A stretch of DNA of 61,694 nt, filler included, from Cystobasidiomycetes sp. EMM_F5 (lineage: Eukaryota), in the NCBI GenBank assembly GCA_051047955.1. It is 4 parts of 4 records of this genome, joined end to end, with 100 filler letters (N's around TTAATTAATTAA, not from the genome) between each part and the next. Parts side by side here need not be neighbours in the genome. Positions count along the whole stretch, not along the records: positions 36,849 to 51,942 come from JBPGPT010000074.1; 3 more parts are not named here. One strand, given 5' to 3'. Every line of letters starts with the position of its first letter. The stretch's first letter is position 1. A program made the translations under genes and the position numbers. Of the stretch, positions 1-61,694 are shown piece after piece. The notes beneath the pieces are model-generated. The model did not search any database and was not told where the DNA came from. It worked only from the letters and a program-made list of their open reading frames with translations.

Positions 1-1
1 T

Positions 2-61
2 CTCGACGTCGTCTACGCTCTTAAAAGACAAGGCAGAACCCTCTACGGTTTCGGAGCGTGA
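2..61 (+). CDS. HHF: Histone H4, 3' end only (truncated at window start)
   Basis: Translation LDVVYALKRQGRTLYGFGA* is the invariant H4 C-terminus. Confidence 0.97.
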   Translation, partial: LDVVYALKRQGRTLYGFGA

Positions 62-440
62 AGATATCCCCTCATGCCCCTACGCAAACTCCTCTCAGAC
101 CAGCCCTCTTCGAACTTCGCCTTCTGAGCTCATATACTCATCTTCTGTCTGGTCTGCTTCTGCCAGCTCCTGGTCTTGTCTTGTCGTTGTAGCATAGTCT
201 AGCCTGGGTCAAGCTGTGAAGTACGCTTCGAAACACGAATAGACGGCTCTTTGACCATCGACTATTCAATGCTGGCTGCTGACACTCACGAGTCACTAAC
301 ATTGCATGATTGCAAACTGTGCGGTCAAGCTGCCAAAGCAGATACATCCAAGTTGACTAAGACTATGCATTTCAAAAGTCCGAATAACGTGTTTCTGATC
401 GAAGAGGCCTTCAAGTAATAATATGCAGCATGAATGATAC

Positions 441-2570
441 CTAGAGTTCTTTGTTTGAGATCCACTTCCTGAACATCTCCAGTGCAGCAACTGGCTGGTC
501 AGTTGGGACCTGCAGGAATTCAGCATCAATCATCTGTATGCTGCAACTTCTGATCAGAGTACAGATAGCGCACCATGTGACCGGCGTCGAAGACCTCTAG
601 GAAGGTGTAGTTGCCTGCACCTGGTCCAGCAGAGATGAGTCTCCCTGCTGCTGCGCCGTCGACTATAAAGTCACGATCCTTTGCCTTCTCAATCTCCTTG
701 TGGAAGACATTGTCGAGTGCCTTGAACCACGCACGATTACCGACGTAATTGCACATACTGCCAGTGACAATTTCAAAAGACAGACTTCAGTATACACTAC
801 CATACTTCGAATTTGAAAAACGGCAGCCTAAACTCACGCATCCTGATTACCAGCATAAATAAGGACGCGAATACCAGCCTCGAGCATTGGTGGTAGTAGC
901 GCTGCGCTGTTATGCTGGCTGTCTCCAGTCATGAGGAACGCGCGATTGACCTCCATATTGCAGCTCGAGAAGTCGGCTTCGGAGTGTACGCCGAGCTCTT
1001 CCTTGATTTCCGGACGGGAGAGATACTTCTCAATCCAACCCATTTCCCTTTGTATCAAATGCGACGAGTCAGTAGACGTAAGAAGCAGTCGGGACTGACA
1101 TACTTGTAGCATAGCGGTCCATCTTCTCCTTGACGGTTGCAAGACCTGCGGATGTCGTACAGATTGCGGTCTGTAGCTTGTAAAGGCGAGTACATTCCCC
1201 AGCAGTACAGCGCCTGAATATGATAGCAACAATAGGATATTGAGTCTGGCAATCAAATTGAAACAATGCAGACACTCACCGCTGGCAAGCAAGAGAAGCG
1301 AGTAGGACTGTTGTAGCAATAGGATTGCAGCCTCTGACAAGTCGACACCTTATTCTCGATTGTTGTACATGCGCTCTGGTCAAGGAAGGCCGTCTGGCTG
1401 GGCGGGCACGAATACTCTGGCACGCTCGCAAATTGAAGGTATGGATCCGTGAGCCCGTTTCCAATCAGCAACGACTTGAGATTGATTGGAATATGCTTCT
1501 CTGTGTCCTTTGTCACTGATGGATGATTGTCTGCTACCTTCATTGCGTGCTCAAAAATGTAGCTGCCGAAGCTGTAGGATTATATGCATCAGCTGTGCGA
1601 ACATCGAACAAGTTTCGGTTGGTGCGGACTTTGGAATATAATGCCCAGCGTAGCTCTCCCCAGCAATGTTGAACTCGAGAGCAGAGTACTCTGGGAACGA
1701 CTTCATAAACAGCTGCAGGAATGCGTACACGTCCTTTGACGCATCGGCAGTAGTGACTACTGCGGGTCCTTCAGTATACGAATATCCGACTTGAACAGGC
1801 TGGTCTAGGAAGATCATATTGGAGGCTTCATTCCAAGACGAAGGGTTATAGACGGTCTTTTCACCCTCGGCAGCGATAAGGCAAGGCCCTAGCTCGAAGA
1901 GGAGTCCAGTCGTGCTCGAACATCCTGGACCGCCGTCTATTGTATAGCAACATCAAAGTCAGCAGGGATGCGTAGAAGCGATAGCGAATAAGTCGACCCA
2001 CTCAACCACAGCGTCAAGGGATCCTTGCTTGGCTTTGACCTCGACTCGAAGAACCAAAAGAAGAGATGCTTCTGATCGCTAATGTCTAGGAATCCGCTAA
2101 TCTGCTTGACACCGGGATCACATAGCTTTGGCTTCTTTGAGTTGATCCGCAGCTTGTATTCGGGAAAGGCGGCGTGCGATACGGTGATGACTGGAGTGAT
2201 GGGAGTGTATGCCAATCATCAGTACACACGCTCGTCATCTGATGCACTCGACACGTAACCGCTTCAATGTGCAGTGCGTGCCCCTATTTTCAGACTGCAT
2301 GGACCACTCACATCGAGGATCGTTGATGTGCTGCTTGACCCATTTAGCACCTTTGCTCACCACGTTGCCGTAGTTTCCCGTCAAAACATCTGTGAGTCCC
2401 TTTGTGTCGGCCAGGAGATTGTCAAAGTCGTTGGTTGCAGCCTTCGTGATGCCGGATCCGAAAGTGAGCTGGTGCTGCTGTTGCTGCCCGTCAAATGCTG
2501 ATGGCGCTGCTTGAACGGCTGCCAGCAGAGCGGTGGAAGCTGTTGCTGCGACTGCTGTGAGGTATCGCAT
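441..2570 (-). CDS. PRC1: Serine carboxypeptidase S10 (carboxypeptidase Y-like), multi-exon
   Basis: Signal peptide [57 protein letters not shown] nucleophile motif; [19 protein letters not shown]; last exon ends KWISNKEL* at 441. Confidence 0.93.
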
Positions 2571-3245
2571 GTTGGGCGTCGGGTTTGAAGACGAGTCGAC
2601 AACTTCAAAGGCAACCTTCGGGATCTCGAGCCGCCGACATGTGCATGCATGAGGATGTTGAAAATGGACCGCCGATCAAGCCATTGAAGCGCAAGGGTAC
2701 ATCAGAAGCTGACCGTTGTTCAATTCATCCCTCAATGGTCATGGTCCTCAATCTCCAACGCCCGCCAGGCTGACATTGATGTGTGATGGCTGTCCGTCGA
2801 ATCACGCAGTTCATTTCGTATGAATGGACATAAACAAAGTGACTCCCATCAACCACGCACTTATGTACTCGAACTTGAGACTGTGTGTACGAAATGCCAA
2901 CCTGTCTCAACACAAACACACAAGGTGGTTTGCCCAGAGTACCTACAGCCGACCTGATGACGCAGTGAGGTCGGCTGATGAAGAGTCACCAGTCTAGACC
3001 TTGCGGCCAGCGAGTTTGTCTGTTTTGACTATTCTACTGTAAACTCCTCGCTCCGAGACTGCAGCTGTGCTTGCTTGACCGGTATCGCCGTCAGTTTGGC
3101 CTTCAACTTGGCAACGTCAGCGGGCCCTCTTGAGCTCAGGTCTTGTGTTCAGCCTTTGCCTTTACGACGCGACAATACCAGCACACAGCCCTGCGTGAAC
3201 ACCTGCGTCTCTGCAGCACTCAGCACACTACGAGAACACTCAATC

Positions 3246-6133
<2,888 letters not shown>

Positions 6134-6621
6134 TTAGCTCGCATAGCTACGAGAGTACAAAGCTTTGTCGAACGCAGTCTCATCTCTCGATGACCAAAAT
6201 TGGGACCACGACGTCGAGCTCACTACCCCTCGTCTCATACACATTGTTTGCCGTTGTCCGTGATAATCTCAAGAAGCTTTCTAAAGCTCATAATGCCGCA
6301 GTCTTCCATTCTACACGTCGTTGTACCATTTCATTCCGAGATAATCTGACATACAAAGTACCATGCTCTGCGTAACTGTGCTGCTACAGTGTGCTACGCG
6401 CATTGTGGGTTATCTCAAAAGAGGTAATCGTAACAAAAACAATTTCGACATGCCGTGTTTCATTACGTGTTTGATACAAGCGCAACGTCGTAATTATCAT
6501 ACGAGGGATGAGTATCGTTCTGAGGCTATGAAGTCGTCAATTACGGGGAGAAGGGTGTCATGCACCTTGAGCGTTGCATGCGGGTTTGACGTGAAGAGGC
6601 TTGATCTTGTACATACCCTGC

Positions 6622-7800
6622 TCATTGCTGTGGCGAGGTCGACTCTTGTCCATCTGTATGGGGAGGAGAACGTCGCGGATTCGAGACCAACGCGCGCTGC
6701 TCGTACATCGGATGAACGAACCGCATGTCGTGACGGTAAGGTACATAAGGTTCAAAGAGTCTGACGCCAGGGATGCGCTTGTCCATCGCTGGAAACATGA
6801 CAGGGTCTACTTGATGAGGAGACTCTGTATGGTAAAGTCGTCCAATAGGCATCGACCGAGCAGGGTACATGGGAGGCAAGCGACCGTCAAGCCGGTACGA
6901 CGAGGAAGCGATGGGCAGGGCTGGTAGCAAATGGGGTGTTGATGGTGTCCCAAGAGGCGGCAGCAGGAAATCGACATGCTTTGGCGAATATCGATTTCCC
7001 GTGTTTGGTCGAGAAGACGCGGGAAGGTGGCGATGCCCTTTCGGAGAAGCGGCGGGGCCTGTTACAGTGCAGAAAACGCATTCAGCAGTCAGTCATCAAT
7101 TGGTGTGAAAAGCTTTTGTGCAGCTCTTCGGAGCGAAAAAGTATGCTGATTCAGCATGGCCAAGGCAGACTTACTTGAAGATCGACGGACTGCGCCCGTT
7201 CGCCCTCTCGGAGGTGCGTCGATGCAGTCTGTTTGACCGACACGTACGCATCTGTCTCTTCGATTTAGCTGGGAATCCTGAAGGAGTCTGAATGTATTTT
7301 TCGTACCGTTTGCATGGTCTACTCTCATCGCACTTCTTGTGTGTCTAAAGAAGCATCACAATGTAAGCTTTTGTCCACTGTCACTCCAACGGAGTCATTA
7401 TAGACTAGCGCAGACGGATGTCAGACGCAAGGTGATGACTCACTGTTCGGCACCGGACGCAAGAAAGCGCAGTTTGGGCTCGCTTCTTTTGATATCTACG
7501 CATCGTATTTACGGGTGAATTCGGACCAGATGCAGGAAAGTACGGCGAAGGACTTCTCTTGCGCTTGGAGCTTGGTGTTGTAGCCGCAAAGTCGGACTCG
7601 GGATCCGACGTATCGACTAGTGGAATGAGTGGAGAATCATCCGTGAACGTCAGAGAGGGGGAGAGAAGATTGTTCCGCTCGTAAGGGTCCGGATCCGGAC
7701 ACGCTGATTGGGCCTGCGGAGGTGTATACTGGACCGCCTCAGTATATCCAGCTGCATCCAGCAGCAGGTCGAGGCCAGTAGGTAGTCGTGAAGCGTGCAT
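6622..7800 (-). CDS. Zn2Cys6 transcription factor (short; no Fungal_trans domain seen), 4 exons
   Basis: Spliced reading CVRCRT|THKKCDESRPCKR|CVRVGQTDC (CX2CX6CX5CX2CX7C) with GT-AG introns; the last exon joins ORF 6622..6930 in frame. Confidence 0.8.
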
Positions 7801-8812
7801 GATAGCGTTAAATGGGGAGAACAAGTGAAAGTGCGGAGGAGACCTGGAAGCGGACGCAGCCAGACTGTCGTAAGTCCTCCCCGCGACGACGTGGATTGCA
7901 CGACAGTGCAACGTATTTCAGCGGGCAGCACTGGCCGTCGGACTTGCTTTGCCACAGACGCCTCACTTGCGCAACCATGAACGCGAGCAAAAGACTGGCG
8001 TTCAACAACTTTAGCAAGAATTTGGCCCTTTGTTGCGACCTGCAAAAGATCGAGATCCGCCTTCTTGCCCGCTCAGTCTTCTCGGAGCACACGTTCAACG
8101 GTAAGATTGCTCCTTCAACGGCGACCGTCAAGACGTCCGACATTGCATCCGGCAGAGGACAGGCTGTCGGAGCGAATACTCGCCCTTTACACCGTCTTAC
8201 TGACTGCGAGCACCGTGAGATGCTGTACGCCCTGCACTGCCTTTAGTAAGTTCTGCCCCCTCAACGATGCTGAAAAGCCCCGCTTCCGGGTTAGTACCGC
8301 ATCCCTTCCCACTATAGTGGGGCTGATTTCATCTCGGAGGAGGAATATGCGAAGTTTCACTATGAAACTTGTCTTTAAAGCACTCCGCCAACACATTCAA
8401 GCATTGTTAGCGTTTGCCAGAGTCAGCTCGCTCGTTCAGCTGCAACTGCAGGAAACCTCGCGATTCGTTCGAATCGGCGGATGATTTAGCAAAGCGTTAG
8501 AGGGTAATATTCGCACTTCTACATTGAAGTAAAGCAACGAAGATAAAATGCTCAGCACACGCAAGGCTGTTCCTACCAGAAATGTTACACCGGGGGTTGT
8601 CGCGAGCCTTGAAGTCGCTGATTAAGTGTTGAGGCAGCCAGGGAAGTGAGGCCGTCCACAGTCTGTCTTTATCTAGCAGACCAACGGTCAGCGCAACTCT
8701 TGCATCGTGATTGATCGGACACACGTATTCGAAGCCAGTCTTGTCGCGCACGTTGCATGGAGCCCAATGGCATAACGCCCGTCAATACATCTTCTGCACA
8801 CATGCTTCCTTT

Positions 8813-10704
8813 ATGATGCCGCTGAAAGTCAACGGCGTGGTTGTGCCAGACACGGCGCTGTTGATATTGTTTTGCAGCACGCTCGTGACGCTGAGTTCGG
8901 GAACAAATTGTACAGCTACACGAAGACGAAGAGCACCATGAGACACAACCAGACTGACTGACCCTGCTGCCAGATGTCGTGGGCTCTTGGGCGCCGCAAT
9001 ACGCGGATCGAATGCACTATTCCAGTACGCAGATCAACCTGGTTGCGGCAGCTGGAAATTGGGGTGTAAGATGTTTCCTATGAATCCGTGGGCGCGCATA
9101 TGCGCTGCAGAGGAGATGCATACTCAGACCTGCTACAGGTGTATACGTCCGGACCATTCTTCGGATTCGCAGCAGACAAGAAAGGTCCACGGATTATCAC
9201 CTTGCTAGGAGCGATAGCGCTAGGAACAGGCTATTGCGGACTCTGTTGGGCATATTCCGCGGCAACATCGCATGATACACCAATCTCTTTGATTGTCATC
9301 TTCAGCTATCTGACCGGACTCGGTTCTTCGGCTGGCAGTACTGCAGGACTGAATGCTGTTGCACGAATTTTTCCAGCGGAGACTGTTAGTGCAATGGTAG
9401 TCTCGACGCGCTTTTGCTCCAGCTGATACAGACTACAGCGCGGCCTGGCAATGGGTATTGTAGTAGCAGGCTACGGTCTCAGCGCATTCCTATATGCAAC
9501 TATATCTGGCTACATCGTCGGAGACAACACTACGGCGTTCCTATTCATCCTAGCATTAGGCACATCTGCTTCTTTTGCGTTCGCAGGAGCACTCTTCACG
9601 CCAGATCGGTTGCGCACCTATTCGGCCATACCTACCGAAGACAACCTAGAAAGGGGCTCAAGCGAAATGAGCGGTCTCAGTCACAATGTCAACGATTCAC
9701 ATGAGGACGAATATCAGACGGAGGGCACAAAACCTATCAGTAACGTAATGACGTCGGATACTGGCGGACTGATGCTTTTCAAGCATGTCGACTACTGGTA
9801 TCTAATGGTCATTGCGCTATGTACCACCGGAACCGGTTTGATGTGGATTAACAATGTCGGAACGATCGTTGGTGAGCATGTCTCGTTGAAGGCGAGAGAG
9901 TCCATGTTTTAACTGAGATTCTGACAGTCACTCTGGCAAAATTCAATAACACGCCCGGCAGCTCATCCCGATTGCAAGCCCATCAGACTTCGCTATTGTC
10001 GCTGTTCAAGTTTGTTTGAGGATCCTACGCAACGTTTGCCATTTGCATCATACTGATTCAAAGCCGGTATAACAGCTGTCTGGGACGATTGTTCATCGGG
10101 GCTGCGAGCGATAAATCCAAGAGCAAGTACAATGTTCGACCTGTTTGGTGGCTTGTATGCCTCTGCCTATCCTTCATTCTCAGTCAAATCCTGGCGAAAG
10201 GTTCAGCAAACCTTGCAGACCTAAGCGTAGCCACGTCTGCCACAGGCTTTGCTTACGGCCAGTTCTATGGCATCGCTCCTATCATATTGTTGTGCGTCAC
10301 AGTCGCAGCACCGGCGGCTGTGCCAACTGATGCAGTACTTGCAGAGATTGGTACGGCATGACGTATTTCAGTACCAATGTCGGGACTCTTTACGTTGTCC
10401 CTACACTTTCGAGTAGGTACTCCGTCGCGTCAGCTGGAATGCGGTCTCATACCATAGCTTTCTAGGTTACTTCTTCTCCAACCTTTTTGGGCAAATATAC
10501 GATAGCAACATAGAAAAGGGACTTCAAACTAGAGCAGGAGTGACCGACGGGCACAGTCACGTATGCGAGCTCGGCTTGGTGTGCTACTCGCGAGCTTTTA
10601 GCTACACCATTTTTGCGTGTCTGATCGCCTTAGGGTTGAGTCTATTGCTCTCGTGGCGTAGAGGGATCAGCAAGACAGCCCTGTACGCATCGTCAGCATT
10701 GTAG
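8813..10704 (+). CDS. MFS transporter, MCH1/nodulin-like family, multi-exon
   Basis: SSGTN|YVVGSWAPQYADRMHYSSTQIN, GPFFGFAADKKGPR, GLMWINNVG, GRLFIGAASD, and C-terminal CELGLVCYSRAF followed by a TM helix. Confidence 0.85.
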
Positions 10705-10915
10705 CAGCCATGTAGTCGGTCAGTAATGCAAATCAGTGATACCATGACCGGATGATGTCAAGCCCGATCAATGAATTCGCGTGCCGCGCCCGCTGCTACT
10801 GCTACAACAACACATTCGTTGAATGTCATGGTCGTGATACTTGAGGAGCGAGCCCAGCTCAACTACCTCGATCTATGTCAGGCTCCCTAATTGCTTCTCA
10901 TAATATGCTTCTGCT

Positions 10916-13060
10916 TCACTGTCTAATCTTGATGCGATGTACGCGACGCACTGTGCTCGAATTTTCGATACCGCTCCTACGTTTTGGATCCATAGACCGT
11001 TTCGTAATCACTTTATCGTCGGGTAGAGGTGAGCGCTTCGAGGCACTCTGCAAAGGTTCTGCTTTGCCTGCCCTTCTATCATCGGACCCAGCTTCTTCCG
11101 CAGTATGTTGCTCATAGCCCGCTTGTGTTTGTTCATGACCAACGGTATGTAAACTGACCCCGTTCTCATCCAGTCGATCATTTTCCCTATGCCAAAGCGT
11201 CTCCTCGCGAGACGAACCCTTTCGCCATATGTTCATAACCTTCCAGTCAAACTCCATGACTTCGTCATTGTCGCCAATAAACCAGGGAGGTAGCTCCCAC
11301 CACCACGTTTGACGCTTAATCTCTTGATAGTGTATCATCAATTTCCGCTGCCATCGCCTCGGTCTGCGATCTGGCTCGAGTCTGATACGCAATGTGTTGG
11401 GCGCATCTTCAGGAAGGCGTATCACAGTGGGTCGCCTGACTGAGTCTATGCGCGTGAACTGATCGCCCACGCTGAGTTCGTGCTTTTCCACACATTGCCT
11501 AAAAGCACGCGCTATCAGTAAACAAAGCGTGACGCGTATTGAGAGTAACCCAAATACTCACGCTGCCTGTTCCGGAAACCATGGTTTGCACACTTTACCG
11601 AGGTGCATTGGTGTCCTGACTGTGTAACCCGAATCGGAAAAGCCCGCATACTCATCCGGCCGTTGCAAGCTGGCGTCATCGAGAACGGCTTCGATCTCGT
11701 GGCGAGTCAACTCTGCGTCCACTTCGAGAATGTCTCGGCCGGACACTACGAATTTACGACCGGGAACAAAGACATCTTGACCATGTACGTCTGATATATG
11801 TGCCCAACTCAGATTGCGTCCAGCGTATCCTTCGGATTGTCGGAGCCATGCAGCAGATAGCCAAGTCTCGTCCGTCCCGCCTTCTGCAAACCCGCCATTT
11901 TCTGGCGCTAATCTAGCAAAGAAAGCTTCTGGTGTCGCTAAAGGTGCGTAATCCAACCAAGAACGTTCAAACCCGGGAGAAGCAAGATTGAAGAAGGCCA
12001 ACTGGCCCATGATGAGAAGTAGGGAAGGAGAGTATGGATGAATGCCGACCATTGAATATTGTGCTAGCAGTGAAAAAGGAATGTGCGAAAGCCGTCCAAG
12101 ATGAACATCCTGTCGAGACAAATTTTAGCGATTCCCCCACACTATTGGCACTTGCCGACTGTAGCGCCTACAGTATCAACCCATCCCCACAAAGGATTTT
12201 CAGGGTGAATAAAGTATTCTCGGTATAATTGGCCATGCAATGGCTTGAACTCGTTGTTGATCGGGTCTGGCCGTTCATGTAAACGATCAAGCTGCAGGAG
12301 AGACTTTCAGTATACGAAGGCATCGCGAGTATCCTGAAATTTGACTGACGACCTTGTTCCGCTGGTGAACATTGCATTTCCACCCAGCATCTGAACACAG
12401 GTAGTCCCGCTTCATCTGCAGAGCCTTCTCGCGCGACATGCAGACTATGCGAATGTTTCCGCCATTCTTCCAGTTCCAAGCAGGTCCGTCGCGTTCGATA
12501 CCGTCTGTCTTGCTGAATTCGTTGTTTCCATCCAAGCATTTCGACCGGTCACTGGATATGTGCACAACGAGCAAGTCCATGACATCTGCGTTGAGTGCTG
12601 CGGAGCGGAAGAAGTTGTTCATGTACGACGGCCGATTGTCGCTACTCCAGATGTTAATGAGCGTTACTCGTCGAAAAGCCGACGGGAGTTGCGATAAAGC
12701 TGGCGGCATCAGATCTGCGGAGGGCGAGTAGGGTGTTGTATGGCCGTCGAAAGCATCCTCATAGCCGCTAGAGCTCCCAGGCCGGGCAGAATTTGTGCTT
12801 GTGCTATTGCTTCCATTGCCCGTGAAACTGGCAATCTGGCTAGACGCCGCGCTGGCCAGCGATCCAGCAACATCCTGCACGTTGCCGCTCGTTGTGAAAG
12901 ACAGCACCAGAGCAGCGCTACTCAGCAGCACTCCAAGTGTCAGGCGTGTCGATTTTCGACGCCAAAACGGGACATTGTTGACTCCGTGGCTGCGGGCAGT
13001 GCCGTCGATGGACTCGTACATGGCGGTTGTTGATGCTGCAGGCGAGCGGAGACCCAGCAT
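10916..13060 (-). CDS. Type II membrane protein, putative DUF6625-like glycosyltransferase
   Basis: N-terminal TM helix and Ser/Thr-rich stem; RVTLINIW..PSYMNNFFRSAALNADVMDLLVV; spliced EFKPLHGQLYREYF...WGWVDT|DVHLGRL with a DxD motif. Confidence 0.6.
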
Positions 13061-13499
13061 GTTTACAGAACACTTAAAGGGCTGGCAAAAGTCGACCAGC
13101 GACTAGAAGCGCGAATTCGGGAGATACAGCATGTTCGTGACGGTTCAACAGCCTCCGGGGTCAGACCTGGATCGCCACTGGAATGCAATACCAGGCGCAT
13201 AAAGAAGCACGATGCAAATTTGGGTAACCTACAAGTGACGACCTTCTGATCTTGTGTAAGCGTCTACAACTGACAACAGAAATTAACGAAATTGTTGCGG
13301 CACTACTGTCCATGTATAAGTCGGAACACTCAGCCTAGACTTCTGCCTGCGGACCATCATGTACTATTGAAGCGCCTCGGACGTATCCGAGAGCGCAACT
13401 TGGACTGCAACTTGAACCGCTACTAAGACTGCAACGAAGACTTAAAAACTTCAGACAGGATCTGCAACAATCACACCAACTCAGCCAACAGCGTTCATA

Positions 13500-16400
13500 T
13501 TAGATTCCAAATGCATGACATACATCGTCGAGAAGAGTGTAGACGAGATGCTGATTGAGTCGCCGATTTTGCATGACAGAGAAAATTCGACGCGCTCCAC
13601 TTCGGGCGTTGGAGCGCCCAATAAAGCTGGCCGCTATATCCGGCATCAGATGAGTGAGTTTTCGGTAGGCAGACTCGCGTGTCTGCAGTTTTTCTTCAAG
13701 CGACCGCGGCGGTGTCGAGGCGCGCAGCTTTCCGTCCGGGTAGAGGAGGTCACTTAGCATCTCGATGTGTGGCAATAGCGCGTCTCCAGCCAAGCTCAGC
13801 GTAATGGCTTCGCGGAATTTCCTCTCAATCGTGCCACCCAGAACTTGTTGTAGAATGATGATGATGGCTTGACGACGCAGCCAACTGCTTTTATCTTTGA
13901 GGTCAAACACCTCCACAAGCAAATTGGCAATGGGCGCTGTGAAAGAGGTAAGCCCTTCTGAATCTGCCGATCGCAAAGACCCTGTTGGCCCCGAAGATAA
14001 CAGGTCTAGGGTCGCTCCGTTGTCGAACGAAACATCAGCCGACGACGTAGCGATGCTCTTGATCGACGCGGATTCGCTACCACCCGGTGACTGAGAAGAG
14101 GCGATGACATCTTCGCTACTCAAGGCATAAGCCGCGGCAGTAGACGCAAAGTCGGCTGCCTGCTGACTCAGCCGCATGATCATAGCATCGAGCATCGGCG
14201 GACCTCCGAAGACGTCGTCCATGCCGGTTGTTACTGACTGTAGGAGGTTGCGAATCAGACCTTGTCCTGGAATAATCTCCGCCGCTGCGGAAAGTGAAGA
14301 GGCTAGAAGCGATTCCCTCGGAGCGATAGAAACATTCTGCTGGGACAGGAAGCTGCGTAGCTCTTTTGCTTCAAGGGCTGCAGGGATGGAGAGCAGCAAT
14401 CGAAGATATTTCTCGAGGCCGACTTGCCGTTGCTGAAGGAAGGTATGACTCATTGAGGCAACAAGCCTTTTCTGCGGAAGTTCCAGATTTCGTACTGCTG
14501 GTATCGCTTCCTTCAGTGCTGCGTGTAGAGTGACAAATTCGCTAAAGCGTCTGGTCACAAGCCAGCCTGCAATAGTAGTCTTGCCGTCGTCCGCTAGTCT
14601 GTGCACCTCCACTAGATACAGAGCGAAATTTTTTCCTTGAGCCTGACCCACCGACGTTCCGACGATAGCCACAGACGTCCGGTTGGGGAGAAAACGGTCA
14701 TCTCCATTCATGCTGTCCTGCTGACGTTGCTGATATTCAAGGTCCTTCATCTCGCGATGTAGGGCATCAAGCGACTTGTGCAGAATCTTCAGCTCATTTT
14801 CACCGCCGGAGTGCGTGGCCTTCACTACGAGCGCTCGTATCACGACCTCTTGGCTGCCCAGCTCCTGAAGTCTGTGTGCAATGTTGTCTTTGTTCGTCGC
14901 TTTAGGAGGCTTGATGACAGCCGACTCGCGGACATTGTTGGTATCATCAGTGTCGTAGCCTTCGACACTGACAGCCGAAGCCCTCCGCAATGGATGTCCT
15001 AGAGTGTCAACGCTTGCTTTGAAGTGTACCTCAGGGCTGGATTCTAGCGACGCGTCTGCTGACACCGATGCACTTTGACTCGGCGTGAATCGATCCGCTG
15101 CCGTGGCATCTGTGGAGCCGGGCACGAACGATGCTTTCGGAATGCGTGAGCTAGAATGAGAATCATTCTCTTCGGCTAGAATGGAAGAAAGAGCGTCTTG
15201 AATGGCAGTAATGGTTGCGAGTTGGTCCAAATCGTCAGGTTCGTCAGGCGTCGGTACATCCAGTACACCGGTATCACTTGCTCGCACAGGCGTTTTCTCG
15301 TCGGAAAACAATGGTGTCCGGACGGCCTCAGATGTCTCAGCTGACGTAGATCCCGTCAAAAAGGTCAGCTCATTCGACTTGGACAAGTCGAGTTTGATAG
15401 GCGTCTCTGACACTTTGCTACGATGGCCACGAGACTGTTCTATGGAAATACTCGATCCAGCCCGATGCGTATGACCAGGCCTTGCAGCGAACCCTACGCC
15501 GGATGATTTTGACGGAGTAGAGCTTGGGAGAAGCGGCGTACTTGTCGCCCGACCGTTCAGGTGAGGCCGGGACAGATCAAGCCTACGCAATTGATCCGCG
15601 CTGATTCCCGTTTGGATGGTTTGAGCAGGCAAATCTGCGATTGCTTTGACATACAGCTCGCTGCGCTGGAAGGCTGGCCAATCTGTTTCAGACATGTTAT
15701 CCAGTACGTGTTGTTGGGCCGCGAAAATTTTCTGACGAGTACTAAAGTACACATCCGCTGACATCGGTTGCGACGGAGCCGTCTTCATGGCCAGACAAAC
15801 GTTCTGCAGCGCCGTTATGAGGTGGATGGGGACTACACCAGATGGCATGTTTGGTGATTGAAGGTAGACCGTCAAGAGTAGTTCCAGGTCATCTCGTAAA
15901 GTGTAGGAAGCAGCAACACTGGGTTGCGTACTCTTGGCGTAGAAAGACACGTTGGGCGTATCAATTAATGGGTCCTTCAGCCCTTCCACTGTGAGGTAGA
16001 ATTGTACAAGCATTGATCGGCTGCGACGATCCAGATATTCCATGAAGAACGATAAAGCGCCCGGATGCTGCAGGATATCCAACAGCGTCGTACTACCTCC
16101 CAGCGATGGAGGTATAGCGCTGTCTCCGCCTAAACTTGTTATTCGTTGATTCACAGCCTGCTTTGCAGTAGCTAACCGATCAATGTATTTGACGATTGTA
16201 TCTTTCGATTCATTCGAAAAGGCTGATGATGCAGAATGGTTGGCCTAAGGTTGAAACATGACATACTACACCTACCATCCGGCTGCTTGGCTTTGCGAAG
16301 GCTACTTTCGATGTCATTGCGAATTCGTTTAGCTTCCAAAAGGCTGGTCAGACGACCGAGATAGCGGATATAGCTATCAAATTGTTTTCCCGAACTCCTT

Positions 16401-17524
16401 ATCGAGATATCCTCGTTTCGCTTGGGCCCTTTGGCTGTCTTCGTCGGACTTGCAGAGCCAGTAGTCAACGTCTTGGCATCAAGGGCGGCACGGAGCTTAT
16501 TGACCATACGCTGCTCTCTGATGACAATGCCAGCCTTCTCATCGAGTAGCTTGTTCCACAGGTCCGGATCCGTCAAAGTTTCGATAACCGGTCGAATGAC
16601 TGCACATGCTACAATCTCCATTGCCACGACGTTCACTGCAGACGAGCCACCCTCCCTTTTAGGCATGACGAGAGGCAAAATATCGCCGATAAGCTGTCGG
16701 AGGTGTTTCTCTTCGCTCGGACGGGAATTCAAGCTGGCATCGCTGACAGCAGCGTGCAGTCCTTTCGTTCCCAACAAGGCAGCATACCTATTAGATAGGA
16801 GAAGATCAAAGTCTTCGCCGTAAGGCGTGGCATTGTACTGCTTCCGTCCGGGGTGTAACGTTTTCAAACGAGGTTCTGAGAATTGTGCATCTGTATTTTC
16901 CCCGTTAAGCGAATCGCTAGACACTTCCATCAATGACCGTTGAGCTTCTTGAAACAGCTGCAAATGCTTCGTGACTTTCGGAAGAATGATTGAGACTCCC
17001 AACGTTGCGAAATCCACATTCATCAGCCGTTGGCGGATGTTGACTGCGACATCGCGCACGCAATGCTCGACTGCCAACTGGAAGGAGCGATTCGTCGGCG
17101 AAATGGACTTTGTGTACCAATCGTCCAGATGATTGCTGAAGATCGTCTCGAGTAGCTTGTCTATGGCTACTGATACAGCTGGCGACGTCGGATGCAGCGG
17201 GGTACGAAACGAAATGTCAGACGACGCTTGTTTGACCTTGCTTCTCAGACGCTCTAGCTGTTGCGGAGTGGCTATGCAAAGGAGCGGCACAATGGGATCA
17301 TGTGTGGCTCCGCTTTGGCCTTGCGCGCCTAGATAATGATTACTGCGGTATGCAGCGCCATACGAAACTGCGAGGTGGAGAACTAAACTTCCAAGAACAG
17401 CCAGCACGAGATATACGGGCGCTAATAGCAGCGTTAATAGCGTTCTGGGATACAGAACCGTAATGGATGCCGATATGGCAACGATAGCCGACCATGACCT
17501 CCAGTCGAGCCGGAGCTTGAGCAT
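13500..17524 (-). CDS. MDM1: PXA-RGS-PX-PXC sorting nexin (Mdm1/SNX13/SNX14-like)
   Basis: N-terminal TM hairpin; PXA (HLDDWYTKSISP...TLTDPDLWN); RGS (LSFFMEYLDRRSRSMLVQFYL); PX (VTRRFSEFVTLHAALK..LPQKR); Nexin_C (WLRRQAIIIILQQVLGGTIERKFRE...MQNRRLNQHLVY). Confidence 0.9.
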
Positions 17525-17705
17525 AGCAGCATGCTTGGGATATTGTTGCAGAAACCTATTTCATATTGTGCATAGTAGACGCAATACAACACATGGACAG
17601 CGTCAAAGCATGTCTCAGACCGAGGATGATGATCGACACTGCCAAACGTCAAGCTGGGACTCGCATGTTGTACACAAGCCAACCCGACCATTCGCATCCT
17701 GCACA

Positions 17706-18441
17706 ATGTATACTCGTCCACTTCGTATGCTGTTCCCTGCCGCCGCAATGCTGTTCGCGGCAGCATCAGGACAACAAGTTCCCTTTGGATCTGACCCGTT
17801 CGGCAAGGGCAGCGAGCCGTCCGTTCCGGCCATGGATTCCGACAAGCCTGTCCTCAGCAGCCTTCTCACCGTAGACCGTAGTCTGTCGATATTCTACGAT
17901 TACCTGCGCGAAAGCACTGGGCTTGTGCGCGAAATCAATCTTTAGGATGATACCGCTGCTAACTCTCCTTGGGTTTCATATATAGGTGGAGCGGCTCAGC
18001 AACTCATTCACCACGACGACAATGTTTGTTCCGCAGAATGCTGCCATCATCTCTATGGCTCGGAAGCCACATCAGGGTCCCGACAGAGCAACGGACAACG
18101 TTGGTCGCTTTGAAACTCAGAACGAAGAGAAGGAGCGCGCAGTATACCTTGAGCATTGGGTCAAGAGTCACATGATATCTGGCACGGAAGTCGGACTCGA
18201 ACCTGGCACGGAATACGAGACTTTGGCGGGCGGAGAACACAAGATCTCGTTTGCCCAAAGCTTGTACTCAGACGGGAATGTGGACTGGCAAAGTGTGCTG
18301 GTACAGCCCGGCAACGCTCGTATTGTGGGCAAGAAAGAGGTATGCGTCCATATTCTTTCTCGCGTGCTTGACAACACTAAGGCCTTCGTTCAACAGGCCA
18401 AAGATGGCATCATATATATTCTGGACAGCCCGCTCTCATAA
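17706..18441 (+). CDS. Secreted FAS1 (fasciclin) domain protein
   Basis: Signal peptide; LSSLLTVDRSLSIFYDYLRES; FAS1 H1-like TMFVPQNAAI..MARKPH; H2-like AKDGIIYILDSPL. Confidence 0.8.
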
Positions 18442-18863
18442 ATCGTGCTCGCAAGACCCGTGTATCGATATGAGAATATTTGTAGCTGACTCGTGTGTAA
18501 GATCACATCTGTGGATGCTTTGACCACAGCATGTTTGGGAATTGGCGGATTGCAGCGTTATCAAAGACGTCGAGAGTTCATAAGCGAAAAGTCCGGCAAA
18601 CGCAAGCGTCGTAGCGCCTCACCTCTAATTGCTCCGTCGCCCTGACTATGTATTCGTCAATGCCCTGCGCTGACCTACTGTACTGACACGTTTCATTGCG
18701 GTTTCTCCCCCATGCGGTTGTGGCAACTCTGTCAAACGCCGTTGGGCACCTTCGGGTGAGTCGCTTCAGTCATCCACGCTGACAGCGTCATACAGCGTGC
18801 CTGCCTCTGGATTCCGCTCCGACTCTGCAACTCTGATTATCCGACCATCTCCAATATAATATA

Positions 18864-20882
18864 ATGTCTGCTCTGGCCTTGAACGACTACAATGAGCTGG
18901 AACGCTTCCTGCGTCTCTTTACCGCCGACGTCGGCGTCATCCAATACGTGGCTACCCTGCGAATGGACATTCTTCACGTCCGCCTCAGCAAGCTGTTGAC
19001 CGGGTTGCAGCACCTGAGCCGTTTCAGCATAGTACCTCGAACGCTTGTTGGAGTAGTCAGAGGGTGCGTCTTTGTCGCATATGCTCATTTCAGCGGAACT
19101 GACGGCGGCGGTGTTGTCAACGGCTTTGTGGCGTCTGACGACCATGGAACGCGTACAGTGTCTTCCAGAGTGCCCTGTCCATCTCCGCCAAGCTTGCGTC
19201 AAACAACATCGTACGGCTTTACGTCCAGCGTCGTACTATCGGTACCGACATTCGGGCGCTGCATGAACGCATTTCGTTGGTTGCTATGCGATTAGGGGCA
19301 AGCTGAAGTGTGCTGCCTTCTCACTCTGCATGCTGAGGCTTCATGTCTATCCCTTACAGCTTCATCACTTCCCATACACTGACAATGACGATTCAAGACT
19401 TGCAGGCATAGACCGTCGCAGGCTGCAGACCCAAATCCAGAACCATGTGGAGAACCCGCATCTGATAGACCTTGCAGTCCGCCGTATCAGGAATGTCGAA
19501 GAAGCTAGAAACACTCGACTTGGAGTCTATGTTGAGCTGCACGAGAGGAGAGACCCTCCGCTCGATCGCACGACGCAGCTCTTTCTGCTTGAAGCACAGC
19601 GAGTGCTTGATAGGATACTGGGTGAGGCTCGCAAGAACGACTAATTGAACCTAGGTCTAATAGCATCCTTTTTGCAGTCAATGCTTCGCCATCTCGCGCA
19701 CCGCTACCGTTATCAGGCGGTATTCCATTACGCCCAGTTCCGCAACGCAGTCGTTCCCGTTCACTTCCACCTGCAACGAAGAGACCGGCACTCATCAATC
19801 CGCTGCTACCGCCAAACAAGCCCGTCCAGCATGTTCGGTGGATTGACGAGGTGCAGGTACCTTCCACCGCTCCCATGCGTCGGCCTATCGATTCAGGCAG
19901 CATGCCTTCTCCTGCCTTGATCAACGCGCTACGTCACGAGCGCCATGCATCGGATACGGACTTCGCGAGGGACCCGTTACTTTTTACTGATGTCTCGCCA
20001 AGCTCTTCTGGTCTCTCCCCGCCTACTCCTACACTGCGTACTAGTTCCACAGTGTTTACCGTGTCCCCTGAGTACGGAGCTATTCCAGCGTTCTCAAGCA
20101 GCTTGCCTACGGACAACAAACCACTGTTCCCGCAATACGATCAGGCTGGACGAAATACTGTCAACACCATGCCATCTCGTCCGCATGCGCCGCTCCGCGT
20201 AGGTACCGGAATCAATACAATGATTCAGTATTGGGATACGCAAGTTCGGCATTCAATCACCTGGAAACCGTTCGAGTATTGGCTCTGGCCAATTCCACCA
20301 TCGAAGGCACGGGTGATGGACAGCCATGATTTGCCAATTGAGCCTCTCAGCATCGTACGCATCGTAACGAGATTCAGTGCATACGACGACATCTTAGCGC
20401 TCGCACTCGTGAATGGCGTAATTGAGCCATCTGTCTCACCACGAATCCTCTCTGCAGCAGATGCTGCGATTGACCATCGCCTGCAAGTCATTCAGATCTT
20501 CGACATTCGAGGCACAATTTGGCTCGCGTGTGTGGCTAAAGTCGCCGCTGTCGCTGGCAGTAAGAGACAGCCAGGTTTGATACCACTAGCAGCAGTCGTG
20601 GCAGATCGTGTGGGTGCCCAAACACTTTCAAGCACACCTCCCAAAGTCGATGCACCACTGCACAGCTCGACACGCACATATACGGCGATTTTCACGACAA
20701 TTGGACAGTCTGGAACACACAAGCGAGGGCGTGTAACTTGCCTCATTCGTCCGAGACGGCTCAGCTACTGTGAGATTCCAAAAGAAGGCATATCTGGCAA
20801 TCCGTCCTGGAAACACGTAAGTATAGCCTCTGATCTTGTAAAAAAATTCGCTAATCATCCGACCTCTGTAGTTTCCGTATAA
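18864..20882 (+). CDS. Hypothetical protein, multi-exon (5' end uncertain)
   Basis: ORFs 18864..19295, 19330..19644 and 19851..20882. A plausible intron (GTGAGG ~19622 to TTTGCAG ~19677) joins the last two in frame. No family recognised. Confidence 0.45.
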
Positions 20883-21487
20883 TCGAATGGTCTCACTACG
20901 CCATGCCGAACCCACAACACACATCATTATGGTGTTTCGAGAAACTGCCACATTTGACCGTACCGTTGATATTGCACTATCCGATCCTATCGTCGCCCGC
21001 CATTTCTACGAAGACATGCTTACTATGCATAGCCTCCAGATCAATGCATCGCTTTCTTGATGAAAGAGGTAAAGCCTCTGGCCCGTGTCTTATGTACGCT
21101 AATGTTACTTTGATAATCTGTAATAATTCGACCGCGCAATCACTCTTCAATTCTTCCGTCTTTACAATATAATCAAGCAGAGCATGCATGGACATAGATA
21201 CTTCGTTCGAGTAATAAACGAGTAGAGCAAGATCTCCTCTCAGGCCACGCCGTGACAAATATCCAGCAAACAAATCGCGCTTCGTTGTCGGTGAATGCAC
21301 AAGACGTCAAAGTGGTCTGATTCTTAGAGAACAGAAGGATACATTCATGTGGCTATCGCCGATACATATCTGCCGCCCGAAGGCTACCGCAATCTGTTAC
21401 ATTGCCTATCATGTCGAGCCAATTTGACATTACGCATGCCATGCGCTTCCTTCGAGGAAGTACGCCTGAATCCGGAGGACTCGACAA

Positions 21488-21547
21488 TTACGCTCCGAAA
21501 CCGTAGAGGGTTCTGCCTTGTCTCTTGAGAGCATAGACGACGTCGAG
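21488..21547 (-). CDS. HHF: Second histone H4, 3' end only (truncated by contig end)
   Basis: Reverse strand reads LDVVYALKRQGRTLYGFGA*; 4 differences in 60 nt versus the copy at 2-61, none changing the protein. Confidence 0.97.
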   Translation of the reverse strand, partial: LDVVYALKRQGRTLYGFGA

Positions 21548-21548
21548 G

Positions 21549-21648
21549 NNNNNNNNNNNNNNNNNNNNNNNNNNNNNNNNNNNNNNNNNNNNTTAATTAA
21601 TTAANNNNNNNNNNNNNNNNNNNNNNNNNNNNNNNNNNNNNNNNNNNN
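21549..21648. other. Artificial contig linker
   Basis: N44 + TTAATTAATTAA (stops in all six frames) + N44. Confidence 0.99.
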
Positions 21649-22727
21649 GCGAGCCAATGCAAAGCAATTTGCCTCCACGTCGCACTGGGAAGCCAGTCAG
21701 TAGCATGCGGAAGCAAATCTATGGAGACAAACCAATTTGTTGAGAGTCCTCGAATGTCTGGTGCGTCCCCACGAAATCAAGTACAATATCGATCAAAACA
21801 TTGCGTTCTGAGACGAACGCTTGTGGTGATACACCAAGAGGCACCACATCCGAGTGAGGCACGCCGAGAGCTATGGCGTCTTCCAGTCGCTCTTGCTTTA
21901 CATCGCAAACGACGACTCTTGCACCAATATTAAGTACGATCTGGAGGGCATTGAACCCTAAGCCTCCCAATCCGAAGAGAAAACAGACGTCTGAAGTCTT
22001 CACTTCTCCACGGCGATGTATAGCATGGTATGCTGTGGTGACAGCATCTGTAGCGACTGCCGCCGCTGCCGGACTGACTCCTGTATAAATGGTCAGCGCG
22101 AGTTATAGCAAGCCGGGGACTTTTACCTTTAGGAACCGATACTACTCCTCGGATGTTAACGACAGTGTACGGCGCGTAGAACCCGTCTTGGCCGATGCCA
22201 CTATGGTGTCCCAACTGGCAGATTTGTGCTAGATCTCGTGAGCACTCAGGACAGGCAGTGGACCCGCATCCAGGAGTTGCCAAGAGAGCAACAACGGAGC
22301 CCTGCAGTGCAGTATGAGAAGCATTCAGCTACTCTGCCGGTGTGGTCTCTCACAACGTGTAAGCCATCTCGCTCAGCCCCTTCTCCAAATTGCACAATTT
22401 CCCCGCAGCCTTCGTGGCCCTGTATTGCGCGTGCTTAGCTTCCGAAGCGTTGTGGAGATGTTATCACCAAGCTACGAGCGTAAACTTCTCTTGAAACCAG
22501 GCTGGTTGGATTTCTCTTGTCAAAAGAGAGTGATCGCTGCGACAGACTGTCCCATACGTTAGCTTTGGTCAGATGCTGCACACAGTCGGCGAATCCGTAC
22601 CTCCAGCCGCAAGAAGCTTCACCAATACTTCGTTCTGGCCTGGCTTAGGCACGGCCACCTCTTCCCAAATGGGCTCCATGTTTCCTCTGTGTTTTCGCCA
22701 TGCAAACATGGTCTTTGGCGGGTGCAT
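21649..22727 (-). CDS. Zn-dependent medium-chain alcohol dehydrogenase, 3'-truncated by contig end
   Basis: EVLVKLLAAG|VCRSD, GHEGCG, structural-zinc CGSTACPECSRDLAQIC, ATDAVTTAYHA, GLGGLG NAD-binding motif. Confidence 0.9.
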
Positions 22728-23019
22728 CTTGTAGTATGACTGCTTGGAATTGCGTCTCTTCCAGGTCGTAATTGATAATCTTTCGTTGTCCCCAGCATCA
22801 GCCTGGACTACCCAAGCAGGGCTCGGCGGCAGCTAGTCGCCCGGCATTCCCGCACGTGCTACCCACAGAATCTCGGCTTCAATTTGTGTGATAAATTACC
22901 GTTCCAAGTATCTTCTTCGCCGTTCGGCCCGAATCAGCCACGGATGTATGTAGCGTAAAGAGTGGCTTTCTTTACTCAGTCAGTATTGTAGTCTGGTCGT
23001 TAGTTTCTTTCAGTAGAAC

Positions 23020-24303
23020 ATGGAGCAATACAGCTACAGAGGTCCGTTCAAGCACGACTTCGACGTTGATCGGTCCCAGCTCGAAGGCCAGTCTGTCGTC
23101 TTTACAGGAGGAGCCAATGGTCAGCAGCTTGATGTCTCCCCATCCTGCAATTGCTGACGACGGACGTATGCAGGCATCGGGGAGACATGCGTCCGCGAAT
23201 TCGTGGCCAGCGGGGCTTTTGTCACCTTTGGAGACCTCGACTTGAAACGCGGGCAAGAGATTCAGGACGAGCTTAACAAGGATAAACAACGCTGCATCTT
23301 TGTTCAGTGTGATATCCGCGACTGGGATCAGCAAAAGGCGATGTTCGAGGCTGCCGTAACGCATAGCCCGCACCATTCTGTCGACATTGTCTGCGCAAAT
23401 GCTGGGATCAGTCGTAGTTCAGGAGACAGTCTATGGACTTTGGATGGTATGCTCTGAGCACTAATGTGCTGACAACAGCGTCCGCTGACAGCCGCGGACT
23501 CTCTACTTTGCGCATCTCTTACCACATACTGCAGACCCAAATGCTGAGCCGGTCAAGCCAAAGCTCAACATTGTCAATGTCAATATGATTGGAACTCTAT
23601 ACACCTTTAAGCTTGCTGTGCACTACTTCCGGAAACAGCCTATGAATGAGGAACGCAATCGCGTATTTATCATCACAGGGAGTCTCACCACTTTCATCGA
23701 CTCTCCCGTAGGCTTTGCCACGACTAAGACAACGGCACTTTGTTCATTAGCTGACTTCGTTCGTTGCTGTGCAGGCAAATTGGGAATACACGGCAACAAA
23801 ATATGGTCTACGCGGTCTCATGCGAACAGTCCGGAGAAACAGTCACGAGCAAGGCATCCGCATCGCGCACGTTGCGCCGGCTTTTACCAAGAGTGAGTAC
23901 ACATAAGAATTGCGGAAATTTGCAGGACTGACCCCACGCTTAAGGTGCTATACGAACTGTCGAATACGAAAAATGGCTTACAGATCGCGGAGTAGAATTT
24001 GCAGAACAGGTGGACGTGTTCAACTGTATGGCGCGTATCAGTCTTGATAAGCGCATCAACGGTATGTCGAAAGTCACCCGTCGCGCTCGCACAAGCTGAC
24101 ATATATACCAAGGCCGCACATTCATGATCGTACCACGAGCCCATGTCAAAGAAGGTTTCGCTGATGTTGACCGGGAAGATTATAAGGAAGGCGTTCAAGA
24201 GGATGACTACATGAATCGTTTACAACAATTACAGCTGAAAATTATTGAAGACAAATGGGGAGACGGGCAGAAAGTTAGGGACACTGGGCTACTTAAACGC
24301 TAA
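23020..24303 (+). CDS. Short-chain dehydrogenase/reductase
   Basis: TGGAN|GIG, DIVCANAGIS, catalytic YTATK, GIRIAHVAP; stop at 24301-24303. Confidence 0.9.
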
Positions 24304-24565
24304 ATCCCTCAGCGAGGTGTACTTTACATCACAAGGTAGTGTAGCAATGCAAAATTCATGGCTTCGAGTCGCGGCGTTAGATTCAGATGTGCCCGCCTTT
24401 CTTCGATGATCGCGAAGGTCGATTGCTGTACGTTCGTCAGCGAGGGTGCACAAGGTGCCAGCGGCAGCATACTGCCCGAGACGTTCGCAAGAGATGCTTG
24501 TCGTTCGGAGGGCGTAAGGCCGTCATCACTGCTGTTGCATTGGCCTCGACAGCGAGACGATGCGA

Positions 24566-25060
24566 CTACGTCGGAAGCGTCTCGTGCAGCCAGGCGAAGG
24601 CCTGGTCATCAAGGACCCCGCTTGCTCCGGGTTCTTGTTCGAAAATATCGTTAAGCATAGCGTTCGAGAATTCGAAACTCCAATTCAGGTCCGGATCCAT
24701 GGTGTATCCGGCAGCAAGAGATGATGGAAGAGCAGCTTCTGGCAATGGACTGGCACGGCGTAGGCTTTGCGTTGAACTAAGTCCTGAGAAATCTGTGGTT
24801 GTGAGGGTCGATGCAGGAACGGCATTATTACCAAAAGTGGCTTTCTGCGACCACATACCAGTCGCTTCGTCCGAGATCGGTGTGTGATTATCCAGTGATT
24901 TGAATGCTGTTCGGAACCAAGAGGCCACTGGCCGGACTTGTGAGAGTTCTTTTGCTGCAAGACCGCATATGGCCAGGCGATGTCGCGACAACTCGCGAAG
25001 AGTTGCATTCGAAGAAAGACGCTCTGACAGATGTTGAGCCATGGCACTAAATAAACAAGT
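24566..25060 (-). pseudogene. Orphan last exon of a paralog of the Zn2Cys6 factor at 33737-36554
   Basis: TCLFSAMAQHLSERLSSNATLRELSRHRLAICGLAAKELSQVRPVASWFRTAF...FAWLHETLPT matches 33737-34222. An in-frame stop lies just upstream and no other exons are present. Confidence 0.85.
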
Positions 25061-25177
25061 TCATAGTAGCGCTTATTGCGGCATCTGTTGTTGCAATCCT
25101 ATCGTCGTTGCAGTGCTACTCAGCGTCACCCAATTACAACATCGCCTCTGGTCATGTTTGCAACTAGACTTTGACGT

Positions 25178-26701
25178 TCACTTCTTGTACTTGCGAGATG
25201 GTGATAAACGCTTGACCGTGGCTGTTGCCTTAGCCGCCCCTCGCTGGAACATTGCGGGTAGGCTGCCAGCTGCCGCAGATTGCGATTTGGTGGGAGGAAC
25301 AGCCGCCTTCGACGATCCTGCAGTAGCAATCTGCTGTTGTGCAGACATGTCGACCGCGTCAAGCAGTTGGCCGCTCCCGCTGGTTGCGGATTCGCCAGTC
25401 GTTGACGCAGCTGATTTCGCATCCTCCTTGGCTCGTTCTCTCAGAATATTCTTACGTCCAGGTATCGTGTAGTCGCCAATGACGTAGTCCCGACTCTCGG
25501 GCAAGATTTGGCCTGACAGCACGCCGCGACGCAGCAAGCAGCCGAAAGCGTTGGAATTATACATGTCGTAAAGTACGTATTCATTTTTGGCTTTTGCTCG
25601 TTGTGCCCAGGTTCGTTGATCACCCTCTTTTGCGGGGGCAGGCTGTCGGATGTAGGAGGATTTCAAGAAAGTGCGCGTTTCCACTCGGGCGTTCGGGATG
25701 TGGGGATCGAAGTTCAGGTACACCAGCTCGTGTCTGTCTTTTCCCGGATCCAGACGGACGATAGGGTAGAAAAATGCCCCTTGATTCCAGCCAAAGACAG
25801 AAGGATCGAGGGCAGTTTTGCAGATTCCCCTCTTTTCATCGCGATCTCCGAATGCATTCTGCGGCAATGGTGCTAGATCCCTTTCCATGCAGTTGTTAAT
25901 CTCGTCGTCGTCTGTGCAATACCACCATCTTATCGTGCGTTTCTTCTGGCCAACGGCTTCGTCTGCGGAAATAACAAACCAAGTCGACTCTTGTGCAGCC
26001 TCTTTTGTCAGTCCTGTGACGCCAGCGCGCGCACCGTTGGAGGGCGCTGCACAAATGTCGTGTCAGGAATGCTTACGATTGGCTAGCGTGTCATAATTAC
26101 TGTGCACGAGACCTCCGCGAACAAGTCTGTCGGCCCAGAATCTACCGGAGGGAGTAGTCCTCGACGCTCCCCATCCCCACCGCCAAATATCGCGGGGCAC
26201 AGTACGTCGCGCCTTCTCCAGCTCTTCTGCGGTCATGCGACGCGCAGCTCGGAATGCTGGGACCGTATCGAATCGAATTTCTTTGAACTGAGAATCCCAC
26301 CAAAAGATTGCTCCCGCACCCCTGATACTGCCAGCCTGAGTGTGGGCTTCGCTAACTTTGCCTAGGTCAACGTCGTTGCTGGCTCCTTGTGCACCGTTCA
26401 TAGCATAATATTCTGAAGTCGTCCTCTCCTGTACGCGAGACAAACTTCAAGCCAACGTGTGGGTCTTGATGTTGCTTTTCGCGGTCCAGGGTAGTGAGGG
26501 CGCCTGGAATGTCTAGTCGCACAGTCAACGACAAGATCATGATTGTAATGCATCGGCCTTACTGATGGGTGATTGTCTATTTCTATACGCCTCTCCTACT
26601 TTACCCTGAAGACGTTTCATCAGGGGTTCATGGTATTGACGCTCAAAAGCGATAGCGTCTGCATCACTCCGCCAGTCTCTTGCGCGAAAGATGTTGGTCA
26701 T
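25178..26701 (-). CDS. Hypothetical protein, possibly disrupted in its 5' part
   Basis: Long coding-like ORFs 25178..25888 (open upstream to ~26060) and 26063..26443; upstream ATG exon MTNIFRARDW near 26701. No family recognised. Confidence 0.45.
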
Positions 26702-26845
26702 TTGCTTGGTCGTAGCGTAGGCAGAGTTAAATTGCGGCGAAAATGGTAAGGGATTGGAGTTGGCATAAATTCAAACGTGACATCCCAACTTGACTTGACC
26801 ACCAAACTTGACCGCCGCCCAAATTCCGACTTTACAAACACGCAG

Positions 26846-28242
26846 ATGGCGTCCAACATGGAGACTCACACTCGTGCAGCGTACCTGCCTCTGACTGCAG
26901 ACGAGCTGGCCATTCGTCTGGCTGGCATTCAAATTCGTCAGGATGAACGGGCTCGCCGTTTCGGATTTACCCAGCCAGCGAACGAAACGCCCATCCCATC
27001 GCTCATGAGAGCAGACGAGACATCAGGGCGTCAACCATCGGATGTCAAGACGACTGAACAGGATGATCAACTGGCTGATGACCAGGTCACTGAGGACCTT
27101 GACGCATTTGAAGAGTATTACGCAGGTCAGTCCTCATCCTCCGTGTCTTTCGAGTCCGTCGCCGATGTCAACTATTCTGCAGTAGATGCTGTTCAGCGTG
27201 CTCACGACGTAGGGGAAGGTATGGCGGAGGAGGACGAAGACACATGGCCGGAGATGGATAGCGATGCCGGCGACGATGGCGATGAGGAACCCTCCCTCAT
27301 TAGTTCCAAGCTTCACGGGCTGCTGGCAAAAGCTCTAGCGGCACTGCTTTATTTCGAAAATGCTTTCTCCGCCAAAAAATTGGCTCCGGCTTCTCCGTAC
27401 GCACTTATCGGCATTTCGGTGACAACATGCCGCCGTTACTGATTTTTGACTCACCCAGGCACCAACAAGAGGCAAGAGAAGTCTTAGCCAAGCTCTTTGA
27501 CAAGCATTTCGACCACATCGGCTGGCTCACGCCCCTCAGCTGGGACAACGAATTTGATGCATGCCTGACTCAAGACCATGACAATCTGCTCAAGCTAGTC
27601 TCATGCGGCAAAGCTGAGCTGCAGGACAACATCAAGACCAGGGTCAAATCTGCTTTCGCGTCTTCATTCCGCAAATATCTGAAGTGTAACAATTCTGTTT
27701 ACATCTGGGCTTTCCGCATGGAAGGCAAGCTTGTGGCCAACCATGCTAAAAGAGTTGCAGCCGCTCGCCCAGCCTGGCAAATGGCTTGCAAGGAACTGCA
27801 AACAAATGCTGACAAGATCTGGCTGATATACGTCGGACAGACAAGCAGTGGAACACCCGACCAGCGCTTCAGAGCCGTTTTGACAGAGGCGGGAAAGGAA
27901 GGTATCCATAGCAATGCTTTCTGCTCGGCAATGCTGTTAGTCATGTTCGAGCATCCAGAGGTTGCGAAGATGGCTGGCGACACCCGCCTTGGCAAGAAGA
28001 AGCGTCGGGAAGCGGTCATGAAACGATTCGAAAATCTTCACCTAGTACTGGCCATTACACCCAAGCCGGACGTCCGTGATAATCTGGAGGTTGCTTTCAT
28101 CGGTCACTTGGGCAATGTGAACATCGCACATGGCGGTCTGTACTCGAACCGCAAAGGTTACGGAGAACACGCACAGCTTTTACCAGGCATAGTCGATCCT
28201 TTCGCAAACTGTAAGCCCGACATTCCTCACTCTAAAATGTAG
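26846..28242 (+). CDS. GIY-YIG-like nuclease-domain protein with acidic N-terminus
   Basis: Intron GTACGC..CACCCAG joins ORFs 26777..27442 and 27427..28242 in frame. Motifs SVYIWAF ... LIYVGQTS ... QRF ... LEVAFIG ... NVNIAHGG follow the GIY / YIG / R / E / N order. Confidence 0.6.
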
Positions 28243-28307
28243 CGAACTGAACGGAGGTACGCAGGCTTCATATTCGCAGATTCTCCTCCACCCCGCGAAG
28301 ACAAGCT

Positions 28308-28826
28308 ATGAGCAAGTACCTGCTCAAAGCGCGCTTAAGCTGTTTCGCGCGGCGCAGCGGAGGAGGTATTCCAAGCGGTCCAATCATTATCGACGCTTGG
28401 CCGTATGACAAATCCAACACTCATATACATCAATCACAGGCGGTTGCTACAGCCCCGGAGATGCATGCCGACAGCAAAATTGCTCTACGCGCCGAGTTCG
28501 AAAAACCCGGCACCATTGGCATCATGGTATTCGGGAAAGGACCACTCGTCGCGCTCTATAAAGAGCTTGAACAATCGTACGGAGTGACTCATCTGATGGC
28601 AGATCACCCTGGAACCCAAACATCGAGATGGGCTTGGGGCAAGACTCAACGTTTCAATATCAACGACAGGTCGTATGTCTTGTCTTGCATGCCAAGCCCT
28701 GGCTTCATGGTATATGGCGGGCCAGAGGTCGAGAACGGCGGGAGTGACATATGTTGGGCGGTATTTGCCATGTTTGCTGCTAGAGTGGACACGGTCGCCC
28801 GAGAATTAGGATTGCGAACAGAATAA
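28308..28826 (+). CDS. Possible uracil-DNA-glycosylase-like fold ORF (separate gene or frameshifted C-terminus of the GIY-YIG gene)
   Basis: IIIDAWPY ... GIMVFGKGP ... VLSCMPSPGF resembles UDG-superfamily motif spacing. The obvious splice from GTAAGC at 28211 gives a different frame. Confidence 0.35.
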   Translation: MSKYLLKARLSCFARRSGGGIPSGPIIIDAWPYDKSNTHIHQSQAVATAPEMHADSKIALRAEFEKPGTIGIMVFGKGPLVALYKELEQSYGVTHLMADHPGTQTSRWAWGKTQRFNINDRSYVLSCMPSPGFMVYGGPEVENGGSDICWAVFAMFAARVDTVARELGLRTE

Positions 28827-30195
28827 ATCCGGCGAATTTGTCGAGGCTGTCAGCCAATTCACTGTATTGCAAGATATCAATGATGCTGTCTGTTTGAAAC
28901 ATGACCACTTAGGCCAAATGGTCCGCTTCCGCACCATGTTCAGATTCTGCATTGCTCGACTAGCTAGTCGGCAGTGACGGTCGCTGTCTTGTGCTAAAAT
29001 CATGTCGGAGCACGTTTTAATAAACCACTGTACGGCGAAGCAAATTAGCCAAGGGCCGATAGCTAAAGCTGTCCAGTTCAAGCAGAGAGACTACGTCTAC
29101 ACTCGCGCCGATAGCCCTGTCTCCATGCAGAGTAGTAAATTAGCCTGGTCGCTCAGCGGATAGACACCTTTTGTCAGTGACAGCGAGTCTCTGCGAGTAC
29201 CACAGCGATCAGCCTCCTGTGCTAGACTGCCATTGAAAGACAGCGCATTAGACTGACATAGGACACTCGGCGGACTACCTTGCTGTATTCTTGTCAGCGT
29301 AAACAATGCTTCAGCCCAGTCGGCGGTCATGCCCGTGCAGGCCAGCACGGAAAGTCAGCTCAAAAGTCAGTCAAAGTCAGCCAGCAGACACGTCCGGTCG
29401 CTGGAACGGTGCTTGACCTTAGTCTAGTGGGAAAGGATGCCTTGCATTACTACACATGAGCAAAGCTGCCTTGACAACATCGAATCTGATCCTGGAAGCA
29501 TTGTACTGTCAGCGAGCTTTACCGGACCGCAAAACAAGGAGAGGAGAGCAGCATACCTCTACCAGCTGTCCGACTCTATACTGCATGTTTTGTCCGTCTC
29601 CATTGGCCTCCTTCTCATTCTTCGACCCGTACAGCGCTGCCACTGTTGCAGACCTCCGCCATGCTTGGCCGTCTGTAAGCGCAGCGTTCTCCCATACGCC
29701 ATATCCTGACATGACTGAGCAGTGTATCGTGCTTCATAATGGCAGCACTGCATCATTCCCAGCATTGGGTGGATGGAAAGTCATAGCTTTGTTGTTGTCT
29801 GTCGTGGAGACTGATCGGCAAGCAAGCCAGAAGGCAGACAAGGGCACTGGGCCATCAAGAGCAGCTTGATTGTATACACCAGCACGGCGACAGGATGCAT
29901 AGACAGCCTTTTGCAGACATGAATGAGCAAGAAGTATTTAGACCAACAAAATACAGAAAAGCACTAGGAGATACACGAAAGCACCACTGCGGAGATCAGT
30001 GCAACAAGCTTCGATATCGCCTGCTGCTTGTGAGTCTACACCGTTTGCCAATATCAATCATCCCTACGTGACTGCCGTTTGCATGTCGTGATTGTTTGCC
30101 AGTGACTACTGTTTGCTTGTCGCTTGCTAGTTTCCGCCTCCGCACACCCTTATGTTGTTCAGCGACTCGCGCTCAGCGTGCCTGTCAGAAGATCA

Positions 30196-30325
30196 GCAAA
30201 CGATCAGCACTCGCAAACGATCAGCATGCGACGGGTCAGCATCTGCAAACGGTCAGCACCCACAAACGATGAGCATTTGCAAACCATTAGCATTCGCAAG
30301 CCATCAGCGTTCGCAAACCATTAGC
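30196..30325 (+). repeat. Tandem ~17-bp repeat, about 8 degenerate copies (consensus GCAAACGATCAGCATTC)
   Basis: Read directly: gcaaacgatcagcactc, gcaaacgatcagcat, gcgacgggtcagcatct, gcaaacggtcagcaccc, acaaacgatgagcattt, gcaaaccattagcattc, gcaagccatcagcgttc, gcaaaccattagc. Confidence 0.9.
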
Positions 30326-30603
30326 CGATATCCTCAGCTTATCCTTGTCTGATCAGCAGTATCAGCCTATATGCCAATCATTCTCATTCATTCATTCAGC
30401 AACGCTGTCCGAGGGGGACACTACACGCTGACTACCGACGCGTATCGAAGCTCTATCACATGTTGAAGGAATGACAGCATTAGCTTGATTGATTGGCGGT
30501 GACGAATTGACAGTACTTACCTGATCGATTATCTGACCTGATTGATTGACTGTATTGGCCTGATTGGTACATTGACTGACTTCAGTCAGCTAAGCTGACC
30601 ATG

Positions 30604-31260
30604 GAAAGTAGTGAGTGGCGTGAGGGAGGTGAGGAAGTGAGGGAGTGAAGGAGGTGAGGGATGTGAGGGAGGGAGGTGAGGGAGGTGAGGGAAGTGAGTG
30701 CAGGCTGGCCAGCCTAGAGTGGGGAGGATAGAGGGAGGGAGAGAGAAGGCGAGGGAAGTGTGGGAAGTGAGAGCCGCCTGGCTAGACCTAGAGCGGAGAG
30801 GGCAGAGGGAGAGAGAGGAATGGAGGGAGGTGAGTGAGGCAGAGGGAGAGAGAGGAAGGGAGTGAGTGAGTGAGAGTAAGAGAGTGGGGGAGTAGGGTAG
30901 GCTTACCAGGCCTAGAGTGGAGAAGAGGGAGAGAGAGGAATAGGAAGGGAGAGCGTGTGAAAGTGGGGGAGTAGGCTAGGCTGGCCAGCCTCGAGTGGAG
31001 AAGGTAGAGAGAAGGTGAGGGAGGGAGAGCGAGGGCGAGACGGAGTAGGGGGGAGAGTAGGCTGACCAGCTCTGGGAGGGGAGTAGGAGCGGAGAGACAG
31101 TGAATGAGAGGGCGAGGGAGAGACGGCGGGGCAAGAGCTGGCCAGCCTGGAATAGAGGGAGCTGAGACGAAGACCGGCGGCGAGAGAGACGGATGAAGAG
31201 AGGCGATGGCCAGGCCGACAGAATCGACAAGTGAATAGAAGTGAGGAAGGGCGATGGCGG
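30604..31260 (+). repeat. Polypurine (GA-rich) tract punctuated by palindromic AGGCTGGCCAGCCT-type motifs
   Basis: Almost pure G/A strand. Perfect 14-bp palindromes at 30702-30715 and 30978-30991; degenerate copies near 30776, 30899, 31059, 31136 and 31206. Confidence 0.9.
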
Positions 31261-32342
31261 AGCCGGTTTGATCGTCCATGTCGTCCATGTCGTTACGTCT
31301 TTATGTCGTTATGTCGTTAAAATCATGCCGCAATATGATTTCTGTATGGGAACAATACAAACGATGCTGAAATGTCAGTATACGTTCGCATCTCGTGACA
31401 GCAGACAAGAAGCGACCCTACAGATGTCGCTGCCATGCGATAGGCAGCATATGAGAGTGACTTGCTTCCAAGCCGGCAGTCTTGTTGGCTGACGAAGTAG
31501 CCAGCCAGCCAGCGACCAATCTGGCGTACAGTCTAGCCAGAGGTGAGCTAATATACGACAGCAGCAAAGTCAGCGCACTGCACAAGATAACAAAAGGACA
31601 GCAGCATGTACTCACTTCTCGAACAAAGCAGCCCCTCATTGCTGGCATTGCTTGGCTCCCCAGCCAGACGAGGAGTACTACCTGCCACTGTACACAGCTG
31701 CAGTCAGTAGCTTAGTCAGCCTTGAGTTAGGGTCAGCTCGTCGAGGACAGCAAACAGCAACGGTCGCATCTCCGAATCCTACAGACGGATCCTTTCCGGA
31801 CCTTCACGGAGAGGCATCGCTTGTTAGTACGAAGGAAAATGTCAGAGCATTAACGAATCCATCAAGCCAATTCTTGTACAGTCAAGAAAGCTATGTACTG
31901 GAGTAAGGAAGCCAGTCAGCGGAAAGTCTTGCTGCGAACTTGTTATGCAAACTCACCAACGCTAAGACTAGGCGGCCAGCAACTTCTAGCAGTCTACATA
32001 ATGCCCACAGGTGTGCATAGATCATTCGTCGCCTTCATCACAATTGCAACAGTAGGTCGTATGCCAGCTTCGTTGTTTGTTTTGTTGCTGGAGAAGCAGC
32101 GTTTGATCGGAATGCTGCGAAGTATAAGCCGACTGGCGATTCGAATGCGCGCTTTCGTACTAACAAGACCTAACCCTCACTGCAACATTTTTGCACTGCG
32201 GTACACGTGACTGTTCGACATGCGCTTAACGCCCGTCTCTAACTTAGTACTGCAAACGACCCTTTCCGAACAGTTCCAGCCGGGAGCCACTTGGCCATGT
32301 ACGCCAACCCCCATCGCATACCTGTACCGAGCGTGCCGTTCA

Positions 32343-33488
32343 TCATCCCCGTTTGGCTTTGCTTGTGCGACGTTGGGCTTGGTAATCAGCCAGAAGACCG
32401 TGGCGTGATCCCGGACTAAGGCGCCCCGGTGCTTCTGCTTCTGTTGTCGACCTAAGTTTCCACAGAAGCTCTGAAGTTTCTGCCGATGTACCATCTGGTG
32501 AGCTGAACTGCGGAATATCCTGCTGTTTGCTTAGCGACCTGGGAGCTAGAGCCCTTCGAAGCTTCTTGAAGCCGTCCGTAATGCCTCCCTTGACTCGATC
32601 TCCGAAGCTTGAGCCAGTCTCTTGCCTGGCATGCTTGCCCTGCGACACGGACGATACATCGCCTTCATGCAACTGCTTGAATTTGGCGTCCGGTGTCGAT
32701 GGAATCACGACCGGACGTTGTGGAGAATTAATGGGAATGGGACCACCGACTTTGTTCATTCCTAGATCTGCTCTTTTGGCTCCAAGGAACAGCAGCCCGG
32801 GGGAGGAGTCGATGCCAGCAGAGACACTCGTGGAACTGGTGAGTCGATATGCAATATCAGATGGCAGCTTCCCACCTCGACGCAAAAGACGTACCTCTGG
32901 ATTGGCGTTATTGAGCCATGCTCGCGCTCCAGACCGCTGATGTCGGTGGCAGCCTGGTGGGGCAAAGGGGCGGGCTGTCCATCTACGTACGATGCATTGT
33001 GTCGACCAACTCCAATGCCCAAGTCTTTAAGTGTTGCTTTGCCCTTGCCCTTGGCGAATGCGTCGTTGTTATCCTGTAGTGCTTCTGCATGGGAATGTCC
33101 TGTTATCGGATCAAAGGCAGGAACAGGAACATGAACCGAACGACGGAAACCACATGGCAGAAAGGTACAGAAGTGTTAGTATTAGACTGTGGTATTGTTG
33201 CGGTCTATCGCCAGTCATGATAGAAGGGTACATGCCTTTCGCAATGCCCGCTAGATCTCCTTCTTTGAGTTCGACCTCGCGCTTTTCCTTCAGCGCCTGC
33301 ACGAGAGCCTGAATGTCGTGGTAAGCGGACTTGGCGTATTCCAATGCTTCGTCCCTCTCTTTGTCGCTGCGGGCCTTCGCGATCTTCAATTCTGATAGCT
33401 CTCCCTCCAATTTTGCCATTTCGCTACGCAGTGTGGTACCCTCTGTCAGGGCTGCCTGATGGCTGTGTTCACCTTCGTAATTCTCCAT
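32343..33488 (-). CDS. Hypothetical protein with N-terminal coiled coil
   Basis: ORF 33111..33488 (LRSEMAKLEGELSELKIAKARSDKERDEA) followed by a GTATGT-like donor region and low-complexity ORFs down to 32343. Confidence 0.4.
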
Positions 33489-33736
33489 TGCAGCTACGCG
33501 GTATTGCCGTTGTTCAGTGGTGCTCCCTTGCGAGGTCGTGCAATGCTAGGATCGTTCGCGAGCAATGCTCTGGGAATCGCACATATGACAACAACGCGTA
33601 GCTTGGCTGACGACGCTAACGTGTACGTGTAGCGAGCAATTAGACTATCCCGCACGTACATTGGTTTCTCGAGTGACTATCGCGACTGAGTTTTTGCAAA
33701 AGAGTGCCTTCGGATTCTGCCAGGGTATGGGTCGTG

Positions 33737-36554
33737 CTACGCTGCCAAGGTCTCGTGAAGCCACGCAAAGGCTTCATCGTCCAGCTCTCCGCTTGTCCCA
33801 GGTTGGGAGTCGAAGATATCGCTGAGCATGGCGTTCGAGAATTCAAAACTCCAGTCCAGATCCGTGTCCAGTGGATACGCAACAGCGAGGGATTGCGGTG
33901 CGGTAGGCTCTGCCAGGGCGTTTGGACAAAGTAGGGCATCCGAAGCATTTTGTTCCAGAAACGCTGACTCGAATGCAGTCGACGTGATCATTTTGTCGCC
34001 GGTGATCTTTTGCGAAGATGTCCCTGGCCCTTCGTCAGAGATGGGTGTTTGGTTATCCAGAGTTTGGAATGCCGTTCTGAACCAGGAAGCTACTGGACGG
34101 ACTTGCGACAACTCTTTCGCTGCAAGCCCGCATATTGCAAGGCGATGTCGTGACAACTCTCGTAAAGTCGCGTTAATAGACAACCGCTCAGATAGATGCA
34201 TAGACATTGCAGCGAAGAGCGCGGTAACACTATTAGCATCATCTCATTGGAATCCGGTGGTATTCAGAGTTTACGTCCTGTGCTTACCAGAATTGAGGAA
34301 CTTTACCGACATTTCCCTTCGTGAGCAGATCTAGACAGATCGTTGCTCTGTCAGATCAGCTATTTCGGGTCAAACGAGCGTTGCTCTGCATACCTTCGAA
34401 AAGGTGGGTTGCCGCTAGCGCTGACTGAGATGCCACAGTATCCGCCGGTTCAGTTGCGCTACCAGTGGATTGGCGAAACAGGTGAATAACCCAACAGCTT
34501 TACGGATGTCAGCATGGCCAGCAATGTAGGTTTAACCGCTCAGCTTTCGGCTAGCTCACTGGAAAGACAGGTGTAAAAACGCTGCGAAGAGGTTACCCGA
34601 GGTGTTTATGGTCGATAACGAAACCGGCAGGTCGCGCCTCCAATCGAGTAACGACTGGTAGCACGCTGCTTGCTGTAATAGTCCATAATCTTTTGCTGAA
34701 GCCAATCGGCACTTTACTATCTGCGTGACTGGGAAGAGTATAAGATCTCGCATGATTTGTTGAGGCAGATACTCACTGAGATGCGCCAGCTGCACCGATG
34801 CAAAAAACACTTCGTACTCCTCCTGTCCCTCGAAGTCTTGCCGCTGAGGCATCTCAACGTCAACAAAATCGTCATTGATGCGATACGGGCGTCCTGTGCC
34901 AGCTGCAGAATGCCTATCCCGAATATACACTGCCCACCACACTCGCCTCCAATATTGCCGATCTTCTTCAACGATTTTTGATGAGACGGTGGACTTGTGC
35001 ATACCGAGCGATTGAGCTGAACACGATGCACGAGCAGCCCACATATAGCTGTCCTAGTTTGATGCATCGACTTTAGTACAGACACGCGTTGTAGACTGTT
35101 CACACCTACTTCTCCGTCACTGGACACCTGCGAGATTAAAAACTCGAATATGATGACCAAAATCTTGTCTCGTTCGTACTTTGCATTGTATAATGCCTTC
35201 CCACGCTTCGCGAATGATCGCAACGCCTCGAATCGGTTCGCGAACCCGGCATGTTCTATGTCCTCCGAGGAGCATAAAGTGCAACCAACGTATAGCATTC
35301 CCCAGAGCAGTAGGAGAGGGATGGAGCCGGAAAGCACGTTTACGTACTTGTGCATGAAAGTCGCGCGCGCGATGATGGGATAATTGGGATGAAAGTATTG
35401 GAAATAGGCTGAAATCATGTTATCAAGAACGTGTTTCGGCGGCAAGACGAAACAGCCCATATCGGCAAGATACTGAGCTTCTGCTATGTCTTGTTTATTT
35501 GCGGGAGTCGACGTTGATCGCAATAGGGCGTTCATACCAGCCGGGCCGGGGAAATGCTCTCGCCGGGTCAAGCCAAGAGTTGCACCTGCACGCTGGTCCC
35601 ATTTGTGTCGAAGAATGTATGATAGTGTGAAGAGGTCGCTCGCATATGTAACGTCGTGCGCATCGTGCGTGGACTCGATGTCATGCCTTTCGAGCTGCAT
35701 GAGATCTGTCCAAGCATTGGTTGTGTCGGACTCCCTAGCCGGAGTCGTCTCGGCGAGTAAATTAGAGTCACTGTGTTTGACGAAAGCCATCAGATACTTG
35801 GCATGAAACGCTTGCCCAACCCTCACGCTCGACAACCCGACGCAGATCTCGTCGCGAAAGAGGATTGAGGCATAGGGAGCATAGCCTGAATACCAAGATT
35901 CTCGTCCGACGGAGTTGTCAGTCTGGCCGGGTCGTTGGGATTGTCCAGCATGGATCCGATGAGTTGACCGATGTCCACTGATGGATTGTCGGTAGCCATG
36001 ATAGTAGCGCTTCCAACAGGCTCCGAGTACGTTGTCCACACGGGAGGTACATTGCCAACACTTTGAGCCTCTGTGCCGTTGCCAGCGAGAGGTTGCGTGA
36101 TTTGAGCCCCGCCGCGGTTTTCGCCTTCCCCAGTGCGGCGACTTGCTTGCGGCGATATGCCTTTGAGGTTAGACTTCATCTTGCTCCGGTCATATCTGAA
36201 CAGCCGACGTGCGCAGAGTGTCAGCCTGCGACTGCCGCGTCGTTTCCGCGCCCGCTCCTCACTTTCCACGCCGACTCTGGACCAGCTCGCAGCTTCTCCC
36301 AGCAGCCTGGCAACGACTGCAAGGCAATCCATGCGATTTTGCATCGCATTTCTGGATACGTATGCATCACATCAGCTGCTGTTGTGCACATCACGTCATT
36401 GCAAAGTCCCTTCACTCACAGTCTTGCGCTTATTGCATTCCGTACAAGCCAATCCTGCTCGAGCAGCAGACCGCTTCACGCTTGACGGAGTCGCTGTACC
36501 GGCGGCACTTTCACTTGCAGTATCTGATGCGTCGACCACGGGAATGAGCTCCAT
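33737..36554 (-). CDS. Zn2Cys6 transcription factor with Fungal_trans domain (Ctf1/FarA-like)
   Basis: Spliced CTECNKRKT|KCDAKSHGLPCSRCQAAGRSC; YFQYFHPNYPII; KRGKALYNAKYERDK; RRVWWAVYIRDRHSAAGTGRPYRINDDFVDVEM. Confidence 0.9.
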
Positions 36555-36748
36555 GGCTGACAGATTACGACGTTGAGATGATGCAACCGGCGAAGTCGGG
36601 TCACGTCGGATTCACAGCTTTTATGCACGTCACATCACTTCCAGCTTCAGTAAGGCTGACTTCCCAATAAAGAAAATGGATTATCTTCGCGTTCCTTCAG
36701 AGTCGTATGCATTGGCGCCGGCTTGAGCGGAATCTAGTGAGTCTCCTG

Positions 36749-36848
36749 NNNNNNNNNNNNNNNNNNNNNNNNNNNNNNNNNNNNNNNNNNNNTTAATTAA
36801 TTAANNNNNNNNNNNNNNNNNNNNNNNNNNNNNNNNNNNNNNNNNNNN
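36749..36848. other. Artificial contig linker
   Basis: N44-TTAATTAATTAA-N44. Confidence 0.99.
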
Positions 36849-37102
36849 AGTATCAGTCCAGTTCGGCCAAGGCAGCCCGAATCTTCTAGCCAAGCATCCT
36901 TCATCAGTCTCGACCATTCTCAAAATCCAAGCCCCTCATCCATTTCGTTTAGAGCGGACTCGTCCCTGCAAAACAGGTGATGCTTATAACAATTCGAATC
37001 AGCGTAGTCACACACACTCCCATGTTTGCACGAGGGACGGGAACGTCCACAGCAACGGCAGCACTCGTACAAGGAAGTTTGTTGACAAAGCTAGCGGAAC
37101 GC
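36849..37102 (+). repeat. Inverted repeat, left copy (254 bp, cut by contig end)
   Basis: Reverse complement of 51689-51942 with 6 substitutions and no indels (hand alignment). Confidence 0.97.
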
Positions 37103-37812
37103 TCGACATCTGTCGACTCTTCACCGTCGACTACAGTGTGTTTGAGCTTGTCCAAACATGCACGGTGTCTCAGACAATGTGTGGCCACTGGCTTGGCTGC
37201 AGAAGCCAAACCACGGTACTGGACAGAACTTCCGCGACTCTTCTCGGACTCCGGCAGCTTCGGCGGTCCGGTGACTGGAACAGTAAATGCTTGCGCACTC
37301 TGATACTCAAGACCGATGACATTCTTCACAGATGCAGCAATGTAGAAGAACTTCACATTGGCACTGAATCGCAAAAGAGGAGTTGCTATCGTGTTGCTAC
37401 TGAATAAGCCCACCACACGAATTCGCCGCCTAACCTGACGGATTAAGAATCACTAGTCATTGACTTGAAAGACATCGTCAGGCCCTTATCTCTTCAAACC
37501 TTGTCGCTTCGTACGACACAAAAACACTAATACTCGTATACGTATGGTTGGTTGCAACGATATGGAAAATGTGTACAAGAACTGGTATTAGACGGCTGCG
37601 TTATTGGCGACACTGAATTGCGATTGATTATTGATAGCATGCCGGCGCTGTGGAAATTGACAGCGTGCAGCGTAGACCATTACAGTCGGTCACCCTTTCC
37701 GTTCTTACAGTCACGCTGCGCACTTTGTCGAAGTCCTGAACGTGCCATTGTTGCTTTCATGATTTTATCGATAGTTTCGTTAACGTCACATGGCAGCCAC
37801 GACTCGACGTGA
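36850..37812 (+). pseudogene. Decayed F-box/LRR-like gene, paralog of 50664-51941
   Basis: Frame open 36850-37407 (F-box-like TLDICRLFTVDYSVFELVQTCTVSQ; LRTLILK; CSNVEELHI), then stops. Downstream GKCVQELVLDGCVIGD parallels GKNIEELVLQGWVLED in the right-hand gene. Confidence 0.55.
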
Positions 37813-37850
37813 GCAACAGTCTCGTCAAGCTGACAGGCGATCCATCAGCG

Positions 37851-37904
37851 TGTTGCCGCAACGGGCCATGATCGCTTTGTTGCCGCAACGGGCCATGATC
37901 GCTT
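37851..37904 (+). repeat. Perfect 27-bp tandem duplication
   Basis: tgttgccgcaacgggccatgatcgctt x2. Confidence 0.95.
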
Positions 37905-38250
37905 GCGTGGTTGGACAACTGCCCTGATGCGTATCTGCCTGGCGTCGTAGCCCGTGTAAGGTGCTATCCTGGCGAGAAGTACGCGCAAGCATTTATCACA
38001 TTTTCAGCATTAGGACGCTGCACAGTGTCAGTATGGGCTGGCTCCTCGTGTTCGCGGATCGTATGCCGACTCATGAGACGCGCGGCTCGATACAAGCCGC
38101 AGAATTTCACGCTGTCTGCCTGCTATAGTGCTACAGGAGAAGATTAGTCTGACATTACAGCGAGCATAATTGAATAGTCAGAGGATCATTAGTGCTAGGG
38201 AGACCTTGACTCGGAATGCTGGCACCGTCAGCCCCGCTCAATCTGAGCCA

Positions 38251-39415
38251 ATGACCAGTCTTCAGGATCTGCCTGCAGAAGTGCTGGAGCTGATACTGTA
38301 CCATCTGCGTAGTCTGTCAGCGCACGTCGTCTTTGGCCAGCTGTGTTCTGCGACTCGACAGCTGTATTGCGACGTGGACGGCGACAATACCTGGCAAGCA
38401 ATACTCCGACGAGCAGGCTTTTCGCGGCCGTCAGTGTGGAGTTCTCGATACAGCTGGGGTCAGATTGCGGGTGCGCTTCCATCATGGCTCATCTTGTAGT
38501 TGGCCGTCGTCTGATGTGTGACGGTGCAGCTTGCATCGTTGGCCATGGTCAACAGTGTCGAGCATGCAAGGGATTGCTGAAGCGTTTGCCTGATCTTTCT
38601 GCTGACGTCCCACGTACGGAACTTGTTCGCCTGACCACTGACTCGGATCTGTGAATGCTCACACTGCCTCCACATGCCCAGCGGTCTTTGAAGAACCTCG
38701 TTTCGTTCCATCCATCAATGTCACACCCGCTCTGCGACAGTCAATCGGCTCTTTTTCTGTTGATTGGAATGAAGAGCAGCCGGAGTTACGTCCGAGGCTC
38801 ATTTCAAGCGCGACTACACCGGAAGTTGGGCTCAAAGGTCCTGCATCTCGAGATCACTCTCCGCTGACTGCGCATCCGACAATGGCATGCCGTTTAGGGA
38901 TGACACAGCCTATACGGCAAGTTTCGCTAGGCTTCGAGTGTACAGAAGAGCGTTTTCATTTCAGTAGGTTCCCTTCATCCGCCACTGTATCAATGACTGA
39001 TCTGGCAGCAATTGGACAGGCGGCTACGGGGAAGACCATCCGGCCAGGACTTTGGACGATTGGGACGAAGACTACGAGGGCGAGGCCATGCTGGCTATAC
39101 AATTTCGGCATATCTGTACAAACGCTGAAGGCATCACATGTTATGATCTCCTTCACGCTGCCGGTCAAGTGTAAGTCTCATAAGCATGTGATGCCCTTAC
39201 CTTGCTGACGTCTCCACAGACCTGGAGTGCCTGTTAGTTTGGGTGACGAGAAACCTCTCGTGTTCCGAGGCATGTTGGACGATCAAATTCGTCAAAGCTT
39301 GCTATGGGTGCAAATGATGCCTCCAAGATCTGCATTCAGTGGGCCATATACTCCTGCTTCCCACGCTGGACAAATTTTATGTGATGACGCGGAATACACG
39401 AATGTGGGAATTTGA
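38251..39415 (+). CDS. F-box protein, multi-exon (3' end uncertain)
   Basis: MTSLQDLPAEVLELILYHLRSL...LCSATRQL is a canonical F-box start; further exons are separated by GT-AG introns. Confidence 0.65.
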
Positions 39416-39560
39416 CGGTTCGACATACCACTGACGGTCGCCTGTTCGTCTGCAATCAAAACGAGGGCACTGACGCTGTAGTGGATTTCGACATTACAAC
39501 CTATGTCCAAGCATTGGCTGCGCTCTATTGCACACTACGGTATGTACATCGAGCCGAAGT

Positions 39561-40554
39561 ATGGGCCACATGGTCAGCGATACTAGATCTCGCAAAGACT
39601 TTGCAACACTGCTGCGTTGGCTGCCGCGAAGGAAGACGGACGGGATCACAGCAATCGGAGCGTTATTCGCGAGATTGGATGTATGCTTTCTCATCCTGTC
39701 ACATTTGAGGTTCTCCGAAATAGCGCGGACGTCCTTGCATTTGGCCAACCGAACTACCTATCGGGCGTGGGAACAATCTGCACATCAGTTGTGCGTTCTT
39801 TCGAAGAAGCCTTACCCTCTACTTCGCCCAGTGCCGTATTGCTACCAGCTCAGCACAAACACCTCGACCGTGACCACACTCCATGTCGCAACCGAGGACA
39901 TGGAGTCACTGGCTCAGGCGCTGAACATGCTCGAGAGTCTGGTGGGTTTGTCGATTCCGTCTCAATCGGTCTTAAAGTTAGTCCCCCGTAAGCCCTTGGC
40001 TCGCTTGCGGTACTTTCAAGTAGACCACCAAAGCGGGAGCTTTCTTATTTAACAATGCCAGATATCCTCTAGTCCCCAATCCTTCTGTCTTGGAAGAAAT
40101 CTCGTTCAGGATGAATCCCAGTCGTTACTTCTACGAAGACCTCGTGTGGTCATCAGGTTCATCTCTGAAGGTACTCTGTCTAGACAAATGTCCCGTAACC
40201 TGGTACGATCAAAAGGATTGGATGCGCCTCTGTGCAAAAGCATCACAACTGCGACACATTACCCTCCTAAGCGCCGGCCACGGATACCACGGCTTGATCA
40301 GGTCATTACCCGCTTCACTCATTAGCTTTACGATAACATGCAAGTCACATTATTGCTTTGCGGAAGTCATCAAGAGCGTGTCAAACTACGCAAGGTTACC
40401 GTTACTGCGCGAATTGGAATGCAAGCTGGATATGGCAAATGATGCGCTGTGTTGTCGTTTCGAGCCGTGTCGCTATGCAGCAGTCGAACCCTTTTCACAC
40501 GCAATCAAAAGGCGAATACAACTGCTCAACAAGAACATGGGCAAGGAGAGTTGA
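39561..40554 (+). pseudogene. F-box/LRR-like gene with stop and frame change at ~40050
   Basis: LFARLDVCFLILSHLRFSEIAR; LKVLCLDKC; HGLIRSLPASLISFTITCKSHYCF aligns with HGFISALPKSLVNFNLSVQHGCCL of 50664-51941. The two ORFs are in different frames with no clear intron. Confidence 0.55.
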
Positions 40555-41039
40555 CGTATAGCCACAACCCATGATAACGTAACTTCAGGCGATATTCTGC
40601 GTTGTATGATGTTACAAGATCTACCAAAGTATAGCATTTGTAGAGGGCAATACCCAAATTATTGTAGCTTTGGCGCCTTGAAAGCACTGCCAGTATTGCC
40701 AGCACGAGTTATGACCGCGACGATCCGAACTAGCATATCTATCGCCATCAACTAACGTTACATGGAACATGAACGGTCAGCTATATCACGGATGTCCATG
40801 CAACGCAAATAGCACATACCACGGGTATGACTAGATAAGGCAAATACGCGCTCATCAAAGTCCGATACTGCTCTGTTGTCAAATTGCTGGAGAGAACGTG
40901 GATTGGAACAAACTAGGTCGCAAGTCAGGTCATGACCGGTAGTACTTGGAAACGCGCTAAGAAAAGAGAAAGCTCCATTTTATATGGACGCTAACTACGA
41001 CACTCAGTATCGTTGGATGGAAACGTTGGCTCTGACTGA

Positions 41040-41126
41040 CGAATAATCCGTGTGACACAGCCCGCACGAGCTAACTTCTACAAGGGCTTCGTCTGGGAGA
41101 GGATTGATTAGCTCAATCGCCTCGAG
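41040..41126 (-). pseudogene. Remnant N-terminus of a Zn-dependent (aryl-)alcohol dehydrogenase
   Basis: LEAIELINPLPDEALVEVSSCGLCHTDYS contains the MDR catalytic-zinc motif. No GHE or GxGxxG exons were found downstream. Confidence 0.7.
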
Positions 41127-41335
41127 CCAATGGCGTGCGGGAGCTGGAAGCGATTTGAAGGACCTAGTAAAATTTGCGGAGATTACGAGACAGCAGATAG
41201 GCAGCTCAAACACGGCGCAATTAGCAGCCCCGAAAGCCTTGCAGTCTGCAGGAATTTGCAGCGCTTTCCCCTGCACGGCATTCGCCTTCTCCTCCCGGTG
41301 GGATCTAAGCACCGTTGCCGTGGCTCCGCTGGATC

Positions 41336-41349
41336 CCCGGATGTCCCGG
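41336..41349. promoter_or_regulatory. Candidate Zn2Cys6 site CCCGG-N4-CCCGG upstream of the P450
   Basis: cccggatgtcccgg, ~85 bp before the ATG; the same geometry occurs at 48603-48616. Confidence 0.4.
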
Positions 41350-41434
41350 ATAGTCGGTGCAATATGCAGACAAGCCTAGGAAGTCTGTATCTGTACATTT
41401 CTGCTGAACAGGAGCAACTGTCATAAAGCCCATA

Positions 41435-43175
41435 ATGTCCCTCACGCGCGTTGCCGATCATCTCTTGCTCCTTCCCCCAGCTTTCACCATTCTCGCTGGG
41501 CTCTTTTTGATTACATCGGTAAGCCAGCGCTTCTAGATACCTGCGTGCTCAATTCATGCGTAAGCACCATCACTTCCTATGACAAGGTGTATGGTATATA
41601 CTGGCTGTTTCTCTCGCCACTGGCCAAGTTCCCCGGACCACTGCCAGCCAGACTAAGCTTCCTCTGGCTTACACGACAATGTCGGCAACTGCGGCGGTCG
41701 CAAGCTGTAATGGCTCAACATGCGCACTTCGGACCATTTGTACGCATCGCTCCCAACCACATTTCTATCAATCATGAGGAGGCCGCCAATGCCATCTACT
41801 CCCATAAAGCCGCTATGCCGAAGAGCGAATTCTATGACGCTTTCTTGCAAGTTCGCCCGGTAGTGTTCAATGCCAGAGATGTTGGAGTGCACCAGAGAAA
41901 ACGTAAACGCATAAATCCGGCCTTCTCTGCACGAGCTCTGGCGGAATTCGAGCCGACGATGACGGCAGAGCTGCAGGCCTGGACGAAACGCTTGCTCGGC
42001 TTCGTCAAACCGCAACTCGAGGCGGAGCTTGACTTTGTCACATGGAGTGAGACCTTCATAACCATGACACGACTAGTCTGACTAACGGGATCCAGCAAAC
42101 TTCTTGGCCTTCGACGTGGTAGCAGACTTTGCATTCGGAACGTCTTTCGGATTCATCGAGGCAGGGCAAGATCCAACGAATCTCATTGGCGTCATTGATG
42201 CCCGAGGAGAGGTATTGAATGCCCTCGGAACAGTTCCCTCATGGCTTCGGACCCTGTTCAAATACAACTACCTGGATCCGTGGTGGCGTAAAGGGCTGCG
42301 AGCAACCGCCAACTTTGAATACTACGGTCGAAAGGCCTATCAAAAGCGCTTGAATAGTCATGGTGGTCAGCAAGACCTCTTGTCGCACCTGTTTGATGCT
42401 AAGGATAGTGGCGATCCGATTGCAGAGGACGAGATTATCGCGGAAGCGATAAGTTTTATCGTTGGGGGAAGCGATACGACCAGTAGTACAATGGCAAACT
42501 TCGTAGACGTCGTCGCCCGCGACCATAATTTGCAAAAAAAGTTGCAAGCCGCCCTAGACACGACCTTTCCAGGCCAGCAGGACGAAGCATGGGTTGCATC
42601 AGGTAGAGAGGCAGAAAGCTGTGCCTTCCTCGTAGCAACGCTTCGCGAAGTTATGCGAATACGACCTACCAGTTCTACTGGTCTGGAACGTATCGTGCCG
42701 GAGGGCGGACGTGTAATTGCTGGCACTTTCGTACCGGGCGGGGTAAGTCGATGTGACGAAGGAAATATCACAACTTCAATACAACTCACAAGTGAATGTT
42801 TGGGTGTGCAGACAATTGTGAGCATGCCAACAATAGGCCTTATGCAAAATCCTACCATATTCGAGGATCCCGCAACATTTCGACCGGAAAGATGGCTCGG
42901 TGAGAATTCAGCGCACCTCATCGAGTACTTCCTTCCTTTCTCTATTGGACCTCGTGCTTGTATCGGACGCAAGTGAGTAGAATTCTAATTGCCGTACCAG
43001 CAGCGAATGAATCTATATCCACAGCTTCGCCTGGATGGAGGTGCTAAAAGCCATGGCGACTATCTTCAAGCTCTTCGACGTGGAGAGAGTCACTAAGGGC
43101 CCCACAGAGTCGCGAGAAGGCTTCTTCAACAAAATCGGTGAATGTAAGTGCAGAATCCGCAAGCGGGAACCGTAG
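41435..43175 (+). CDS. Cytochrome P450 (benzoate monooxygenase-like group)
   Basis: SPLAKFPGP, GPFVRIAPNHISI, I-helix FIVGGSDTTSST, EVMR, RPERW, heme motif FSIGPRACIG; appears intact across 4 introns. Confidence 0.93.
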
Positions 43176-43753
43176 CAGTAAAACTCCAGTCAAGGCCCAG
43201 CAGCATTGCTTTACTGCATGCTTCTTCAGAGCGGATGTAAGAGCGCTTAGACGGCATGGGGTAAGAAGTGCGCACCTTGGGCGTTAGCTTTTGTTACGCC
43301 AATTTTTGCGAATTAAAAGCACTTGTGACGGTTGAGCTCGAAGTCACAGCGAGAACATTACTAAGAGCTCGTCACGGACATTTGCGCTCAAGCAGTATCG
43401 CGCCGATGCTCTTAGACGCTACTATAGTGACTGTTCACGTCGACAGGAGGGCGCCAGCATGGCACTTGCAGTCTGCCAAGTCTCGCTGGTCTCCACCAGT
43501 ACTGCCTTACCGGACGACCCGTACCCGTTTGCTGCAGGCCACATCCGGTACCAAGAGAGTGGGCGGTATGCTCCCTTGTGCTCGGTAATACCCCGATGCC
43601 GTGTCAAGAAAGGCGGAACCCGGGACATGTACAATCCGAAAGCTTAAGGGGGCGCCGCAGCTGTCTTCCAGCGCTTTTCTCTGTAGACATCTGCAAATCC
43701 AGTTGAGAAATCAAATCATCCATTCTGCACATCTGCTGACATTCGCTCGTACA

Positions 43754-45310
43754 ATGACACCTGCTACAAATGGCCAGACGAACGGAGATCATGCCCTAAT
43801 TCGAGCCAATCTCCTAGCTGAAACCGTGGTACCGTCTGTATTGGACAACAACGCATGGCCCTCTCTAGCCTCGACCTACCTCTAAATGATCCCTACAGCG
43901 GAGAGAAGCTGTACGATGTCTCCTACATGACCGTGGATGACTGCCTTGCTGCAGTGGAGAGTGCTTGGAAAAACGTTTCGAACATTGGAAGAACACGTGC
44001 CCAGTAGAGAGACGAGCCACCTTCGACGAAGCAGCGACCTTGTTGCTCGAGCGACAAGACGAGTTTGTCAAGCTCGCAACGACGGTACGACTGCTAATGG
44101 ATCTGTGAGCTTGGATTTATCAGAGGACCCAGCGCTGAGTAACGGGTGTGTCCCGAGGAGCACGAATCGGATGCTGTGAACCACACCATTGCAGTCTATC
44201 GTTCTCTCCTCCATAGTGCCGTCAACATGCAGCTCGCCTGAAACGTCATCAACGAAACGTCCGCCCTCGCTACAGCTCCTAAGGAAGTGATAGTGCCGGG
44301 AGAGCACGGTTCGAGAGCCTACGCTGGGCGTATACCTTACGGCGTTGTCTTTGGCATGGCCGTGTGTCAGATGGGGCCGCTATAAGCCGCGCTGACACCT
44401 CGCGGACGGGCAGGCGGTTCTTCCTTTTTCGTTGTTCATCTTCTTAACCTGTTTTTGTCTTCGCCTTTGTCGTGAATCTCGTACAAATCTACAATGATCC
44501 GACTCTTGACCAATGAACCACGTTTGGTCAATGCCCAGCGGTTGCGTCGGTCGCGTACAAATTGTGCTATCTACCGCGCTTCGCTTGCGACGTGCAGGTG
44601 GGATGCTCCTTTGACCCTCGCGGTTCGCGCTCTTTGCAACGCCATCATGGCCGGCAAGACCGTCGTGTTGAAGACCTCCGGATACTCGCCGAAAGCCCAT
44701 ACTTAGCAGTCCAGCTTTTCGTAAATGCTTAGTCCACGTTGCGCTCTTGGATGCTCTGGCATTATGCGAGAAGATCGTTGCGCATCCTGTGGTTCGCAAG
44801 ATCAATCTCACCGGTGTGACTACTTGAGCGTCAGGAGTAAAGGGATCGGAGCTCAGCAAGGCTGCCAGGTTCGACGTTTGTCGGAGCAAAGCTAGCACGA
44901 CATGCGGCAAACACATAAAGCCGGCCTGTATGTAACTCATTGGGAAGGCATCAAGCCCATCATCGTCATGAACGATGCCAACGAGCGAGCCGCTCCCAAT
45001 ACATAATGTCGTCGTTGGTGGTTGTTTCTCGCATCAGGGTCAGATATGTACGGCGTAAGTCTGCTCGTATGGTGCCGGCTGGTCGTCGGCTGTTACACCT
45101 TCTCACAGGCTCAGCACACTGACTGTCGTCTGCTGTCAACAGGTCAAACTCACTGTGTATACACGAGGACGTACCCACGAGAACCTACCGAATGACTTCA
45201 TAAAGATCTTTGGAGCCATGTCGAGGACGAAGACAGTGTCCGGTATGTCCTGGGACCACCTGACCAGACAAGCGCAGCTCTGTCACGGGAAGCGCGTCCG
45301 ATCCTTCTAA
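43754..45310 (+). pseudogene. Aromatic aldehyde dehydrogenase (salicylaldehyde/vanillin DH-like), heavily disrupted
   Basis: Fragments DDCLAAVESAWKTFRTW, WDAPLTLAVRALCNAIMAGKTVVLKTS, AHPVVRKINLTG, GSTFVG and FSHQGQIC lie in different frames with stops. Confidence 0.8.
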
Positions 45311-45352
45311 GGTAGCGCACCAAACTTCGTTATCGCCCGAGGTATGTCACAT

Positions 45353-48190
45353 TCAGTGTATCGCGTTTCCCTGGCTAAGCAACATGTCCAGCTCGCTACC
45401 GGCCGCCAAGCCCCATAAGGAGTCTGGCATAAGGTAACCATCTGCAAAAGCATTCGTGCTGAACCAGTCTGGCTCGAGCAGACTCGAGAGATCAGTCGGG
45501 ACTGAGAGTGCTGCCAGGGTTTCATGCAAGGATACTAGCGTGAGACCGTCAGTTTTGTCAAGACCTATAACCAGCGGCCCATCCCACCTTGAAAGTCGAT
45601 ATTGCCTTTGGAAGTATTCGGCAACGCCGACATAATTCTTTCTGCCGTGTTTATACACTCTTGCGACGAGGCACACGGTTCAGGCATACCCTTCATCAGA
45701 GCGATGCAGTCCTCGCAGGCCTTGACACGAACCGACCGGTCGGGCACATTCGCTACTCCAGTGACACCTGTGTCTAGCTGTTTGTGCAGTAATGATCCAG
45801 CCAAAACTGTAAACGCGCTGAAGTCTACGAATTCCATCAGCATTTGCGATCTCGTCTGTAGCACAGCTTACTGTAATATAGGCGATACCATGCTGAACCT
45901 CCCTTTGGCCATTGCTGTCTGCTCGCTAGAACAGTCCCGAGGGCAATGATACGAATAGCGTCTTGCGTACAGATGGCTAAACCGGCCAGACAGGTGTTGT
46001 AATCGATAGACGGTGTGATTGTTCCATTGCCGACTATTGCGCGCGGTCGGCACACATCGAGAGCCTGGGCGATTAGGGGTCTGTAGGCTAGCATTCTGAC
46101 CATCAGGAATCGAAAGGTGAGCACGATGCAGGGTGCTTCGTATGGCGTCGGATCCCACAGAGGTGTCAGATTGGCGTCTAATAACAAAGCTAGGTGTGCC
46201 GGAACTTCACTCTTCCACATTTCCAGCTGCTTCATGTATCCAGCAGTGTCAGCTTTACCAGAATCAAAATTGGCTTCCAGTATGCGTCCAAAGATCGCAT
46301 ACAGTCCACTGTGAGTAACGTCAGCCCAACGCGACGTGCTCCCACACTGTGCCCTGACACAAACGCACATGCAAGCTCTGAGAAAATTCATGCGATGCTC
46401 TGACTCGCCTGGCAACGTTCGGGGTAAATTCGGTCCTGTGAGATATGCGCCGATGCCACCTGGACGACCCAGAGTCATTGTTATCGACCTGTCAGAGGCA
46501 CAATCAGTCGAGCATTCTAGGGTCGAATCGTAATAAATTGAGAAGCATGCCTGTCAAGGATGAAAATGACCCAGCTAGCAGGCTGAGTGTTAGTACTACT
46601 GAAGCGACGACCTCTGTAGTTCTGCACTCACAAAGTCCGAGAAGCCGATTCAACAGACGCTGTGTCCCGCCTGTCGACACATGGCCGATTTGTGTGCAGG
46701 CCGAGAGCAAAAGCCATGTTGATCGCCCAGTGCAAACTTTGTGACGCTTCTACATGGTGATCCGTCGATTGAAGATACTGGCACATGATAGTAGCAGCTT
46801 GCACTGGGCCGCCAATCCAGCGTTAAAAAACATGAGAATAAGAGGGGGATCGGAGCTTGCTCACCAGTAATTAGTGTTCTTCGCATACCCCTCTCTCCGA
46901 ATCCTAGCAGCGAATGGGCCGCATGAGCGTGCTGTTCTGCTTCTTTTCGCTTGCCTTTGACAGCATTGGCAAGGGCGAACACTGCATGCAGTAGCGTTAT
47001 GAGATCGGCTGCATCGGGTATGAGGGCTAATTGGGCAGGAGGTATGCAGGCGTACATTACGTACGCGTTGCGGACATAGCCCGCTGGCAGGATTGGCTGT
47101 AGTAACGATGGATTCAGGCATGCCACAGGCGCGGGATGCATTAGAGTAGACTTACATAAAGCGGCAAAGTCTCTCCTTCGTACACGTCGAGCAAATCGTA
47201 CGCTACGTCCTTTGCTGGCAGAATGTACAATGACGGGTCGCGAAGAGGCGGCCGAGTAGTTGCGATTCCGAGCGTAGGTACGCCTGTGCCGTTGGCATTA
47301 CCGTTACCATTGTCCGGACGATCCTTCTCCAACAGCTTGAGCATGGGTCCTGCGAGGTCTGCAGGGGCTATTGGATCGAAGAAGACGGTGTCTACGAGTT
47401 CTCGATGTCCCAGGCCCATGGCCGAGATGGTTGTTACCGGCGACGCAGTCGATGTGCCACCTGCAGATTGCGAAGCTGAAGGAATGCCTTTGGCGTTTGT
47501 CGCTGTCACGTCAGACTCGGAGAGCGTCCATCTGTGCTATCGTGTATCAGCGCCATCTGTAAATCGCAAAAGTCTGTCTGTCCGCGTGGGAGCACGCACG
47601 GTGCAGTATCTTCGCATTGCTCACGGGGGGCAGCTGGGAGCTGACGTTTGAGTAGTGTAAGAAGACGTTCATTCTGCTGCTCCAGAGACTGTAGGCGGTC
47701 TTCGAGCGGGTTGATACGGGATAGGGTGCTGTAGCCCCGGCATCAGCTGCAGTACCACGGGATACCTTACAACGCGGGGCTCTTACTTTGCGACTGCGGG
47801 GCCGACCGAACTCTGGATCACCTGCTGCGGGGTCAACAGTACCCCCACATCGTCCCCGAAAGCCGCACCGTTGCTCGTCCCCGTATTGAACGAACACTCG
47901 AAGCCGTACTCTCGGCAATGGCTGCAGAGCGGTTTGCTCCCGTCACACTGCGTGGGCAGAGGGCTACAGATGAGCGTTGATTCTTTTGGTGCTTACAAGC
48001 CTTTCGACTTTACCCTTGTCTTTTTGGTGCGGCAGCTCTGGCACGCAATAGCGACCCTGCGCCTCTTGAATCCCGTCAAGGCGGTCCGCACCGACTCGCT
48101 GCCGCTGCTGGTGCGGTCTTCTGGCGGCTCTGCTGGCATTTCGAGGCAGACCTGCTGCTGGGCTGCTGCTGCAAAGTCGACATACTCCAT
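45353..48190 (-). CDS. Zn2Cys6 transcription factor
   Basis: RRRVAIACQSCRTKKTR|CDGSKPLCSHCREYGFEC; middle region DPRMLD..SMTLGRP; FRFLMVRMLAYRP. Confidence 0.85.
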
Positions 48191-48602
48191 GTCCCACCGT
48201 GGGTTTATGCTATGCAGATGTGCAGGCGTGCAGAGGGCACTGACGAGCATGAAACAGGTTGGGTAATTGTAGCTTGAAGCTGGTTGTAATGAGACTTGCT
48301 TGCGATGTAACAAGGTCAAAGGCTAATGTTAACAAGTAGACAAGTCTGAATGTTAATGTTACAGCTACGCAAACTAACGAAATACACCGTCTGGACGTCG
48401 TTCTATGTCAGACAACGAGTCCTGGCGAGCGTCACTGTGGATTTCAAACCAAAAGTACTGCAGCCTGATGGTTCTTCTAAACGAGCACAACATTGGCAGG
48501 AAACGGAGACCCACGTTCCGTAACTCGGCATAGAATCGAATAGGTGTGTTCCGGGGTGGACATTGCTGATGTAAGCACGCTGCCCAAGTCCCGGTCCTCC
48601 TG

Positions 48603-48616
48603 CCCGGCGTTCCCGG
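48603..48616. promoter_or_regulatory. Candidate Zn2Cys6 site CCCGG-N4-CCCGG in the factor/dioxygenase divergent promoter
   Basis: cccggcgttcccgg within a CGG/CCG-rich stretch (48551-48637). Confidence 0.4.
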
Positions 48617-48773
48617 CTGATCCGCGATACCCGGGGACCTCGACGTACGCTGCGTGGAACCACCTTCGATGTAGAAATGAGCCCGACAGACTCACAACAC
48701 TGCGGTAATCTTCGAGTGCTTCTCATTCGGCAGACTTTTCTTCGCTCTCCGCCGCCTCCTACTTTCTTCCACC

Positions 48774-50211
48774 ATGGGACCCCTCACCCAGCCTGACGGT
48801 GTCCCCGCAGTCGAGATCTTGCAGAATCCGGGAACCGCTGACGAACTGGCCTCAAGCCTGAAGGAGCTCAATGTAGAGCCCTTATGGTAATTCTCTGGTG
48901 CCAATCTGGGCACGGCAACGGCGAAAAGCGGCTAATCAACCATTGTGTACTCGTACAGGCTGAAAATGACTAAACTCAATCCTCCGCTGCCTAATCCTAA
49001 AACGACTCCCTTCCTTTGGAAATACGATAAACTGCGCCCTGCCCTTCTCAAAGCTGGAAAGCTCGTCTCCGAAAAGCAAGCCGAACGACGCGTTTTGATG
49101 CTCATCAATCCCAGTGGAGGTGAGAGTGGATCGTACAAGTTGCAGACGCCGCAGTGCCAATGCTTTAGCGGTTTGTTGTTTCAGAAGCGCCTCAAACGAC
49201 CGATACTCTCTACGCCGGAATGCAGCTCGTCATGCCCGGGGAGACAGCGCCCGCTCACAGACATGCCGCCTTTGCTCTTCGCTTCATTATCGAAGGCAAC
49301 GGCGGCTTTACCGCTGTGCAGGGCAGGCGATTCGCAATGGAGCGGGGCGATGTGATTTTGACTCCAACATGGGATTACCGTCAGAGCTTGTTTGCTTGTA
49401 GGGTATCATCAAGCTGACTTCTGCAAAGCAGACGACCATGGCTCCAAAGGCGACACGCCCATGCTGTGGCTCGACGGACTCGACCTGCCGCAGTGGCAGG
49501 TGCGTCTGAAATATGCTTGCAGAGTGACGGGCTGCACCTCTGCTAACTCACACTGGCTTGTACAGCACTTTCCCTGTCATTTCGTGCAACACTATGCAGA
49601 GGATCGCTAGTAAGTAATCGCAAGCTTCAATCAAGTGGAACGCTAATCTGAAATCTTGCAGTCCTGCCGAGGATGTTACCACTCACCCTACCCTGTTTCC
49701 TTGGAAAGCCACGCAGCTAGCTCTCGATCAGATCTCTGACGATTGGGCCGTGTACCGCTACCGAGGATCGCCTGAACACGGCGCCTCCCACACTGGAGAG
49801 GTCAGTAAAGTCATCGGCGCACAGGCAGAGCGTATACGCGCTGGCAAGGCGTCAGGTCCGCCTCGGCAGGAGACTTTATCGATGGTATACCACGTTGTCG
49901 ATGGCGAGGTAAGTCATATAGCCACCGAGAAAGACCGCTTGAGTCTGATGACTGTCGTGAAGGGCGCGTCGAAGATCGGTGAAGAGACATTCACTTGGAA
50001 GAAGGGCGATACTTTCTGCATCCCGAGCTGGTATCCGTATCAGGTCGGTTCGCCGTGTAGGAAAGACATCGGAGATAGTTGGCTGACCCCGAATTTTCAG
50101 CACTTCGCTGGCGAACAGTCAGATTGCTATCTGTACCGCTTCGATGACTATCCTATGATCTCGTCTCTGGGCTTCTACCGGACTTCGTCAGAGCGATGGT
50201 ATGAGAAGTAG
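48774..50211 (+). CDS. Gentisate 1,2-dioxygenase (bicupin)
   Basis: [65 protein letters not shown], and second cupin [12 protein letters not shown]. Confidence 0.95.
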
Positions 50212-50663
50212 CGTGAATGATGGCACTTAATGTAGGTCAAGAACAGTCAGATCTGTGTTGAGAAATTAAGTTTGTTGTCATCTACACCAACTTGAACTTC
50301 TGATAGCATCAAAGCTGATTGCCGATGCTGCCCCCATTTGCAAGCGCTATGAAGTGGCATAGTATGAACAACAGCAGTGGGCAGGCTGCGCGAAGGAGCT
50401 AATAGACGTTTGCAGAGCGGGTGTCACGTTGTTAGGAGGCACCAACTGCGTTCCTCTCAGTCCGTCGCCATACTAGAGCGGGGGCACCATGGGCAGTGGT
50501 GAAGGAGATTCATCGGCCAGGCTCATAGGTGTGCGTGCGCGTTGCCACCCCTTCACGCGCCTTCAAGCAGGCAGACGGTTTGACGCTTCGGACAGCTCTG
50601 GCCAAGCGCTTTAAAGGTCACAATCGAGTCAATTGAGTCAGGTCTTTCTGAAAAACTTTACTT

Positions 50664-51941
50664 TTAGGAATTCTGCTGCCATGGGATGGATCTGCATTCT
50701 GATGCCGTGGAATGGTTACACATGCGTCGGAAATCGACTAGCCTGACTTTTCCCGATGATGGGCCCCTGCGTATTCTGGCAGTTAGCGCGAGGAGGTGTG
50801 TTTTCCTGTTGAAGGGGAGCCTGGGACATCGGATGAAGTCACATTGCATCTCGTAAGGTTCTCTGATGGCAACGGTGGATGATGCCTCCTGCAAACAAGG
50901 CAAGGAACTTTTGATGCTACGAATATGTAGAAGACAGCAACCGTGCTGTACGGATAAGTTGAAATTGACGAGCGACTTTGGAAGCGCTGAAATGAAGCCG
51001 TGATTTGCTGGCGCGGTAAGAGATCGCAGGTTTGGTGCTCGCAGAAAGAGCTTCTGCCAATACGCTTCATCGTCTTCCAACACCCAGCCCTGCAGAACTA
51101 ATTCTTCAATGTTCTTTCCAGCAACGACCAGAATATGGGCGAGCCAGAAGCTGTTCATGCGTCGCAGTACAACCCGTACTAAATTGCGTCCAGTGATCAG
51201 GTGATCGATACTGTTGAGCCCGGCACCACCGCAGCCATCCAACTCCAGGCTTTGCAGAAATGGTAAGGAGGGTCGCGTTTGGAGCATGGCGAGTTGGCGG
51301 TCCCCGCCACGGATGACGAGGTCGATAATTGCAGGAAAATTGGCTAGAAAATCAAGATAGAGGCCGTGCATGGGAATCGGAATAGCATTTAGGATTAAGC
51401 CCTGATCTGAAGCCGGAACTCGGCAATCTAATTGCTCGCGCATCTCAGCGAGGGATTCAGAATAGATGCCGGTCCGACTGATTAATTTGATGGAGTTTGC
51501 AAGTCTTGTTGAGTACGCCTCGCTGAACATTGTTGATACTAGGCGCAAAGTCCTGAGGCGGGAGACGCAGAGGTTATTGAGGATGATTCCGAACAAATTG
51601 GTGTTACCGAAACTTCTTGCGTATAGGTCTGTATGAGTGTTCAGCAAGGGTGCCTTGACGTCTGTCGTAACATTGGTGTCTGGAGTGGGCGTTCCGGTAG
51701 CTTTGTCAACAAACTTCCTTGTACGAGTGCTGCCGTTGCTGTGGACGTTTCCGTCCCTCGTGCAAAAATGGGAGTGTGTGTGACTACGCTGATTCGAATT
51801 GTTATAAGGATCACCTGTTTTGCAGGGACGAGTCCGCTCCAAACGAAATGGATGAGGGGCTTGGATTTTGAGAATGGTCGAGACTGTTGAAGGATGCTTG
51901 GCTAGAAGATTCGGGCTGCCTTGGCCGAACTGGACTGATAC
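50664..51941 (-). CDS. F-box/LRR-like protein, 5'-partial (frame open to contig end)
   Basis: F-box-like FGNTNLFGIILNNLCVSRLRTLRLVS; LRR-like LQSLELDGC, NIEELVLQG, PNLRSLTA. No in-frame ATG before the F-box. Confidence 0.6.
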   Translation of the reverse strand, partial: VSVQFGQGSPNLLAKHPSTVSTILKIQAPHPFRLERTRPCKTGDPYNNSNQRSHTHSHFCTRDGNVHSNGSTRTRKFVDKATGTPTPDTNVTTDVKAPLLNTHTDLYARSFGNTNLFGIILNNLCVSRLRTLRLVSTMFSEAYSTRLANSIKLISRTGIYSESLAEMREQLDCRVPASDQGLILNAIPIPMHGLYLDFLANFPAIIDLVIRGGDRQLAMLQTRPSLPFLQSLELDGCGGAGLNSIDHLITGRNLVRVVLRRMNSFWLAHILVVAGKNIEELVLQGWVLEDDEAYWQKLFLRAPNLRSLTAPANHGFISALPKSLVNFNLSVQHGCCLLHIRSIKSSLPCLQEASSTVAIREPYEMQCDFIRCPRLPFNRKTHLLALTARIRRGPSSGKVRLVDFRRMCNHSTASECRSIPWQQNS

Positions 51942-51942
51942 T
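51689..51942 (-). repeat. Inverted repeat, right copy
   Basis: Reverse complement matches 36849-37102 at 248/254 positions. Confidence 0.97.
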
Positions 51943-52042
51943 NNNNNNNNNNNNNNNNNNNNNNNNNNNNNNNNNNNNNNNNNNNNTTAATTAATTAANN
52001 NNNNNNNNNNNNNNNNNNNNNNNNNNNNNNNNNNNNNNNNNN
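51943..52042. other. Artificial contig linker
   Basis: N44-TTAATTAATTAA-N44. Confidence 0.99.
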
Positions 52043-52044
52043 GA

Positions 52045-52152
52045 CAGCCACTAGACTCCGTCCATGCCCTGGTAGACTGCGGAGCGACAGCCGACTTCAT
52101 CGACGTCGACTTCTGCGCCTTACACAACCTCTCGCAGGTCCTCAAGCCTGTT
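52045..52152 (+). mobile_element. Ty3/gypsy retrotransposon aspartic protease fragment
   Basis: QPLDSVHALVDCGATADFIDVDFCALHNLSQVLKPV matches the retropepsin ALxDxGAxxxFID motif; absent from the ORF track. Confidence 0.8.
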
Positions 52153-52302
52153 AATAAGGAATCCATTTTGTAAAAAACTCAGTATAATTTTTCTGAGAAT
52201 TTATCCGTGTAGTATGCACAAAAAGCTATCCAACGATGTGCTCCTCAAGGTTTTACACCTAAGTTTCGATTTGATACAGCGTTTCAAAACTTTCGCCACA
52301 TC

Positions 52303-52612
52303 CGAACCCTGACCTGGTCGACCCTTTCTGCCCTGACAACAGAAGGGTTAGGGCTTTTCTGTAGTCGGGGTTTCCGTTCTCAGGGTGCGACTGGTGTTCA
52401 GGGTTTGACTAAGGAATTTAAGGCAGCTTTACAATGTCAGGGTCTGCGGGGTCAGGGTCAGCAATTTTAGGGTCAGCGGCACTGCCGGCACCACAACAGC
52501 ACCAGCTGGACTTATAAGGAACGCACCTAGTAGAGCTGTCCTGAGGCTGGGTACAGACCCAGAAAAATTGATCTCAGGGTCAAGGTCAGGGTAGTGGCAC
52601 CGCCGGCACCAC
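52303..52612. repeat. Degenerate telomere-like / subterminal repeat patch
   Basis: AGGGTTAGGGCTTTT at 52344, several TCAGGG units, and a direct repeat agggt(c)agYggcacYgccggcaccac at ~52469 and ~52588. Confidence 0.6.
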
Positions 52613-55600
52613 TCGGCCAGGTCCAAGTGGCGGCAGTTATGTTTTAGTCTCGCTCCAACCAGACATGCACTGCAACATATACTGAGAATCTGGGAAATGT
52701 GTTATCCAAAGCTCGCAGGTTCTTCGCCAGATCTCGAGCGGACGTCGCGCCGTATTTCGTTTCCGCCTCAAGATCCTTTGCGCAAATAATGCCCTCAAAC
52801 CAAGACCCATACCGCATCACAACCAAGGCTGACAGAGAAGATCTGCAATAGAGACCGCCAAAGATCGCTGTAAATGTTTTGAGCGGATTGCTACAGCCTA
52901 TGAGAGTGAGTCAGTCGGCAAAAGCGTCAACATCGACGAATGCTGATATGCTCGTTTGACAGCTACTGCTTGGTCTTGAGGTCAACAAGCCTAGAGATAA
53001 CACAACCACGGCTCTATTGACTGTACTGTCGAACTCGTCTAGTAGCTTCCACTGACAATCTTACGTTTATTGGCCTTTCTCTTGCTCTCGTATATAGAAA
53101 CCTACAGTCCTCTTTCACTTTCACTATGCTTATCGTACTCTAAGCTACAACCTCTTTATTACCGATCTGCGCTATTGTATGGCTCAACATCGGAGATGTT
53201 GGCGTCGACCAGCTCACCAGATGAACAGACCGCGCGGCAAGACATCTCTGTTATCAGGGCATGCTTGTCACATGTCTCGACGCTAGGATTCAAACTATAC
53301 CCTGATGCAATCAATTCCAGCTCAAGACACGCCTCCTGAAGGTCGCACATGATCCATGGATCCCCAGTAACTTGTCTGCGAATCTAGAGCATCATCGGAG
53401 CCTTGATCTACACACAGTCTTGGATAAATTTGTTATAATTACTGAATGTTCTGAATTCGAAACCGTTCGTACGTACTGATGCCGAGTCTGCTTCTGCGCG
53501 GCGCGTCGTTTCACTTAATTTGGAAAACCTCGCGTCCCGTTGACTAATAGCCACACGGAGCCGTCTATCGTGCCTGCTCCAGACAAGATCATTGCTCAGT
53601 TGACCGCACAGGCCTACAATTCATCGCAATGTTTGGCCTCCCATCTCCACCGCTTCTCATCGTCATCGCTGCGGCACCTGGCAATCATAAGGTGAAACAA
53701 AGTGTCACACACTGCCGTCGTGACGTCAACACAGAAAGCTGATTCGGCGAGTGCTTAATGTAGGTAGCGTGGCCTTCAACGATGGCACAGGCATTCACTG
53801 CGTCTCTCTAGCCTTCGGCTCCAGGAGTCAAGGAGGCCAGTCTTCAAGAAAGTCTCTCAAGGCTAAGAGAGCTGCAAAGATTTCCACACGTACCGTGTGT
53901 CTGGCAGGTAGGCAGCGGATTTTGAGCATTGCGACTTTAATTCTGCAATATACACCCAAGCATAGGAGCCGACGAGTCTTGCCTACAGAGACGACCCATC
54001 CGTCCAATCGTCGTATCCAAGTCGTCCGAGCATCCTGCGTGAAAATCAACCGCGAAGGCCCGTGGGCTAGGTTCTTTTGCTTCTATGAAAGTAAATTGTC
54101 TCCATCCGGGGCCTGATCAGTGTCAGACGGCCTATCTATGCAGCGGTCACGGGTATGGTCCACTTGCAGCCACTCCGGGGGGCCGGCTGACAGGTTTGGG
54201 GTGAGGATTGATCCTGCTTCTGCCATCGAGTGACTGGCCACCGTCTTCAGCGCGGAACAACGCCGAGAAGGAATATACACCATATTCGAGGTGCAAAAGG
54301 CTTTCTGATGTGGTACTGACAAGAGCTTGTACAGAGACTGGCATTGACATCGAGTATCCACGGCAAGCTGCATGGCAGGGGCCAGGTTGGCATCAGCACC
54401 CCACCTCAATCAACATTATCGCTAAAATGCATGAATGTAAGTTCACTCGTACGGTAACCTGATGCATTCTGAGTCCGTATTCTTCCCAGGTCCGTATGGA
54501 ATCGTTACACGCAGTACAAATTCGTCAAGCAGATGTTCTTTTTCTGCTCAGGGCAACGGGTCGAGACCAGGTCTTGTTGAGTTTGGCTTGCACAATGTTT
54601 GTATGGAATACAATGCCGAGCAGTACTATGCCTGACGCGATCTCATCTTTTTGTGCTGTCTCATGCACAGATGCCTCTTTCTCCCGAACGCTCTTGAACT
54701 TAGTCCTCCTTGAGCGTACAAAGTCCACTCCACGGTCCGTACGGCCTCCCCTCCCACTCCTTCTCGTTGTCTTTGGCTCTTACGCCGTCTCGCGCTACTT
54801 CTTCCTTCGCATTTCTCCGGGAGATTGTTGATTGCGACAATCTCCGTGATTCCATTCGACTTGATTGTGCGCAACGCCTGGACTGCGGCCAGAATGTTCA
54901 ATTTGCAGTACAATCAACCCTTCATACAGAGCAACCCCGAAACTTCGATTGCTGTGTCTCGGTTTCGTCATGGCGACTAAGCAGTCTGCGAGTCACAAAG
55001 ACGCACAGACGATACGAGCAGGCGAAGGTTTTTTGATGGAGCTAATCAAAGGATCGGCCAGCATCAGTGTGAGTATCGTGTTGTACAAAACCTTGAGAAT
55101 CACTAACACAACTCACAACAATGTAGTCCTCACTGCGGTTCCACGAATGTTACAGCTCAATGCTTCTTTCCAGCTCGTGCATGCATGTACTACATTGTCC
55201 GAAGATCCCAACTCCACCCCTGTGCTGGCAACGCTTTACGATCTACATTGACACTCCGATGGTAAATATACTGCGACTTGCCGCCGGTCCAAGTATGGCG
55301 ATAGCTGGCTCCTTCGCATTACTCTTTGCCGGAAACGCTAGGCTGTACCCTATGTTCTCCTGGTCAGGCATTCGCGTGCTGGGGGCTGGGCCACCGGTGC
55401 TGCCGGGCTGATTCTACATTCAGGGTTGCCAAAAGTCTAGAAAGCATGCTTGCCCGGCTGCTGCAGTGCAGTGTTGGAACCTTGTCGAGCGGTTGCATGC
55501 AATATGTTGGATCAAACTACATGCGCCATCGACTGCATTGGTGATTCTCTACAAATTTTGTCAGCCAATTCCCCGAGAATCCCTCTTGCTGGCGCAGCGT

Positions 55601-58600
55601 GGCATTCACCGCCGTCGACTTAAATGCATATTCTACCTATCTTTTATCATCTATGTTTCATCTCTCCTGCCGACGCATCAATTTTCTGCTGTCCGGCGGC
55701 TGGAGAAACCGACATCGGCAACGTCCAGCTTGGGCGTTTTCAAGTGATACCAGGTGGCACTACTTCTGCCGTACAATAGTGGGGCTGCATAGTGCTCTGG
55801 TATCGCACAGTGGTGGTGTCTATCGCGAGGTGCTGGCTGCAGGATGATAACCACTCCCAGTGCAGCCGGCACAGAAGACGAGGAAATGGAGAGGCAGCCT
55901 CCTTGTTTGCTCAGATGCAGCCTCTTGCGGACAGTGCTGCTGGCGACCTCACTGCTGATTGCTCGCTTCGCGTTATCCGCTGGTTGTTGCCAACCCGCTA
56001 TCATGCGGTGTGCTGGCGTTTTCTGCAGGGAATGCAAGCGGCTGTTGATTCAGCTTCATACTTTGCGTCAAATTCGGTGCGCAACGAGCAGTTCATGTTC
56101 ACTCTGCATGGATGAAGTGCATCTGAGTATGGCAATAGATGGCACAGAACCCTTCAACCAATCTTAATCGCTCTTAAGCCCCGCTGTCAGTCCGACATAT
56201 GGTTATACGTCCTTTGCGAGACCTTCCGCTACTACACCTACCAAATCAAAGCACGCCCTATTGTGCAGTCACTACTCGCTCTACATATGCGGATCCATTT
56301 CGAGGCAAGGGCTAGGCTCGGCATTCGTAGAAGCCCGCGGATGGCGTCTCTGTCAAGATCGATATCGCTTTCTTGAACACTTGTGCGTAACTACGCAGGA
56401 TCTACTGTTGCTTAAACAGCTCGAAGCGACTGTCAATAAAGCGTTGCACGATCCGTCTACATCGGCAACCTACAAGAGGGCCGATGACAGCTGCTCACTG
56501 TATGATCAAGATCTGTAAGCCGTACACTTGGAAGATCCCGATCTTGTACTGAAGCCTTCTACCGTATTTCACCTCTCTTTCAATCCGACGGTCATAAAAG
56601 GCGACTTCGTCGGGAGTCTCAGAATGCACCAAGTGACCATTTTGCAGACCGCAGCAGTATTGCAACGAAACATACGTGCACGCTTCTCAACAAACGACTC
56701 TTGTATGTAAATTGCGGAAGCCACCTCTGGAGGTGTCATGTTACGTCCTCGGCAACTTCCGGCTGGTCAATCAAGCCGAAAGTATAGAATACGTGCGACC
56801 TTGGCCTATAGTACGTACCGTCAGTGATTGCTGATATCAGAGGGTATATCCTGAAGCTACTCGCCTTCGGTGTGTGCAGCAAGACATACACTCTGGGCAC
56901 AATGAACGCAAGGCAAGACGCAACAAAATGCGTGATGAGAATCGAAAAAACGACAGCGCCGCTCGTGCTGAAGCTCAAGTATTCTCGTTTGTCTAGGCGG
57001 TACAGGTCGAAGTAAGCCAGGTCCACCGTCAACGTTCCTCATGATGGTGCTCAACGATTGCGAGGGGAAAGAAGAAGGCCATTTTTTATTAGCATGGAAG
57101 ATGCCGCTACCTGCTCACTGAGCGTCTGGAAAGTTCTCTGCTGGAACTCCTATGAGAAATTTGTATCATATCGCTCGTACCAGGGTGAGCTTTACCTAAA
57201 ATTCCTCTGCACGTCTCCTTGCGCCGCATCTACCGGTTCGTTTCTTGACAGGGACAGTTCACTCGCTGCAAAGGACTCGCTTCGTCTGTTTGCATACCTC
57301 AGGCTGGCTGCAGCTGTCTGGCTGTCTGACTTGCTTTGACCTCCGACAAGAGCCTATCGATCTTCGAGCCCTGTAGCTGCCTCACATTTCCTCATCGCTC
57401 ACGTCAGCCGTATGGATTACTATGACACGCTGCTCTCTGGCAGTCCCTTTCCGGCCGACGTATTCGACTGGCGACTCTCCGCAAACAAGTTACGCAACGC
57501 ATTCTCCGATGTTGAGCCGAAACATCTGCCGAGAACAGTGCACTCCTGCTCGTGCGAAAAGGGCCACACCCGTAAGGGCAAAGTAAATATATCGTCTGAA
57601 CTCGTCGCGGAGATACTAGCAACAGCTCACGATTGTTTACTACTTGTCGCAAGCTGGCAATACCACTACTGTTCGCATACACATGTACTCTTACGCAACT
57701 CAAAGACTTGAGACCGCTGTCAAAGCGACTGACAAATGGAGTATACTCATGTTTTGCGATCTAATTGGGTTTGAACACGGCGGCCGCCACTCGGGAGTTC
57801 CATGTTGCTAATCCTCAAGACTCAGGCTGGGGATTGTTAGCGCGATGGCGCAACGAGAGCTGTTGCAGCAGCGGCACTCACTTCCTTGCGCCGATTCGAT
57901 TCTCTAGGATCTGCAGGCCCACTCAAGTAGATAATATCACAGGGGCAGGTGTGACCGGACGCTAACACAACGTCTGTTACGTCGTCTCTGGATACTGGCA
58001 TACTCTCCGTAATGACAACATCGAAAGCAGTATTCTTGCAGTTATGAAGTCTGAATTAATCTCGTCTAATGTATTTTCCATTGAACTGGGCAGGACTGCA
58101 ACTCAGACTACTCACACTCCGTTGAACCTCCAAACTGACCACTCCAAACCCTCAAGCGCTTTAAGTGGAAGTGCCGACACTACTCAGTATCCAAGTTGGG
58201 CTTCGATGATTCGCGCCACAACCTCGCATCATTGGAGGCCGGCATTGTGCAATTATGTCACTCGGACAAATGGATCGTCAGCTAATGCGGGCCATCCGTC
58301 AGTCTGAAAGTGGGCATCAATGGCATTCATGTCAACGATTAGGAAAAGGAAAGCTGAACGCTGGAATTGGACATAGCTTCGTACTTATTTTGGTGGCACT
58401 TTTGAGCTGCATTGGAAGTTAGAGCATAGCTGACACTGTGTCGTCTAATCGTGATCCGGGTTTGTAAATCTGAAAGGACCCACAGATAGGTTTGCCTCCT
58501 GCCGTTGAGCTTGCGACATCGCATAGTATTGGCCCTAGCGCCCGCAATCAAGGTCAAGCCGCAATCAACGTCTAGCAGCCATTTGGAGGCTGCGCGCCGA

Positions 58601-61433
58601 CCTATCATCGGCTGCCCATGGCTGCACATTTTACAGCGATCTCACAGTGAGCTGCAGTCCGTGTGGCTAAAGTAGTAGACGTGTCGCAGTCTTTAGAAGC
58701 GGATTGGAAAGACTGCTTGTTCAAGTGGTACGCAAATTGATTGTGGACATGTCTCTGCCATTAAGAAAGCTGTCGGACGGATAGCCTGCGATTAGCAAAC
58801 GGCTTCAGCGGTATTGTGCTCACGTAGCTCTAGACCAGTATCGTAGCGAAGGAGCAGGCTGAAACTGATGTTCTTAAGAGTTCAATGATAGGAATCCCCG
58901 GCATCATGCGCTCTCGGGCAAGTCTAGGCGAAGATCGGCCGGCAGGTAGAGCGCCGCTCAAATTGGCAATAGCTGTCGCTGTTGGAGATCTGCTCACAGC
59001 GTCAGAGATGTTTGTAGCATCCTCACCATGCGTAAGCGAGGGTAATATGAGTGACAGATGCTGAGGTTTTTGAAGTGTACTTCACGCTTTAGCTTTAGCT
59101 TTAGCTATCAGGGAGCCTGCATTTTGGCCACTGGTCTTCTGTGCTCAAATTTGTTCCTTGATGCTCTTCCTTGTATCATCCTGTATGCATCGATTGCAGT
59201 CTGTTGTCCTCTCCAGCTTGCGAAACCAGCGTCCATGCGTAATGGGAGCGAGGTCAGCTCGACGGGCTGCTTTTGAACGACGGTTTGCGTGTATCAAAAG
59301 CATGTATAGATGACAACAACCAAAGTTGTGGAGTACATTCAACAGCATCGAAATGCTGGATGTATCTTCCGAGCAATGGTGCGCTGTCGGCGCATTCGAC
59401 TCGCGACCATTGTGACTGTACGAGCTTGCTGCACCAGGATCATAGACTCAGACTTCGCACTGTACAGATCTACAGCAATTGTACTTCGAATCCGGACGTA
59501 TCATATTGAGTGTTGGCTGGATCACAAGACATACGAACAGGAGAAGCAGAACTTACAGCTATTACTTCAGTTCTGCAAGCCTATACCGGAAATTGAGGCA
59601 CGAAACGAGAGGCGCTATCCGTTGCAGCAGTCGGCAGCACGTTATGCACGCTCAGGCTTGCCTGTGATTCCATCTATGTCAGCCAGTTGATGCATTCAAA
59701 AGGCCAGTGAGCATTGTGCTCCCAGTACATACAGTCATCTCCGACCAGAAGCGCAGCACTGGCTGCTCAAGGCTTGGGTGGGTAGGATGTGTCTATTATG
59801 GATTGTGTATGCCTGTGGAAGGTTCGGCTCATTTGATTTTTGCAAGCCTGATTTGTGTGTCAGTACACTTATGCCAGAATCTGAATCGGAGAATGAACAG
59901 CCTCTGTGGATGTCGATCGGTACAGGTCAGCTAGATAGCTAAAGCTAACATCTTCAGGTACGGCTTATAAATGCAAGGCGTGAGTCACATGAGACACTTC
60001 TGCGAAAATGCAGCTTTCATCAAAGGTAACACGAGTCTCGATAATCAGCTGAGTGTACTTCTCGAGTGTGGCCAGTATCCAGTTGCATGACGATAGGGGC
60101 GCAAGATGTAGCCTCCATGCCATGACAGCATGCCTTGATCGTACGCAATGTTCAGGGTAAGCAGCAAAGCTGCTGTCGGCCCCATTGCGCCGCTCGCATC
60201 GTCCGTCGTTGTTTCTAGCACGTCGTACGATCCATTCCCCCCAGAAATCGTGTAGATAGAAAACCCGTTACCAAAGAATCTCGGATGCCTACAAGGATTT
60301 GTTGAGTCTGTCGCTATCCTACGCGGAAAAGCGTTAGCTATATGCTGTATGCGAAGCGCGATTAAACGCAAGATATCATTATCGCCATTGGATTCTGTGT
60401 CCTTCCAGCATTGAGCCGGACTGGAAGTCTAATCGTCGACAGATCGCCTTCGACAGATCGACAAGCGTGCCAGCCGCTAGATAAGTCATTGACGTAGCCT
60501 CACATCCGGTCAGTCTGTAGAAGCCTAGTTGCTCTCGTAGGCCACCGACGTGAGTGGTCGTCAAGCAGCCAACGCCCTTGACGGAAACGGCATGTCTGGA
60601 TCAGAAGCAGATAGGGCAGCCGCTTGGTAGCGTGCGAACTTGAAATTTTATTCTTGGTGCGAAAAGCCGTTATCTCGAATGCAGCCTGAGCGCAATACCA
60701 GCGGGAACTGATTCTCCAGACACTGCATCATCGCCGTTCTGCGCTGCCGTCAACGCAGTCATACATACGGCGCACATCTCTTGACTGAGTGTCTTAGGTA
60801 TGTCTGGCAAACTTGCCCGAGGAGAGCGACAGGTCATTCCTGACGGAGCGCAAAACGCCAGGTAAAAATAAGGCCACACCAAAGCCAATGCAGACAGCAA
60901 GTAACAAGGCACGCGCCTGGGTTTTTCCGGCGAGTACAATTGCGGACAGCTAATCTTCTTTGTCCGGACTACGCGTAGTGACCGCCATGCTCGAAAACCA
61001 GTGGCGATTGACACGTTGGGAAACAGCCAATTGTCTGTACACATTGGCTTTAGATTAGCACTTGAAGGCAGGATGATATCAATCGTTGCTCACTTAGGCG
61101 CATCCAGACAGAGTAGAGTGCAGATTGTGCTCCTGCAAGATTGGGCTCAAGTATCGAAACCATGGAACGAATATGGCGAACGAGGCAGCTGCGAGTGTAG
61201 CAATGAAGCAGCCGCAAAAATCAGCAAGGAGGGCACCCAGCTGCTTCGACGAGTACTGTCAGCTTGAGACACAGGTATCACTGACACTTGAAAAGTAACC
61301 GAATCAACCGTCATTTGTGAAATTACTTTGAAGTTCCGAAAGATCTTGACTTTGTCGGCGTTCGTACGTGTTCCTTCCGAGCGAAGTTTGGTGAGTCTTG
61401 CAGCGACGTCCGATACTGGTAAAGCTCCGTCAC

Positions 61434-61694
61434 GGTTAGTAGGGTTAGGGCTTTTATATAGTAGGGGTTAGGGTTAGGGCTTTAGTAGGGTTAGGGCTTT
61501 AGTAGGGGGTTAGGGTTAGGGTTAGTAGGGTTAGTAGGGTTAGGGTTAGGGTTAGGGTTAGGGTTAGGGTTAGGGTTAGGGGTTAGGGTTAGGGTTAGTA
61601 GGGTTAGTAGGGTTAGGGCTTTAGTAGGGTTAGGGTTAGTAGGGTTAGTAGGGTTAGTAGGGTTAGTAGGGTTAGTAGGGTTAGTAGGGTTAGT
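61434..61694 (+). repeat. Telomere with mixed units TTAGGG, TTAGTAGGG and CTTTAGTAGGG
   Basis: G-rich strand runs 5'->3' to the sequence end; the distal units are TTAGTAGGG x6. Confidence 0.97.

Follow-up and report, generated by a model that had tools for sequence, protein, structure and literature searches.

Inverted repeats at the 5' ends of F-box/LRR-like paralogues bound a 15-kb contig with a partial aromatic gene cluster in a basidiomycete yeast

Why does a 15-kb contig which carries genes of putative aromatic catabolism begin and end with the same sequence in inverted orientation? The question is raised by contig 3 (JBPGPT010000074.1) of Cystobasidiomycetes sp. EMM_F5 (assembly GCA_051047955.1), which occupies positions 36849..51942 of the window, i.e. 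of the entire stretch of 61,694 nucleotides analysed here. A first-pass annotation had reported an inverted repeat matching at 248 of 254 positions and reaching both contig ends, which is reproduced exactly: positions 36849-37102 and 51689-51942 are reverse complements of each other with an identity of 97.6%. The six mismatches are found at arm positions 56, 103, 134, 176, 193 and 246; the outer 55 nt of the left arm do not differ from those of the right arm, and past nucleotide 254 the similarity stops abruptly, no further homology following inward of this sharp boundary. On the outside each arm is truncated by the end of the contig, and the repeat probably extends past the contig, as had been supposed from the outset. 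A 21-mer of the arm matches twice in the window while it matches in none of 100 shuffled versions (0 in 100/100), and a low-stringency BLASTN search revealed no third copy of the arm in the window. Metagenome and viral contigs, collections which need not include the host yeast, contained no exact match to the arm patterns. In the only run listed (X1, a DNA run, share 0.06), positions 36849-51688 are represented by three contigs of 151-241 nt, none of which covers an arm. The features of contig 3 are compiled in Table 1.

Table 1. Features of contig 3, with positions referring to the whole window.
Feature	Position	Strand	Remark
Left arm	36849..37102	+	cut by contig end; forms 5' region of gene A
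Gene A	37103..37812	+	broken F-box/LRR-like paralogue of D; in-frame stops at 37405 and 37528
Perfect 27-nt tandem duplication	37851..37904	.	sequence repeat
Gene B	38251..39415	+	F-box-like motif at N terminus; partial model from frames
Gene C	39561..40554	+	F-box/LRR-like paralogue of D; two frames, intron or frameshift between
Cytochrome P450	41435..43175	+	intact, 500 aa, 4 introns
Aldehyde dehydrogenase pseudogene	43754..45060	+	frameshifts, stop at 44239; weakly like vanillin/salicylaldehyde dehydrogenases
Zn2Cys6 transcription factor	45565..48190	-	Zn_clus E 1.8e-6; open 663-aa model needs 10 introns, one GC-AG
Gentisate 1,2-dioxygenase-like bicupin	48774..50211	+	intact, 357 aa, 6 introns; activity predicted
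Gene B-like relic, 73 nt	50393..50464	-	68% like gene B part 38682-38754, inverted orientation
Gene D	50664..51941	-	F-box/LRR-like ORF, 425 codons, open through right arm to contig end
Right arm	51689..51942	-	cut by contig end; 5' region of gene D

Within both arms frame 2 is open and continues in frame with genes A and D, and four of the six arm differences are non-synonymous in this frame. A small Markov model (order 2) applied to the inner half of the arm favours frame 3 (0.005/0.019 vs -0.177/-0.149 for frame 2). The two indications conflict, the model pointing to frame 3 and the continuity with A and D to frame 2, and either may be the coding frame. In frame 3 the left arm contains ATG codons at 36980 and 37022, neither of which is present in the right arm. 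Two of the six differences thereby abolish the sole two plus-strand ATGs; the corresponding chance of about 0.004 belongs to a pattern which was spotted post hoc. The arm has no stable fold (z 0.93), an Rfam search returned 0 matches and a family search with four arm frames gave no match.

The junction of the left arm coincides with the start of an F-box-like motif. In gene D the first in-frame ATG occurs at 51530 and none is found ahead of its F-box-like motif. Alignment of the LRR-like part of A with D is equalled in 3 of 1000 shuffles and that of the C-terminal part of C with D in 0 of 1000, while the LRR parts of A and C show no significant likeness to each other (454 of 1000 shuffles as good). 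Judged from these alignments, A, C and D are distant paralogues, A and D facing inward and A being broken. No significant mutual likeness is seen among the F-box regions of genes A-D, the closest pair being equalled by 97 of 1000 shuffles. That F-box/LRR-like genes occupy both flanks, as initially annotated, can be upheld tentatively: in the Atlas, gene D resembles F-box clusters (0.94), but the Pfam F-box match of gene B stays below the cut-off (E 0.044; 14.2 bits vs 20.5), and A, C and D do not match this Pfam family. The left arm together with gene A gave no usable match in the Atlas, no homologue of gene D was obtained by a word search and a full phmmer search, and the single-sequence fold model of D is unusable (pLDDT 31).

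Contig 1 of the same window served as control. It, too, terminates in an inverted repeat (58 nt, 95%), its arms being two inverted copies of a frame which we take to be the C-terminus of histone H4. It comprises 21,548 nt while its counterpart in the Logan assembly comprises 21,490 nt, exactly 21,548 minus 2 x 29, which is the length predicted by a break at k=31, the value used by Logan (10.1101/2024.07.30.605881), within the 34-nt identical block of the contig 1 arms. From this match and the histone-like ends it follows that contigs bounded by repeats are ordinary in this assembly. Contig 1 begins at a mismatch, without 55 identical bases as in contig 3; hence no single overlap rule accounts for both contigs, and “k=55” would be merely a guess. 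Logan splits contig 3, the P450, the regulator and an ORF at 41130 being located on a contig of 11,029 nt and the first ORF of gene C on one of its own of 1,309 nt. The former piece is consistent with a right end at 51727, the position expected from the arm pattern, and further breaks of the repeat type may lie in the F-box flank of contig 3. Exact look-ups in Logan succeeded in 4 of 10 and subsequently in 1 of 10 cases, none of them on genes A, B or D.

Starting from what is observed, i.e. the repeat, the anatomy of the genes, the paralogy of A, C and D, the broken genes and the control contig, we consider it probable that the arms mark the inner margins of a more extensive duplication covering the 5' ends of the inward-facing genes A and D, at which the assembly broke. 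A and D would be members of a fast-evolving F-box/LRR-like family with a near-identical stretch at their 5' ends, which may have become 97.6% alike through ectopic duplication or gene conversion in the recent past while the remaining gene parts stayed distant. A longer identical outer part, the length of which is a matter of inference, would have collapsed during assembly, leaving the unique interior as a contig with the repeat at its start and end. This interior would be ordinary chromosome in which F-box-like genes subject to birth and death flank a partial, decaying aromatic cluster, with no driver of a programmed flip or jump. A precedent exists in so far as 97.6%-identical arms of homogenised paralogues are described to break short-read assemblies (PMC9731477). 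Read in this way the locus itself matters little, and it cautions that short-read assembly yields contigs bounded by inverted repeats at paralogues.

As to the genes in between, the initial designation “gentisate-catabolism segment” holds in part: the dioxygenase, the P450 and the Zn2Cys6 regulator can be modelled as intact, but the aldehyde dehydrogenase is broken and further enzymes of the pathway were not found. The dioxygenase has 7 PDB matches (best E 5e-25), and the relatives of the P450 are annotated as benzoate 4-monooxygenase-like. In the W-N-A-P motif of the aldehyde dehydrogenase pseudogene the conserved Asn is replaced by Asp, and a stop lies where the catalytic Glu would be expected. 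Pfam was run on the 126 stop-to-stop frames of at least 60 aa of contig 3; these frames include neither a fumarylpyruvate hydrolase family (the gaps between mapped genes measuring <0.9 kb) nor a maleylpyruvate isomerase nor a flavin salicylate/3-hydroxybenzoate hydroxylase, a P450 being present instead of the latter. As far as can be predicted from sequence, the cargo is short of a full gentisate pathway. The P450 would probably hydroxylate a benzoate-type compound and the dioxygenase would cleave the ring of gentisate, presumably under a local regulator, while later catabolic steps may be encoded elsewhere or be absent. As to the isomerase, contig 2 exhibits a weak, sub-threshold match to MDMPI_N (E 0.0088).

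In fungal gentisate (GC) and gentisate-like clusters, too, the gene of a gentisate dioxygenase adjoins that of a C6 regulator, and an aromatic aldehyde dehydrogenase is encoded close by (PMC3914699, PMC7842363). In contrast to them, contig 3 shows no fumarylpyruvate hydrolase, maleylpyruvate isomerase or flavin salicylate hydroxylase, has a P450 instead and carries the dehydrogenase as a pseudogene. Furthermore, the GC clusters reported in PMC3914699 stem from Ascomycota whereas the present host is a basidiomycete yeast (Cystobasidiomycetes). On 34 frames neighbouring P450 relatives Pfam returned 2 matches, both unrelated. At 0 of 8 loci with P450 relatives were dioxygenase, dehydrogenase, regulator or F-box frames found, a weak comparison as flanks of 10 kb exist only at the near-duplicates L005 and L006. 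A quick, midpoint-rooted tree, computed from the window protein together with 51 of the 120 matches listed and containing no named basidiomycete or outgroup, puts the window P450 on a long branch with one sister; as built, this tree cannot show horizontal transfer. The named relatives among the 120 matches listed all belong to filamentous ascomycetes. The locus may be noted in passing as an instance of an incomplete gentisate-type cluster in a yeast of the basidiomycetes.

Near-identical inverted arms can, as already pointed out in the first-pass annotation, recombine in principle, which is exemplified by the FF region of Saccharomyces (PMC9731477). It is conceivable, if unlikely, that contig 3 undergoes passive recurrent inversion of the same type, in which rare crossovers during gene conversion between homogenised kilobase arms present in two copies would flip the 15-kb interior, giving rise to both orientations among strains in an unregulated manner. 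Such inversion is an extension of the duplication of paralogue ends and not its replacement. The FF region of chromosome XIV, with its Centroid-family inverted repeat, shares with contig 3 a segment of about 15-24 kb between inverted, 97.6%-identical arms which are tied to a fast-evolving paralogue family and at whose junctions short-read assemblies break, no dedicated recombinase being involved (PMC9731477). The equal arm identity, the equal assembly behaviour and the linkage of the arms to such a family speak for this type of inversion, as does the faint second inverted similarity between the flanks of contig 3 constituted by the gene B-like relic. The FF arms, however, measure 4.2 kb, comprise complete and intact pairs of genes and are documented in both orientations (PMC9731477), whereas in contig 3 only 254 nt of arm are visible, the similarity ceases no later than the F-box-like motif, one of the genes is broken and the shared sequence is confined to 5' parts. 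Against such inversion, even the 4.2-kb FF arms failed to flip in about 53,800 mitoses and 950 meioses (PMC9731477). Should both orientations exist among strains, contig 3 would be the counterpart, in a basidiomycete, of the Saccharomyces flip/flop region.

The unseen outer part of the repeat could also belong to a dispersed repeat, for instance to the end of a transposon. The arms would then be the ends of two dispersed copies of a mobile element, or the terminal repeats of a ToxhAT-like non-autonomous cargo element that captured, or can move, the cluster, which we regard as rather doubtful. ToxhAT, a 14-kb unit which resembles contig 3 in its size (about 14-15 kb in both), its inverted ends and its accessory cargo, has been seen inverted from repeat to repeat, but its terminal repeats of 74 bp are complete and it encodes a hAT-like transposase internally, whereas the outer ends of contig 3 are unseen, no transposase was found and its arms enter host genes (PMC6737239). 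The sharp inner boundary and the position of the left junction at the start of the F-box-like motif would suit an element, and the named relatives of the P450 allow an old transfer. Any such transfer would have to be old because of the long branch with one sister. Against mobility, both arms continue in frame into host genes, neither their frames nor their fold provide any sign of an element, and the GC content (0.49-0.58 in 750-nt bins) resembles that of the other contigs (0.50-0.52). The remark that no transposase or recombinase is visible inside is borne out by the 126 Pfam-scanned frames, which include no mating-type family either. A mobile cargo element or a regulated invertible cassette receives no positive support: a mobility enzyme is missing among these frames, the arms read as 5' parts of host paralogues, one flanking and one cluster gene are broken, and contig 1 repeats the pattern with histone-like genes. 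Nothing found indicates that the segment flips or jumps.

We consider it highly improbable that the inversion is programmed and condition-dependent, be it of the Ogataea flip/flop type or shufflon-like, switching expression of the cluster or swapping the modules of A and D on a 5' part outside the contig. The open frame 2 across both arms and the missing ATG ahead of the F-box-like motif of D would be in keeping with such a swap, and in Ogataea, too, no dedicated recombinase was found (PMC5720833). In the mating-type switching of Ogataea polymorpha a segment of 19 kb, comparable in size, is likewise bracketed by inverted arms. There, however, the arms are identical over 2 kb, the two alternative MAT loci are functional, and the switch involves centromeric silencing and is induced by starvation (PMC5720833, PMC5499181); nothing of this kind is seen in contig 3, the visible arms of which are 97.6% identical. 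Two functional alternative loci do not exist beside its arms as gene A has in-frame stops, the six arm differences, four of them non-synonymous in frame 2, contrast with Ogataea arms identical over 2 kb (PMC5720833), and an effect of inversion on the cluster genes, which have upstream regions of their own and lie 4-12 kb inside, is not obvious. Equally remote is the idea of a eukaryotic shufflon with the repeat inside coding sequence, in which inversion would exchange the F-box/LRR substrate-binding module of A and D on a constant 5' part, alter ubiquitin-ligase targeting and carry the cluster along, A being an OFF state or recently decayed. If inversion did swap F-box modules or were induced by aromatics, this would be programmed rearrangement outside mating type, of which a non-exhaustive literature search yielded no case; a superficial search for this class combined with F-box or gentisate retrieved nothing directly relevant. 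Finally, a misassembly with one artefactual arm, suggested by the location of both arms at contig ends, is scarcely credible as six scattered differences argue for two real copies and the Logan lengths agree with the same layout.

The two ends of contig 3 form an inverted repeat whose arms agree at 248 of 254 positions (they differ at arm positions 56, 103, 134, 176, 193 and 246), the similarity ending sharply after position 254. The repeat proclaimed in the first-pass annotation, which had described reverse-complementary contig ends of 254 bp, is hence real. A 21-mer of the arm matches twice within the window compared to no match in 100 shuffles, and BLASTN at low stringency yields no third copy within the window. 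Since the contig ends truncate both arms and their outer 55 nucleotides show no difference, the repeat very likely continues outside. None of the four arm frames tested matches a Pfam family and no unusual fold of the arm was found. The window consists of four contigs separated by N spacers; its genes are fungal and contain many introns, and the closest named relative of one contig 1 protein belongs to the Cyphobasidiales.

Positions of the contigs and of the principal features discussed, counted along the window
Feature	Position
Contig 1	1-21548
Contig 1, repeat arms	2-59 and 21490-21547
Contig 2	21649-36748
Contig 3	36849-51942
Contig 3, repeat arms	36849-37102 and 51689-51942
Contig 3, gene C	39561-40554
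Contig 3, P450 gene	41435-43175
Contig 4	52043-61694

Reading inwards from both arms leads into F-box/LRR-like genes, referred to as A on the left and D on the right. Gene D consists of a 425-codon frame which is open up to the contig end and which the protein-cluster resource Atlas places near F-box clusters (0.94, recognition 2677), while sequence searches returned no homologue of it; gene A is interrupted by in-frame stops at 37405 and 37528. Aligned over their LRR-like portions, A and D outscore 997 of 1000 shuffles, and gene C, a further such gene, outscores all 1000 when aligned with D, whereas the alignment of A with C is not significant. The F-box-like parts show no significant likeness between the genes. 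Judged from their sequences, the two flanking genes A and D diverged as paralogues long ago, yet their 5' ends are almost the same, a pattern suggestive of a recent duplication or gene conversion. Neither arm interrupts frame 2, which continues in phase into A and D; read in this frame, four of the arm differences are non-synonymous and two synonymous. In the inner half of the arm, frame 3 scores as more coding-like in a small Markov model; in the left arm it starts with ATGs, and it ends in what we take to be an F-box-like start. The left arm carries just two ATGs on its plus strand (36980 and 37022), and two of the six differences alter both of them in the right arm, a pattern with a chance of about 0.004 which was spotted post hoc.

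Contig 1 provides an internal control as it is likewise bounded by an inverted repeat (58 nt, 95% identity). Its arms differ at three positions, all protein-silent, and both encode the same 19 residues plus stop, presumably the C-terminal end of histone H4. The version of contig 1 in Logan, a second assembly, is 21,490 nt long, exactly as predicted for a break at the 34-nt identical block of these arms. Thus, two of the four contigs are repeat-bounded, one of them through ordinary paralogues. Logan contigs are, according to their description, assembled at k=31 (10.1101/2024.07.30.605881). That contig 1 begins on a mismatch while contig 3 begins on 55 identical bases counts against a single break rule. 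Logan splits contig 3 further, the P450 and regulator genes sharing a contig of 11,029 nt with an ORF at 41130, which is compatible with a right end at 51727, as predicted from the arm pattern, and extra breaks around gene C. The latter gene lies alone on a contig of 1,309 nt, suggesting that it is bordered by repeats or has another copy elsewhere in the genome. The one sequencing run identified covers three small stretches of contig 3, none of them on the arms.

A Pfam scan of the 126 frames of at least 60 aa in contig 3 returned P450 (two matches), Aldedh, Zn_clus and Cupin_2 (one each), two further, unrelated families remaining below cut-off; transposase, recombinase, hydrolase, isomerase and flavin monooxygenase families were not found in these frames. 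The lack of an internal transposase or recombinase noted at first pass is thereby confirmed. The dioxygenase (357 aa), whose cupin matches solved gentisate dioxygenase structures, and the P450 (500 aa) yield open models with canonical introns; for the regulator, an uninterrupted model of 663 aa can be built by accepting one GC-AG intron. The aldehyde dehydrogenase gene, in contrast, is broken by frameshifts, by a stop at 44239 and by a further stop in the place expected for the catalytic Glu; moreover, Asp replaces an Asn conserved in the aligned structures. Fungal gentisate clusters, as far as described in the sources cited, contain a hydrolase (PMC3914699, PMC7842363) and, in those of PMC3914699, also a salicylate hydroxylase, whereas neither a hydrolase nor a flavin monooxygenase was found among the 126 frames. 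The aromatic cluster is therefore partial and decaying, and the designation as a gentisate-catabolism segment is not borne out in this form, only the dioxygenase, P450 and regulator giving intact models.

The inverted repeat of contig 3 is thus real and probably of an ordinary kind. We favour, with reasonable though not strong confidence, a fixed segment in which two family members lie head-inward about 15 kb apart, an ectopic duplication or conversion would have copied the 5' region from one to the other, and the assembler may have been unable to cross the longer identical outer part, leading to the contig break. The closest case described in the sources cited is the Saccharomyces flip/flop region, whose arms are 97.6% identical, homogenised paralogues, at whose junctions short-read assemblies break, and which occurs in both orientations among strains, albeit without a single inversion over some 53,800 mitoses and 950 meioses (PMC9731477). 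Homologous recombination between the arms of contig 3 could likewise rarely invert its interior, but that the same duplication and assembly break are accompanied by passive inversion among strains appears unlikely. Slightly less probable still is a dispersed element or cargo unit, against which the absence of a transposase or recombinase from all 126 frames argues; ToxhAT, by comparison, possesses complete short termini together with a transposase (PMC6737239). The Ogataea switch employs identical 2-kb arms and two functional MAT loci (PMC5720833), whereas gene A is broken and no mating-type family turned up among the 126 frames. None of the findings demonstrates the proposed mobile or invertible cassette; a programmed or shufflon-like switch is highly improbable, as is a misassembly. 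The duplication of a paralogue's 5' end in a fixed segment remains our preferred reading.

Among the 120 matches listed for the P450, named relatives reach about 64% identity, and all of them belong to genera which we take to be filamentous ascomycetes, while the host is a basidiomycete. A quick midpoint-rooted tree places the P450 on a long branch beside a single unnamed sister; from sequence comparison, an old transfer is possible. Other contig 3 genes have no matches in eight metagenome loci carrying P450 relatives, most of these loci being short.

Elsewhere in the window, a weak sub-threshold match to the N-terminal domain of mycothiol maleylpyruvate isomerase (E 0.0088) at 26066-26446 (-) in contig 2 is probably due to chance. 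Several long open frames without Pfam family occupy 25181-28239 and 19626-20879. Contig 4 starts with a frame (52045-52158) which has no Pfam match and presumably resembles a retrotransposon protease motif; its other end is formed by a telomere-like array that mixes units of 6 nt and 9 nt (61434-61694), to which a stretch near 52337 is related. Contig 2 contains a direct duplication of 68% identity (24579-25046 and 33750-34211) which reads as paralogous protein C-termini, as well as GA-rich tandem arrays of 17-nt and 73-79-nt units at 30189-31113.

Follow-up and report, generated by a model that had tools for sequence, protein, structure and literature searches.

How does a single chromosome end come to be built of three different repeat units, only one of which is plain TTAGGG, and can one telomerase template account for all of them? 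This question is raised by the last bases of a 61,694-nucleotide stretch of DNA from the fungus Cystobasidiomycetes sp. EMM_F5, which we analyzed as a whole and refer to as the window. The original prediction placed a telomere with three units at 61434..61694, and this has been borne out by our analysis. A tandem G-rich array occupies positions 61436-61694 on the + strand (259 nt), and its G-rich strand runs 5' to 3' outward, up to the very last base of the window, which is the polarity of a telomere. TRF describes this array with a period of 9 (score 185) or of 6 (score 136). When the tract is cut after every G run, it resolves into 32 complete units of 6 to 17 nt followed by a residual TTAGT. 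These units are TTAGGG (17 copies), TTAGTAGGG (11 copies), CTTTAGTAGGG (3 copies) and a single 17-nt variant, CTTTTATATAGTAGGGG, which starts at 61451. The features on which the argument turns are the following.

61436..61694, + strand: terminal telomere tract, 32 full units plus TTAGT, as defined by the unit parse and TRF
61451..61467, + strand: 17-nt variant unit CTTTTATATAGTAGGGG in the proximal part, after a TTAGGG, with a twin at 52358-52370
61474..61509, + strand: the 17-nt cycle TTAGGGCTTTAGTAGGG twice in tandem, with GGGGG closing the second copy
61540..61594, + strand: nine consecutive TTAGGG units, including one with GGGG
61613..61629, + strand: a further copy of the 17-nt cycle in the distal part, its start lying 178 nt into the tract of 259 nt
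61636..61694, + strand: terminal block of six TTAGTAGGG units and TTAGT
52341..52372, + strand: interior telomere-like patch, matching 61438-61469 at 28 of 32 positions and including the rare variant unit
52373..52600, + strand: stretch rich in TCAGGG-like motifs adjoining the patch; [TC]AGGGT motifs cluster nowhere else in the window

The units are strikingly uniform. All 11 of the 9-mers are identical, and the three CTTTAGTAGGG units (starts at 61480, 61497 and 61619) share the same core and differ only in the length of their G run. Because the copy at 61497 terminates in GGGGG, two of these three units are strictly clean, rather than all three as first described. The 17 TTAGGG units include one TTAGGGG, at 61576, and over-long G runs are found at three places in the tract (61464-67, 61505-09 and 61579-82). 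Across the whole window, TTAGTAGGG occurs 14 times, every time within the tract, and its reverse complement is never found, so the array is far beyond what chance would produce. The region 61436-61694 is thus a real, if unusual, mixed-unit telomere. At about 260 bp, its length falls within the range usual for fungal telomere tracts. No chromosome end is found at the left end of the window.

With A standing for the 6-mer, B for the 9-mer and C for the units that contain CTTT (the three CTTTAGTAGGG copies and the proximal variant), the order of units along the tract reads B A C A A C A C A A B B A×9 B B A C A B×6. The claim that CTTT units, including the proximal variant, always follow TTAGGG and never TTAGTAGGG is confirmed: all four are preceded by TTAGGG (at 61445, 61474, 61491 and 61613) and none by the 9-mer.

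These units can be united in one sequence. A 17-nt cycle, TTAGGGCTTTAGTAGGG, as it stands at 61474-61490, yields all three units, either whole or shortened through its internal repeats. A full turn of the cycle is a 17-nt step, that is, TTAGGG plus CTTTAGTAGGG. TTAG occurs twice within the cycle, and a jump from one copy to the other omits 8 nt and leaves TTAGTAGGG. TAGGG also occurs twice, and a jump between its copies omits 11 nt and leaves TTAGGG. A cycle with these two shortcuts accounts for the tract, and the presence of TTAGGG before all four CTTT units is what continuous copying of the cycle requires. Expressed as the increments GGTTAG, TAGGGTTAG and GGCTTTAGTAGGGTTAG added after TTAG, a strict parse covers 225 of the 259 nt; the remaining 34 nt consist of the 17-nt variant unit and the three over-long G runs. 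The original prediction had formulated the same logic as a linear template with three TAG alignment sites, which is one valid cut of the 17-nt cycle. The tract fits other circular permutations of the cycle, or two separate templates, equally well, and it is compatible with any start and end of the template and with jumps made either at translocation or in mid-template.

The mechanism that we propose is that telomerase would walk round the 17-nt cycle on one long template of about 20 nt. Realignment via TTAG would add TTAGTAGGG, realignment via TAGGG would add TTAGGG, and an uninterrupted turn would give the 17-nt step. Here we infer that one RNA would be responsible, where its template would start and end, and that the register would be chosen at translocation. 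A single long template with internal repeats could well be the most economical reading of the tract, although we hold this tentatively. The complete reading takes the tract as a genuine telomere at a chromosome end, from a basidiomycete yeast that is Pucciniomycotina-like and whose telomerase uses one template of about 20 nt with internal repeats; we regard this as a serious possibility and give it somewhat less than an even chance. Counting against one template, the evidence comes from a single end with 32 units, and the model leaves the 17-nt variant and its interior twin unexplained.

This twin lies 9 kb inside the chromosome. On the + strand, positions 52341-52372 match the beginning of the telomere (61438-61469) at 28 of 32 positions without gaps, the two differing at 4 of 32, and this is the sole site in the window with at least 21 matches of 32. 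When the window was simulated 300 times with a first-order Markov model, the best match ranged from 18 to 22 of 32, and none of the 300 exceeded 22. The two sites have their parts in the same order, AG(T/A)AGGG, TTAGGG, CTTTT.T.TAGT.GGGG and TT, so that the interior patch carries the rare 17-nt variant (its counterpart being at 52358-52370) and not the clean 11-nt unit. It follows from the twin that the proximal 17-nt variant is not a private mutation of the telomere. The likeness begins 2 nt into the telomere tract and stops after 32 nt, with flanks that are without similarity. With telomere-type units at an internal site, 52341-52372 is a candidate interstitial telomeric sequence. The patch and the telomere start might both stem from a common template, whether in an older or a longer form or through a read-through of the kind described for vertebrate TERC-ITS, or one might have been copied from the other; either would fit.

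Could the patch itself be the active template? We rejected this candidate: its minus strand would template CTTTTCTGTAGTCGGGG, which is missing from the telomere. The minus-strand RNA fold of 52250-52480 has a z of -2.76, with 1 of 200 shuffles as good, and we do not take this as evidence. On the minus strand of this same segment, CCCTGA-like motifs lie to the left of the patch and TCAGGG-like motifs to the right, an inverted arrangement. Some 170 nt before the patch, a short open frame on the + strand (52045-52170) runs into a stop; it resembles the aspartic protease of a retroelement around its active site, and we take it to be, probably, a transposon fragment.

The twin is central to an alternative in which the CTTT units are not templated at all. 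A short template would give TTAGTAGGG and, by a slip at TAG, TTAGGG, while the CTTT units would be inherited variants from a seed like 52341-52372/61438-61469, shortened and moved by slippage or unequal exchange. This would imply a telomerase RNA without the complement of GGGCTTTAG. The diverged twin speaks for such a history since it means that this kind of sequence exists outside the current output of telomerase. So do the position of three of the four CTTT units within the first 75 nt of the tract, the adjacent 17-nt copies at 61474-61509, which resemble a tandem duplication, and the pure TTAGTAGGG of the distal 59 nt. However, a clean 17-nt step is present at 178-194 nt of the 259-nt tract, amid ordinary units, so CTTT units are not confined to the junction. 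Confinement of the variants to a fixed proximal zone had been named as an outcome that would count against the three-register idea; the CTTT units, the distal one included, rank 3, 6, 8 and 25 of 32, a proximal bias that is not significant in a rank test (p 0.19). Moreover, the three CTTTAGTAGGG copies are identical save for the length of their G runs, which is unexpected of old variants adrift when the twin has 4 mismatches in 32. Taken together, we consider inheritance of the CTTT units unlikely, although it has to be reckoned with.

The order in which units follow each other sets limits on the single-template reading as well. As a null, the 32 units were shuffled 200,000 times. Against these shuffles, every CTTT unit being preceded by TTAGGG has a p of 0.065, and every CTTT unit being followed by TTAGGG (4 of 4) has a p of 0.066. 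The rule that CTTT comes after TTAGGG, which had been put forward as a grammar, is therefore observed without exception but is statistically weak; it is compatible with the template model and not significant by itself. Having TTAGGG on both sides of all CTTT units is rarer (p 0.006, same 200,000 shuffles). When the tract is recoded as steps of 6, 9 and 17 nt, 17 of 27 transitions are self-transitions, in 11 runs (p 0.003) with lengths of 1, 1, 1, 2, 2, 2, 9, 2, 1, 1 and 6. The manner in which the 9-mer core is entered also bears on what comes after it: where a CT prefix links the core to a preceding TTAGGG, TTAGGG comes next (4 of 4), and when TTAGTAGGG is entered from TTAGGG without the prefix, the next unit is TTAGTAGGG again (3 of 3; Fisher p 0.029). 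A three-register model without memory predicts neither the clustering nor the flanks of TTAGGG on both sides, and the tract does not have the order expected of free register choice, which is the prediction of the simplest model and not a defining feature. Hence, of the claim that one template in three registers reproduces the grammar, the logic and the parse of most of the tract stand, whereas clustering and two-sided flanks fall outside it. In the single-template mechanism, the choice of register would then not be memoryless, and runs of the same unit are probably the trace of separate extension events or of an enzyme state that persists.

Such blocks are also what would be left by more than one telomerase RNA, be they paralogues, alleles or isoforms, if their templates differed and each laid down homogeneous stretches, one of TTAGGG and another of TTAGTAGGG with or without the CTTT extension. 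In support, the unit types do lie in blocks when compared with shuffled order, and in Candida tropicalis two repeat types per array are ascribed, in the account given by PMC7857110, to two telomerase RNA alleles. Two or three genes would nevertheless be required where one suffices, and the presence of TTAGGG on both flanks of the CTTT units would be left unexplained; we judge several RNAs to be rather unlikely.

We consider it very improbable that the variant units are an artefact of long-read basecalling or consensus, with a true telomere of plain TTAGGG or plain TTAGTAGGG. Nanopore basecallers are reported to miscall telomere repeats in long blocks, but the miscalls given in the report concerned, TTAAAA, CTTCTT and CCCTGG, retain the 6-nt period, and none of them is like a 3- or 5-nt insertion (10.1101/2022.01.11.475254). 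The three over-long G runs could indeed be homopolymer errors; apart from their lengths, the units are exact copies, be it the 11 9-mers or the three CTTT units with the same core. In addition, the twin at 52341, which lies in unique sequence, independently has TTAGGG-CTTTT...TAGT.GGGG.

Upkeep free of telomerase, by recombination or rolling-circle copying with the blocks as amplified segments, is the least probable explanation, one that we hardly credit: the block organization and a 30-nt pattern TTAGGG-(TTAGTAGGG)2-TTAGGG that is present twice (61516-61545 and 61589-61618) would suit it, but the tract is, at this length, an ordinary one for a fungus. Basidiomycete yeasts without telomerase do exist, but those of the Microstromatales are described in PMC13234504 as being without any TTAGGG-like repeats and as having end-specific motifs, whereas here the end consists of short TTAGGG-like repeats, 17 of them TTAGGG itself.

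A template of about 20 nt is long enough to be searched for. The predicted template sequence has no match in the window, nor does the complement of the 9-mer in any of its nine permutations. The window contains one 9-mer of 1.5 CCCTAA repeats (32169) and one TTAGGG-type 10-mer (52344), which by a rough estimate is about what chance would give. No Rfam family was found at gathering scores in the whole window, nor at E values up to 1 in 50500-54500. The 20-mer of the model, TAGGGCTTTAGTAGGGTTAG, has no match in the metagenome collection, and a scan of prokaryote genomes with a 16-mer returned 49 single matches, which we take as chance.

The tandem dimer (TTAGTAGGG)2 is found in metagenomes at no fewer than 118 loci. 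CTTTAGTAGGG is in none of the 118 loci listed. Among these listed loci, at least 24 have arrays of four or more units, one of which lies within 2 nt of the end of its locus. Those that we inspected belong to dispersed repeat families or form interior arrays; none is a comparable chromosome end. In five metagenome contigs (L004, L010, L031, L041 and L104), we observed a common dispersed repeat with conserved flanks, TATTAGGG(TTAGTAGGG)2 or 4 TTAGGGTTACCC, which is a telomere-like module within the repeat family of another organism. Three GC-rich contigs (L042, L048 and L097) have a different layout, in which (TCAGGG)n or related G-rich repeats are followed by (TTAGTAGGG)5-6 and one to three TTAGGG; in L048 and L097, (TTAGGG)2 stands between the G-rich repeats and (TTAGTAGGG)5-6. 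In L042 and L048, the array abuts a complementary C-strand repeat, forming a head-to-head junction, and L097 stops short of that point.

As for the genomic surroundings of the telomere, the gene content of the window is fungal, with a Fungal_trans domain, a P450 and a gene with PXA, PX and Nexin_C domains. The last of these is a sorting-nexin-like gene lying in two long ORFs at 13500-17560 on the - strand. The best named relative of its PXA-domain ORF is Cystobasidium minutum, with 52% identity (E 8e-112), the other 33 matches being at 25-36%. Since this ORF is closest to Cystobasidium minutum, we read the organism as a Pucciniomycotina-like basidiomycete yeast; the earlier label of basidiomycete thus has support, which comes from one protein. 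The last 9-12 kb of the window look subtelomeric. In 49618-61467, none of the 43 ORFs tested (stop to stop, 80 aa or longer) has a Pfam match at E 0.01 or better. A telomere-attached retroelement in 52373-61435 was considered and, with none of the 43 ORFs giving a Pfam match, rejected for now. Between 53724 and 58307, + strand ORFs follow one another with changes of frame and may together be a decayed or an intron-rich gene.

Elsewhere in the window, we observed several repeats. Its 264 N form three pairs of 44 N (21549-21648, 36749-36848 and 51943-52042), and a dispersed repeat is found on their flanks. Positions 36849-37102 equal 51942-51689 reversed (97.6% over 254 nt), and positions 2-59 equal 21547-21490 reversed (94.8%). 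Segments 24579-25046 and 33750-34211 are 68% identical over 472 nt and are possibly paralogous genes.

An important biological implication of a telomere in which TTAGGG is mixed with a spacer unit and a longer unit is that it would show how a telomeric motif can change without a lethal intermediate. It would also supply a long and specific string with which to look for the telomerase RNA of Pucciniomycotina, and the interior twin would be a second, independent record of past additions to a DNA end in this lineage.

The nearest mechanistic parallel is Saccharomyces cerevisiae, in which, according to PMC3584321, one template (TLC1) gives irregular repeats via several alignment registers and incomplete copying. 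What the TG1-3 repeats of that yeast share with the tract is heterogeneity arising from one template, which for the tract is our proposal. In contrast to its degenerate TG runs, the end described here has three discrete and exact units with a TTAGGG-like core, in a basidiomycete and from a template that is predicted. In Schizosaccharomyces pombe, heterogeneity is attributed to copying past the template boundary (as put in PMC7857110), and in Malassezia, alignment slippage has been proposed to lie behind new telomeric motifs (as put in PMC12506658); as these sources present them, both vary by one or a few nucleotides, whereas here the steps are of 6, 9 and 17 nt. Candida tropicalis resembles the tract in having two unit types in one array, but the units given for it in PMC7857110 differ by one nucleotide, whereas here there are 3-nt and 5-nt insertions and a third unit.

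Closest in sequence is the ascomycete Lipomyces suomiensis, whose telomere is stated in PMC6692504 to be (TTTTAGTAGGG)n. Its unit and the 11-nt CTTTAGTAGGG are alike at 10 of 11 positions (PMC6692504, for the Lipomyces unit). However, the Lipomyces array, as given there, is a tandem of a single unit, while here the ancestral TTAGGG and spacer-bearing forms coexist in one array, in a basidiomycete. The Yarrowia clade, which belongs to the deep-branching budding yeasts and so likewise to the ascomycetes, has a spacer-interrupted TTAGGG repeat, TTNNNNAGGG, and the divergence of budding-yeast telomeres is proposed, in the relevant passages of PMC7857110 and PMC12449055, to have begun when a short spacer was inserted into TTAGGG. 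TTAGTAGGG is likewise TTAGGG interrupted by a 3-nt spacer. The tract departs from the single homogeneous unit of these Saccharomycotina in having three units, and the best named relative of the PXA-domain ORF is Cystobasidium minutum. It is conceivable, though we regard it as doubtful, that a single template, about 20 nt long and bearing three alignment sites, gives TTAGGG, TTAGTAGGG and the 17-nt step, that this end is a living intermediate of "spacer insertion" in runaway yeast telomere evolution, and that the variant at the base of the tract and the twin at 52341 are fossils of an older or longer template.

Among basidiomycetes, telomeres are described, in the passages of PMC12506658, PMC7857110 and PMC12449055 that deal with them, as TTAGGG with only minor variants, and the telomerase RNAs reported in the corresponding parts of PMC9564094 and PMC12506658 are those of Ustilago relatives and Malassezia only. 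The telomerase RNA of Ustilago maydis, the reference among basidiomycetes, has, according to PMC9564094, a short template, UAACCCUAA, and TTAGGG repeats are made from it; the single-template model needs about 20 nt here, and the short Ustilago template counts against it. The patch at 52341-52372 is like the short interstitial telomeric sequences of vertebrates in being a short telomere-like insert inside a chromosome, and the vertebrate TERC-ITS described in PMC8537989 and PMC2246262 have telomerase-RNA-derived sequence beside the repeats. Within the running text of the literature covered, TTAGTAGGG, its permutations and its complement were not found as a telomere repeat, save for the (TTTTAGTAGGG)n of Lipomyces suomiensis; supplementary motif tables (PMC7857110 table 1, PMC12449055) may list closer motifs. 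Irregular telomeres made from one template and repeats bearing a spacer are already known elsewhere; here, TTAGGG and a spacer unit are mixed at a single end.
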